64,000 nt of DNA from Leucoraja erinacea. Its lineage: Eukaryota. Where the stretch lies: positions 22,444,001 to 22,508,000 of the forward strand of contig NC_073401.1 of the NCBI RefSeq assembly GCF_028641065.1, in the 5' to 3' direction. Under the pieces are notes generated by a model, which did no database searches, had not been told where the DNA came from, and saw nothing but the letters and a program-made list of their open reading frames with translations. The translations under genes and the position numbers were made by a program. Below, one piece after another: positions 1 through 64,000 of the stretch; the stretch's first letter is position 1, and each line of letters begins with the position of its first letter.

Positions 1-1164
1 CAGAAATCTTACAAATGCCACTGTTGCTTGTGTCGCCACCACCACCTTCGCCAACGCCTTCACAGTCCTCACCAACCTCTGTATATAAAATGTCCATGCG
101 TCTCTCTCCTTAAAGCTATGTCATCTAGTCCTTGATATTTCCACTCTGAGGGGAAATGGTAATCATTCGCTGCCCTATCTATGACTCATAATTGTATATA
201 ATTCTAGCAGGTCTCCCCTGATAGTCAACGGTTACAGGGAAAACAACCCAATTCTGTCCAACCTGTGCTCGTAGTTCAGGTATCATGCTGGTAAACATCC
301 GCTGAGCCCTTTACAAGGCCTATAATTTCCATCTAGTATCAGAGCGACCAGAAATGATGGCAGTACCCGAAATGCAGCCTAGCAAAAGTCCTATAAAAGT
401 TAGCATCATGACTCGCCTGCCCTTATCCTGAATGCCCTGCCCAATGAAGGAAAACATACAATATGCATTCTCACCACTCTATATAGTAGTGTTGCCACTG
501 AAGGAGATATAGACTTGGTTCCCAAAATTCCTCTGTACTTCAATACTGTTGTTATTAATCGAAAGTAGATACAAAATGCTGGAGTATGTCAGCGGGTCAG
601 GCAGCGTCTCGTATATTTCCCCTCATAATCGACCCCTCCCCCAGCAGTTCAATGCTCTGGTTAATCTGCATCTATCATTTCATCTCTCATTTTTATACCT
701 ATCCCGCTGTTTACTTTGACAGCCTTCCTCACTGTCAGCAACCCAAACAATCTAGCTGTCATCTGTAAACGTATTAACTACTAGAGAAGGTGCAGAGACC
801 TTTGTCATGGCTCCTGCAATCTCGTCTGTTGTGTCTCTCAATAATCTGTCCATTCATGCACACTGCCCCTCAAGACACCCAACACCTGCTTCTTAATCAC
901 ACAGTGCCTTTGCATATGAATATTCGCCACATTGATCTCACTCTCCTCCTTGTCTTCTCCTTGATTAAAAGACGTACAACGACTATATGTTGGTTCACTC
1001 TCCCGCACGCGCACACACGCACACACTCACACGAATACAATAGCGCGCTCATGCACAAACCCATCCGAGAGTGACCACTAACCGTTGCATAAGATCCTTC
1101 TAATCACTTGGGAATCCGATCAATTTCATCCTGGAGTGAAATGGGTGGGGCTGGTATTGAGTGA

Positions 1165-1313
1165 GAGTAATGGGAGGCAACCGGGGAGCCCGGAGAAACC
1201 CATATTATCACGTGGGGAATGTGCAAACTCCCAGCCTTGGTCAGGATCGAACCCTGGTCTCTAGAGTTGTGAGGCAGCAGATCCACTCCACACAGGTGCG
1301 CCGCTGTGGCACC
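1165..1313 (-). mobile_element. V-SINE 5' part (duplicated at 33405-33553)
   Basis: B box GGTTCGATCC and gagtttgcacattcccc...gggtttctccggg core on the minus strand. Confidence 0.75.
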
Positions 1314-2249
1314 CTACAATATATAGTATATATGCCTCTGTAAAATTCTTAGTGGTATTCGCAGAACATTTGCAGACGGTATTTGACCTGATTAGTGTGT
1401 GCAAGACTGAAGTTTGCAGTCTTCATAAAACGTAGAACGTAGAACAATACAGCAAACGAACAAGCCCTTCGGCCCACAATTTCTCTGCAGACATGAAACC
1501 AAAACCAAACCTTATTTGCATGCACATGATCCGTATCCCTGCATTCTTATATATACTCACCAGCACCTCTCACATTAAAGCTATGCCATCTCGTCCTTGA
1601 TTTTTCCATTTTGGGGAGAAAGTGTTTTGACTCAATCCAATCTATGACTCTCATAATTCTGTATACTTTTGGGAGGTCCCATCTCATCCTCGGGCGTTGC
1701 AGGGAAATCAATCCAATTATGTCTCACCTCATCTTGTGGTTATTCTGGTTAAACTACATCTGCCATTTTGTCGCCCATTTCTGCACCTGGTCTCTAACCT
1801 GCTGCATTCCCCCTAATTGAGCATCATTCTGCTAAACATCCTCTGCATCCTTTGTAAAGCCTCCACATCCATCTAGTACTGGACCGCTCAGAAATGTAGA
1901 CAGTAGCCACACTGAAGCATAACAAAAGTCCAAAAAGTAGCATAATGACTCTATGGCCGTTATCCTCAATGTCCCGACCAATTAAGGCAAGCATGCCATC
2001 TACCTTCTTAGCACGATATCTAGTTGTATTGCCCATTTCAGAGAATTACGGACTTGGTTCCTACGCTCGCTCTGTGCACCAATACTGTTGTAATTCATTC
2101 TATATTTTCCCCCTTACAGTCGACCTCCTAAAGTGTCGCACCTCACACTTATTCTGGTTAAACTACATCTGCCATTTTGTCGCCCACTTCTGTACCTGGT
2201 CTCTTTCCTGCTGCATACGTTGACAGCCCGCAGTCCGCAACCCAAGCAA

Positions 2250-2558
2250 TAGAAACATAGAAACATAGAAATTAGGTGCAGGAGTAGGCCATTCGGCCCT
2301 TCGAGCCTGCACCGCCATTCAATATGATCATGGCTGATCATCCAACTCAGTATCCCGTATCTGCCTTCTCTCCATACCCCCTGATCCCCTTAGCCACAAG
2401 GGCCACATCTAACTCCCTCTTAAATATAGCCAATGAACTGGCCTCAACTACCTTCTGTGGCAGAGAGTTCCAGAGATTCACCACTCTCTGTGTGAAAAAA
2501 GTTCTTCTCATCTAGGTTTTAAAGGATTTCCCCCTTATCCTTAAGCTGTGACCCCTTG
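2250..2558 (-). mobile_element. CR1 3' end (duplicated at ~34490-34800)
   Basis: (CATAGAAA)n tail followed by the reverse complement of the CR1 3'UTR. Confidence 0.9.
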
Positions 2559-4576
2559 GTCAATCTTGGTGTAATCTGCAAATTTACTAACCAACCCATC
2601 TACATTTACAACCATGTAATTCATATATATCACACGCAACTGAGGAAGGTGCACAGGTGGCTGCAGAACTGCATAGGTTGTCGATCTCCTGTCTGGAAAG
2701 TGTCCTTCCACCACAACACTAACTTCTATCCGTAAAATAGTTCCAAATCCACACGTCCAAGTCACTGTTAATCCCGTGCAATTTAATCTTCTGGATCAGC
2801 CTACCATAGGGGACTTTATCAAATGCCTTATAAAATCCACGTGCACGATGTCCACTGCCGGGTTATTGATTACCTTGGTCACCTCCTCAAAACCTTCGAT
2901 CAAGTTAGTAAGGCACCAGCTGCCGCGGATAAAGCCATGCCAATTAATATGTCTAAGTAAACCATTCTCTTCCAAATCCCAATCTGAAGAATCCTCTCCG
3001 TAGTTTATCATTCACTGATTAGTGGCGCACTGGCCCATAAATTCCCGGATTCTCTCTACTTCCTCGGTTAAACAAAGGATCAACACTAATTACTCTCCAG
3101 TCCTCAGACCTGGCCTGTTGCTGGAGGTGCAGGGATCTTCGTCGAGGCTCCTGCAATATTCCCTTTTGTCTCTCGAATAACTCGTTGATGTATCCACCTC
3201 AACGATTACCTTTCTTCACGACCACCAATACCCCCTCCTTCTTAGTCTCACAGTGCCCTTACATCCATGAAACTACCAGAGCAAAGAATATAGTAAAGAG
3301 AGGTTACAATATTACAGTTGCAGATAAAGTGCAAATAGATAATGCAAGGTCAATGAAGTAGGTTTGGAGACAACAGCGAGGAAGAAACGTCCCTGACTCT
3401 GGTGGTACATGTTTACAAGCTTTTGTGTCTTCTGTCCGATGGAAGAGCGGAGACCAGAGGGATAATGGTCTATGATCATGTTGGCCGCTTTCTGAAGCAG
3501 CGTAAAATGTCGTAAAATGACAGTCTCTGAAATGTAGACGGAGTCTATTGGGAGAGGTTGCTTTTGTGATAGACGAGGGTACATTAGCAACTCTCTGTAG
3601 CATTTAGAATTAACAATAATGTAATTGTTTACAGAGCTATCAACAGAATCTAGACTGCATATATCGACCATGGAGTGAAAGCACGCAGTAGAAACTGGTT
3701 TGATTTGATTTTCTGCCTAATGACTAATTGTGGCGACCAGTTGAGTTCCTCCTGCAATTTGTTTTTTTTTTAATCGCTCCACCTGAGAAGCATCTCCTTT
3801 AATGTGTCCATATGTCTACAGGCAGGTCAGCCTGGGAGGGAAGGTATTGCATTTGTATTTAGAGGTGCTCGGATTGGCGAACAATGGCAGAGATGGGGCA
3901 GCATGCAAGCAATCACGGCTGTACCTCGCGACACAGAATTTCCGAACCTAATTAAACTTTTCAACATTATCATTGTGGCGCCTCACATATTCGCGTACAC
4001 ATCCACCTACATTTTTACTGTGATGCATATCCCGGCTGCACATGGCCTTTATTTATCAATTACTTTCGGTCGGATGGCACAAAGTAATCACAAATCAGGA
4101 GGACGCACGACAAATATTCGCCTCACTCGTCTGGGTTAAAACCTCAGTAGTTCTGTCAATGTTCAATTTAATATTGTATGTGTAAATATTCTGGCAAATA
4201 CAGTAATAAATTGAATTGGCAGATGGTCGATTAGAATGTAATTAGAAGCAACTTGGCAAAAGATGCTTATGTAGTAAGAATGATTGATAAGTTTGTTGAT
4301 GGCACGAAAATTCGTGGCATTGTTAATATTGAGATTGCAGTCAGTTTGCAGATTGATGTTGATCACCTGGTCAAATGTGCAAGATAATGCCAAGTAGAAT
4401 TTAATCCTGGTAATTAGGTTCTGTTTTACATTGCGGCATTAAATAAGTGTAAGTCACAAATCATGGAGGGTAGGTTCCAGCATTGAGCAGCAACATTCGT
4501 TAATCTGCAAGTCTAAAGTTCCATGCAAATGACAGGGCAGGTATAACATGCTAATGAAGGCTTATGAAGTACTTTC

Positions 4577-4936
4577 TCAGATGGCAACCGCTCTTTGGAT
4601 GAGGCATCTATTCCTCAGATCACCGCTAGTTTCTCAATGTTCATCTTAGACCTGTGCCCTTCAGGCTTGCACACCTCTGCTATGAATATAAGTGCCTTAT
4701 TGTCTGCGCTATAGATGTCCCTCATATTTTTTTAATATCCCAATCATGTTTGCAAAACAGCCTCAGATGCACCTAACAAAACGGCACCGGCATATCGCGG
4801 CTTTCCTTATAGCTGAAACATTCCATCACAGGCAATATCAAGATGAAGATTCTGTGCAATCTCTCCAGAATATTCATGTGTGTCCGATGCAATGCTGATG
4901 AGAACGGCACCGAGTATTCTAGCTGTGACATAACCA
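4577..4936 (-). repeat. Inverted copy of 36874-37233
   Basis: tcagatggcaaccgctctttggatgaggca...gtgacataacca is the reverse complement of tggttatgtcac...tccaaagagcggttgccatctga; ORF 4692(+) matches ORF 36912(-). Confidence 0.95.
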
Positions 4937-6488
4937 CTACAAAATCCATGTAGACAACATCCACCGCCCTACCTTCATCAATCACCTTCCTCGTCTCGTC
5001 AAAACATGATCAAATTAGTAAAATAGGAGTCATTTACAAAGTCATTCCCATGAATGCCCCTAATTAACCCATTCTCTTTCAAAGTGGAGTAAATCCTATC
5101 TGGGAGAATCCTCAACAATAGCTTCTCTACCACAGACGAGAGGATCGCCGGCCTATATATTTTTTCTAGATTCTCTCTACCTCCCTTCTCAAATAAAGGA
5201 ACACAATTACCTACTTTCCAGCGCTAATCACATCGCGTGTGGCTAGAGAACATCAAGGATCTCCGACAATGCTTCTGCTATCTGCCCGTCTCAATAATCT
5301 GGGACCTCCTGCGGATTTATCTGTTGTAATGCTTTTCAAGAGCCCCAACACTTCCCCAATCTTAATCCCAAATGTTCATGGCATAATAGCATTCGCCACA
5401 CTGAGCTCACAATCCACCATGTCCTTGTCCTTTACCTCTGTAATCCAACGCAACAAAAAGGTCTGAAAAAGGGTCTCGACCCGAAACATCACCCATCCCT
5501 TCTCTCCAGAGATGCTGCCTGTCCCGCTGCGAGTCCAGCTATTTATGGCTATCTTCGGTTTAAACCAGCATCTGCAGTTTCTTCCTGTGCAACAAAGAGC
5601 TTTATCACTTACCCATTTGGTCATTCTAATCGCCCACGTGAGTTCTTTCCCCATTGTTTTATGTTCATCAAAAGCTGACTTCATCTTCAAGTAATGGGTT
5701 GGGTAATCAGAACTAAAAAGGAAAGCATTCTTCGCTGAGTGCAATTACAAAGTTTTGGATTCTTTACTGCAGGTGATCGCCAATACCTATATATATTCCA
5801 GATAGTAATATAGATATAATAATACAATAATATAATATATTATTATACCTATGGCACTATGTACACGTTATATTTCCGGTTTCGGCATATCCTGCACCTA
5901 AAAAAGCAGCCTCCAAATCTCATTTTTTCACATTATAAGGAGTGCATTTAAACTAATTAAAGTCCATACAGATTAATTTTCATATATTCAGACTGTAGAT
6001 CTTACCTTTCAGTTTGAGTTGATTCACAAAGTTCCACAACTTTGTGTTGCAGCATCTCAGAAGGGACTTTGCTTTCAAGACTTTCTTCCACTTCTATCCA
6101 CTTAGCTGCACATTTTTCAGACTTCTTAATGCTTTTCTCACTAAATTCAATTACCCTGCTGCAAGTTTCCCGAACAAAGAACCTTCATCGGAATCTCCAG
6201 TAAAACAGGCATCAGTGAAGCCCTCTCAGCTATGATGTGTGCTAGCCTGAAACAAAGCGCGTGATTGGCCAACTGGCAGACAACTCAATGTTAAATATCC
6301 TTTGATTGGACTAAAAATACCCGATATTTTCCAGTTTTTCTCTAATTTAATAAAAATGTGCAAGTCTTGTTCATGACGAGTTTCAGGGGTGATTTATATA
6401 ATTTTTTTAAACAATATATGAACATTTCATGTAGTTCTGTGACTTGGGTCACGAAACACTGGAATAAAGCTCCTCGGCCCACAGCCTA

Positions 6489-6720
6489 TTAGCCACAAGG
6501 GCCACATCTAACTCCCTCTTAAATATAGCCAAATGAACTGGCGTCCTTACCTTCTGTGGCAGAGAATTCCAGAGATTCACCACTCTCTGTGTGAAAAATG
6601 TTTTTCTCATCTCGGTCCTAAAGGATTCCCCCTTTATCCTTAAACTGTGACCCCTTGTCCTGGACTTCCCCAACATCGGGAACAATCTTCCTGCATCTAG
6701 CCTGTCCAACCCCTTGACAA
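6489..6720 (-). mobile_element. CR1 3' fragment (paralog ~51309-51530)
   Basis: Minus-strand KGLDRLDAGRLFPMLGKSRTRGHSL. Confidence 0.85.
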
Positions 6721-6749
6721 TGTTGTATCTTCTACCGAAGATAACCACA

Positions 6750-7180
6750 AACGCACGACAGGGAGCATCTATAGAGAAGGAATTGGTGACCTTTCGGGTC
6801 GAGACCCTTCTTCAGACTGAGAGTCAAGGGAGAGGTGGACATAGAGATAAGGAGGGGTTATGTGTGAAACGAGAGATCAGAGGGGACGTGAATCAAGGAA
6901 AATGTAGAATAGGTCATTGTTAGCTGAGGGGAAAGCGGCAACGAGGCACACAAAGTTATTTTAATCAGGACAAGGGGGACTAGTCGGTGAGCTAGGATGG
7001 GGGAGGGGATGCAGAGAGAGAGAAAACAAGGGTTACTTGAAGTTAGAAAAGTCAATATTCATAACGCTGAGTTGTAAGCTGCCCAAGTGGAATATGAGGT
7101 GCTGTTCCTTCAGTTTGCGTTGGACCTCACTCTGACAGTGGAGGAAGCCCAGGGTAAAAAGGTCAGTATGGGAATTAAAG
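6750..7180 (-). mobile_element. Penelope-like 3' end, minus strand (partial paralog ~51565-51868)
   Basis: Reverse complement of the terminal repeat and of the GIY-YIG C-terminal region. Confidence 0.7.
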
Positions 7181-8715
7181 TGTTAAATACAGGAATAAGC
7201 ACTTCACAGTCGTTGTGAGAGAGATGAAACAACGGCATTATTAATACTCAAATCGAAGTTATGGCGATGCTCGAAATGCCCGACTGGAATATTTGCTCCA
7301 GTTCAGGTAAACTGGTGAAATTGCAGGATGTCAGTTCAAATTTTAAAAGGAGTGAAGCGGAATCAGCTCGTGATATATGGAGTTTGAGATGCACCAACTG
7401 GTCTTCTGACGCCCGAAGATAAAACAGAACGGATTACCATTCCTTAACCAGATAGGTGTGGGACAATGCAGAGCTCATTTAACCACATCTGTGCACATCT
7501 GGACACAAATTTAAGCATTGAGGTGTTCGTGTCAAGCGCAGCACCTAGCTACGGACTAGAAAGTCCCAGAATGTCCCTGGACAGCCGCCAACGTGATGTA
7601 ATATCAGAAAGGGAATTAATTGTTGCGATGTTATTCCATGCAGTTGGAGAGTAGAGGAGAGGACTTGTCGAATGGATAAACTCCACTGAGAGCAAGTCAT
7701 TATGAATCACGATCCTGGCCACAAATAATGACATTTCTAAGGTTTTTTTGGTAGTGATTTCACCGTTGTAACCAGAGTTGAAGCTTCGACGCAGAAAGTG
7801 AAATGCAGACTCCGAATGCATGAATAGCACCAATGCATTCAAAATGTCTGTAACGTGGCGGGGATTAAAATTGTCTCCATGGGCCGAAGAGCTTGTTTCC
7901 GCACTGTATCTAAACTAAACCAAATAAACTAAACAAAGGAAAATCAAGGTCACACGACACAGACGAAAAATGGAACGCCGTGTGAAGTGCTTCAGTGGAA
8001 AAGAAAAGATTAAATTGCTAAAGTTCAAGTGAGTTTATTGTCACGTGTCCCTGATAGGACAATAAAATTCTTGCTTTGCTTCAGCACACAGAACACAGTA
8101 GGCATTTACTACAAAACAGATCCATGTGTCCATATACCATTATATAAATATATGCACACATGAATAAATAAACTGATAACGTGCAAATAACAGATAATGG
8201 GTTATTAACAATCAGAGTTTTGTCCGAGCCAAGTTTAATAGCCTGATGGCTGTGGGGAAGCAGCTATTCCCGAAGATAGCAGGGAGATGAGTGTGTGGCC
8301 AGGATGGTGTGGGCATCACACCATCAAGTTATGTTTGCTTAGGACACACACGTCAGAGTTATTTTTTTTAAATATGCCACTGCAGGACTTGGACATATTC
8401 TGCAATCGCGGCGAACTTTCCAGTACGGTAATAAGCAAGATAGGCAATCTTCAAGCAGTTGTGGTTCAGATAAAACGTCGAATCAAGGCCCAATCTTCTT
8501 TCTCTGGAGGAGATAAAGGTGCCACGCCTCTACTGGTGGAGCAGTGATACTCCGACGAAAGATATGCAATAAATTACACAATTAAAACATGTGGTCCATA
8601 CATTTTTCATTGCTTTTTCGATCAAAGATTTTATTGTCATTCAAAAATACACTGACAAATGCAAGTCTGAACGAAATTTCGTTGCATCTGTCTCACCGTG
8701 CAACATAAAATAACA

Positions 8716-8770
8716 AAAGGATAAAATAGATAAAAGGATAAAATAGATAAAAAAGATAAAATAGATAATA
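8716..8770. repeat. A-rich (GATAAAA)-type minisatellite (paralog ~52846-52900)
   Basis: ggataaaatagataaaa repeated ~3 times. Confidence 0.75.
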
Positions 8771-9329
8771 GTGGCGGCACATTATATGGAATTCAAGAGT
8801 CGCAGCAAATCAACCACAGAATTGCTTCACGTTAGCTGCAACATTCCTGCATCGCATCAAGGGACAGTACCGATGGATACAGTGAAATATAACATTGAGA
8901 TACTTTTTGATTATGTCTTAATGATTAAGTTTTGTTGTGTTGAATCGCACTCGTGTCATGACTGATGTTAGACAGATGCAGACGATGCCTTTTTTCAAAA
9001 TAAGAAATAAAAGATGCCTTGGGATAAATAATTAGTGAATAAACAGATACAGAGCAGAACAAGAAACGCCAGTTGCGTGGAGCAGTCCCAAGTGTACATG
9101 GAATCCCATACGAGAGTAATTGACATTAAGGTTGCAGATCAAAGTACTATCACTTCCTCACCATGGTCTTTCAGCCTCTCAACATCACTGCTTTTCAATG
9201 AACCCCGGTGCAACAATCAATCGACAATTCTAGACACATTTCCCATGAGGACTGAGATAGGGAAAAACATTTTCAGCCAGAGTTGTGAATCTATGGAATC
9301 CCTCTCCTATTCCTTCCTTCCTTCCTTCC

Positions 9330-9369
<40 letters not shown>

Positions 9370-11389
9370 TCCTAAATTGAAGAGGGAGAAACATCCCCTG
9401 GTCCTCGCCATTCACCTCACCAGCCTCCGTATCCAACACACCATCATCTAACATCACTGACAGAGAGTTGTGAATCTGTGGAATTCTCTGCCACCAAAGG
9501 CAGTGGAAGCCAATTCACTGGATGTTTTCAAGAGAGAGTTAGATTTAGATCTTAGGGCTAATGGAATCAAGAGATATGTGGAGAAACCAGGAACAGGTAC
9601 TGATTCTGGATGATCAGCCATGATCATATTGAATGGCGGTGCTGGCTCAAAAGGACCTATTTTCTATGTTTCTATGATTCCTTTATCGATTGTAGTACCT
9701 CTCCAAGGTAAATATGTTCAGTTTGCCATCAGAACATCAGAACAGTTCAGAATCTGAGCCCCCATGCTTATATTTTATTTTTTCTGAGGCTAATTTTAAT
9801 TGCAAATCTCTCATTACTGAACGAAATAAAAGATCACTCTCAACAATGTTATATCTTTTTATCCTATTACACCATATTATTTATGCTTGAAAACTGATTT
9901 TAACGGTTACAAACTAACACGTGAGCAGAACAATTTCTGTAATTTTGGATTCTTCCATTAAATCACGTTGAAATTGTTTTCGATTTCCATAATAATTAGA
10001 AACATGGGTCCAAATTCCTTCACTGCCCCGTTCAGTTCAGCTCATAATACAAATTATTCTTCCGCGGGTTCAGTGTCCTCCTTGGTGTCAAGCACATACT
10101 GGGCACCAATAGCGGATTTTGCACTTTCGCAATCACTTTGTAAATGACCCATTTTCTCACCAAAGTGGGGTTTTCCTGTTTCAGCCACAATGGTAACAGA
10201 CTCTGCTTGTGTCCCGATATCACAGACTGGCTTTGCAGTCATTGTATTCGAACAAAAATCAGTCCTCGATGACCACAGACTAACTGACCATGACGGGCAA
10301 CATCCGAGAACAGCAAAACTACAGGAACATGACCAACTGGTTTATCAACTGGGCTCCAACTTTGGTTGGAGCTCGGATTTTTAAGCTATATTCATGAACT
10401 AACTTTTTTTTAAATGAGTCATCGAGCAGTTGGTAGTAGGTTGCAATCACCATCTTAACCAATAATGTGGAGATAATTCCCGATAACACTATTGATTTAG
10501 GGATATTTGCCAGGGATGGCGGACTGGTTATGGGGAGACCTCCAACCCTGTGCCGCAGCCAGGTCAATGGGCATTTGTGGCAAAGTTAAGACTCGATATT
10601 GTTAATAACGTTGGATTTGAATAACACAAAATGGTGCTGGAAACGTGGCGACTATCGTGTGCCGTCTTAGTATCATGCACTATTCTTGCACTCTTGTAGC
10701 TTTATACTGCAACATTTGTTTACTAAACTGTAGGCAAAAAAAGAAATTTCACTGTACCTTGGCACATGTGACCATTAAAAACACACGTCAATGTAACCAT
10801 GTAATCGGCAAGAGGTCCACCTTCTTGATGCCCACAATGAAATCTGGTACATTCTCCAATGTGAATCATTTGAAAGGCATTGTTCTGTGCATGATAACCC
10901 CATCAATTTGTTTGGTGCAACCAGACTTTTGAGGTTGAAAGCATGTATAGACCAAAATGTCAAGGAATATGCCTGCCCTTTTCTCACCTGCAATATTGTT
11001 TGCCCAAAACCACTGTTCAAAATATTGCAAATAATCATTGGATTACCAAATTGTGCTAAAATCATGCATGGGTTTACATCTTATAAAGTGCTATCTCAAA
11101 ATCCATATAAACTATGTGCATGGACATTTTCCATGTCCATTGCACTACCTACACAATTAAAAGATGTGAACATGCTCAATAGACTTGTGCTACCCTTTAC
11201 ATGTCCATGTTGGCTCTCTCAAATCAAGAGACTTTTTTACTGTCAGCCTTTAATTACAAATGCCAATAACCTCCCAACAACTATTAATAAACTGACAAGT
11301 TTGAGCTTCCCTCACCGTTTTTAAATAATGGAACTGCATAAGTATTTTTGCAATTTAAGAGGGACAATTCAAGAAATAATCCCTATTGA

Positions 11390-14300
11390 TGATTATTGAT
11401 TTGGATGAGGGAATGCAACATCTCCAAGTTTGCGGATGACATGAAGCTGGGGGGCAGTGTTAGCTGTGAGGAGGATGCTAGGAGACTTGGATGGACTGGG
11501 TGAGTGGGCAAATGCATGGCAGATGCAGTATAATGTGGATAAATGTGAGGTTATCCACTTTGGTGGCAAAAACAGGAAAGTAGACTATTATATAAATGGT
11601 GGCCAATTAGGAAAAGGGGAGATGCAACGAGACCTGGGTGTCATGGTACACCAGTCATTGAAAGTAGGCATGCAGGTGCAGCAGGCAGTGAAGAAAGCGA
11701 ATGGTATGTTAGCATTCATAACAAAAGGATTTGAGTATGGGAGCAGGGAGGTTCTACTGCAGGTGAGACCACACCTGGAGTATTGCGTACAGTTTTGGTC
11801 TCCAAATCTGAGGAAAGACATTCTTGCCATAGAGGATGTGCAGAGAAGGTTCACCAGACTGATTCCTGGGATGTCAGGACTTTCATATGAAGAAAAACTG
11901 GATAGACTCGGTTTGTACTCGCTAGAATTTAGGAGATTGAGGGGGGATCTTATAGAAACTTACAAAATTCTTAAGGGGTTGGACAGGCTAGATGCAGGAA
12001 GATTGTTCCCGATGTTGGGGAAGTCCAGGACAAGGGGTCACAGTTTAAGGATAAAGGGGAAATCCTTTAGGACCTAGATGAGAAAAACATTTTTCTCACA
12101 GAAAGTGGTGAATCTCTGGAACTCTCTGCCACAGAAGGTAGTTAAGGCCAGTTCATTGGCTATATTTAAGAGGGGGTTAGATGTGGCCCTTGTAGCTAAA
12201 CTGATCAGGAGGTATGGAACGAAGGCAGGTACAGGATACCGAGTTGGATGATCAGCTATGATCATGATTGAGTAATGAGGAAGGGTTAGTTAGCAATCTT
12301 GTTGTACGTGCCCCCTTGGGCAAGAGTGACCATAATATGGTTGAGTTCTTCATTAGGATGGAGAGTGACATTGTTAATTCAGAAACAATGGTTCTGAATT
12401 TAAACAAAGGTAACTTTGAGGGTATGAGACGTGAATTGGCCAAGATTGACTGGCAATTAATTCTAAAAGGGTTGACGGTGGATATGCAATGGAAGACATT
12501 TAAAGACTGCATGGATGAACTACAGAAATTGTTCATCCCAGTTTGGCAAAAGAAGAAATCAGGGAAGGTAGTACATCCGTGGATAACAAGGGAAATCAGG
12601 GATAGTATCAAAGCGAAGGATGATGCGTACAAATTAGCCAGAAAAATCAGCATACCGGAGGACTGGGAGAAATTCAGAGACCAGCAGAGGAGGACAAAGG
12701 GCTTAATTAGGAAAGGAAAAATAGATTATGAAAGAAAACTGGCAGGGAACATAAAAACTGACTGCAAAAGTTTTTATAGATATGTAGAAAGAAAGAGATT
12801 AGTTAAAACAAATGTAGGTCCCTTGCAGTCAGAAACAGGCGAGTTGATCATGGGGAACAAGGATATGGCGGACCAATTGAATAACTACTTTGGTTCCGTC
12901 TTCACTAAGGAAGACATAAATAATTTGCCGGAAATAGCAGGGGACCGCTGGTCAGAGGAGTTGGAGGAATTGAGTGAAATCCAGGTTAGCCGGGAAGTGG
13001 TGTTGGGTAAATTGAATGGATTAAAGGCCGATAAATCCCCAGGGCCAGATAAGCTGCATCCCAGAGTACTTAAGGAAGTAGCTCCAGAAATAGTGGATGC
13101 ATTAGTAATAATCTTTCAAAACTCTTTAGATTCTGGAGTAGTTCCTGAAGATTGGCGGGTAGCAAACGTAACCCCACTTTTTAAGAAGAGAGGGAGAGAG
13201 AAAATGGGGAATTACAGACCAGTTAGTCTAACATCGGTAGTGGGGAAACTGCTAGAGTCAGTTATTAAAGATGGGATAGCAGCACATTTGGAAAGTGGTG
13301 AAATCATTGGCCAAAGTCAGCATGGATTTACGAAAGGTAAATCATGTCTGACGAATCTTATAGAATTTTTCGAGGATGTAACTAGTAGCGTGGATAGGGG
13401 AGAACCAGTGGATGTGGTGTATCTGGACTTCCAGAAGGCTTTCGACAAGGTCCCACATAAGAGATTAGTATACAAACTTAAAGTACACGGCTTGGGGGTT
13501 CAGTATTGATGTGGATAGAGAACTGGCTGGCAAACAGGAAGCAAAGAGTAGGGAGTAAACGGGTCCTTTTCACAATGGCAGGCAGTGACTAGTGGGGTAC
13601 CGCAAGGCTATCTCAGTGCTGGGACCCCAGCTATTTACAATATATATTAATGATCTGGATGAGGGAATTGAAGGCAATATCTCCAAATTTGCGGATGACA
13701 CTAAGCTGGGGGGGCAGTGTTAGGTGTGAGGAGGATGCTAGGAGACTGCAAGGTGACTTGGATAGGCTGGGTGAGTGGGCAAATGTTTGGCAGATGCAGT
13801 ATAATGTGGATAAATGTGAGGTTATCCATTTTGGTGGCAAAAACAGGAAAGCAGACTATTATCTAAATGGTGGCCGACTAGGAAAGGGGGAGATGCAGCG
13901 AGACCTGGGTGTCATGGTACACAGGCAGGCAGTGAAGAAAGCGAATGGTATGTCAGCTTTCATAGCAAAAGGATTTGTGTATAGGAGCAGGGAGGTTCTA
14001 CTGCAGTTGTACAGGGTATTGGTGAGACCACACCTGGAGTATTGCGTACAGTTTTGGTCTCCAAATCTGAGGAAGGACATTATTGCCATAGAGGGAGTGC
14101 AGAGAAGGTTCACCAGACTGATTCCTGGGATGTCAGGACTGTCTTATGATGAAAGACTGGATAGACTTGGTTTTATACTCTCTAGAATTTAGGAGATTGA
14201 GAGGGGATCTTATAGAAACTTACAAAATTCTTAAAGGGGTTGGACAGGCTAGATGCAGGAAGATTGCTCCCGATGTTGGGGAAGTCCAGGACAAGGGGTC

Positions 14301-14664
14301 ACAGCTTAAGGATAAGGGGGAAATCCTTTAAAGCTGAGATGAGAAGAACTTTTCTCACACAGAGAGTGGTGAATCTCTGGAACGCTCTGCCACAGAGGGT
14401 AATCGAGGCCAGTTCATTGGCTATATTTAAGAGGGAGTTAGATGTGGCCCTTGTGGCTAAGGGGATCAGAGGGTATGGAGAGAGGGCAGGTACGGGATAC
14501 TGAGTTGGATGATCAGCCATGATCATATTGAATGGCGGTGCAGGCTCGAAGGGCCGAATGGCCTACTCCTGCACCTAATTTCTATGTTTCTATGATCATA
14601 TTGAATGGCGGTGCAGGCTCGAAGGGCCAAATGGCCTACTCCTGCACCTATTTTCTATGTTTCT
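11390..14664 (+). mobile_element. 5'-truncated CR1 LINE hosting a nested CR1 in its 3'UTR
   Basis: C-terminal RT region ([16 protein letters not shown]...RPHLEYCVQFWSP...RRLRGDLIETYK); the 3'UTR is split at 12265 and resumes at 14600. Confidence 0.9.
12266..14589 (+). mobile_element. Nested CR1 LINE ORF2 fragment (~2.3 kb, frameshifted RT)
   Basis: ORF 12268-13509 (KSPGPD, NYRPVSLTS, QHGF, YLDFQKAFDKVPH), then GVPQG and FADD in shifted frames; (TTTCTATG)n tail; absent from the paralog at ~56245. Confidence 0.95.
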
Positions 14665-15429
14665 AAGAGAGGCAATAACCAAAGTGTCTGCTGTTTACCA
14701 GCCTTTAAATTCCAGCATGGAAACCTTTTAGTCCTCGCCAACATTTCTGTCAATTGTAGCGAGTTTCAGTCCTCAAATTATTAAATTCCCTTGTATATTG
14801 AATGTATTTTTGCAAGCGGATTGGGATTAAGATGGTTTTGTACAATGGTATGGGGTGTTGTTGAAATGGTACCTGGAGTATTGTTCACAGTTTTGCTCCC
14901 CTTAACGTAAAAGATGGATACAGTAGCAACAGAAATGCCAAATGAAATCCACGATGCCATTTCCTGAGATTAACAGGTTGTCCTACTGAGGATAGTCCTA
15001 TCAAATGGAGCTAAACAGATTGTGTCTATATTTTCTAGAGCTTAGAACTAAGATGACCCTACAGAGAAATAGAAGATTTTGAGCAGGCATGACAGGGTAG
15101 ATGTTAAGATGTTCCTACTAGTAGGAGAGTCTTGAACAAGGAGGCATGTTACAAAATAATACATCAGTCATATAAAACAGAGGAGCATGACATTTTATTT
15201 TTCAATGGATGGTGAAGACCTGGAAGTATTTACATCGTTTCCAGTCTTCTAAGTTAAGAATATTTTTTACTTTTTTCCATTCACCATCATTTAGTGTTAC
15301 GATATATCCCAAATTTTATATCATGATGGGTGTATATTTGGAATGTCAGTTATTTTCACAATGAGAAGTATTGATCATACCCAAAACCTAACATCTTACA
15401 GTATATACAGCTCATATATATATATATTA

Positions 15430-16245
15430 GCATATAATCCTCCAACATTTTCGCCACCTTCAATGGGATCCCACTACTAGCCACATCTTACCATCTCCAC
15501 ACCTTTCTGCTTTCTGCAGAGACCGTTCCCCCCAAAGCTCCCATGTCAACTCGGCCCTTCCCACCCAAAACCACCCCTTCCCCAGGTACTTTCCACTGCA
15601 ACCACAGGAGATGCACACACCTTTCCCTTTACCCCCCCCCCCCCCCCCCCCCCCCCCCCCGACTCTATCCAAGAACCCAAACAATCTTTCCAGGTGAGGC
15701 AGAGGTTCACTTGCACCTCATCTACTGTATCCGCTGTTCCAGTTGACAACTTCTCTACATCGACAAAACCAAGTGCAGGCTCGGCGATCGTTTAGCTGAA
15801 CACCTCCGCTCAGTCCGTCTTAACCTACCTGATCTCCCAGTGGCTCAGCACTTCAACTCCCCCTCCCATTCCAAATCTGACCTTTCTGTCCTGGGCCTCC
15901 TCAACTGTCAGAGTGAGGCCCAGTGCAACTTGGAGGAGCAGCGCCTCATATTTTGCTTGGGTAGTGTACACCCGTGGTATGAACATTGACTTCTCTAACT
16001 TCAGCCCGCTCTTGCTTTCCCTCTCTAACCCCTCCCCCCCCCCCTTCCCAGTTCTCCCACTAGTCTTAATGTCACCGACTACATTCTTTGTCCTGCCCCC
16101 TCCCCTGACATCAGTCTGAAGAAGGGTCTCGACCCGAAACATCACCCATTCCTTCTCTCCAGAGATACTGCCCGTCACACTGAGTTACTCCGGCATTTTG
16201 TGTCTACCTTCAATTTAAACCAGCATCTGCAGTTCTTTCCTATAT
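15430..16245 (+). mobile_element. Penelope-like element remnant (GIY-YIG endonuclease region + terminal repeat)
   Basis: Broken frame YCIRCS..LLYIDKTKCRLGDRLAEHLRSV..LPVAQHFNSPSH resembles the PLE GIY-YIG domain; followed by the CTGAAGAAGGGTCTCGACCCGAAAC terminal repeat. Confidence 0.8.
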
Positions 16246-17959
16246 GCTTTTTCTTTTCAGGCCCAACATTTAAATTATATCATAGAGTGATTATTGTTAT
16301 TTACCACTATATAAAGGGAACAATTACCTAAATCTCACAAATCATTCATGGTCTGTCCTCTAGAAAAGGCTGCTTCAGAAAGCTGCCTTAAATGTGCACA
16401 AATGTATTACCTTCCTCGCAAAGTATTCTGTTTTCCTGCTATATGTAAAATCAAAGTCTCCTTTTAAAAGTTTTATTTTTGCTGCTAGTCACAAAAATCT
16501 GGAATAACTCAGTGGGTTATGCAGCATTTGCTGAATAATGGAATAGGTGTTGCTTCGGGTCAAGACCCTTCTTCAGACTGAGCGTCAGGGGAGGGAGAAA
16601 CAAGAGATATGAAAAGGTACATGGAAAAAGTATATGAAAGTTCTGCAAATGGACAAATCAAAGCCAGCAAAGATGATCAAGGATAAATGGAGCACTTTGC
16701 GCCATCCTTATACCAATCTCCGACTATATATATTCCACAACATCACTGCCTTTGGGAGGCAGGTCGACAAGTCCTTTTCCAGTTTGTATCACATGTTCAA
16801 TTTTATCCCTATGGCTGCAATACTTTTGATTACTTACATTTTTCCTTATTAATACTCAACAACATCAGGCCACTCATCCTCCTGGTGCAGTTCCCCAATC
16901 TGATAAACTTGAATATTATCTCCCAAATATGACCATGTTATAACTTTCTCAGTAATAGCTTCAACATTACATTATTTAACCTGCATTGGAGCTTCTAATT
17001 CACTCTATTTATTTATAACACTTCATGCATAATTACATAAATGTATTATCTGGGAAATAAAGTTTAACATTTACTGCTTCCCTGACATCACCTGACATCT
17101 TACAGCATGAACAAACTTTTATTTCTTGTTCTTACTGCAAAATTTTCCTTCACTTCATCCACATGATTTATTGCCAGTTTCAACCTGAACTAAGTTTCGA
17201 TCTTTAAAGTTGAAAAGTATGCAAATAATCACCAGCAATCTTGATATCTCTGCAATGATTAAATTACTTTCTGCTTTTGGAGACACATCTGGCTAAACAA
17301 TAACATCACAGCGACGACTCGTGTCTATATTGTGCCTATCATGCAATAAAATATCCAGTTATGCTTCAGTGGAGTGTTAGCAGACAAACAATGACACCAA
17401 GCCTCCCAGAGGGACCATTAGAACAAGCAGGCAGAACTGGTTACAATGATAGCTTTAAAATATCAAATCAGCCTTTCCAGCTAGGCCCAACAAGGCGACT
17501 CCGGATTGTCAAAGCTGTCACAGCCAGACATAAAAACATATTATATGCACAAGTGGTTGTTCTATTCAACAGCCAAAAATCTGTAGCCTCCCTTTGATCT
17601 AGTATTTTGTTGGTTCACATGCTTAATCAATGGTGTTTTATCATTAATGTTTTATTATTATGAATGTTCAGTGTTTTCTGAGTCATACGTAACTGTCACT
17701 GTATGTCATGTTGTTGCTTGTGGGAGGAGCACCAAGGCAAATTCCTTGTTTGTGAATATTGGGCCAATAAACTTACTTACTTACTTAGATCCCTGAATAT
17801 GACATGATTCCTTTGTAACTAGTGTAATCCATTTTTAACTTGATTAATACCAAACATTGTGCCAATGCATGAAGCATTTCCATTCCAACAAGTAGTGGTT
17901 CACTGTTTTGCTTCTAATTGTGTGTACTGTATTCATTGGCCTGCTCTAGACTGTCCTTG

Positions 17960-18602
17960 TGAGACGGGTTCATGTGCACTTTATCTACTGTATCCGGTGG
18001 CCTCCTTTATATCGGCAAGACCAAGTGTAGGCTCGGCAACCATTTCGCCAACACTTATGCTAGGCTGGATGTATCAGTTGCTAATGATTTTAACCCCTCG
18101 TCCCATTTCTATACTAACCTTTCTGTCCTGGGCTTCCTTCTTTGCCAGAGTGAGATCACTCACAAAATGGAGGAAAAGCATCTCATATTCCATTCTGGAA
18201 GTTTACAACCCAGGCGGTATTAACATTGCATTTGGTAATTTTGAGTAACTACGTAACCGCTCCTCTCCCTTCTTCCCTGCCCTTCCTATCCCCCACCCCA
18301 CTATCCACCTATTTATCCATCTACATTACATCCTCTGGCTTCACAATTCAGAGCTCTTTAATCCTTTTGTCTCATATATTCTGTCTTTTCATATCTGGCC
18401 CTTGTCCAACTATACACCTATCAAAACCCCTCTTTACCTGTATCAACCCATTACCTGCCAGACTTTGTCCTGCCCCTCCTCTTCCCAGATTTCTTCCCGC
18501 CATCCCCCTCCCCCCACCCCAGAATCAGTCTAATGAAGGGTTCCGACCCAAAATCACACCAATTCATGTTCTCCAGATATATTGCCTGACCCACTGAGTT
18601 AC
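17960..18602 (+). mobile_element. Penelope-like remnant (paralog ~60160-60815)
   Basis: GLLYIGKTKCRLGNHFA...VANDFN..SH...EEKHLIF in ORF 17972-18223; decayed terminal repeat. Confidence 0.75.
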
Positions 18603-19334
18603 ACCCGAAGTGGGCAGCCATGTTAAAATTATTATTTTTAAATCCATTTCCATATCAAGTTAGAGAGATAATACAACAGGTTGCTAACACTCACCTCATT
18701 CATGAAGAAAGTGGGAAGCCGATCTGGATAGCGGAATTTTTTTTTTTGGTTATATAGAAACATAGAAATTAGGTGCCGGAGTAGGCCATTCGGCCCTTTG
18801 AGCCAGCACTGCCAATCAATATGATCATGGCTAATCATTCAAAATCCGTACCCTCGTTCCTGCTTTCTCCCCATATCCCTTGATTCCAATAGCTTTGACA
18901 TTATCCTTCGTAAGGTTGACATTTTGGAAACTTAGTAAGGAGGCAAGATGATTTGGTTGGTAGAATAGGGATATCCAAAGCTTGGGATTATTGGGACAAA
19001 GCTTCAGTTTTGTATCTATTCAGTTATTATTCTTGCGTCAGTATTTGATGTCTTGAAGGTAGTGCATATACACATTCCTTCATTCTATTCCCTTCCTGAA
19101 TGTTATGAGGACACACAAAAACATGACACATTGGATAGTAAATGTCAAAACATTAGGCATCTATCTAAAGATGATAGATTGCATTTTAAAGTAATCTATG
19201 TTTAATCTTGATATGGCAAAATGAGGAATTGAAAGTCACATCAGTTAGCACATCAGAAAGCCAACTGAGCAATTACTGCCATCTGGTGCCAGATCCTAGC
19301 AGTCATACCACTTTCGGTGGCTTGCTAAAAAATA

Positions 19335-19940
19335 ACAGAGTAGGAGTAAACGGGTCCTTTTCACAATGGCAGGCAGTGACTAATGGGGTACCGCAAGGCT
19401 CAGTGCTGGGACCCCAGCTATTTTTTACAATATATACAATGCCGTAGAGGGAGCACAGAGTAGGTTCACCAGACTGATTCCTGGGATGTCAGGACTTTCA
19501 TATGAAGAAAGACAGGATAGAATCGGCTTGTACGTGCTAGAATTTAGAAGATTGAGGGGGGATCTTATAGAAACATACAAAATTCTTAAGGGGCTGGACA
19601 GGCTAGATGCCGGAAGATTGTTCCCGATGTTGGGGAAGTCCACAACAAGGGGTCACAGTTTAAGGATAAGGGAGAAATCTTTTAGGACCGAGATGAGAAA
19701 AACATTTTTCACACAGTGGTGAATCTCTGGAATTCTCTGCCACAGAAGGTAGTGGAGGCCAATTCATTGGCTATATTTAAGAGGGAGTTAGATGTGGCCC
19801 TTGTGGCTAAAGGGGTCAGGGGGTATGGAGAGAAGGCATTGGATACTGAGTTGGATGATCAGCCATGATCGTACTGAGTGGCGGTGCAGGCTCGAAGGGC
19901 CGAATGACCTACTCCTGCACCTATTTTCTATGTTTCTATG
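19335..19940 (+). mobile_element. CR1 3' fragment with internal deletion
   Basis: [11 protein letters not shown] joined directly to the distal RT end; TTTCTATG tail. Confidence 0.88.
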
Positions 19941-20375
19941 TAACACCCATCAACTTTTCTTGATGGTTTGTGCATTACCTACTTTTACAAACCAGCCATG
20001 GTGCAAATTTGTGATGCACCATGATGCAAATAAAAATAAGAAAATACTAAGTATTTCAGTTCCAAAGCAAATGAAATGGGCCATTTTAATCTTTGGCCCA
20101 TTCCAATTCTTTATCAGAAAGATAAAGGATAAAGGTCTCACATCTGAAACGTTTAACTCTGTTTCTCTTCCTATGGTGGTGGCCTGACCTGCCAGAGTAT
20201 TTACAGATTAAAAATTATTTTAGAGTTCGGCCATCTGAAGTTTTTCAACATTTTCAGCAAAGTTAACATTCCGTTGTTGATATTCACCAGCACGTTGTCA
20301 CTCCGAAATAATGTAAAGTTTATTTGAATGATCCTGCTGCCACTGGATTTACTGGCAGCCTCCACACCACACCTT

Positions 20376-20475
20376 NNNNNNNNNNNNNNNNNNNNNNNNN
20401 NNNNNNNNNNNNNNNNNNNNNNNNNNNNNNNNNNNNNNNNNNNNNNNNNNNNNNNNNNNNNNNNNNNNNNNNNNN
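20376..20475. other. Assembly gap (100 N)
   Basis: Exactly 100 N, the usual placeholder for a gap of unknown size. Confidence 0.99.
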
Positions 20476-21175
20476 TCCGCCCTTGCCCCCTTCCCCCTAT
20501 CGCAACTATACCAGAGTTCTCCTTGTCCTTACCTTTTACCCCATCAGCCATAATCTTCCAACATTGTCGGCACCTCCAATGGTGGATCCCACCATAGTCC
20601 CCATCTTCCCCTCTCCCCCCTTTCCGCCTTCCCACAGAGACCCTCTGCAACTCCCTGGTAACTCATCCCCTTCCCATCCAAATCACCCACTCCCCAGGTA
20701 CCTTCACCTGCAACCGCAGGAGATACCACACCCGTTCCGTAATCTCCTCCCTCGTCTCCGTCCAGGACCACGATGGGGTCGTTTCATGTTCGTGCAAAGT
20801 TTCTCTACCACCTCCACCTCATCTACTGTATCCTTGTTCAAGATGCGACACTTATACATCGGCGACAACCAAAAGTAGACTGGCTATCATTTCGCTAAAC
20901 ACCTTCGCTCAGTCTGCCTGAACATACCTAATCTTTAATTTTTCCTCCCCATTCCCACACTGATCTTTTTGACCTAGGGTCTCCTCCATTGCCAGAGTGA
21001 GGCTAAATGCAAATTGGAGGAACAGCGTCTCATATTCGCTTGGGCACCCTACAGCCCAGTGGAATGACTGTTGATGTATCTACATCAAGTAATCCTGGCA
21101 TGCCCTCTCTCTCTATCCCTCCCCCACCCAAGTCGCACCAACTTCTCGTCTTCACCCCAATGATCAGCTAACAAC
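20476..21175 (+). mobile_element. Penelope-like remnant
   Basis: cgcaactataccagagttctccttgtccttacc..., LYIGD motif, homologous to 15430-16040. Confidence 0.7.
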
Positions 21176-21179
21176 GGGG

Positions 21180-24100
21180 TTAAGAGGGAGAGACTATTGT
21201 AAGGGGAATAGATAGGCGTTTCTGCGGCCCGCAAACGAGACTCCAGGATGATATGTTGCCTCCCTGGTGCAAGGGTCTGGGATGTCACTGAACGGCTTCA
21301 GAACATTCTGGAGGGGAGGGTGAACAGCCAGTTGTCGTGGTGCACATTGGCAACAACGAGTATAGGTAAAAAAAAGGTATGAGTGACAAGGTGAATTTAG
21401 GGAGCTATGAGATAAACTTAAAAGTAGGACCTCACAGGTAATAATCTCTGGATTACTACTAGTGCCACGGGCTAGTCAGAGTAGAAATAAAGGATATTGC
21501 AGATGAATTCGTGGCTTCAAAATGTGCAAGAGGGAGGGATTCAAATTTCTAGGGCATTGGAACCAGTTCTGGGGGAGGTGGGACCAGTAGAAACAGGACG
21601 GTCTGCACCTGGGCTGAATGGAACCAATGTCCTAATGGAAGTGTTTGCTAGTGCTGTCGGGGAGGAGATATAAACTAATGCGGCGGGGTATGGGTGCAAG
21701 AGCAGAGAGACAGAGGGGTGTAAAATGAGGGTAGAAGCAATAGGTAGTCAATGTGAAAAATAAAAGTGGCGGGCAGACAAATCCAGGGCAAAATCAAAAA
21801 GAGCCACATTTCAACATAATTGTATAGGAGGTAAGAGTGTTGTAAAAATAAGCCTGAAGGCTTTGTGTCTCAATGCAAGTCGCATTCAAAATAAGATGGA
21901 TGAGTTGAATGTGCAGATAGTTATTAATGAATATGATATAGTTGGGATCACGGAGACATGGCTCCAGGTTGACCAAGGCTGGGAGCTGAACATCCAGGGA
22001 TATTCAATATTCAGTAGGGATAGACAGAAAGGAAAAGGAGGCGGGGTAGAGTTGTTGGTAAGAGCGGAGATCAACGCAGTAGAAACGAAAGACATTAGTT
22101 TAGAGGAAGTGGTAATTGCTATGGGTAGAGCTGCAAAACACTAAGGGGCAGAAAACGCTAGTGGGAGTTGTGTACAGGCCACCTAACAGTAGTAGTGGAG
22201 TTGGGAGATGGCATCAAACAGGAAATTAGAAATGCGTGCGACAAAGGTAAAACAGTTATAATGGGTGACTTCAATCTACATAAATTGGGTGAATCAAATT
22301 GGCAGGGGTGCTGAGGAAGAGGATTTCTTGGAATGTATGTGGGATAGTTTTCAAAACCAACATGTAGAGGAATCAACGAGAAAGCAGGCTATTTTAGACT
22401 GGGTATTGAGTAATGAGGAAGGTTTAGTTAGCAGTCTTGTTGTGCGTGGCCCCTTGGGAAAGAGTGGCCATAATATGGTTGAGTTCTTCATTAGGATGGA
22501 GAGTGACATTGTTAATTCAGAAACCAGGGTCCTGAACTTAACGGAATGTACTTTGAGGGTATGAGACATGAATTGGCCAAGATTGACTAGAAATTGATTC
22601 TTAAAGGTTGACGGTGGATATGCAATGGAAGGCATTTAAAGTCTGCATGGATGAACTACAACAATTGTTCATCCCAGTTTGGCAAAAGAATAAATCGGGG
22701 AAGGTAGTGCATCCGTGGATAACAAGGGAAATCAGGGATAGTATCAAAACAAAAGGATGACGCGCAAAATTAGCCAGAAAAGGCAGCCTACCAAGGACTG
22801 GGATAGAAATTCAGAGTCCAGCAGAGGAGGACAAACGGCTTAATTAGGAAAGGGAAAATCGATTATGAAAGAAAACTGGCAGGGAACATAAAAACTGACT
22901 GCAAAAGTTTTTATAGATATGTGAAAAGAAAGAGATTAGTTAAAACAAATGTAGGTCCCTTGCAGTCAGAAACAGGCGAATTGATCATGGGGAACAAGGA
23001 CATGGCGGACCAATTGAATAAATACTTTGGTTCCGTCTTCACTAAGGAATACATAAATAATCTGCCGGAAATAGCAGGGGACCGGGGGTCAAATGAGATG
23101 GAGGAACTGAGTGAAATCCAATGCATTAAAGGCCGATAAATCCTCAGGGCCAGATAGGTTGCATCCCAGAGTACTTAAGGAAGTAGCCACAGAAATAGTG
23201 GATGCATTAGTGATAATTTTTCAAAACTCTTTAGATTCTGGAGTAGTTCCTGAGGACTGGAGGGTAGCTAATGTAACCCCACTTTTTAAAAAGGGAGGGA
23301 GAGAGAAAACGGGGAATTGCAGACCATTAGTCTATTACCGGTGGTGGGGAAATTCTGGAGTCCCAGTTTATTAAAGATGGGATAGCAGCACATTTTGGAA
23401 AGTGGTGAATTCATTGGACAAAGTCAACATGGATTTATTAAAGGTAAATCATGTCTGACGAATCTTATAGAATTTTTCTAGGATGTAACTAGTAGAGTGG
23501 ATAAGGGAGAACCAGTTGATGTGTTATATCTGGACTTTCAGAAGGCTTTCGACCAGGTCCCACATAAGAGATTAGTATACAAACTTAAAGCACACGGTAT
23601 TGGGGTTCAGTATTGATGTGATAGAGAACTGGCTGGCAGGCAGGAAGCAAAGAGTAGGAGTAAACGGGTCATTTTCACAATGGCAGGCAGTGACTAGTGG
23701 GGTACCCCAAGGCTCAGTACTGGGACCCCAGCTATTTACAATATATATTAATGATCTGGATGAGGGAATTGAATGCAACATCTCCAGGTTTGCAGATGAC
23801 ACGAAGCTGGGGGGCAGTGTTAGCTGTGAGGAGATGCTAGGAGGCTGCAAGGTGACTTGGATAGGTTGGGTGAGTGGGCAAATGCATGGCAGATGCAGTA
23901 TATGTGGATAAATGTGAGGTTATCCACTTTGGTGGCAAAAGGAAAGTAGACTATTACTGAATGGTGGCCGATTAGGAAAAGAGAAGATGCACACGAGACC
24001 TGGGGTGTCATGGTACACCAGTCATTGAAAGTAGCATGCGGTGCAGCAGGCAGTGAGAGAAAGCAAATGGTATGTTAGCATTCATAGCAAAATAATTTGA

Positions 24101-24745
24101 GTATAGGAGCAGGGAGGTTCTACTGCAGTTGTACAGGGCCTTGGTGAGACCACACCTGGAGTATTGCGTACAGTTTCGGGGTCTTAATCTGAGGAAATAC
24201 ATTATTGCCATAGAGGGAGTACAGAGAAGGTTCACCAGACTGATTCCTGGGATGGCAGGACTTTCATATGAAGAAAGACTGGATAGACTCGGCTTGTACT
24301 CGCTAGAATTTAGAAGATTGAGGGGGATCTTATAGAAACGTACAAAATTCTTAAGGGGTTGGACAGGCTAGATGCAGGAAGATTGCTCCGATGTTGGGGA
24401 AGTCCAGAACAAGGGGTCACAGTTTTAAGGATAAGGGGGAAATCTTTTAGGACCGAGATGAGAAAAACATTTTTTTCCCCACACAGATAGTGGTGAATCT
24501 GTGGAATATTCTGCCACAGAAGGTAGTTGAGGGCCAGTTCATTGGGCATATTTAAGAGGGAGTTGGATGTGGCCCTTGTGGCTAAAGGGTATCAGAGGTG
24601 TATGGAGACAAGGCAGGTCGGGGGGGGGGGGGGATTTGCGTTGGATGATTCGGCCCCTGATCATATTGAATGGTGATGCAGGCTCGAAGGGGGCCGAATG
24701 GCCTACTCCTGCACCTCTTTTCGATGTGTCTATTGTTTCTATCCT
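21180..24745 (+). mobile_element. Near full-length degraded CR1 LINE (ORF1 esterase remnant + ORF2 APE/RT)
   Basis: ORF1-like DSRMICCLPGARV...VVHIGNN near 21240-21360; APE motifs CLNA..IQNK and YDIVGITETWL; RT motifs [10 protein letters not shown] and FADD; many frameshifts. Confidence 0.9.
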
Positions 24746-26691
24746 AAGAAAATCATATGTATAAATTCATTTGCCGGATAAACGACTCTAAAATGTATTT
24801 AACGATGCCTTGTCAAATATAGGTTTAGCACTACACGCTACGGGGACACTGGTATCGCTGGCTCGTTGTGGGACATTGATCTTTTCTATTCTGGATGTTA
24901 GAATCATGTATTGTGTTTTTTTATCTATATATTTATGATGTGTTTAGTGATATACTCAGATTTTATATGTATTTTATGGTGGCAATGTAGTTTTTATATA
25001 ATGTTTGTCGTTTGTCTGACCTTGAGTCCGAAATAACGTGTATTAACGATAGAGAAGATTAACCCATATTCAGATAAGCATAACTCTGTAAGAACTATAT
25101 TCTGGACTATAGTGACTTAATGTGGAACACAACTAAAGGGATTGGTCGAATTCTTTGTGGCATTAAAAAAACAATCAACAAGAACAATGAATTGTATTAA
25201 TAAAGGAATATGACTGTGTTGCTACATCAGAGATCAGATCTATGAAAATTTTTTTTAAATATTGTAAGGAAACCGAAGCTGAGGTTTGAGGGTATAAAAC
25301 CTTACTTGCAACACGACAGTGGTAGTCCTTACAAATCAGAACCAGGCCCAATTCTGCCTACTCTCTGTTCATGAAGCCAGCCTTCGCTTCACGATAGCAT
25401 GTTACCTCTAGTACATGCATCATTTTCCTTCTTTGGAAATTGCACGTTAATCTTCAAAGTATTCCATGACATTAGACAAACGTTGCTTGCCAAGTTGCTT
25501 GAGCACTTCGGCACAAACGCATGTGATAGTTTTAATATTCAATAATATTCACGTGTTCCAACTATCCTACTATGACGCTTATTCTCGTCAAATTTGATCT
25601 AAAGCATCCAAAGAAATACTACGGTCGGCAAAATACCTCTAATATAATCTTTGTGATCACATGCCTGTGAAAGGAATGGACGTGGCGGATAAAATATATC
25701 TAGGAGTGCTTTCTGTGCCAGTGCCAGACCCACTGAAAATACGTGGCCAGGTAAGAGGATGAAGCATCAGTGGGCTGATATTTTTGAGGGTACAAACCAT
25801 TTGCATTTTACCCGTAAAGAATGTTTGGAAGAATGAAGAATAGTCCCGAAATCAGGTTTCCGAATTGCAAGAAGGCCGATTTCAGTAACATTGTAAGAAG
25901 TACATTCTGGATCGGTATTCCCTAGTGGGTTGGAGCTGTATTTTCGGCAAAATGACTGCATCAATCCAGAGAAGTGGTCCTTAACGATTACAAGAGTCCA
26001 CATCACATCCCTATATTTAACGTATTAAGGATCACAGTCCTTCTGTCATTTCATCTTTACCTGAAATTGCACTGCTAACATAATCTGCGGGATAACCCTA
26101 CGGGGAACAGATTGCTTCTCGACCAGCTGCCCTGGTAAACGCTGGCCCCTCGCTGGACCATCACAATGTGTGTGGTTTTGCTCCAACCGAGCATTTGGAA
26201 GCGCGCTTCGCATACAGGAAACATTCCACACAGAAGTGAATGCTTGTTAGTCATTAACCCCGTTATTCTTCGCTGTGGCTTCTATGCAATGTACATCTTC
26301 CCCTGCGTAAAAACGATAAAACTATATTTAATACGTAATCTTATTTATTTTAGAGAATATCTAGGTTGCTTTAATACGTCACTTCCATTAATTTGTTAAT
26401 GTGATGAATGTCCACGTCCATTGTCAAGTGCTAGAGTATATTCACGCAGATAGGGCAGCATCTTTTGGAGGACATGGATATGTTTATGTTTTTTGGTGGG
26501 GACCCTGTTCCAGAGTCTAAAGAAGTTTCTCGATCCGAAATGTCCTTACGAGACCATCTACTCCAGCATTGTGCGTTTTACTGAAGATCCAGCATCTCAC
26601 AGTCTCATCTCATTGAACGTCACAACCTTGTTCTGTTCACCATTTCATTACCAATGTTTAATCTTTTGAGACTTTCAGTCTGCCTGTCTAC

Positions 26692-26693
<2 letters not shown>

Positions 26694-26726
<33 letters not shown>

Positions 26727-26727
26727 G
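26694..26727. repeat. (TC)n microsatellite
   Basis: Direct reading. Confidence 0.85.
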
Positions 26728-28571
26728 TTGTTCTTACCCCATGATGCTCGCACGTAGAGTTACACTATGGATCAAGCAGAAATAATATTCTGCCAAACTC
26801 CAACAAGACGAGTAGAACATCTCTATTACCCTATAATCTCTTTTTGTTTCCAAAACCTAAAGTTCCAACAATACGCCAAATTTTAATCAACATTGATAGC
26901 AAGATGCGGATTAGTATGCACTGGTAAGCTTCTTGAATCACTGACGTATTCTGGCGATAGGACCCAAATCCTGCAATTAGAAAGGGATTTCCAAGAAATG
27001 AGCCCCCAACAATCGCAAAGCATAGCAATGTATTTCGCACTCAACATCGCCTGTGACTTGTCTAGCAAGAGAGGTGCTCCTATGCACACCCTTTGCTCTT
27101 ATCCTGATTCGGCACGGAGGTGTTGTCCGTGAGTCCTAGGCATAATTGTAATGTATTTTACGTATTGCCAAGAGAGTCGTGGCAATATATTATTACTTGG
27201 GAGAGGATGAATATTTGGAATGAGAAAAGTATCAAAGAGCGGATTACTTTCTTCTGGATGAACTTGATTGTTGTTTTACCTGCATGAGGAATTGTCCAAT
27301 GTATCCAGTTTATGTAAAGCGTTAATGTGGAGAGATCAGAGGATAACTGAGCAAAGGCAACTACACTGCGTACTGAAACATGGTCTGATGTCATCATTTC
27401 AACTAAAATGTTGTTAATGCCAGTTAAATGCTGCATAATCATGCCACGGTATCACAGGAATGATTCCGCTGTTCCAACAGAGATAGCATTTCCGAAGTAC
27501 CGAAGAGTAGAACAATTTGGGAAACAATGTTTGGGACATTGATGCCTTTGCTTGACCTGTGTGCATGTCATCGATTTGCGGACGTTAATGAGATGCGAGT
27601 ATTAACTGTCCAGACACATCAGCAGTACAGCCCGGTCTCCTTTGATTAATTACCAGCGAAATCGTTAGTCCAAATATCAACATTTTGAAAATGTAGACTG
27701 TTTTTTGACTGTATTTTCTTGTTCATCGCCGTTAGCACTGATTCGCCCAGTGTTACTACCCTGCAGGGATAATACACAAAGCGATAGGAGCGCTGCCGCG
27801 ACAACTAGCGCGATTAGGTTGCGATATAAAATCTGCTTACATTAGACCAAGTATAAGGCAACGCTGGTTGCATGTAAATATCATTTCATATGTCAGATGA
27901 AGTTGGACAGAAATTATATCATAGCATTGCAAGCACGTGCAGACATCGAGGTCTTTCATATATAAAACTCGCCAGCAGCTACTAACATGTCGATTAAACA
28001 TGTTTCTCAGTTTCTTTTCTCAATTAAGTCAATTGCCCGTGCTAAGCCAGTGAACATGTGTGCTGCTAGCAAGCATGCTTTCCAGAATTACAGCGGTGTT
28101 GACGGGGCATTGACACCCAAATCTGCAAATTCGTAACTAATTTTGAAGACAATTGCTTCTTCACATTGCGCTTTGAAAGATTTCCTACACACCATCTTCA
28201 TCAGAATATTTACCAGTTTCAAATAAAATGTGTGTGTGCAACTAAAAGGGTGAAGATACATGTCGCGTACAGTAGTGCGAGACCATGAGATCGGATTCTT
28301 CAGCCCCTGTTGGAATGCATCCCTTCATTGTTCAAGAGTGAATGAGCAGTCGCCAGGAATTATGATGAGGTTATTCGATTAATTTATTTGAAGTCGCATG
28401 CCGTGCAACTGCACAGCAAAAGGTTCAGAGTAAATGAAAAGGGATAATTCAACACCTCCTTACAAACTAAACAAAGTCTCTTATGTGATTCAGTCTATAT
28501 TAAATCGTCCCGAGGTACAAATGTACCGAGATAAATTGTACCGAGATATTCGACACCAAGTCTTTATTTAC

Positions 28572-28755
28572 TTTGGAAATAATTTGACCCAGGAAAAATC
28601 TGGCAACTTCTGATTGGCGCAACACGCATTCTGATTTGACTGTTGAAGGATAGATAAGGAACTCGAGGTGACGCCTTGTCACACGCTTCGTAAGCGACCA
28701 GGAGAGAAACACTGAGGAGCCACTTCACCTGGCGTTCTCCGCTCAATTCATTACA
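28572..28755 (+). promoter_or_regulatory. Putative proximal promoter of cluster 1
   Basis: 27-bp block 28597-28623 is identical to cluster 2 and includes CTGATTGG (inverted CCAAT). GTGACGccttGTCAC at 28668-28682. Confidence 0.65.
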
Positions 28756-28804
28756 ATGTCTTGCTGGATCTCTCTAGTCTATGCGTTAGTGTTTTCCGCA
28801 GCTT
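28756..28804 (+). CDS. Leader exon, cluster 1 (MSCWISLVYALVFSAA)
   Basis: ATG at 28756, hydrophobic 16 codons + 1 nt, donor GTGAGT at 28805; homologous to 45991-46039. Confidence 0.9.
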
Positions 28805-28921
28805 GTGAGTATTTACTTCAACCGACATGATATTTAATCTCGAGTACGATTAAACCTTTCTATCCGTGATAATTCTACTGTTATTAGTTAATATTCTACT
28901 TTTATCTGGTTTGTTTTCCAG

Positions 28922-29266
28922 ATATAAATGCGCAATTTGCACTAAATCAGCCGTCTTCAAAATCCACATCTCTGGGACAGAACGTGGAAATTGCCTGTAC
29001 CCTGTCTGGCGGCAGTTTAGGTACTACCACCGTTTATTGGTACCAGCAGATTCCCGGAGCGGTTCCGCGGTTTCTGTTCTACTATTGGTCGGGCAGCAGC
29101 ATTACTAGAGGCTAGGGAGTTTCTGAACGTTTCTCCGGATCAGTGTCAGGCAACACTGCAACATTGACAATATCGAACGTGCAGTCTAGGGACGCTGATG
29201 ACTACTACTGTGCTGTGTGGAAAGATGCTGTAATCTTCGGCAAAGGAACGAGGCTGGGTATTGGCA
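28922..29266 (+). CDS. Germline-joined VJ exon, cluster 1 (interrupted by TAG at 29113)
   Basis: Acceptor ttttccag. Reads [113 protein letters not shown]. Has conserved Cys, WYQQ, DYYC and FGxG; donor GTAAGT at 29267. Confidence 0.92.
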
Positions 29267-29292
29267 GTAAGTACAATACCTTCTATCTTTGC

Positions 29293-29465
29293 GTAGACAC
29301 AAAAAGCTGGAGTAACGCAGCGAGACAGGGAGCATCTCTGGAGAGAAGGAAAGGGTTTTAGGAAGGAACGGCAGATGTTGGTTTAAACCGAAGATAAGCA
29401 CAACAAGCTGAACAGGCAGCATCTCTGCAGGAAATGTAAAGGCTCTGCAGTTCCTTCCTGCATAT
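29293..29465. mobile_element. Short Penelope-derived repeat in the cluster 1 J-C intron
   Basis: gtagacacaaaaagctggagtaac...gcatctctggagagaagg matches the same repeat family; absent from the cluster 2 intron. Confidence 0.65.
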
Positions 29466-30465
29466 TTTGTCTTTGGGTTAATGATATAGCAGTGAAAAGT
29501 AATTGGTTTTCTGTCGCTAATCGATGGTTCAAAGGAAAAGCTTTTAACGCTAATATGTTCAGCGTTCGACTAAAGTCGAGATTCCTTTGGCAAATTATTA
29601 GACGTAGCTCTATCAAAGGGCCCAGATGTTAGAACGGCTGTTTGTATTTTTTACACTAAATGACTTTAAATAAAAGCTGATTTTTTTTTTTAATTCCCCG
29701 CCACGTTGCGTCTTTTTTGGCAAATTAGTTGAGAACAGCAATGAAAGGACGAAATGGCTGTCCGGTTGTGTTATTATTCTTAATTACTTTGCGGACAACG
29801 AGCTAATAATTAAGAATTAGACCGAGAGTAAGGGAACGGGAAATAACTTTGGGGGGATAGTATTCGCTATTCAACCTCGGAAATCTGAGATCAATCATGA
29901 CTTCAAAGAGAAGAGACTGGTCGAGAAAAAACAAACATATACGTTTCAGCATTAATGTAAATCATATCAACGACTATTTAAAATGCGAGAAAACGGTAAA
30001 TTTAACGTGGCTGCAAATCTAGTCTGTTCATTGATGGCGAAAACGGCAAAATATTCTTGTCGCTAAAATCCAACCATTAGGAATATTTCGGTATCTGGTC
30101 TTAACAAATGAACAGATGAATTAAGGGAAGGTATTTAAACAAAACTAAAGTTTTAAGCGCGTTTAGTGGAACTTTGGCAGCAATGAAAACCCGCAACTGG
30201 CTGTCGGGTAAAACGCAGTTTTTTTTTATTGTAGCTGGAGCCAACGAAAATAATACTCTGGAGATCAATTCAAAACACTGCCGAAATAATATATTTTACG
30301 CTGCTGCGCATATTCTGTCCCATTGCCATAAATAGTAGTTATTGTTTGGAGATCTCACTTGGAACGAATGAATCCATGTTATACCAACTGTATTTTTAAC
30401 AAAGATAATGTTTTAACCGAAGCAGTTCTGCCAGCCCTACTAATCTGTGACTTTATTTTAAATAG

Positions 30466-30788
30466 ATCCTCTGCCCCCCGCGGTGTCCGTGCTTGGACCT
30501 TCAGCGCAAGAATTGACGGGAAAGGGAACGGCCACCCTGGTGTGTTTGGTGAACGGGTTTAATCCGGGTGCTGTGGAAATTGACTGGACCGTGGACGGCA
30601 GTGCGAGGAGTGATGGCGTTGAGACCAGCCGGGTCCAACAGGAGGCGGACAACACGTTCAGTGCGAGCAGTTACCTGACTCTGCCAGCCACAGTGTGGAA
30701 CGCACACGATCTTTACTCCTGTGTGGTTAAACACGAGTCGCAGGCAAGCCCGCTGCAGGCAAACATCGCCAGGTCCAGCTGTCTGTAA
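30466..30788 (+). CDS. Light-chain constant exon, cluster 1 (lambda/type II-like C1-set domain)
   Basis: Acceptor aaatag at 30465. PLPPAVSVLGPS...ATLVCLVNGFNPGAVEIDWTVDG...FSASSYLTL...YSCVVKHE...IARSSCL*, with penultimate interchain Cys. Confidence 0.95.
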
Positions 30789-31002
30789 AACCTCTAGATT
30801 CCAACAAATCAAACTGACAAATATTGTTGCTCCGTCTTTCATTTGTCAAAAATTGATATAAAAATATTCTCTATTATCGACTAGCATTTGCGGTAACATT
30901 GTCCTTTGTCTCGCTGTTTGTAAACGTCATTCAATTGAAGCAACTCGTTGTGAATTGAAACTCCAATGTTATTCAATCTGTTAAATGCATTCCCAAATAT
31001 TC

Positions 31003-31008
31003 ATTAAA
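31003..31008 (+). terminator. Candidate poly(A) signal ATTAAA, cluster 1
   Basis: 215 bp after the stop codon, followed by GT/T-rich ggtttgttttgttt near 31035. Confidence 0.5.
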
Positions 31009-31432
31009 AGACAGTGGTCTAAAGATTACATTCAGGTTTGTTTTGTTTACCCACGTGACTAACATACAAATACAGCTCGCGACTAAAATCAATAATTCAA
31101 TCTTAAGAGCGATACATGTGTTGGATTTTTATTTCTGATCAGAGAAAATCAAATGTATTTAATCAACCTTCATCATTTTACCTTATGGAAGAACCGATGA
31201 TAAATGTGGCCGAACGTTATGTTATAAACTGGTGTGATGATAAATTGGTTCATAGAGCCGCGCGCGCGCACACGCACACACACGAACAAAATGGGGCGCT
31301 CATGTAGAAACGTATTCGAGGGCAGACAGTAATCGTTATATGTGACCTTGCTAATACTATTCACTTAGCAATTCCAACCTATTTCATCTGTGAATTAACT
31401 GGGTGGGGCTGGTGGTGAGTGAGATTAATATG

Positions 31433-31625
31433 GAAACATAGAAACATAGAAAATAGATGCAGGAGTAGGCTATTCGGCCCTTTGAGCATGCACCGCCATT
31501 CAATATGGTCATGGCTGATCATCCAACTCAGTATCCCGTAAGGCCTTCTCTCCGTACCCCCTGATCCCTTTAGCCACAAGGGCCACATCTAACTCCCTCT
31601 TAAATATAGTCAATGAACTGGCCTC
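31433..31625 (-). mobile_element. CR1 3'UTR fragment
   Basis: (GAAACATA)n tail plus reverse-complement 3'UTR. Confidence 0.85.
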
Positions 31626-31814
31626 ATTGTCTGGCAGAATATGGTCTTTCTGCCTTTATATAGGGCGCTAGCACACATGGAGTATCACATATAGTTTTAC
31701 TTTCCTCGCCTAATAGAAGTACTGAAGTTCTTGGTTGGTTCCTGCTGAGCTGATTAGCGGGATAAGTGTACGCTGCGCGGAACGACTGAGAAGCGTAGCC
31801 TACCTTCTCATCCA

Positions 31815-32012
31815 CTCCCTACACAGTGGGGGCAATTTTACAGAGGTCAATTAACCTAGAAACCCGCAATCTTTGGGATGTGGGAGGCAAACCACGGCAC
31901 CACATGGGAAACGTGTAAACTCCTCACAGACAGCATCCGAGCTCAGGATCGAACCCTGGTCTCTGGCGCTGTCGAGGCAGCTGCTCTACCAGGTGCGCCA
32001 CTGTGCCGCCCC
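31815..32012 (-). mobile_element. tRNA-derived V-SINE
   Basis: Minus strand GGGCGGCACAGTGGCGCA...GGTTCGATCC...gagtttacacgtttcccatgtg...gcctcccacatcccaaag. Confidence 0.8.
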
Positions 32013-34489
32013 ACAATATATAATATATCAGCCACTGTAATATCTAAATCTCGTAGTGGTCTTGGCAGGAAAGGTGCAGACGTAATTTCTCCTGATTGAT
32101 GAGTGCAAACTATAATTTGCAGTATCCACAAAGCGCAGAACATAGTACAGCACAGCACACGAACAAGCCTTTCCGCACTCCATGCCTCTGCCGACATGAT
32201 GCCAAAACCAAATCTTATCTGCGGGCACGTGATCTGGATCCAGAAATCTTACAAATGCCACTGTTGCTTGTGTCGCCACCACCACCCTCGCCAACGCCTT
32301 CACAGTCCTCACCAACCTCTGTATATAAAATGTCCATGCGTCTCTCTCCTTAAAGCTATGTCACCTAGTCCTTGATATTTCCACTCTGAGGGGAAATGGT
32401 AATCATTCTCTGCCCTATCTATGACTCATAATTGTATATAATTCTAGCAGGTCTCCCCTGATAGTCAACGGTTACAGGGAAAACAACCCAATTCTGTCCA
32501 ACCTGTGCTCGTAGTTCAGGTATCATGCTGGTAAACATCCGCTGAGCCCTTTACAAGGCCTATAATTTCCATCTAGTATCAGGGCGACCAGAAATGATGG
32601 CAGTACCCGAAATGCAGCCTAGCAAAAGTCCTATAAAAGTTAGCATCATGACTCGCCTGCCCTTATCCTGAATGCCCTGCCCAATGAAGGAAAACATACA
32701 ATATGCATTCTCACCACTCTATATAGTAGTGTTGCCACTGAAGGAGATATAGACTTGGTTCCCAAAATTCCTCTGTACTTCAATACTGTTGTTATTAATC
32801 GAAAGTAGATACAAAATGCTGGAGTATGTCAGCGGGTCAGGCAGCGTCTCGTATATTTCTCCTCATAATCGACCCCTCCCCCAGCAGTTCAATGCTCTGG
32901 TTAATCTGCATCTATCATTTCATCTCTCATTTTTATACCTATCCCGCTGTTTACTTTGACAGCCTTCCTCACTGTCAGCAACCCAAACAATCTAACTGTC
33001 ATCTGTAAACGTATTAACTACTAGAGAAGGTGCAGAGACCTTTGTCATGGCTCCTGCAATCTCGTCTGTTGTGTCTCTCAATAATCTGTCCATTCATGCA
33101 CACTGCCCCTCAAGACACCCAACACCTACTTCTTAATCACACAGTGCCTTTGCATATGAATATTCGCCACATTGATCTCACTCTCCTCCTTGTCTTCTCC
33201 TTGATTAAAAGACGTACAACGACTATATGTTGGTTCACTCTCCCGCACGCGCACACACGCACACACTCACACGAATACAATAGCGCGCTCATGCACAAAC
33301 CCATCCGAGAGTGACCACTAACCGTTGCATAAGATCCTTCTAATCACTTGGGAATCCGATCAATTTCATCCTGGAGTGAAATGGGTGGGGCTGGTATTGA
33401 GTGAGAGTAATGGGAGGCAACCGGGGAGCCCGGAGAAACCCATATTATCACGTGGGGAATGTGCAAACTCCCAGCCTTGGTCAGGATCGAACCCTGGTCT
33501 CTAGAGTTGTGAGGAAGCAGATCCACTCCACACAGGTGCGCCGCTGTGGCACCCTACAATATATAGTATATATGCCTCTGTAAAATTCTTAGTGGTATTC
33601 GCAGAACATTTGCAGACGGTATTTGACCTGATTAGTGTGTGCAAGACTGAAGTTTGCAGTCTTCATAAAACGTAGAACGTAGAACAATACAGCAAACGAA
33701 CAAGCCCTTCGGCCCACAATTTCTCTGCAGACATGAAACCAAAACCAAACCTTATTTGCATGCACATGATCCGTATCCCTGCATTCTTATATATACTCAC
33801 CAGCACCTCTCACATTAAAGCTATGCCATCTCGTCCTTGATTTTTCCATTTTGGGGAGAAAGTGTTTTGACTCAATCCAATCTATGACTCTCATAATTCT
33901 GTATACTTTTGGGAGGTCCCATCTCATCCTCGGGCGTTGCAGGGAAATCAATCCAATTATGTCTCACCTCATCTTGTGGTTATTCTGGTTAAACTACATC
34001 TGCCATTTTGTCGCCCATTTCTGCACCTGGTCTCTAACCTGCTGCATTCCCCCTAATTGAGCATCATTCTGCTAAACATCCTCTGCATCCTTTGTAAAGC
34101 CTCCACATCCATCTAGTACTGGACCGCTCAGAAATGTAGACAGTAGCCACACTGAAGCATAACAAAAGTCCAAAAAAGTAGCATAATGACTCTATGGCCG
34201 TTATCCTCAATGTCCCGACCAATTAAGGCAAGCATGCCATCTACCTTCTTAGCACGATATCTAGTTGTATTGCCCATTTCAGAGAATTACGGACTTGGTT
34301 CCTACGCTCGCTCTGTGCACCAATACTGTTGTAATTCATTCTATATTTTCCCCCTTACAGTCGACCTCCTAAAGTGTCGCACCTCACACTTATTCTGGTT
34401 AAACTACATCTGCCATTTTGTCGCCCACTTCTGTACCTGGTCTCTTTCCTGCTGCATACGTTGACAGCCCGCAGTCCGCAACCCAAGCA

Positions 34490-34800
34490 ATAGAAACATA
34501 GAAACATAGAAATTAGGTGCAGGAGTAGGCCATTCGGCCCTTCGAGCCTGCACCGCCATTCAATATGATCATGGCTGATCATCCAACTCAGTATCCCGTA
34601 TCTGCCTTCTCTCCATACCCCCTGATCCCCTTAGCCACAAGGGCCACATCTAACTCCCTCTTAAATATAGCCAATGAACTGGCCTCAACTACCTTCTGTG
34701 GCAGAGAGTTCCAGAGATTCACCACTCTCTGTGTGAAAAAAAGTTCTTCTCATCTAGGTTTTAAAGGATTTCCCCCTTATCCTTAAGCTGTGACCCCTTG
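34490..34800 (-). mobile_element. CR1 3' end
   Basis: Copy of 2250-2558. Confidence 0.9.
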
Positions 34801-37800
34801 GTCAATCTTGGTGTAATCTGCAAATTTACTAACCAACCCATCTACATTTACAACCATGTAATTCATATATATCACACGCAACTGAGGAAGGTGCACAGGT
34901 GGCTGCAGAACTGCATAGGTTGTCGATCTCCTGTCTGGAAAGTGTCCTTCCACCACAACACTAACTTCTATCCGTAAAATAGTTCCAAATCCACACGTCC
35001 AAGTCACTGTTAATCCCGTGCAATTTAATCTTCTGGATCAGCCTACCATAGGGGACTTTATCAAATGCCTTATAAAATCCACGTGCACGATGTCCACTGC
35101 CGGGTTATTGATTACCTTGGTCACCTCCTCAAAACCTTCGATCAAGTTAGTAAGGCACCAGCTGCCGCGGATAAAGCCATGCCAATTAATATGTCTAAGT
35201 AAACCATTCTCTTCCAAATCCCAATCTGAAGAATCCTCTCCGTAGTTTATCATTCACTGATTAGTGGCGCACTGGCCCATAAATTCCCGGATTCTCTCTA
35301 CTTCCTCGGTTAAACAAAGGATCAACACTAATTACTCTCCAGTCCTCAGACCTGGCCTGTTGCTGAAGGTGCAAGGATCTTCGTCGAGGCTCCTGCAATA
35401 TTCCCTTTTGTCTCTCGAATAACTCGTTGATGTATCCACCTCAACGATTACCTTTCTTCACGACCACCAATACCCCCTCCTTCTTAGTCTCACAGTGCCC
35501 TTACATCCATGAAACTACCAGAGCAAAGAATATAGTAAAGAGAGGTTACAATATTACAGTTGCAGATAAAGTGCAAATAGATAATGCAAGGTCAATGAAG
35601 TAGGTTTGGAGCCAACAGCGAGGGAGAAACGTCCCTGACTCTGGTGGTACATGTTTACAAGCTTTTGTGTCTTCTGTCCGATGGAAGAGCGGAGACCAGA
35701 GGGATAATGGTCTATGATCATGTTGGCCGCTTTCTGAAGCAGCGTAAAATGTCGTAAAATGACAGTCTCTGAAATGTAGACGGAGTCTATTGGGAGAGGT
35801 TGCTTTTGTGATAGACGAGGGTACATTAGCAACTCTCTGTAGCATTTAGAATTAACAATAATGTAATTGTTTACAGAGCTATCAACAGAATCTAGACGGC
35901 ATATATCGACCATGGAGTGAAAGCACGCAGTAGAAACTGGTTTGAATTGATTTTCTGCCTAATGACTAATTGTGGCGACCAGTTGAGTTCCTCCTGCAAT
36001 TTGGGTTTTTTATCGCTCCACCTGAGAAGCATCTCCTTTAATGTGTCCATATGTCTACAGGCAGGTCAGCCTGGGAGGGAAGGTATTGCATTTGTAGTTA
36101 GAGGTGCTCGGAATGGCGAACAGTGGCAGAGATGGGGCAGCATGCAAGCAATCACGACTGTACCTCGCGACACTGAATTTCCGAACCTAATTAAACTTTT
36201 CAACATTATCATTGTGGCGCCTCACATATTCGCGTACACATCCACCTACATTTTTACTGTGATGCATATCCCGGCTGCACATGGCCTTTATTTATCAATT
36301 ACTTTCGGTCGGATGGCACAAAGTAATCACAAATCAGGAGGACGCACGACAAATATTCGCCTCACTCGTCTGGGTTAAAACCTCAGTAGTTCTGTCAATG
36401 TTCAATTTAATATTGTATGTGTAAATATTCTGGCAAATACAGTAATAAATTGAATTGGCAGATGGTCGATTAGAATGTAATTAGAAGCTACTTGGCAAAA
36501 GATGCTTATGTAGTAAGAATGATTGATAAGTTTGTTGATGGCACGAAAATTCGTGGCATTGTCAATATTGAGATTGCAGTCAGTTTGCAGATTGATGTTG
36601 ATCACCTGGTCAAATGTGTAAGATAATGCCAAGTAGAATGTAATCCTGATAATTATGTTCTGTTGTACATTGCGGCATTATATAAGTGTAAGTCACAAAT
36701 CATGCAGGGTAGGTTCCAGCATTGAGCAGCAACATTCGTTAATCTGCAAGTCTAAAGTTCCATGGAAATGACAGGGCAGGTATAACATGCTAAAGAAGGC
36801 TTATGAAGTACTTTCATTGTCCAGTGTATCCGATATCAGAAAACAGAGGACTACATCCACATTTCTAAAATATTGGTTATGTCACAACTAGAATACTCGG
36901 TGCCGTTCTGATCAGCACTGCATCGAACGCACAGGAATATTCTGGAGAGATTGCACAGAATCTTCATCTTGATGTTGCCTGTGATGGAATGTTTCAGCTG
37001 TAAGGTAAGCCGCGATATGCCGGTGCCGTTTTGTTAGGTGCATCTGAGGCTGTTTTGCAAACATGATTGGGATATTAAAAAAATATGAGGGACACATATA
37101 GCGCAGACAATAAGGCACTTATATTCATAGCAGAAGTGCGCAAGCCTGAAGGGCACAGGTCTAAGATGAACATTGAGAAACTAGCGATGATCTGAGGAAG
37201 AGGTGCCTCATCCAAAGAGCGGTTGCCATCTGAAATGCACTGCGCAAGAAGATGGTGGACGAAGATACTCTCAAAATGTTGAGGAAGCTTCTGGACGAAC
37301 ATCTGAATTGACAATCTATGATAGATTACAGACCTAATTTTAGTGAATAGCATTAATGTGGAAAGACAGTAGATGGGCAGATTATTAATTTCGATGATTA
37401 ACAGTTGATAGACATGGTGAGCCGCCGGGATTTCAGTATTTCTGTGCTATGGGAATCTACAACTTCCTATCTTTCTGACCTCTAATATCATCAACGTCTG
37501 AGTACGTTTGGTGAGTTACTACCCTACTGTGAAAGAAAAGGTTACCAGCACCCAATGCTTCCTCTCTAATCATATACCACTCTTACATGTCAGCGTACCA
37601 CCTTTTCTTCCTTTCTGCCGGGAGTAAATCCAAGAACGGCATTTATGGTGGGTTTAGGGATGTACCGTCACCAAAACGTGTGCAGCAACTCGAGAAGGTG
37701 CTAATCACGACGGTGTAAATCATGATGGTTACGCTAACAGTGTGCCTTACCAGAAAAAATAAACCACGTGCAAACTACATTTGACAATCACGATGCGTCG

Positions 37801-39098
37801 GGCAGGTCATCGATCCATCTTTCTGTCTTCATTTTCCTTTGAAATGGACAGATTAACGATTAAGGATTATGCATCACATCCGAGATTTGACGTATTCGGG
37901 ATCTCAGCGCCGTGTCTTTAACCGAAATTGCACGAATACAAAAATCAATATGGGCTGATTGCTTCTTCTTAGGTTGGCCTAGTAATACTACCCCATATGG
38001 GCTCCTCACACCTAGTATCTGCAACAGTAAAAAGACCCTGATGGGAGTTATGTACGGGCTTCCAAACAGTAGCCAGATTGTAGCGTACAAATTACACCAG
38101 AAGATGCAAAGGTCATGTGGATTTCAATATGCAGGTAGACTGAGAAATTTAAGGTTGGTACTGGATCCCAGGAGAAGGAATTTGTAGAGTGCCTCCAAAA
38201 TAGTTTCTTAGAGCAGCTTATGTCGAGCCTACTAGAGAAAAGCAATTATTTATGTGGCATTGTGTAATGAACTGTTTTTGACTAGGGACCTTAAGTTTAA
38301 AATATCCCCAGGAGGTGGTGACCATAATATGATGAAATTGAACCTGCAGTTTGAGAGGGAGAAGACGAAACTAGATGTGTCGGTATTACTGTTAGATAAA
38401 GGTAACTACAGAGACATGAGGGAGAAGCTGGCTAAAGTTGAATGGAAAAGGATCCAAGCAGGAACGACGGAGGAGCTGCAATAGGAGGAGTTTCCATTAA
38501 TAATTCGTACGATGCATGATATTTCATTCCAAAGAGGAAGAGAGTTTCTAAGGAGAGAGGGACTGACACAAAGTTACTTAAAAAGCAATATGGAAAGAAA
38601 AAATGAAATATAAAGTTGCTAGCCACTAATGTAAAAGAGGTGAGCAAAAGTGTATTTATAAGAGAGAGGGAAGAGTAGACATTGGACCACGGGAGAATGA
38701 CGCTGGAGAAGGGATAATGTGGAATAAATGAATGTCAGATTAATTTAATAGGTTTTTTCATCGAACCTCACAGAGGCTTCAAGAGAGTTGGGGACAGAAA
38801 CTAGTGGAGTTGATATTACTAAGTAGGTGCTTGGGTCTGAAGTTGAATAAATCACCTGGACCAGATGTGCTGCACCCCAGTGTTCTGAAGAGACGGTTTT
38901 AGATATTGTGGTCGTGTTTGTGGGGATCTTTCACTGGGGTCAGAAGTGGGCACAGTGGACCAGTAAATTGCAAATGTTACTCTGCATCTCAAGATGGGAG
39001 CATAGCAAAAGAGGGGAACCTATAGACCACTTAGCTTCACTTCAGTGATTGGTAAGATTTTAAAGTCCATTAAAAATGGTGAGGTAACTGAGTACTTA

Positions 39099-40995
39099 TG
39101 GAGGAGCTAAATACTATTAAGATCACCAAGGAGGTGGTATTAGGGAAATTAATGAGACTGAAGGAGGATAAATCCCCTGGGCCTGATGGATTACATCCAA
39201 GGGTCTTGAGGGAGATAGCGGTGGGGATTGTGGATGCATTGGTGATGATTTTCCAAAACTCCCTGGAGGCAGGAACGGTCCCAGTGGATTGGAAAATGGC
39301 CAATGTAACACCTATATTTAAAAAAGGAAGTAAACAGAAGGCGGGTAACTATAGACCGGTTAGTCTAACATCGGTGGTGGGTAAAATGTTAGAGACAATT
39401 ATTAAAGAAACACTAACGGGGAACTTGGATAAACATGACTTCATCGGACAGAACCAGCATGGTTTTGTGAAGGGGAAGTCCTGTTTAACGAATCTGCTCG
39501 AATTCTTTGAGGAAGTAACAACCCGGGTGGATAAAGGGGAACCGGTGGATGTGGTATACTTGGACTTCCAAAAGGCTTTTGACAAGGTGCCACATAAGAG
39601 ACTATTGCTAAAAATAAAAAATTATGGGATTGGGGGTAATATATTAGCATGGGTAGAGGATTGGCTAACAAATAGGAAGCAGAGAGTGGGGATAAATGGT
39701 TCATACTCGGGATGGCAACCGGTAACTAGCGGGGTTCCGCAAGGGTCGGTGCTGGGACCCCAGTTGTTCACAATTTATATAAATGATTTGGAGGAGGGAA
39801 CCAAGTGTAATATATCAAAATTTGCGGACGATACAAAAATGGGAGGAAAAGTAGGGGATGAGGAGGATAGGAAGAGTCTGCAAAAGGATATAGATAAGCT
39901 AGGTGAGTGGGCAACAACTTGGCAGATGAAATTTAATACTAATAAATGTGAAGTCATTCACTTTGGGGAAAAAAATGCTAGGGCAAGTTATTTTCTAATG
40001 AGGAGGAGCTGCGTTGTAATGCAACGCAAAGGGATCTAGGGGTATTAGTACATGAATCACTGAAAGTTAGTATGCAGGTGCAGCAAGCAATCAGGAAGGC
40101 TAATGGAGTTTTGGCCTTTATTGCTAGGGGGATTGAGTATAAAAACACGGAGGTCTTGCTGCAGCTGTACACAGTATTAGTGAGACCACATTTGGAATAC
40201 TGTGTACAGTTCTGGGGTCCATACTTAAGAAAGGATGTACTAGCCCTGGAGACAGTGCAGCGAAGGTTTACAAGATTAATTCCTGCAATGAGGGGATTGA
40301 CATATGAGGAAAGGTTAAGTAGGCTGGAACTCTACTCTTTGGAGTTTAGAAGAATGAGAGGCGATCTCATTGAAACATATAAGATCGTGAGGGGCCTTGA
40401 TCGGGTGGATGCCCCGAGGATGTTCCCAATGATCGGGGAAACTAGAACTAGGGGACACAGTTGCAGAATAAGGGGGGGCTCTTTTAAAACTGAGATGAGG
40501 AAGAACTTCTTCACCCAGAGGGTGGTTAATTTATGGAATTCACTGCCCCAGGGAGCAGTGGAAGCAGAAACTTTAAATATATTTAAGACTAAAATAGATG
40601 GTTTTTTAGCTGCCAAGGGGATAAGGGGCTACGGGGAGAGGGCAGGGATATGGACCTAGGTATGGTTAGTATAGTAAGACCTGAGTGATCTCCTGGACAA
40701 GTGTCGATCGCCTAGATTGGGGTCGGAGAGGAATTTCCCGGATTTTTTTCCCGAATTGGACCTGGGTTTTTATCCGGTTTTTTGCCTCCCCCAGGAGATC
40801 ACGAGGTTCTTGGGGTGGAGAGGGGTGATAGCGGTATAAAGGGGAGGGTAGTGTCTTGTGTTCTGTGTCTTGTGTCTACTGTTTGTGGGTAAGTGTGTCT
40901 GTTTAGTGTTCAGCCATGAGCGAATGGCGGTGCGGGCTCGATGGACCTGGTGGTCTGCTCTCGCACCTACTTTCTATGTTTCTATGTTTCTATGT
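39099..40995 (+). mobile_element. Young CR1 LINE of a second subfamily, 5'-truncated, long 3'UTR
   Basis: ORFs 39098-40039 and 40072-40659 form an RT broken by one frameshift; (TTTCTATG)3 tail; flanked by TACTTA repeats. Confidence 0.95.
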
Positions 40996-41257
40996 TACTT
41001 AGAAGCACATGATAAAATTTGGCAGAAGTCAGCGTGGTTTTGTGAATGGGAAATATTGCTTGTTGGAATTCTTTGAGGAAGTAAATAGCAGGATGAACAC
41101 TGGATGTTGTTGACATGGGTTTTCAGAAGACATTTGATAAGCTGCTGCATATGAGGCTGCTAAAGAAGATGAGAGCCCGCTGTATTAGAGGGAAGATAAT
41201 ATCACAGATAATATAATCCGTGTACATTATATAGTTGTATGGCAGAGTGGGAATAAA

Positions 41258-41264
41258 GGGGGGT

Positions 41265-41302
<38 letters not shown>

Positions 41303-41310
41303 GGGGGGGG
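41258..41310. repeat. Poly-G tract (poly-C tracts also at ~9330-9366, ~15632-15660, ~53366-53396)
   Basis: Direct reading; these tracts explain the poly-Pro/Gly ORFs. Confidence 0.9.
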
Positions 41311-42099
41311 TCCTCATTGAAACCTGCTGAATAGTGAAAGTCCTCGATGGATTGGATGTGGAGAACATGCGTACACATGTGGGAGAGTCTAGGACCAGAG
41401 GACACAGCCTCAGAATAAAAGGACAGACCTTTGGAGATGAGAAGAAGGTTTTTTTTAGTTAAAGGCTAGTGAATCTATAATATCCTTACACAGACAGATG
41501 TGGAGGCCGAATTAGGTATTGTAAGGTAGGAATTGTCCGATTATTTAGTATTAAGGATGTCAAAGGTTATGAGCAGAAGGCAGGAGATTGAGTGAAAGAT
41601 AGATCAGCCTTGAATGAATGGCATATGAGGCTCGATGGACCGAATGGCACCAATTCTACGCCTATGCATTGTGGACTTTGTGTACAGTTTGCCCCCAACT
41701 CAGCTATTTGGAAGCAACATTTTCATTACTGAAAAGATTCCACACAGATGTCATTGTTTGTGGCACAGTGATCCCGTTATTCATGAGTTACAGCTTTTAT
41801 GCACTGCCCTTCTACTCCGATATAAAACTATAAAGCCGTATTTAAATCCCTATTCCTATTTATTTTACCGTTTTTTAATTGTTTTAATACTTCATTAAGT
41901 TGTCAACGATACAAGTTATAGAAATCTGTATTCCCACTGGCTACGAATATTCTTTGAGCCTAATCTCCCTCATTCTCGGAATAACTCAGTCTGAAGAAGA
42001 ATCCTGACCCGAAACAATGCCTATCTATGTCCTCCCAAGATGCTGTCTAACCCACGGAACAACTGCAGAGCTGTTTCACTGAAGATTCCAGCATGAAGA

Positions 42100-43175
42100 A
42101 TTGAATGCAAAGCCGTAGATGTTGTTTATATGGATTTCAGGAAAACATTTTCTAGGGTTTGGCGTGGTAGGCTGCTCTGGACTGTTAGCTCGTAAGAGAC
42201 CTGAAGAGCACTAGCCGACTGGATAGAGAATTGGCTTCATGGAAGGGAGCAGACGGTGCTGGTGGAAGATTGTTTTTCTGGCTGCAGGGTTATGACCAGC
42301 GGTGTGCCTCGTCGATCACGACTGGGCCCATTGTTGCTTTTGGTTTACATAAATGATTTGGATGAGAATGTAGAAAGCACGATTGGTAAATTTGCAGATT
42401 ACAAGAAAGTGGCTGGTATAGTAGATGGCAAAGATAGTTATCAACAATTATAGCATAAACCTGATCAGTTGGATAAATAGGCTGAGGAATGGTTAATGGA
42501 TTTAATGCCAATAATTGCGACGTTGTGCATTTTGCGAAGTCAAACCAGGGCAGGGTCTTCACAGTGAATAGCTGGTCCTGTGGAGGGAGGGGTTGTTTAG
42601 AGGTTGGGATGTTATGTTACAGTTGTAAAATATGTCACTGAGACTGCTGTTGGACTATTAAACTTAGTGTTTGTCACAGTGATGTTTGAGAGAAGGGTGT
42701 TATTAATCTGGAAAGAGTGCGGAGAAGATTTATTAGGATGTTGCCATGACATGAAGCCCTGAACGACTGGGAGACGTTGGCAGGCTCGGATTTGGAGTGT
42801 AGGAGGATGATGAGTCGTGTTATCGAGGTGTTCAAGATCATGAGGGGAATAGAAAAGGTAAATGCACAGAGTCTTTTACCCAGAGTTGGGGAATCAAGAA
42901 ACGGAGGATTTAAGTTTAAGGTGAGAGGAGAATGATTCAATGGGAACCTGGGGCGAAACGTTTTGACACAGAGGATGGTGAGATATAGACTGAACAGCCA
43001 GAGTAAGTCGTTGAGACAGGCACAACATTTAAAAGACGCTTCGACAGGTATATAGCCAGTAAAAGTTTAGCGGGACATGGGCCAAACTCGGGCAAGTGCG
43101 ATTAGTGTAGTCAGGTCATCTTGATCGACATGGGCAAGTTGGCCGGAGGAACCTTTTCCTTGCTGTTGGACTCTT
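42100..43175 (+). mobile_element. Old degraded CR1 RT 3' fragment
   Basis: TSGVPRRSRLGPLLLLVYINDLDEN...KFADY in ORF 42256-42453; decayed 3' end. Confidence 0.8.
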
Positions 43176-43194
43176 ATGGTATTATGAAGCTATT

Positions 43195-43492
43195 AGTTTA
43201 GTTTAGTTTAGTTTAGTTTAGAGATACAGCGTGGAAACAGGCACTTCGACCCACCGAGTCCGCATCGACCAGCGATCCCATCACATCACCACTACCCTAC
43301 ACACAAGGGACAATTTACACTCATACCAAGCCAATTAACCTACAACCCTGGAAATCGAAGATCTCGGTGAGAAACCACGCTGTCACGGGGAGAACGGACA
43401 AATTCCGTGCAAACAGCACCCGTAGTCGGTATCGAACCCTGATCACCGGCGCTGCATCGCTGTGAGGCAGCAAATCTACCACTGCGCTACCC
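43195..43492 (-). mobile_element. tRNA-derived V-SINE (HE1-like) with (TTTAG)n tail
   Basis: Minus-strand head with B box GGTTCGATAC, V-domain-like core, CR1-like tail and (TTTAG)n repeat at 43195-43221. Confidence 0.8.
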
Positions 43493-45814
43493 TGCAGCTA
43501 TCTGTAGCTCATTGTGCATCTACTCCACTTTCACCTTCCTTGAAAGTCTCAACCCTCTCTCTTCAACACTTTATTTCAAAATGTATTTTTTGAGTTTCTC
43601 CACTTGTTGCTAGTCTCTCTTTGTGGCATCACTCTCTCACACTCTGTCCTTCATAATGTTAGCACGTAGAGTTACATTATAGCTACAGCAGAAATACTAT
43701 GCTGCAAAGCTGTAGCTAGACTCGTACGACAGCTGTACTTTTCCGTCCTCCGCTTCTGTTTCCAAAACAAATAGATTATGTTTACGTCTTCCAAAGCCTG
43801 TGTCTTCCTGCAACTTTCAGAAAGCGCATTGTTCCAGAAACGCATTACAACTGAAATATATGTGCTCCATGCATCTTGTTATGTTTTATGACAGTTGGCA
43901 ATCCAATTCCCCTCCTGGGATAAATAAATGCTATCGTGTCGTATCGTACCGTATCGCCCTTGGGAAATATGCCAAGCAAAACTAATCACTTCATCCACCA
44001 ATACATCCAATTTTCGTCACCATTGCTTGTAAGGTGAGTACTTGCGACACATATCCAATTACTCCTCAGAATGTGCCCATGTGCGTCCTTCTGGGATCAC
44101 AATAATATTCTGTCGATAGAACCCTCACCATATTATTGGAAAGGGATTACCAAGACAGGCCCAGCAATCGGAACCCGAAGAAGGGTCTCGATCCAAAACG
44201 TCACCATTCCTTCTCTCCAGGGATGCAGCCTGTCCCGCGGAGTTACTCCAGCTTTTTTGTGTCTATCTCCAGCAATCGGAAAGCTGGTCAAAACATTTCC
44301 CAATTCAACGTGGTCTGTGACTTGTATCGCAACAGTGTAGCTCCTATGCCCACTCTTTATTTTCATCCTGGTTGGCATGGGAGTGTTGGCCGCGGATTCT
44401 AGTGAAGTAATTGCAGTACATTTTGTATGTGGTAAAGATAGACACAAAAAGCTAGAGTAACTGCGGGTCAAAAAGCAAATACTATCGTCGCGATACATTA
44501 CTCATTGGAGTGAGTAAACACAGGTGCAGAGAATGGGGTGTCAATCAATCGGATTATATTGCTCTGGTTGAAGTTTATCCACGTGATTGCTGTTGGAGCT
44601 GCACTCATCTGGGCAAGCTGGGAAAATTCCCCAATTCGTCCAGTTTATGGTGGGAAACCCTTCGTGTAAGGAAATGAGAGTGGCATGCACATTGGTAATT
44701 GGCAAAACAGGAGTGTGATACTAGCGCCTTGAAACGTATTCTTATGTCATAATTTCAAGTAATATTTTGTTAACATCCATTTAAGTATGCGTAACCATCC
44801 CAAGTTATTACAGGAATATTTTCCATGCTGCAACAGCGAAAGCATTTCAGAAGTACTGAGGAGTCGAAGAGCTTCGGAAGCAAGTCTGTTGATTCTCGTG
44901 CTGTTAATCCCATGGCAAGGGTAATCCATGACATTCACTGAACATTATCGTTATAATTAGAGCCACTGGTTTGCTTTTTAAAATCTAGTATGATGCAACG
45001 CTGGTTCCATGTAAATATAATTTCCCACGTCGAATTAAGGTTGTTGGAATTAAAGACAAGGCAATCTAGAACCGCCGACACATTTGACTTTTTTTTAACA
45101 TATACAACTCGCCATAAGCCCTGTGGTCGATTAAACATATTTGTCATGTTTCCATCTCATTAAGTCAATTTTACGAACAAAGTGAGCGGACGTTTCAAAT
45201 GTGGGTGCTGCAAGAAATCATGCTTTCCAAATTTACTGCAAAAGCATTACATTAAATTTGACCGTGATTTCCAATAAATATACAGTAAGACTTACAAATT
45301 TGCCAATTTTACAAATTCAAAATTAATTTGCAATCAGTTATTTATTCGCCTTGTGCTTTTAGAAAATTTCGATACACCATCGTCACCAAAATGCTCACCA
45401 GTTTCAAAAATCAATATGCAACTAAGGAACGTGTCGCGCACAGTGCGAACACACCGTGAGATCAGGACTCAGACACTCTCCACATGGAATGTATCTCTTT
45501 ATTTTTTATGAGTGAATGAATAGTCGGCGGATATTATCATGGGTTTATTCGATAAGTACATTTTGTTTTAATTTACGCATTGTGCAACCGCACCGAAAAG
45601 GGTTCAAAATAAATGAAAAAATATATTGAAAATAGACACACAAATCTGAAGGAACTCAGCGGGACAGGCACCACTCTGGATTCAACGAATGGGTGACGTT
45701 TCGGGCATCATGAATGTCCCATTTCAAACAAAATGAAATCTCTTATGCGCTTGAAAATATATTAAATCGTACAGGAGCAGACAATTAGAATTCGGATATT
45801 GACCTAGCTAAAGG

Positions 45815-45990
45815 TTTGGGAATAATTTGACACAAGAAGAATCTGGCAACTTCTGATTGGCGCAACGTGAGTAGTGATTGGAATGTTTTGCATACGAACA
45901 CCCAGTGACGCCTCGTCACACGGTTCATAAGAGACCCGGAGAGTAACGTGTGTACCACTTCACCAGGCGCCCCCCACTCAGATATTTACA
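45815..45990 (+). promoter_or_regulatory. Putative proximal promoter of cluster 2
   Basis: Conserved block 45840-45866, octamer-like TTTTGCAT 45886-45893, inverted CRE half-sites GTGACG-cct-CGTCAC 45905-45919, TATA-like CATAAGA near 45927. Confidence 0.7.
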
Positions 45991-46039
45991 ATGTCTTGCT
46001 GGGTCCGTGTAGTCTATGCATTAGCGTTTTCCGCAGTTT
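45991..46039 (+). CDS. Leader exon, cluster 2 (MSCWVRVVYALAFSAV)
   Basis: ATG at 45991, donor GTGAGT at 46040. Confidence 0.9.
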
Positions 46040-48961
46040 GTGAGTATTCTACTGACACCGACATGATGTTTAATTTCGAGCACAATTATAACTTTATTTT
46101 ACTGACGCATGTTGTTTCGCGAATGTAAATGAATAGTTCACCTTTTCTAATTCTTCTTCCAGGTATAAACGCGGAGGTTACACTAAATCAACCGCCTTCA
46201 CGGTCCACGTCTCCGGGGCAGAACGAGCAAATACCCTGTACCATGTCTGGCGACAGTTTAGGTAGTACCAATGTTTACTGGTACCAACAGATTTTTGGAA
46301 AAGCGCCGCGGCATCTGCTCTACTTTTGGTCGGGCAGCAGCATTTACAGAGCTTCGGGAGTTCCTGAACGTTTCTCCGGATCAGTGTCAGGCAACACTGC
46401 AACATTGACAATATCGAACGTGCAGTCGGAGGACGCTGCTGACTACTACTGTACCGTGTGGAAAGATGCTGTAATCTTCGGCAAAGGAACGAGGCTGGGT
46501 ATTGGCAGTAAGTAAAATATCTTCACTATTTGGGTGCTTGATACTACAGTGAAAGGCAATTAGTTTAGTGTCGCTTAATTAATGGTGCAAATAAAAGTAT
46601 TTTAAAGCCTATCTTTTCTAAATACACGGCTAAAATCAAGTATTTTTTGGCAACTTGATTGAAGTAACGATATGGGATGGGCAAATGCCTTTTCGGCTGT
46701 ACATTTTTCATTCTTAATTACTTTTCAAACGATGAACTAACAATTGTCAACCAGGGTAGGAAATAGGCCGGCGGTAAAGAAGCTTGTCTTCCTTCTTGTG
46801 ATGGCACGAATTATTCTATTAGAAGACGCACCTTCAATAATAGCACTGACTTTGGGTTGATGCCCCATCGCGAACTCTGGAATATCCGAGAGCTGCGCAT
46901 CATTCGACACTCGTGGGTTTTTCCTAAAATTATGAACATGTATAGATAAAGAAAGTGCATTTCTCAGAATTATTGGTTCAAACCCAATAACCTGTCAGAC
47001 ACCTGGAATCTCGCTTTGAATTGTTTTTATATGGATTGGTAAACTTGTATTAGGCATGAGGAAAAGATTGGAACAATTCATAAGATTGTATTTAATTTTC
47101 CCTGACGTGGGTTTCGGTATCGAGAGTAGAAGTGCAAATGTATAAGATAATAATAATGTAAATTCCTGCCGGCTGTGCATTAGTCGCCTTGCGCCATTTT
47201 TCTGTTACTCTTCCCGCTAGAGGAGCAGTGCAGCAGTGTTTCCGGTATATGGAATCTGACCGTAGTTAGAGGATTTTTTTTCTTTGGCGCCCAATGAAAT
47301 AGAAACAACGTGAAAACAAACAAATTAGTCAGTCAATTAGAACAGGCTTCTTCAGATGTTCAAATAATTTAGCCATATCCCGAGAAGACTATTATCACAT
47401 TTATCCTGCATTTATTTTACATTTTTTAAACTGTTTAAACGCTAGTTTGAATTGTTTAATGTGTATTTAATTAGCCACTGAAGGGAGTTGGGGCATTCCA
47501 ATGCTCTTCTATTGGAATTAAAATTTAACCCGAATCGCCTTCTGAAGCAAAGTTGCGCCAGAAACAAACAAAAACGCAGAACCAAAGCGAACGTCCTGAC
47601 ATCGTCAATTATTAGTTTAAATAGTCCTCCCTCCACCACCATTTGGAAAATTTTAGAGGACCAAGAAACCAAGAAGAACACTTTAGTTTATGCTTTCAAA
47701 TGCGTGCTTAATTATTCCTCCTATAGATTCTCATTGTTATTGAAATACTGAGGTCAATCATTTTCAGTTAAATATGATGTTGAATTCCTTGCGTCATTAT
47801 ACATTCCGGGATCAATGTGTTTTATGTTGTGAAATGTAATCGTGGATTGTCATCCTGTCGTGGTGGAGAAGCTTGTGTGGTCCTGAGAGCGATGCCGTCT
47901 GGAGCTATGCTCCTGATAGGGTCGCCCGTGGCGGTAAGGTCGAGGGGGAGGTCTTTGACAAAGAGCAATTCAACCAAGTCCTCAACGGTGGAACAGGCAG
48001 AGGATGATGGCTGACCTTAGTGGAGCGTCACAACGGCTGTGAAGGCGGATGAAGGCTGCATCCATGCCACTGGATTCTGACCCAGACTTGTCAAGGACCA
48101 TGTGGTGGCTGCCTGTGCGTTAAATAAACGTCTTCCCACGCACCGGCGTCCTCTATGAGAGGACATTCATATTCGTTTGGAGTGGCCGACATACTTTCTG
48201 TGTGGGCATTCTGGAATCACTAGGATAGCGAATATTTTAACTTGAAAAATAACTTTAAAAATTTGAATTTACATTGTACCTTAAATTTCTGAACCATCTC
48301 AGATAAAATCAGTTTTATTCCAGGGGATGTCTTAGCGCGTTTTGTTTTTGTTGGCGCCGCTGAGTGAAGTGAGCAAGATTCATTGTCCTATTTGGGAAGT
48401 CTGAGCTAAATTATAACTTCAAAAAACATTATAGCTTTCGAGAAAGGCATATGAACTTCAAGGTTAATGTGGAACAGTTCAAGAATAATAATAATGTGGA
48501 ATATTTCTAAAACAATTTAGAATGCGATAAATAGTATGTTTGACATTGTTGCAAAATTAGATTTATGCGTCGTGCCAATATGATCATTTCTCTACTTACG
48601 CGACTATTAATAATACTGCAAAACCTTGTTTCAAACAGACCCACGCGCCCCCACAGTGTCCGTTCTCCGACCGTCAGCGGAGGAAATCACGGGAAAGAAC
48701 ACGGCCACCCTGGTGTGTTTGGTGAGTGGGTTTAATCCGGGCGCTGTGAACATTGACTGGACCGTGGACGGCAGGGCGAGAAGTGACGGCGTTGAGACCA
48801 GCCGAATCCAACAGGAGAAGGACAACACGTTCAGTGCGAGCAGTTACCTGACTCTGCCAGCCACAGTCTGGAACTCACACGAGCTTTACTCTTGTGTGGT
48901 TAAACACGAGACTCAGGCTAACCCGCTGACGACAAACATCGCCAAGTCCACCTGCATGTAA
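45991..48961 (+). CDS. Ig light-chain cluster 2 (lambda/type II-like), germline-joined L-VJ-C, intact 238-aa spliced ORF
   Basis: Exons 45991-46039 (49 nt) + 46163-46507 (345 nt) + 48639-48961 (323 nt) = 717 nt, in frame, no internal stop, canonical splice sites. Confidence 0.95.
46163..46507 (+). CDS. Germline-joined VJ exon, cluster 2
   Basis: Within ORF 46129-46515: EVTLNQPPSRSTSPGQNEQIPCTMSGDSLGSTNVYWYQQ...[46 protein letters not shown]. Acceptor cttccag, donor GTAAGT at 46508. No RSS between V and J. Confidence 0.95.
47843..48172 (+). mobile_element. RTE/BovB-like 5'-region-derived short element in the cluster 2 J-C intron
   Basis: tgtcgtggtggagaagcttgtgtg..ctgagagcgatgccg..gggtcgccc..ggtc..gacaaagagc resembles RTE 5' ends as I recall them; GC-richer than its AT-rich flanks; absent from the cluster 1 intron. 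Confidence 0.6.
48639..48961 (+). CDS. Light-chain constant exon, cluster 2
   Basis: Acceptor aaacag at 48638. PRAPTVSVLRPSAEEITGKNTATLVCLVSGFNPG...WTVDG...VETSRIQQEKDNTFS...YSCVVKHE...KSTCM*, which resembles shark lambda/type II C regions as I recall them. Confidence 0.95.
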
Positions 48962-49159
48962 AATGCCTACATTCCACCTAATCCAGTCGAGGAAATATCT
49001 TTTGATCCCTCTTTCATTTATTAAAAATGATTCGAGGAATATTCATTGTTGTCAACTAGCCTTTGCGTTTAAAATTGTCGTATGTCTTACCATTAGTAAA
49101 TGTCATTCAATCAAAGCAATCCTATTATTAATTGATAGTCAAATGTTATTGGAATTCTA

Positions 49160-49165
49160 ATTAAA
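49160..49165 (+). terminator. Candidate poly(A) signal ATTAAA, cluster 2
   Basis: ~200 bp after the stop codon with T-rich sequence downstream. Another ATTAAA lies at 49020. Confidence 0.4.
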
Positions 49166-52100
49166 TGCATCTTCAAATATTGATCAAAACTCAGTGGTTT
49201 TTGCATCGTAGATTTTTGCTTTAACAAAAAAAAAATCTATCGAATACAATCCAACCTTAATCTCTCTTTGTCTCTGTCTCTCTCTATTATCTGATTAGTG
49301 GATGAGGTGTGCGATATATCGGTCCTATTTTCAAAGGCGTTGAGAAAATAAAGGAGCTGATATCACAATAATATCTAAAATTCTCTGTAGTTCGGCGGAA
49401 TAGATGCCGAGTTATTTCTGCTGATTCGTTGGACCAGTGGTGAAGTTTGTAATCTTTATTGAACATAGAACGTGGAACAGCACAAGAACTGACCGTTCAG
49501 CCTCCAACATCTGTGCCAACCGCGATGCCAATACCTAAACCTATCGGTCTGCATATAATTAATATCCCCAAATTCCTTCGTATCCATGTGCCTATCCAAA
49601 ATTCTGAATATTCTCCTTCCACCACAACCTATCTATCACACCACAACGGTATTTTGTCCATAGGTCAGCTGTGAATCCAAAGGCCCTAATCACTCAGAAT
49701 CCAATGCATGGTGATTTTCTAGATCAATTTGCCATGAGGGACTTCATCAAATGGCTTACAAAATCCATGTAGACAACATCCACCGCCCTACCTTCATCGA
49801 TCACCTTCCTCGTCTCGTCAAAAACATGATCAAATTAGTAAAATAGGAGTCATTTATAAAGTCATTCCAATTAATGCCCCTAATTAACCCATTCTCGTTC
49901 AAAATGGAGTAAATCCTATCTGGGAGAATCCTCAACAATAGCTTCTCTACCACAGACGAGAGGATCGCCGGCCTATATATTTTTTCTAGATTCTCTCTAC
50001 CTCCCTTCTCAAATAAAGGAACACAATTATCTACTTTCCAGCGCTAATCACATCGCGTGTGGCTAGAGAACATCAAGGATCTCCGTCAATGCTTCTGCTA
50101 TCTGCCCGTCTCAATAATCTGGGACATCCTGGGGATTTATCTGATGTAATGCTTTTCAAGAGCCCCAACACTTCCCCCATCTTAATCCCAAATTTTCATG
50201 GCATAATAGCATTCTCCACACTGAGCTCACAATCCACCATGTCCTTGTCCTTTACCTCTGTAATCCAACGCAACAAAAAGGTCTGAAAAAGGGTCTCGAC
50301 CCGAAACACCACCCATCCCTTCTCTCCAGAGATGCTGTCTGTCCCGCTGCGAGTCCAGCTATTTATGGCAATCTTCGGTTTAAACCAGCATCTGCAGTTT
50401 CTTCCTGTGCAACAAAGAGCTTTATCACTTACCCATTTGGCCATTCTAATCGCCCACGTGAGTTCTTTCCCCATTGTTTTATGTTCATCAAAAGCTGACT
50501 TCATCTTCAAGTAATGGGTTGGGTAATCAGAACTAAAAAGGAAAGCATTCTTCGCTGAGTGCAATTACAAAGTTTTGGATTCTTTACTGCAGGTGATCGC
50601 CAATACCTATATATATTCCGGATAGTAATATAGATATAATAATACAATAATATAATATATTATTATACCTATGGCACTATGTACATGTTATATTTCCGGT
50701 TTCGGCATATCCTGCACCTAAAAAAGCAGCCTCCAAATCTCATTTTTTCACATTATAAAGGGTGCATTTAAATTAATTAAAGTCCATACAGATTAATTTT
50801 CATAGATTCAGACTTTAGATCTTACCTTTCAGTTTGAGTTGATTCACAAAGTTCCACAACTTTGTGTTGCAGCACCTCAGAAGGGACTTTGCTTTCAAGA
50901 CTTTCTTCCACTTCTATCCACTTAGCTGCACATTTTTCAGACTTCTTAATGCTTTTCTCACTAAATTCAATTACCCTGCTGCAAGTTTCCCGAACAAAGA
51001 ACCTTCATCGGAATCTCCAGTAAAACAGGCATCAGTGAAGCCCTCTCAGCTATGTTGTGTGCTAGCCTGAAACAAAGCGCGTGATTGGCCAACTGGCAGA
51101 CAACTCAATGTTAAACATCCTTTGATTGGACTAAAAATACCCGATATTTTCCAGTTTTTCTCTAATTTAATAAAAATGTGCAAGTCTTGTTCATGACGAG
51201 TTTCAGGGGTGATTTATATAATTTTTTTAAACAATATATGAACATTTCATGTAGTTCTGTGACTTGGGTCACGAAACACTGGAATAAAGCTCCTCGGCCC
51301 ACAGCCTATTAGCCACAAGGGCCACATCTTAAATATAGCCAAATGAACTGGCGCCAACTACCTTCTGTGGCAGAGAATTCCAGAGATTCACCACTCTCTG
51401 TGTGAAAAATGTTTTTCTCATCTCGGTCCTAAAGGATTTCCCCTTTATCCTTAAACTGTGATCCCTTGTCCTGGACTTCCCCGACATCGGGAACAATCTT
51501 CCTGCGTCTAGCCTGTCCAACCCCTTAACAACGTTGTATCTTCTACCGAAGATAACCACAAACGCACGACAGGGAGCATCTATAGAGAAGGAATTGGTGA
51601 CCTTTCGGGTCGAGACCCTTCTTCAGACTGAGAGTCAAGGGAGAGGGGGACATAGAGATAAGGAAGGGTTAGGTGTGAAACGAGAGATCAGAGGGGACGT
51701 GAATAAAGGAAAACGTAGACTAGATCATTGTTAGCTGAGGGGAAGGCGGCAACGAGGCACACAAAGTTATTTTAATCAGGACAAGGGGGACTAGTCGGTG
51801 AGCTAGGATGGGGGAGGGGATGGAGAGAGAGAGAAAGCAAGGGTTACTTGAAGTTAGAAAAGTCAATACTTTATGTTTCAACGTGCTCCATCATTCTATC
51901 ACACATACCATATCACCCAATCCCTGACTACACCCAGTCCTTCATCCACATTCACACTGCATTAGACAACCTTGAATCTACTACCTCACCCTTACACCTC
52001 TTGCACAAGCACGTTCAAGAGATGCAGAAACACTGGACAGAACACATACGTATCACCTGATGTGCCAGGAATCTCAGTGTGAGAGCAGAGCGTTGGAGAA

Positions 52101-55100
52101 AGGATGAATCCCCTTCACTGCTTTCACCTGACAAGACTAACACTTGAGTTCAAGTTCAAGTGAGTTTATTGTTACGTGTCCCTGATAGGACAATTAAATT
52201 CTTGGTTTGCTTCAGCACACAGAACACAGTAGGCATTTACTACAAAACAGACCAGTGTGTCCATATACCATTATATAAATATATGCACACATGAATAAAT
52301 AAACTGATAAAGTGCAAATAACAGATAATGGGTTATTAATAATCAGAGTTTTGTCCGAGCCAGGTTTAATAGCCTGATGGCTGTGGGGAAGCAGCTATTC
52401 CTGAAGGTAGCAGGGAGATGAGTGTGTGGCCAGGATGGTGTGGGCATCACACCATCAAGTTATGTTTGCTTAGGACACACACGTCAGAGTTATTTTTTTT
52501 AAATTTGCCACTGCAGGACTTGGACATATTCTACAATCGCGGCGAACTTTCCAGTACAGTAATAAGCAAGATAGGCAATCTTCAAGCAGTTGTGGTTCAG
52601 ATAAAACGTCGAATCAAGGCCCAATCTTCTTTCTCTGGAGGAGATATAGGTGCCACGCCACTACTGGTGGAGCAGTGATACTCCGACGAAAGCTATGCAA
52701 TAAATTACACAATTAAAACATGTGGTCCATACATTTTTTATTGCTTTTTAGATCAAAGATTTTATTGTCATTCAAAAATACACTGACAAATGCAAGTCTG
52801 AACGAAATTTCGTTGCATCTGTCTCACCGTGCAACATAAAATAACAAAAGGATAAAATAGATAAAAGGATAAAATAGATAAAAAAGATAAAATAGATAAT
52901 AGTGGCGGCACATTATATGGAATTCAAGAGTCGCAGCAAATCAACCACAGAATTGCTTCACGTTAGCTGCAACATCCCTGCATCGCATCAAGGGACAGTA
53001 CCGATGGATACAGTGAAATATAACATTGAGATACTTTTTGATTGTCTTAATGATTAAGTTTTGTTGTGTTGAATCGCGCTCGTGTCATGACTGATGTTAG
53101 ACAAATGCGGACGATGACCTTTTTTTCAAAATAAGAAATAAAAGATGCCTGGGAGTTACACGGGATAAATAATTAGTGAATAAACAGATACAAAGCAGAA
53201 CAAGAAACGCCAGTTGCGTGGAGCAGTCCCAAGTGTACATGGAATCCCATACGAGAGTAATTGACATTAAGGTTGCAGATCAAACTACTATCACTTCCTC
53301 ACTATGGTCTCTCAGCCTCTCAACATCACTGCTTTTCAATGAACCCCGGTGCAACAATCAATCGACCCCCCCCCCCCCCCCCCCCCCCCACCCCCCTCCT
53401 AAATTGAAGAGAGAGAAAATGTCCCTGGTCCTCGCCATTCACCTCACCAGCCTCCGTATCCAACACACCATCATCTAACATTACTGACAGAGAGGTGTGA
53501 ATCTGTGGAATTCTCTGCCACCAAAGACAGTGAAAGCCAATTCACTGGATGATTTCAAGAGAGAGTTAGATTTAGCTCTTAGGGCTAACGGAATCAAGAA
53601 GAACGGAATGTGGAGAAACCAGGAACAGGTACTGATTCTGGATGATCAGCCATGATCATATTGAATGGCGGTGCTGGCTCAAATGGACCTCTTTTCTATG
53701 TTTCTATGATTCCTTTATCGATTGTAGTACCTCTCCAAGGTAAATATTTTCAGTTTGCCATCAGAACAGTTCAGAATCTGAGCCCCCATGCTTATAGTTT
53801 ATTTTTTCTGAGGCTAATTTTAATTGCAAATCTCTCATTACTGAACGAAATAAAAGATCACTCTAAACAATGTTATATCTTTTTATCCTATTACACCATA
53901 TTATTTATGCTTGAAAACTGATTTTAACGGTTACAAACTAACACGTGAGCAGAACAATTTCTGTAATTTTGGATTCTTCCATTAAATCACGTTGAAATTG
54001 TTTTCGATTTCCATAATAATTAGAAACATGGGTCCAAATTCCTTCACTGCCCCGTTCAGTTCAGCTAATAATACAAATTATTCTTCCGCGGGTTCAGTGT
54101 CCTCCTTGGTGTCAAGCACATACTGGGCACCAATAGCGGAATTTGCACTTTCGCAATCACTTTGTAAATGACCCATTTTCTCACCAAAGTGGGGTTTTCC
54201 TGTTTCAGCCACAATGGTAACAGACTCTGCTTGTGTCGCGATATCACAGACTGGCTTTACAGTCATTGTATTCGAACAAAAATCAGTCCTCGATGACCAC
54301 AGACTAACTGACCATGATGGGCAAAATCCGAGAACAACAAAACTACAGGAACATGACCAACATCCTTTTGGGCTGGTTTATCAACTTTGGTTGGAGCTCA
54401 GATTTTTAAGCTATCTTCATGAACTAACTTTTTTTTAAATGAGTCATCGAGCTGTTGGTAGTAGGTTGCAATTACCATCTTAACCAATAATGTGGAGATA
54501 ATACCCGATAACACTATTGATTTAGGGATATTTGCCAGGGATGGCGGACTAGTTATGGGGAGACTTCCAACCCTGTGCCGCAGCCAGGTCAATAGGCATT
54601 TGTGGCAAAGTTAAGACTCGATATTGTTAATAACGTTGGATTTGAATAACACAAAATGGTGCTGGAAACGTGGCGACTATTGTGTGCTGTCTTAGTATCA
54701 TGCACTATTCTTGCACTCTTGTAGCTTTATACTGCAACATTTGTTTACTAAACTGTATGCAAAAAAAGAAATTTCACTGTACCTTGGTACATGTGACCAT
54801 TAAAAACTCACGTCAATGTAACCATGTAATCTCCAATGTGAATAATCTCCAATTATTTGAAAGGCATTGTTCTGTGCATGATAACCCCATCAATTTGTTT
54901 GGTGCAATCAGACTTTTGATGTTAAAAGCATGTATAGACCAAAATGTCAAGGAATATGCCTGCCCTTTTCTCACCTGCAATATTGTTTGCCCAAAACTAC
55001 TGTTCAAAATATTGCAAATAATCATTGCCAAATTGTGCTAAAATCATGCATGGGTTTCCATCTTATAAAGTGCTATCTCAAAATCCATATAAACTATGTG

Positions 55101-55369
55101 CATGGACATTTTCCATGTCCATTGCACTACCTACACAATTAAAAGATGTGAACATGCTCAATAGACTTGTGCTACCCTTTACATGTCCATGTTGGCTCTC
55201 TCAAATCAAGAGACTTTTTACTGTCAGCCTTTAATTACAAATGCCAATAACCTCCCAACAACTATTAATAAACTGACAAGTTTGAGCTTCCCTCACCGTT
55301 TTTAAATAATGGAACTGCATAAGTATTTTTGCAATTTAAGAGGGACAATTCAAGAAATAATCCCTATTG

Positions 55370-56310
55370 ATGATTATTGATTTAGACGAGGGAATGCAAC
55401 ATCTCCCAAGTTTGCGGATGACACGAAGCTGGGGGGCAGTTTTAGCTGTGAGGGGGATGCTAGGAGACTTGGATGGGCTGGGTGAGTGGGCAAATGTATG
55501 GCAGATGCAGTATAATGTGGATAAATGTGAGGTTATCCACTTTGGTGGCAAAAACAGGAAAGTAGACTATTATATAAATGGTGGCCAATTAGGAAAAGGC
55601 AAGATGCAACGAGACCTGGGTGTCATGGTACACCAGTCATTGAAAGTAGGCATGCAGGTGCAACAGGCAGTGAAGAAAGCGAATGGTATGTTAGCATTCA
55701 TAACAAAAGGATTTGAGTATGGGAGCAGGGAGGTTCTACTGCAGGTGAGACAGTACAGTTTTGGTCGTACAGTTTTGGTCTCCAAATCTGAGGAAAGACA
55801 TTCTTGCCATAGAGGATGTGCAGAGAAGGTTCACCAGACTGATTCCTGGGATGTCAGGACTTTCATATGAAGAAAAACTGGATAGACTCGGCTTGTACTC
55901 GCTAGAATTTAGGAGATTGAGGGGGGATCTTATAGAAACTTACAAAATTCCTAAGGGGTTGGACAGGCTAGATGCAGGAAGATTGTTCCTGATGTTGGGG
56001 AAGTCCAGGACAAAGGGTCACAGTTTAAGGATAAAGGGGAAATCCTTTAGGACCTAGATGAGAAAAACATTTTTCTCACAGAGAGTGGTGAATCTCTGGA
56101 ACTCTCTGCCACAGAAGGTAGTTGAGGCCAGTTCATTGGCTATATTTAAGAGAGAGTTAGATGTGGCCCTTGTGGCTAAAGGGATCAGGGGGTATGGAGA
56201 GAAGGCAGGTACAGGATACCGAGTTGGATGATCAGCCATGATCATATTGAATGGCGGTGCAGGCTCGAAGTGCCGAATGGCCTACTCCTGCACCTATTTT
56301 CTATGTTTCT
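55370..56310 (+). mobile_element. 5'-truncated CR1 (paralog of the 11390 element, without nested insert)
   Basis: Same 5' flank and shared in-frame stop (gacctag) as the 11390 copy. Confidence 0.9.
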
Positions 56311-56766
56311 GAAAGAGCCAATAACCAAAGTGTCTGCTGTTTACCAGCCTTTAAATTCCAGCATGGAAACCTTTTAGTCCTCGCCAACATTTCTGTCAAT
56401 TGTAGTGAGTTTCAGTCCTCAAATTATTAAATTCCCTTGTATATTGAATGTATTTTTGCAAGCGGATTGGGATTAAGATGGTTTTGTACAATGGTATGGG
56501 GTGTTGTTGAAATGGTACCTGGAGTATTGTTCACAGTTTTGCTCCCCTTAACGTAAAAGATGGATACAGTAGCAACAGAAATGCCAAATGAAATCCACGA
56601 TGCCATTTCCTGAGATTAACAGGTTGTCCTACCGAGGATAGTCCTATCAAATGGAGCTAAACAGATTGTGTCTATATTTTCTAGAGATTAGAACTAAGAT
56701 GACCCTACAGAGAAATAGAAGATTTTGAGCAGGCATGACAGGGTAGATGTTAAGATGTTCCTACTA

Positions 56767-57341
56767 TTATCTAACAGATAATAACAGATTGCGTACAGTT
56801 TTGGTCTCCAAATCTGAGGAAGGACATTATTGCCATAGAGGGAGTGCAGAGACGGTTCACCAGACTGATTCCTGGGATGTCAGGACTGTCTTATGAAGAA
56901 AGACTGGATAGACTTGGTTTATACTCTCTAGAATTTAGAAGATTGAGAGGGGATCTTATAGAAACTTACAAAATTCTTAAGGGGTTGGACAGGCTAGATG
57001 CAGGAAGATTGTTCCCGATGTTAGGGAAGTCCAGGACAAGGGGTCACAGCTTCAGGATAAAGGGGAAATCCTTTAAAACCGAGATGAGAAGAACTTTTTT
57101 CACGCAGAGAGTGGTGAATCTCTGGAACTCTCTGCCACAGAGGGTAGTTGAGGCCAGTTCATTGGCTATATTTAAGAGGGAGTTAGATGTGGCCCTTGTG
57201 GCTAAGGGGATCAGGGGGTATGGAGATAAGGCAGGTACGGGATACTGAGTTGGATGGTCAGCCATGATCATATTGAATGGCGGTGCAGGCTCGAAGGGCC
57301 AAATGGCCTACTCCTGCACCTAATTTCTATGTTTCTATGCT
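56767..57341 (+). mobile_element. Copy-specific CR1 3'-end insertion
   Basis: Absent at 15120 and 63730; flanked by TACTA repeats; ORF 56844-57248. Confidence 0.92.
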
Positions 57342-57649
57342 TACTAGTAGGAGTCTTGAACAAGGAGGCATGTTACAAAATAATACATCAGTCATATAAA
57401 ACAGAGGAGCATGACATTTTATTTTTCAATGGATGGTGAAGACCTGGAAGTATTTACATCGCTTCCAGTCTTCTAAGTTAAGAATATTTTTTACTTTTTT
57501 CCATTCACCATCATTTAGTGTTACGATATATATCAAATTTTATATCATGATGAGTGTATATTTGGAATGTCAGTTATTTTCACAATGAGGAGAAGTATTG
57601 ATCATACCCAAAACCTAACATCTTACAGTATATCCAGCTTATATATATA

Positions 57650-58445
57650 AGCATATAATCCTCCAACATTTTCGCCACCTTCAATGGGATCCCACTACTA
57701 GCCACATCTTCCCATCTCCACCCCTTTCTGCTTTCTGCAGAGACCGTTCCCTCCAAAGCTCCCAGGTCAACTCGTCCCTTCCCACCCAAACCACTCCTTC
57801 CCCAGGTACTTTCCACTGCAACCGCAGGAGATGCAACACCTTTCCATTTACAGACCCCCCCCCCCGACTCTATCCAAGAACCCAAACAATCTTTCCAGGT
57901 GAGGCAGAGGTTCACTTGCACCTCATCTACTGTATCCGCTGTTCCAGTTGACAACTTCTCTACATCGACAAAACCAAGTGCAGGCTCGGCGATCGTTTAG
58001 CTGAACACCTCCGCTCAGTCCGTCTTAACCTACCTGATCTCCCAGTGGCTCAGCACTTCAACTCCCCCTCCCATTCCAAATCTGACCTTTCTTTCCTGGG
58101 CCTCCTCAACTGTCAGAGTGAGGCCCAGTGCAAATTGGAGGAACAGCACCTCATATTTTGCTTGGGTAGTGTACACCCGTGGTATGAACATTGACTTCTC
58201 TAACTTCAGACCGCTCTTGCTTTCCCTCTCTAACCCCTCCCCCTTCCCAGTTCTCCCACTAGTCTTAATGTCACCGACTACATTCTTTGTCCTGCCCCCT
58301 CCCCTGACATCAGTCTGAAGAAGGGTCTCGACCCGAAACATCACCCATTCCTTCTCTCCAGAGATACTGCCCGTCACACTGAGTTACTCCGGCATTTTGT
58401 GTCTACCTTCAATTTAAACCAGCATCTGCAGTTCTTTCCTATATG
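57650..58445 (+). mobile_element. Penelope-like element remnant (paralog of 15430-16245)
   Basis: Same sequence within the duplicated block. Confidence 0.8.
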
Positions 58446-61400
58446 CTTTTTCTTTTCAAGCCTAACATTTAAATTATATCATACGGTGATTATTGTCATT
58501 TACCACTATAAAAAGGGAACAATTACCTAAATCTCACAAATCATTCATGGTCTGCCCTCTAGAAAAGGCTGCTTCAGAAAGCTGCCTTAAATGTGCACAA
58601 ATGTATTACCTTCCTCACAAAGTATTCTGTTTTCCTGCTATATGTAAAATCAAAGTCTCCTTTTAAAAGTTTTATTTTTGCTGATAGTCACAAAAATCTG
58701 GAATAACTCAGTGGGTTATGCAGCATTTGCTGAATAAAGGAATAGGTGTTGTTTCGGGTCAAGACCCTTCTTCAGACTGAGCGTCAGGGGAGGGAGAAAC
58801 AAGAGATATGAAAAGGTACATGGAAAAAGTATATGAAAGTTCTGCAAATGGACAAATCAAAGCTAGCAAAGATGATCAAGGATAAATGGAGCACTTTGCG
58901 CCATCCTTATACCAATCTCCGACTATATATATTCCACAACATCACTGCCTTTGGGAGGCAGATCGACAAGTCCTTTTCCGGTTTGTATCATATGTTCAAT
59001 TTTATCCCTATGGCTGCAATACTTTCGATTACTTACATTTTTCCGTATTAATACTCAACAACATCAGGCCACTCATCCTCCTGGTGCAGTTCCCCAATCT
59101 GATAAACTTGAATATTATCTCCCAAATATGACCATGTTATAACTTTCTCAGTAATAGCTTCAACATTACATTATTTAACCTGCATTGGAGCTTCTAATTC
59201 ACTCTATTTATTTATAACACTTCATGCATAATTACATAAATGTATTATCTGGGAAATAAAGTTTAACATTTACTGCTTCCCTGACATCACCTGACATCTT
59301 ACAGCATGAACAAACTTTTATTTCTTGTTCTTACTGCAAAATTTCCTTCACTTCATCCACATGATTTATTGCCAGTTTCAACCTGAACTAAGTTTCGATC
59401 TTTAAAGTTGAAAAGTATGCAAATAATCACCAGTAATCTTGATATCTCTGCAATGATTAAATTACTTTCTGCTTTTGAAGACACATCTGGCTAAACAATA
59501 ACATCACAGCGACGACTCGTGTCTATATTGTGCCTATCATGCAATAAAATATCCAGTTATGCTTCAGTGGAGTGTTAGCAGACAAACAATGACACCAAGC
59601 CTCCCAGAGGGACGATTAGAACAAGCAGGCAGAACTGGTTACAATGATAGCTTTAAAATATCAAATCAGCCTTTCCAGCTAGGCCCAACAAGGCGACTCC
59701 GGATTGTCAAAGCTGTCACAGCCAGACATAAAAACATATTATATGCACAAGTGGTTGTTCTATTCAACAGCCAAAAATCTGTAGCCTCCCTTTGATCTAG
59801 TATTTTGTTGGTTCACATGCTTAATCAATGGTGTTTTATCATTAATGTTTTATTATTATGAATGTTCAGTGTTTTCTGAGTCATACGTAACTGTCACTGT
59901 ATGTCATGTTGTTGCTTGTGGGCGGAGCACCAAGGCAAATTCCTTGTTTGTGAATATTGGGCCAATAAACTTACTTACTTACTTAGATCCCTGAATATGA
60001 CATGATTCCTTTGTAACCAGTGTAATCCATTTTTAACTTGATTAATACCAAACATTGTGCCAATGCATGAAGCATTTCCATTCCAACAAGTAGTGGTTCA
60101 CTGTTTTGCTTCTAATTGTGTGTACTGTATTCATTGGCCTGCTCTAGACTGTCCTTGTGAGACAGGTTCATGTGCACTTTATCTACTGTATCCGGTGGCC
60201 TCCTTTATATCGACAAGACCAAGTGTAGGCTCGGCAACCATTTCGCCAACACTTATGCTAGGCTGGATGTATCAATTGCTAATGATTTTAACCCCTCGTC
60301 CCATTTCTATACTGACCTTTCTGTCCTGGGCTTCCTTCTTTGCCGGAGTGAGATCATACACAAAATGGAGGAAAAGCATCTCGTATTCCATTTGGGAAGT
60401 TTACAACCCAAGCGGTATTAACATTGCATTCGGTAATTTTGGGTAACTACGTAACCCCCCCTCTCCCTTCTTCCCTGCCCTTCCTACCCACCCACCCCAC
60501 CACTATCCACCTATTTCTCCATCCACATTACTTCCTCTGGCTTCACAATTCAGAGCTCTTTAATCCTTTTGTCTCATATATTCGGTCTTTTCATATCTGG
60601 CCCTTGTCCAACTATACACCTATCAAAACCCCTCTTTACCTGTATCAACCCATTACCTGCCAGACTTTGTCCTGCCCCTCCTCTCTTCCCAGATTTCTTC
60701 CCGCCATTCCCCACCCCCGAATCAGTCTAATGAAGGGTTCTGACCCAAAATCACACCAATTCATGTTCTCCAGATATATTGCCTGACCCACTGAGTTACT
60801 CCTGCAGTTAGTGTCTTTTTTTGAGAAACCAAATAGACTGGGTGACTGGTTTGTAGAGAACCTCCTTTCAATCCATGTGTGACACTGAACTTCAAGTTGC
60901 TAATCACTCCATCTCATCCACCTGTAGCCTCTCACACTGTTCCAATTCAATCTGGAGTAAGATCAAGGAATAGCACCTCACCAGCAGCAGATTTGACATG
61001 TTTAAACCCTGAGAATACAATGTTGATTTGAACAATTTCAATAAATATCCTTTCTTTTTTGTAACAAAACCTGCCAGTTCTAATGAAAGACCACCATCCT
61101 GTAACATCAACTTTATATTTTTCTCCACACAGGTGATGTCTGATTTGCCATTCAATTTAATTCCTAAATGCAGCTGAAGCATTTTGAATACCTTTGTTGC
61201 AGTATTATTCTTATTTCTCACTTCTCTACTATTTTCTCCTCCTCCATACAGATCAGCTGGGATTAGGAATCAGTCACCATTCTCTCTCAGCAAGTGCCAC
61301 CGCTCTTCATTTGTTTCTCTGTCTATCAGACATTGCATGTTCTTTCCACTTCTACGCAACTTAAAATATATCCTAATTTTCCTTTGTCCTATGAAAGGTC

Positions 61401-62216
61401 ATCTACAATGTTCCTCTCTCCACAGATGCTGTCTGACTTGCTTAATATTTCTACGTGGATTATGCGTTTCAGATTTGTAACATCTGCAGTTTGCAGCTCT
61501 TCCAATACCAGCCATGTTAAAATTATTATTTTTAAATCCATTTCCAGATCAAGTTAGAGAGATAATACAACAAGTTGCTAACACTCACCTCATTCATGAA
61601 AGAAAGTGGGAAGCCGATCTGGATTGAGGAAAAATACTTTTGGTTATATAGAAACATAGAAAATTGGCATAGGAGTAGGCCATTTGGCCCTTCGAGCCAG
61701 CACTGCCATTCAATATGATCATGGCTAATCATCCAAAATCAGTACCTCGTTCCTGCTTTCTCCCCATATCCCTTGATCCCAATAGCTTTGACATTATCCT
61801 TCGTAAGGTTGACATTTTGGAACTTAGCAAGGAGGCAAGATGAATTGTTGGTAGAATAGGGATATCCTAAGCTTGAGATTATTGGGACAAGCTTCAGTTT
61901 GTATCTATTCAGTTATTCTTGCATCAGTATTTGATGTCTTTGAAGGTAGTGCATATACACATCATTCTATTCCCTTCCTGAATGTTATGAGGACACACAA
62001 AAACATGACACATTGGATAGTAAATGTCAAAACATTAGGCACCTATCTAAAGATGATAGATTGCATTTTAAAGTAATCTATGTTTAATCTTGATATGGCA
62101 AAATGAGGAATTGAAAGTCACATCTGTTAGCACATCAGAAAGCCAATTGAGCAATTACTGCCATCTGGTGCCAGATCCTAGCAGTCATACCACTTTTGGT
62201 GGCTTGCTAAAAAATA

Positions 62217-63282
62217 ACAGAGTAGGAGTAAACGGGTCTTTTTTCACAATGGCAGGCAGTGACTAGTGGGGTACCGCAAGGCTCAGTGCTGGAACCCCAG
62301 CTATTTACAATATATATTAATGATTTGGACGAGGGAATTGAATGCAACATCTCCAAGTTTGCGGATGACACGAAGCTGGGGGCAGTTAGCTGTGAGGAAG
62401 ATGCTAGGAGGCTGCAAGGTGACTTGGATAGGCTGGGTGAATGGGCAAATGCATGGCAGATGCAGTATAATGTGGATAAATGTGAGGTTATCCACCTTGG
62501 TGGCAAAAACAGGAAAGTAGACTATTATATAAATGGTGGCCGATTAGGAAAAGGGGAGATGCAACGAAACCTGGGTGTCATGGTACACCAGTCATTGAAA
62601 GTAGGCATGCAGGTGCAGCAGGCAGTGAAGAAAGCGAATGGTATGTTAGCATTCATAGCAAAAGGATTTGAGTATAGGAGCAGGGAGGTTCTACTGCAGT
62701 TGTACAAGGTCTTGGTGAGACCACACCTGGAGTATTGCGTACAGTTTTGGTCTCCAAATCTGAGGAAAGACATTCTTGCCATAGAGGGAGTGCAGAGAAG
62801 GTTCACCAGCCTGATTCCTGGGATGTCAGGACTTTCATATGAAGAAAGACTGGATAGACTCGGCTTGTACTCGCTAGAATTTAGGAGATTGAGGGGGGAT
62901 CTTATAGAAACTTACAAAATTCCTAAGGGGTTGGACAGGCTAGATGCAGGAAGATTGTTCCTGATGTTGGGGAAGTCCAGGACAAGGGGTCACAGTTCAA
63001 GGATAAAGGGGAAATCCTTTAGGACCGAGATGAGAAAAACATTTTTCTCACAGAGAGTGGTGAATCTCTGGAACTCTCTGCCACAGAAGGTAGTTAAGGC
63101 CAGTTCATTGGCTATATTTAAGAGGGAGTTAGATGTGGCCCTTGTAGCTAAATTGATCAGGAGGTATGGAAAGAAGGCAGGTACAGGATACCGAGTTGGA
63201 TGATCAGCCATGATCATATTGAATGGCGGTGCAGGCTCGAAGGGCCGAATGGCCTACTCCTGCACCTATTTTCTATGTTTCT
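62217..63282 (+). mobile_element. CR1 RT 3' fragment (probably chimeric)
   Basis: ORF 62259-63203 with GVPQGSVL and FADD; 5' flank matches the 19335 element and 3' flank matches the 11390/55370 element. Confidence 0.92.
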
Positions 63283-64000
63283 AAGAGAGGCAATAACCAA
63301 AGTGTCTGCTGTTTACCAACCTTTAAATTCCAGCATGGAAACTTTTTAGTCCTCGCCAACATTTCTGACAATTGTAGTGAGTTTCAGTCCTCAAATTATT
63401 AAATTCCCTTGCATATTGAATGTATTTTTGCAAGCGGATTGGGATTAAGATGGTTTTGTACAATGGTATGGGGTGTTGTTTAAATGGTACCTGGAGTATT
63501 GTTCACAGTTTTGCTCCCCTTAACCTAAAAGATGGATACAGTACAACTGCCAAATGAAATCCACGATGCCATTTCCTGAGATTAACAGGTTGTCCTACCG
63601 AGGATAGTCCTATCAAATGGAGCTAAACAGGTTGTGTCTATATTTTCTAGAGCTTAGAACTAAGATGACCCTACAGAGAAATAGAAGATTTTGAGCAGGC
63701 ATGACAGGGTAGATGTTAAGATGTTCCTACTAGTAGGAGAATCTTGAACAAGGAGGCATGTTACAAAATAATACATCAGTCATATAAAACAGAGGAGCAT
63801 GACATTTTATTTTTCAATGGATGGTGAACACCTGGAAGTATTTACATCGCTTCCAGTCTTCTAAGTTAAGAATATTTTTTATTTTTTTCCATTCACCATC
63901 ATTTAGTATAACGATATATCCCAAATTTTATATCATGATGGGTGTATATTTGGAATGTCAGTTATTTTCACAATGAGGAGAAGTATTGATCATACCCAAA
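63283..64000 (+). repeat. Third copy of the block at ~14665-15390 and ~56310-57610
   Basis: agagaggcaataaccaaagtgtctgctgtttacc... recurs a third time and runs to the window end. Confidence 0.93.

What the first reader, a model, noticed from the sequence alone, without database searches (positions are those of the whole stretch)
4560..4960. Complex deletion-inversion junction removes an entire intact antibody light-chain gene from one copy
Seen: the left copy follows 32241-36815 up to 4576, reads 37233->36874 inverted (4577-4936), then after 1 nt jumps to 49757. The skipped 36816-49756 (~12.9 kb) contains all of cluster 2. The first junction has TTTC microhomology plus a TC duplication. Established: short templated inversions at deletion breakpoints are typical of template switching (FoSTeS/MMBIR) or alternative end joining. 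Inference: because each gene is pre-joined, this removes one hard-wired VJ specificity, either as gene death in a paralog or as a presence/absence allele.
Basis: partly seen in the sequence, partly recalled or inferred. Interest (0 to 1): 0.8.

Follow-up and report, generated by a model that had tools for sequence, protein, structure and literature searches.

The report
Deletion-inversion scar in duplicated antibody locus
One copy of a recently duplicated stretch of a skate antibody light-chain gene array has lost 12.6 kb, including a ready-made light-chain gene, through a rearrangement that left a 363-base piece flipped at the scar; the scar is real, but the type of rearrangement is well known and the lost gene was a spare copy in a large gene family.

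Summary
The left copy (L, 1-19.4 kb) matches the right copy (R, 32.2-62.3 kb) up to 4576. Then 4577-4939 is R 37233-36871 inverted, and L resumes at R 49757. R 36816-36870 (55 bp) and 37234-49756 (12,523 bp) are missing from L. The larger gap holds the intact pre-joined VJ-C cluster 2.

The long form is ancestral. In R, one decayed LINE runs unbroken across three breakpoints and a second across the fourth. In L both are broken exactly at the junctions.

The junctions are not an assembly chimera. Independently built contigs of public runs bridge junction 1 (X1, no mismatch) and junction 2 (X3, another study). Both runs also carry R-type sequence.

This is a delINVdel complex rearrangement, a known class in human genomics. 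Template switching during replication and multi-break end joining cannot be told apart here.

Three things stay open: whether L and R are paralogs (favoured) or alleles joined across the N gap at 20376-20475, when the loss happened, and whether the lost copy was functional.

The lost gene was a redundant duplicate in a large array, so this is ordinary birth-and-death evolution.

The parts
1..4576 (+). Left copy, block A. Collinear with R 32241-36815. It is cut by the window edge, so the duplication extends further left.
   Evidence: 99.19% over 4578 columns; 37 differences, only 10 of them in 1-3100 and 23 in the last 976 bp.
4576..4577 (.). Junction 1: end of A joined to the inverted patch, reading ...ACTTTC|TCAGATGG.
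   Evidence: Bridged by X1 contig record 5 (4496-4653, 0 mismatches).
4577..4936 (-). Inverted patch B', the reverse complement of R 36871(36874)-37233.
   Evidence: 95.3%, 17 mismatches in 363, no gaps. On the minus strand it carries the C-terminal region of the old LINE-a.
4937..4939 (.). Junction 2: an odd C at 4937, then a TA shared by both templates, then R 49757 onward.
   Evidence: Bridged by X3 contig record 25 (4876-5087, 1 mismatch, L-type letters on both sides).
4938..19436 (+). Left copy, block C. Collinear with R 49757-62316 in blocks of 93.6-98.5% identity, with copy-specific indels.
   Evidence: One L-specific LINE insertion at about 12272-14591 has an 8-bp duplicated target, ATGATCAT.
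32241..36815 (+). Right copy, block A.
36816..36870 (+). 55-bp spacer present in R and absent from L (first deletion).
36871..37233 (+). Source of the inverted patch (B) in its ancestral orientation.
   Evidence: It lies inside LINE-a, which is contiguous here.
36522..37305 (+). Decayed LINE fragment a. It runs unbroken in R across breakpoints 36815/6, 36870/1 and 37233/4.
   Evidence: one tblastn segment aligns residues 31-193 of the window's own LINE ORF (62259-63200) to 36522-36998. Further segments align residues 257-292 of that ORF to 37189-37296 and the related ORF 40072-40656 to 37189-37305; 48.5 bits against 17.2 +/- 1.6 (maximum 21.6) in 100 shuffles.
37234..49756 (+). 12,523 bp present in R and absent from L (second deletion). 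It holds LINE copies at about 38.2-43.1 kb, other repeats and light-chain cluster 2.
45991..48961 (+). Cluster 2, an intact germline-joined light-chain gene. Leader 45991-46039 (GTGAGT donor), VJ exon 46163-46507 (YYC...FGKGT in frame, no RSS), C exon 48639-48961 including the stop.
   Evidence: Pfam V-set 4.2e-16 and C1-set 5.7e-26. No heptamer or nonamer found.
49671..50171 (-). Decayed LINE fragment b (N-terminal half of the reverse transcriptase). It runs unbroken in R across breakpoint 49756/7 and is cut after ...VVYMDF in L at 4941.
   Evidence: The stretch strictly left of the breakpoint still scores 23.9 bits against 15.1 +/- 1.6 (maximum 21.9) in 200 shuffles, at the expected next residues.
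49757..62316 (+). Right copy, block C.
20376..20475 (.). 100-N assembly gap between the two copies. It was not filled. It leaves the tandem placement of L and R dependent on scaffolding.
28756..30788 (+). Cluster 1, an older paralog about 80% identical to cluster 2, lying 1.45 kb upstream of block A in R. Its VJ exon carries an in-frame TAG at 29113-29115.

Best explanation
The window lies in a tandem array of germline-joined, lambda-like light-chain genes of a cartilaginous fish. Earlier notes of this scan name it as little skate; I did not check that.

A segment of at least 30-43 kb was duplicated in direct orientation, giving L (1-19.4 kb) and R (32.2-62.3 kb), now 93.6-99.2% identical by block. 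The ancestral form of the segment is the long one kept in R.

In L, a complex delINVdel rearrangement removed 55 bp and 12,523 bp and re-inserted the 363 bp between them in reverse orientation. This took away L's copy of light-chain cluster 2 with its promoter, leader, fused VJ exon and C exon.

Shown: the structure, the direction (long form ancestral), and the presence of both junctions in read-derived contigs.

Inferred: it was one event. My preferred mechanism, at about 55%, is replicative template switching (FoSTeS/MMBIR type). In that model the nascent strand leaves the template at R 36815, copies the opposite strand from 37233 back to 36871 (a switch of only about 420 bp, within one fork), then jumps 12.5 kb to 49757.

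The consequence is loss of a redundant duplicate, that is, birth-and-death turnover of a hard-wired light-chain gene. No unique specificity was lost.

The confidence given is for the core claim: a real, derived delINVdel in one paralog of a duplication.
For: Structure.

Direction: LINE-a is one unbroken tblastn segment in R across 36815/6 and 36870/1, and continues across 37233/4 (48.5 bits against a shuffle maximum of 21.6). The reverse transcriptase of LINE-b continues in R from ...VVYMDF straight into K-P-F-D-E-V-P-H-G-K-L-I across 49756/7. In L both elements stop at the junctions.

Reality: X1 contig 4496-4653 bridges junction 1 with 0 mismatches. X3 contig 4876-5087, from another sample and study, bridges junction 2 with L-type letters on both sides.

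Both forms occur together. In X1, L-specific contigs have depth 16-18, R-specific contigs about 15, and shared sequence 22-30. X3 shows both letters at 5358.

Paralogy is favoured by 3-4% divergence over more than 14 kb, by copy-specific LINE insertions with target duplications, and by 435 bp at the L end that match nothing downstream of R.

The rearrangement class and its usual attribution to replication-based mechanisms come from PMC5338099 and PMC6286558. The latter reports a CEP78 allele of del 5.7 kb, inv 298 bp, del 9.9 kb, with nearly the same architecture.
Against: Junction 1 can be read as a blunt joint and junction 2 has only 2 nt of shared sequence plus one odd base. That fits classical or theta-mediated end joining of three or four simultaneous breaks as well as it fits template switching.

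L and R sit on different contigs of the scaffold (N gap 20376-20475), and I could not measure single-copy depth, so a heterozygous allele placed in false tandem is not excluded.

X1 may be the individual the assembly came from, which would make its support for junction 1 independent of the assembler but not of the animal.

The timing is unknown. L may have been born rearranged in the duplication event itself, so that no working gene was ever removed.

A two-step history, inversion of 36816-37233 followed by a deletion, cannot be excluded.
Confidence: 0.75

Rival explanations
1. L and R are two haplotypes of one locus that the assembler kept side by side across the N gap. The delINVdel is then a presence/absence allele of cluster 2 segregating in the population, not a change in a paralog.
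For: A 100-N gap separates the two contigs. L-specific and R-specific contigs have about equal depth in X1, and shared sequence has about their sum, which fits a heterozygote as well as two fixed paralogs. Block A differs by only 0.3% over its first 3.1 kb. In two samples of another species label (X11, X12), only R-type letters are seen at 4881-4900, and the X12 contig there is the long form.
Against: Divergence of 3-4% over more than 14 kb and copy-specific LINE insertions are far above usual allelic difference. Homology ends 435-940 bp before the end of the L contig instead of running to it. A second sample, X3, also carries both L-type and R-type letters. An unchecked note places the end of another light-chain array exactly 1453 bp before the window start. 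That equals the distance from the cluster 1 stop codon to block A in R, as expected if the tandem duplication continues upstream.
Confidence: 0.18
2. The rearrangement is real and derived in a paralog, but it was made by end joining of three or four simultaneous double-strand breaks (local shattering). The 363-bp fragment was religated backwards and the 55-bp and 12.5-kb fragments were lost. No replicative template switching was involved. This rivals only the mechanism step of the best explanation, and its confidence is conditional on the rearrangement being real.
For: Junction 1 reads as a blunt joint or as 4 nt of homology plus 2 extra bases. Junction 2 has 2 nt of homology and one odd base. 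Short insertions and 0-4 nt of homology are typical of end joining (established knowledge).
Against: The flipped piece comes from only 55 bp beyond the first breakpoint, which is the pattern expected of a strand switch within one replication fork. Published delINVdel cases are mostly attributed to replication-based mechanisms (PMC6286558). The patch shows somewhat more substitutions (4.7%) than its flanks (2.4-2.8%; P 0.006-0.03, or 0.10 against a 3.3% rate), which would fit error-prone synthesis but is weak evidence.
Confidence: 0.4
3. The short form is ancestral, and R gained 12.9 kb, including cluster 2, by insertion together with a local inversion.
For: None beyond the formal symmetry of any insertion/deletion comparison.
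Against: An insertion would have had to restore, to the codon, the reading continuity of two unrelated decayed LINE fragments at all four breakpoints.
Confidence: 0.02
4. The junctions are an assembly chimera and do not exist in any genome.
For: The region is repeat-rich and close to a scaffold gap.
Against: Logan contigs built independently from raw reads bridge junction 1 (X1, 81 and 77 bases on either side, 0 mismatches). They also bridge junction 2 (X3, 62 and 150 bases on either side, 1 mismatch).
Confidence: 0.02

Closest known systems
delINVdel complex structural variants (CNV-flanked inversions) described in human genomes: Collins et al. 2017, PMC5338099; Sanchis-Juan et al. 2018, PMC6286558
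   Same: An inverted segment flanked by a deletion on each side, with two novel junctions in cis showing little or no microhomology and repeats at the breakpoints. The CEP78 case (del 5.7 kb, inv 298 bp, del 9.9 kb) has nearly the same dimensions as this one (del 55 bp, inv 363 bp, del 12.5 kb).
   Different: This is an old event in one copy of a segmental duplication in a cartilaginous fish, not a fresh variant against a reference genome. The ancestral state had to be inferred from LINE continuity rather than from parents or population data.
FoSTeS/MMBIR replicative template switching (Lee, Carvalho and Lupski 2007; Zhang et al. 2009, as cited in PMC6286558)
   Same: A templated inverted insertion copied from a few hundred bases away, followed by a longer forward jump, with short microhomology possible at both joints.
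   Different: Microhomology is at most 4 nt (with 2 extra bases) and 2 nt, so the defining signature is not clearly met. The process itself cannot be observed.
Germline-joined light-chain gene clusters of skates and sharks (Anderson et al. 1995, PMC2192082; review PMC5192425)
   Same: The lost gene's surviving twin (cluster 2) has a leader, an in-frame fused VJ exon without RSS, and one C exon 2.1 kb downstream. This is the described organisation. Turnover by duplication and loss is the accepted mode of evolution for such multi-cluster families.
   Different: To my knowledge from the searches run, no paper describes this particular duplication or deletion, or a breakpoint-level account of cluster loss in a skate.

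Membership tests
delINVdel complex structural variant | An inverted segment flanked on both sides by deleted sequence, relative to the other form | tested here: met
   del 36816-36870 (55 bp), inv 36871-37233 (363 bp), del 37234-49756 (12,523 bp).
delINVdel complex structural variant | The long, collinear form is the ancestral state, so the event is a deletion and not an insertion | tested here: met
   two decayed LINE fragments are contiguous in R across all four breakpoints and broken in L.
delINVdel complex structural variant | The novel junctions exist in real DNA molecules | tested here: met
   contigs of runs X1 (junction 1) and X3 (junction 2) bridge them with 31 or more bases on each side.
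delINVdel complex structural variant | All breakpoints arose in a single mutational event | not testable with these tools
   A two-step history, inversion then deletion, would give the same sequence.
FoSTeS/MMBIR product | Microhomology of 2-5 nt or more at each junction | tested here: inconclusive
   junction 1 has TTTC only if 2 extra bases are allowed, and is otherwise blunt. Junction 2 has TA, with an odd base beside it.
FoSTeS/MMBIR product | A templated insertion copied from nearby sequence, in either orientation | tested here: met
   a 363-bp inverted copy whose source starts 55 bp beyond the first breakpoint.
FoSTeS/MMBIR product | Raised point-mutation density at the junction tract | tested here: inconclusive
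   17 of 363 differ (4.7%) against 2.4-2.8% in the flanks. P is 0.006-0.03, but 0.10 against a 3.3% rate. The lineage of each change is unknown.
RAG/RSS-mediated excision | A heptamer (CACAGTG) at the cut sites | tested here: not met
   no heptamer or consensus nonamer within 80 bp of any of the four breakpoints.
Non-allelic homologous recombination between repeats | Homologous repeats in direct orientation at the two deletion ends | tested here: not met
   no self-match between the breakpoint regions; the two LINE fragments are inverted relative to each other and cover non-overlapping parts of the element.
Germline-joined Ig light-chain cluster of cartilaginous fish | A leader exon plus an in-frame fused VJ exon with no RSS | tested here: met
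   with Pfam V-set 4.2e-16. YYC...FGKGT is in frame, there is no heptamer or nonamer, and the donor and acceptor sites are present.
Germline-joined Ig light-chain cluster of cartilaginous fish | A single C1-set constant exon downstream with matching splice phase and a C-terminal cysteine | tested here: met
   (C1-set 5.7e-26). Splice phase 1 on both sides, and the protein ends ...STCM.
Germline-joined Ig light-chain cluster of cartilaginous fish | Isotype assignment (lambda/type II versus sigma-cart/type I) | tested here: inconclusive
   The nearest named relative is a predicted 'lambda-1 light chain-like' protein of Mustelus asterias, 70% identical over the C domain. The search with the VJ exon was blank and the PDB hits do not discriminate. 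Earlier notes call the array lambda (unchecked).
Germline-joined Ig light-chain cluster of cartilaginous fish | Expression of the gene | not tested

The most novel reading that the evidence does not exclude
The short form may be a presence/absence variant of a hard-wired (non-rearranging) light-chain gene, either still segregating in skates or specific to one of two sister species. Individuals or species would then differ in their germline-encoded antibody repertoire by whole genes. The scar may also preserve an error-prone replication signature, since the flipped patch carries 4.7% substitutions against 2.4-2.8% beside it.
Probability: 0.2. Interest if true: 0.45.

Novelty: new member of a known kind. 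Interest (0 to 1): 0.3.

Why it matters
It gives a base-resolved, direction-resolved example of how copy number changes in a family of antibody genes that cannot rearrange, where each gene is one fixed specificity. The sequence of events is duplication of a multi-gene block followed by loss of one member through a complex rearrangement. That bears on how such hard-wired repertoires turn over. It is an illustration of an accepted process (birth and death of immune genes) by a known class of mutation, not a new principle. As a method, decayed transposon fragments that span breakpoints proved enough to tell deletion from insertion without an outgroup genome.

Tried and rejected
- Pfam on the short ORF pieces around the junctions found nothing useful. 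The LINE identity of these pieces showed only when the window's own longer LINE ORFs (RVT_1) were used as tblastn queries, and for LINE-a only with word size 2.
- The word-index protein search with the VJ exon found nothing at E<=1e-15. The length window excludes full-length light chains, so this blank says little.
- The same search with the C exon gave only three hits, two of them under bacterial names.
- PDB sequence searches did not resolve the isotype, because multi-domain antibody chains dominate the hits.
- RAG involvement was rejected: there is no heptamer or nonamer near any breakpoint. The nonamer-like ACAAAATCC just right of 49757 has no heptamer at a 12- or 23-bp spacing (read by eye).
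- Recombination between the two LINE fragments was rejected. They are inverted relative to each other and cover non-overlapping parts of the element.
- A palindrome or hairpin trigger was not found; only weak inverted repeats of 10-18 nt are present.
- Copy number could not be derived, because every laid base lies inside the duplicated region and no single-copy reference depth was available.
- For organism D (X11, X12), the L form was not detected at junction 2, but contigs prove presence, not absence.
- The spliced light-chain protein was not joined or searched as one sequence.
- The N gap was left untouched.
Full report
**1. Observation**

A self-comparison of the window shows two long direct copies. 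L 1-4576 matches R 32241-36815 at 99.19%. L 4577-4939 matches R 37233-36871 in reverse orientation at 95.3%, with 17 mismatches in 363 bases and no gaps. L 4938-7057 matches R 49757-51868 at 97.2%. Collinear blocks of 93.6-98.5% identity then continue to L 19436 / R 62316.

At junction 1, L reads ...ACTTTC|TCAGATGG. R continues ...ACTTTC|ATTG, and the inverted template reads ...CATTTC AGATGG. The joint therefore has either TTTC homology plus two extra bases or no homology at all.

At junction 2, the patch ends ...ACCA at 4936. Base 4937 is a C found in neither template. The TA at 4938-4939 is shared by both templates.

Relative to R, L lacks 36816-36870 (55 bp) and 37234-49756 (12,523 bp) and keeps 36871-37233 flipped, for a net loss of 12,578 bp.

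**2. What is in the window**

Two light-chain genes are present.

- Cluster 2 has a leader at 45991-46039 with a GTGAGT donor. Its VJ exon at 46163-46507 has YYC...FGKGT fused in frame and no heptamer or nonamer. Its C exon at 48639-48961 has phase-1 splice sites on both sides of the intron. Pfam gives V-set 4.2e-16 and C1-set 5.7e-26. The gene is intact.
- Cluster 1 (28756-30788) is an older paralog, about 80% identical to cluster 2. It carries an in-frame TAG at 29113-29115.

The rest of the 12.5-kb interval missing from L is made of LINE copies with RVT_1 ORFs and other repeats. Cluster 2 is the only gene lost.

The nearest named relative of the C domain is a predicted lambda-1 light chain-like protein of Mustelus asterias, 70% identical. 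Earlier notes of this scan call the genome little skate and the array lambda, and place a six-gene array ending 1453 bases before this window (unchecked). That 1453 equals the distance from the cluster 1 stop codon (30788) to the start of block A in R (32241). The match is what one would expect if the duplication continues to the left and includes a twin of cluster 1.

**3. Direction of the change**

I used the window's own LINE ORFs as tblastn queries.

- Left breakpoints: one decayed LINE (a, plus strand) aligns in R as a single uninterrupted segment from 36522 to 36998. It then aligns again at 37189-37305. It therefore crosses breakpoints 36815/6, 36870/1 and 37233/4. The main segment scores 48.5 bits, against 17.2 +/- 1.6 (maximum 21.6) for 100 shuffles.
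- Right breakpoint: a second decayed LINE (b, minus strand) aligns from 50171 down to 49671. Its reverse transcriptase motif ...VVYMDF is followed directly by KPFDEVPHGKLI across 49756/7. The part strictly left of the breakpoint alone scores 23.9 bits against a shuffle maximum of 21.9. It also sits exactly at the next expected residues.

In L, LINE-b stops after YMDF at 4941, and LINE-a is split and partly flipped. An insertion into R could not have restored two unrelated decayed elements to the codon. The long form is therefore ancestral, and L is derived.

**4. Reality of the junctions**

One run search and one laying of contigs on 2600-6450 were available.

- X1 (organism A): a 158-base contig covers 4496-4653 with no mismatch, bridging junction 1 with 81 and 77 bases on either side.
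- X3 (another sample and study): a 212-base contig covers 4876-5087 with one mismatch, bridging junction 2. It carries L-type letters at the diagnostic sites on both sides. Its single difference, 4900 G>C, is the letter of R, so L is itself polymorphic or has changed since.

Both forms are present in each run. X1 also holds R-type contigs. Record 2 carries the letters of R at all eight sites where it differs from L. L-specific contigs have depth 16-18, R-specific contigs about 15, and shared sequence 22-30. X3 shows both letters at 5358.

In two samples under another species label (X11, X12), only R-type letters are seen at 4881-4900. The X12 contig there runs on into unlike sequence at 4936, as the long form should. 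The short form was therefore not detected in those samples, although contigs cannot prove absence. The chimeric-assembly reading is rejected.

**5. Paralogs or alleles, and timing**

The two copies lie on different contigs of the scaffold, with 100 N at 20376-20475 between them. A false tandem of two haplotypes is therefore formally possible, and the equal depths in X1 fit both readings.

Four points argue for paralogs:

- Divergence is 3-4% over more than 14 kb.
- There are copy-specific LINE insertions. One in L, at about 12272-14591, has an ATGATCAT target duplication.
- Homology ends at or before the 3' end of a LINE (19436-19940), 435-940 bases before the contig end, and the last 435 bases match nothing else in the window.
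- A second sample also holds both forms.

I put paralogs at about 0.75-0.8.

The first 3.1 kb of block A are 99.7% identical, falling to 97.6% near the junction. This suggests recent gene conversion between the copies. It fits the homogenised FR3-J tract between clusters 1 and 2, which has 7 differences in 157 bases against 42 in 191 for the rest of the exon.

The date of the deletion cannot be read from the patch. B' descends from L's own copy of B, so its divergence from R reflects the age of the duplication. L may even have been born rearranged.

**6. Mechanism**

No RSS heptamer lies within 80 bases of any breakpoint. No direct repeats flank the deletion. The two LINE fragments are inverted relative to each other and cover non-overlapping parts of the element. 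No notable palindrome is present. RAG excision and homologous recombination are therefore rejected.

What remains is a one-step complex rearrangement, with two candidate mechanisms:

- Replicative template switching. The first switch goes to the opposite strand only about 420 bases ahead, as within one fork. The second jumps 12.5 kb.
- End joining of three or four breaks, with one fragment religated backwards.

The junctions carry 0-4 nt and 2 nt of homology, with one or two extra bases, and they fit both mechanisms. The patch has more substitutions than its flanks (4.7% against 2.4-2.8%; P 0.006-0.10 depending on the rate used). This weakly favours error-prone synthesis. I put template switching at about 55%.

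**7. Comparison with what is known**

The architecture is the delINVdel class of CNV-flanked inversions catalogued in human genomes (PMC5338099). A published CEP78 allele has del 5.7 kb, inv 298 bp, del 9.9 kb and is attributed to FoSTeS/MMBIR (PMC6286558).

Germline-joined light-chain clusters are a long-known feature of skates. Reports include at least 89 joined type I clusters in Raja (PMC2192082), lambda genes joined in all species studied, and type I genes all joined in skates (PMC5192425). The literature searches found no description of this particular event.

**8. Verdict**

The structural interpretation is supported and is now polarised and backed by reads. The functional weight is smaller than claimed, because the gene removed was the twin of cluster 2, which survives intact in R, within a large array.

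This is a new example of a known kind of mutation acting in a known mode of gene-family evolution. Interest is 0.3. The most novel reading still open is a presence/absence polymorphism, or a species difference, in a hard-wired antibody gene.

Noticed in passing
window 29113-29115: Cluster 1 has an in-frame TAG at the start of FR3 in its fused VJ exon. Its leader, splice sites and C exon look intact. It is either a pseudogene or a base error in the assembly.
   Followed up: partly
window 29116-29272 vs 46357-46513: The FR3-CDR3-J part of clusters 1 and 2 differs at 7 of 157 bases, against 42 of 191 in the first part of the same exon.
   Followed up: partly
window 1-4576 vs 32241-36815: There is an identity gradient inside block A: 10 differences in the first 3.1 kb (99.7%) but 23 in the last 976 bases (97.6%), while block C is 96-97% identical. 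Recent conversion between the two copies is likely.
   Followed up: partly
window 12272-14591: A LINE insertion is present in L only. It is flanked by an 8-bp ATGATCAT target duplication and has an open 413-aa ORF with RVT_1 (12268-13506). Several copies in the window are 86-96% identical, so the family was active after the duplication.
   Followed up: partly
window 19436-19940 vs 62316-63283; 63284-64000: L/R homology ends at or before the 3' end of a LINE that carries a 460-bp internal deletion in L. After it, R starts another copy of 14666-15385 (96.7%), while L continues into 435 unique bases and the N gap. The array looks shaped by LINE-associated rearrangements.
   Followed up: partly
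window 5438-5695: Summed contig word-depth here reaches about 12 million in three runs. This indicates an extremely abundant short repeat, probably a SINE; a related piece lies at about 44.1-44.4 kb.
   Followed up: no
proteins P0001 and P0003: Proteins filed as hypothetical proteins of Aeromonas veronii and Salmonella enterica are 71-75% identical to this light-chain C domain and carry C1-set. This is most likely cartilaginous-fish DNA contaminating bacterial assemblies.
   Followed up: no
window 4900: The junction-2 contig of run X3 has C where the window has G, and C is the letter of R's source segment. The short form therefore varies between samples.
   Followed up: no

Follow-up and report, generated by a model that had tools for sequence, protein, structure and literature searches.

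The window, that is, the whole 64-kb stretch of skate DNA that was analysed, harbours two immunoglobulin light-chain clusters, G1 (28756-30788) and G2 (45991-48961), both on the + strand and each composed of a leader exon, a fused VJ exon, an intron and a C exon (Table 1). Pfam recognized a V-set domain in G2 (E=3e-16) and a C1-set domain in the C exon of G1 (E=3e-25); with leader, V-set exon and C1-set exon placed in one small cluster, the layout is that of the lambda (type II) light-chain genes of cartilaginous fish. The best protein matches are batoid proteins named 'lambda-1 light chain-like' (the top one, from Amblyraja, at 93%), a source name carried by 31 of the 35 protein matches, although these names were assigned automatically and not from a four-isotype tree. 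The VJ frame is continuous in 18 of 19 clusters, as expected of genes joined in the germline, and a scan with the consensus motif found no RSS-like site around G1 or G2. Two reviews (PMC5192425, PMC4279169) describe lambda (type II) genes as germline-joined in all cartilaginous fish studied.

On the same contig lie at least 14 close VJ exons, at least 19 complete C exons and a further C-exon fragment. The clusters were labelled a-e, f, h-l, m, G1 and G2, with p-t located 400 kb away; p-t were excluded from every VJ analysis. Protein alignments were prepared without P0002 and P0034 (the non-skate mean also without P0035) and protein trees without P0030, P0035 and the skate's own b, c, e, i and j, and the comparison with orthologues and other relatives from Amblyraja, Rhinoraja, Pristis and stingrays was at the protein level only.

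Several features of the surrounding sequence were recorded along the way. For cluster s (L053, G000:C25:22952300-22961000), the VJ-protein match ends at the V end (residue 98), and its J may be split, frameshifted or missing. A lone C-exon fragment (L040, G000:C25:22364036-22364181) showed no match to V within 7 kb of retrieved sequence. Cluster f (L041) has a divergent J, FAKGTRVAVG, in common with its Amblyraja orthologue; f is nearer to the core genes than a-e are, yet it is the J of a-e that matches G1 over 23-24 nt. Long open frames at window positions 11445-13509, 39092-40659 and 62232-63203, of which many copies lie between clusters, are presumably pieces of CR1/L2-type LINE reverse transcriptase.

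Table 1. Coordinates of the annotated features in the 64-kb window
Feature	Position	Strand	Basis or remark
Scaffold gap, 100 N	20376..20475	.	Later sequence restarts collinear with DNA ~32 kb before the gap
G1 leader exon	28756..28804	+	ATG and GT donor located; aligned with 13 paralogues
G1 VJ exon, joined in the germline (lambda/type II light chain), stop-broken	28922..29266	+	Alignment
G1 FR2 patch	29038..29086	+	49-nt perfect run shared with h, i, j and l, against 48 of 49 nt for k
In-frame TAG in G1	29113..29115	+	The 13 other close genes read TCG or ACG here
FR3 patch	29123..29186	+	64 nt, G1 = G2; protein here in the ancestral state
Lineage-marking sites, residues 89-90	29187..29189	+	Overwritten in neither gene
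CDR3-J-splice donor	29215..29273	+	59 nt, G1 = G2; J part also identical in h-l
MITE-like repeat of very high copy number, in J-C intron of G1 and m	~29293..29480	.	Alignment insertion; summed depth up to 3.8 million; inverted-end joints
G1 constant exon (C1-set)	30466..30788	+	Pfam, alignment
Mid-C block, very low silent divergence among distant clusters	~30608..30737	+	G1 among the least homogenised
G2 leader exon	45991..46039	+	
G2 germline-joined VJ exon, open frame	46163..46507	+	
G2 partner of the reported tract	46364-46514		Counterpart of 29123-29273
G2 constant exon	48639..48961	+	

Identity between G1 and G2 along the VJ exon

Alignment of G1 with G2 reproduced the counts given by the first-pass annotation, with 44 differences over 28922-29122 (201 nt) and only six over the next 151 nt (at 29187, 29188, 29189, 29198, 29212 and 29214), among which those at 29188 and 29198 are private changes of G1. 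The identity claimed from CDR3 through J and the splice donor also holds, the first intron difference being at 29274. As 30 of these 59 identical nucleotides, those of J/FR4, are identical in all five h-l genes as well, only ~18 nt of CDR3 are informative. The contrast between the two parts of the exon exceeds chance in raw counts, and at silent sites it does so only modestly.

The drop of identity in the intron had been taken to mark the end of a conversion tract, which is not borne out. Of the first 28 nt of the intron, 22 are identical, and further in the identity is 68% over 225 aligned sites, a level that equals the non-coding background of this pair (74% upstream and 68% in the 3′ flank), and alignability past ~29293 is lost due to the insertion of the repeat in G1 and m.

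Tests for gene conversion in the FR3-J tract

For G1 and G2, pS is 0.06 in the tract versus 0.33 in 5′ V and 0.21 in C. With the window fixed, silent differences at third positions number 1/43 in the tract versus 18/124 elsewhere (7/42 and 11/82 pooled; P=0.021; Fisher test). A shift in GC3 was rejected as the cause of this low silent divergence, as none is seen from 5′ V to the tract in either gene. The deficit is not significant when outgroups are included (p=0.085 and 0.14). MaxChi within VJ gave p=0.009 but placed the break at 29049 and not at 29123. GENECONV-like global P values for the tract (these and the other permutation tests were run with custom code, not with GENECONV or RDP) were 0.001 when all 14 genes were used, 0.12-0.45 for the set of 8 and 0.05-0.10 for five representatives. 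A further contrast came from a triplet count, which controls for regional constraint, although the tract window was chosen post hoc: G1/m and G2 agree against h-l at 11/15 sites in the tract versus 27/86 in the other coding sequence (p=0.003) and 112/470 gene-wide (p=1e-4).

The first-pass annotation had named uniform dS along the exon, together with congruent trees of its segments, as the outcome that would speak against conversion, and here the evidence is divided. The dS is not uniform for G1-G2, yet the trees are congruent: in the FR3-J tree G1/m group with h-l (support 50), with the same topology as in the 5′ V and upstream trees. The AU test rejected neither topology (p 0.59 versus 0.54; 0.51 versus 0.64 for the strict tract, at low power with 144 nt), and the program warned that its 5000 replicates were few.

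Much of the similarity in the tract needs no conversion, as the protein is well conserved also between species that cannot have exchanged DNA. Against 20 non-skate proteins, the mean amino-acid distance of the 3′ part of G1 and G2 is 0.67-0.70 of that of their 5′ part; the 3′ part of G2 shares 42/48 residues (88%) with two stingray proteins, as compared with 44/48 with its Amblyraja orthologue and 44/48 with G1, and J is identical in seven of the eight closest genes. Even the distant a-e genes have almost the same J (a 24-nt run with G1), which was rejected as proof of conversion since the ~8 silent sites involved are too few. KDAL-type CDR3s are likewise present in stingrays and Rhinoraja.

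These observations raise the question of whether any exchange took place in the tract. If none did, purifying selection, aided near the splice site by some synonymous constraint, would have kept FR3-CDR3-J ancestral in both G1/m and G2, h-l would have diverged, and the low silent count would be chance in a window picked by eye. Consistent with this, seven of the 11 shared triplet sites are ancestral (that is, changes of h-l) and three are shared-derived, all at variable amino-acid positions; in J, pS is 0 in all core comparisons; and when the silent-site scan over VJ+C was left free to choose its boundaries, G1-G2 reached only p=0.087, at rank 21 of 36 pairs. The congruent topology and the stingray identity point the same way. 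However, silent sites in this tract are mutable, as f versus the core genes has a pS of 0.64-0.68 there; the h-l branch is not faster in the tract than in C (11/139 versus 21/308), and it is the G1/m and G2 branches that are short (4/139 versus 31/308). The CDR3 residues also argue against full retention: KDAV is native to the G2 lineage, being present in the Amblyraja G2 orthologue (P0001), whereas the relatives of the G1 lineage have KSAC (as in the Amblyraja G1 orthologue) or KDAL. Descent without exchange is regarded as unlikely, and some exchange within 29123-29273 as somewhat probable.

Any such exchange did not take the form of a single tract. Residue 90 (29189) is G in G1/m and in their Amblyraja orthologue, and E in G2 and in its Rhinoraja and Pristis relatives; this retention of the lineage state in both genes, which also favours descent without exchange, rules out one conversion of 151 nt, and at most two short patches were exchanged. 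A short patch in CDR3, passed from G2 to G1/m, would fit the distribution of KDAV. Of the proposal that gene conversion homogenised FR3 through J, the part that survives is exchange in short patches, which is plausible here and well supported elsewhere in the locus; one homogenised tract is not.

Probable exchange elsewhere in the locus

The G1-G2 tract is one of the weaker examples of exchange at this locus. In the FR2 patch of G1, which is identical to h, i, j and l, m differs at seven sites, and the motif reads FLF in G1 and h-l and YLF in m and the Amblyraja orthologue; the GENECONV-like global P is 0.001-0.02 with 8 genes and 0.39 with the VJ-only set of 14. Because, over the whole gene, h-l side with G1 and with m in near-equal numbers at the sites where these two differ (51 versus 46), the case for this patch is carried by the clustering of such sites and by the orthologues. 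It was likely converted from a donor of the h-l type.

Among h-l themselves, the 2:3 splits shift along the gene, with hk predominating in FR1, il in CDR1, ik in CDR2 and jk in FR3-CDR3, and neighbouring sites are compatible at 61/83 versus 42 after shuffling (p<1e-4). Runs of identical splits lost their significance once tandem sites were collapsed (p=0.07). The retest of h-l was done without the misaligned 3′ end (18/114 sites).

The C exon carries a further signal. For f versus h, k, l and G2, the mid-C block has 0 silent differences in 34-40 sites, compared with an overall ~40 at 129-143 sites (600 permutations, P=0.002 for each pair), and for a versus p, 9/27 silent differences in the first part of C are followed by 0/29 in mid-C. 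A mid-C lysine is present in 16/19 clusters and 5/6 Amblyraja proteins, while threonine is found in 6/6 Rhinoraja and 5/5 Pristis proteins among those tabulated. The low silent divergence of mid-C spans clusters up to 700 kb apart. Synonymous constraint may account for the silent deficit, but it leaves the lineage-specific lysine unexplained. Thus the C exons exhibit the two marks of concerted evolution, lineage-specific states in ancient paralogues (across species, at the protein level) and silent homogenisation.

The G1 stop codon and the scaffold gap

The in-frame TAG of G1 was overlooked in the first-pass annotation, and in runs X1, X2 and X22 no contig or read that spans this codon contains it. 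A related organism transcribes a G1/m-like gene, with the J-to-C splice (29266>30466) found in 34 RNA reads, and all 21 reads at 29114 are free of the stop; in a single-cell run of the best-matching organism, sampled at ~1%, reads fell on the repeat only. G1 is likely a broken allele of m, the next gene upstream.

The relation of the two genes is linked to the scaffold gap upstream of G1. After the gap, the first 1060 nt have 95% identity to pre-gap DNA, and the sequence then continues collinear for ~32 kb at 0-7% divergence. Among the pieces listed for an independent DNA run, there is one low-depth contig series, with a G1-like intron 1, m-like CDR1-CDR2 and no stop. We consider it quite probable that m and G1 represent a single locus, as alleles carried by two divergent haplotypes, the alternative being a tandem duplication that ends at the gap; the collinear 32 kb would probably be two haplotypes placed in tandem, and gene counts near the gap would be inflated by allelic copies. 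The flanks of m and G1 (26400-27600 and 31000-36000) are 99-100% identical, and their gene bodies are 3-10% divergent, locally 17%, the reverse of what purifying selection would lead one to expect.

The pre-gap copy is without the 12.9-kb segment at window positions 36815-49757, in which G2 lies, and a 363-nt inverted piece is found at the junction (4577-4939 versus 36871-37233). A possible explanation is that template switching made an entire light-chain cluster polymorphic for presence or absence.

The position of G1 inside the overlap that starts at the gap also invites the explanation that the gene is an assembly chimera, in which a consensus of m, h-l and G2 reads produced the patches and the stop as artefacts. 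The G1-specific bases in FR2/CDR2 and the stop are indeed missing from X1, whose contig is of the m type there. Nevertheless, X1 equals G1 exactly at 28650-28863 and 28834-28966, without the intron insertion of m; m, whose CDR1-CDR2 bases are matched by the X1 contig, also resembles G2 in FR3-J (eight differences); and the C-exon and cross-species signals are independent of G1. Chimerism is accordingly judged very improbable.

CDR3-J diversity among clusters

The further proposal, in which directional conversion drives a fixed CDR3-J module through the joined genes as CDR1 and CDR2 diverge, could cite the 59-nt identity and the near-identical J of a-e, but it is the least probable of all and largely refuted. 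KDAV is present in just 3 of 19 copies (G1, m and G2), two of which are probably alleles and one of which, G1, is a pseudogene. The h-l genes, whose intron 2 and C are 97-99% alike among the pairs examined, have five different CDR3s (KNPF, INPF, VNAF, INAF and LNPF) with a pN of 0.12, equal to that of CDR2. Moreover, a Rhinoraja protein (P0023) combines a G1-type 5′ half with an h-l-type CDR3, and the Amblyraja G2 orthologue carries h-l-type FR3 residues; the donors thus differ by lineage, and nothing fixed is spreading.

Discussion

The identity of G1 and G2 in the tract is best explained by purifying selection on FR3 and J together with one or two short patches of germline gene conversion between the G2 and G1/m lineages, a reading to which we assign a probability of about 0.62. 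Under it, ectopic recombination between tandem clusters would copy tracts of perhaps tens of bases, with unequal exchange between the tandem germline clusters acting alongside. Pairing would occur mostly where selection keeps enough identity, as in FR2, FR3, J and mid-C, so that exchange could both homogenise the conserved blocks and reassort CDR variants among close copies. The CDR3 patch may have passed from G2 to G1/m before G1 and m split. Taken as a whole, the locus is most likely a case of ordinary patchwork gene conversion plus purifying selection within a known gene system.

Concerted evolution by ectopic gene conversion is known in tandem families such as protocadherin clusters, opsins and MHC. 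As in the skate locus, short tracts in conserved blocks, lineage-specific shared residues and mosaic trees are seen in such families; the skate lambda genes differ in that the substrate is a pre-joined antigen-receptor exon, and exchange can therefore also reassort CDRs. The germline-joined lambda (type II/NS3) clusters of cartilaginous fishes share with this locus a germline-fused VJ, one VJ plus one C per cluster and many clusters, but the sections consulted of the two reports (PMC5192425, PMC4279169) deal with organisation and expression and not with exchange between clusters, whereas here 19 clusters were compared at base level. In discussing somatic mutation, one of them (PMC4279169) mentions 'some evidence' that V regions of cartilaginous fish undergo gene conversion. 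The type I light-chain genes of Raja erinacea are likewise all joined and fall into sequence groups, with differences enriched in CDRs and an excess of replacements (PMC2192082); they belong to another isotype, and the abstract of that report makes no mention of conversion. In chicken B cells, Ig gene conversion also places templated patches from paralogous V genes, with germline-fused VD pseudogenes among the donors, and pseudogenes occur in both systems, but the chicken process (PMC2193156) is somatic, AID-driven and directed at one rearranged gene, while the skate patches are inherited, being present in an assembled genome, and include C exons and introns. A search of full-text literature with poor coverage of older subscription papers listed no study that followed exchange among skate lambda clusters at the level of single bases.

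The first-pass annotation had also suggested a germline route to repertoire shuffling. Five near-identical genes whose partners shift from one CDR to the next, and G1-type fronts joined to different CDR3 donors across skates, lead us to a tentative form of this idea: combinatorial light-chain diversity of the skate lambda genes, which are unable to rearrange, might be built in the germline, through reassortment of CDR1, CDR2 and CDR3 modules by ectopic conversion between pre-joined clusters, and divergent haplotypes with cluster presence/absence might add a population-level repertoire, the two together serving as an inherited substitute for V(D)J joining. We hold this possible but doubtful. 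Lambda light chains of sharks and skates lack junctional diversity, and how their repertoire evolves in the germline is a fair question. Exchange is likely an ordinary process here that affects the whole gene cluster; with short tracts exchanged between clusters, trees and dates can be misleading when taken from C exons or from entire V exons, and the shuffling of CDRs between clusters is directly testable with phased skate genomes.
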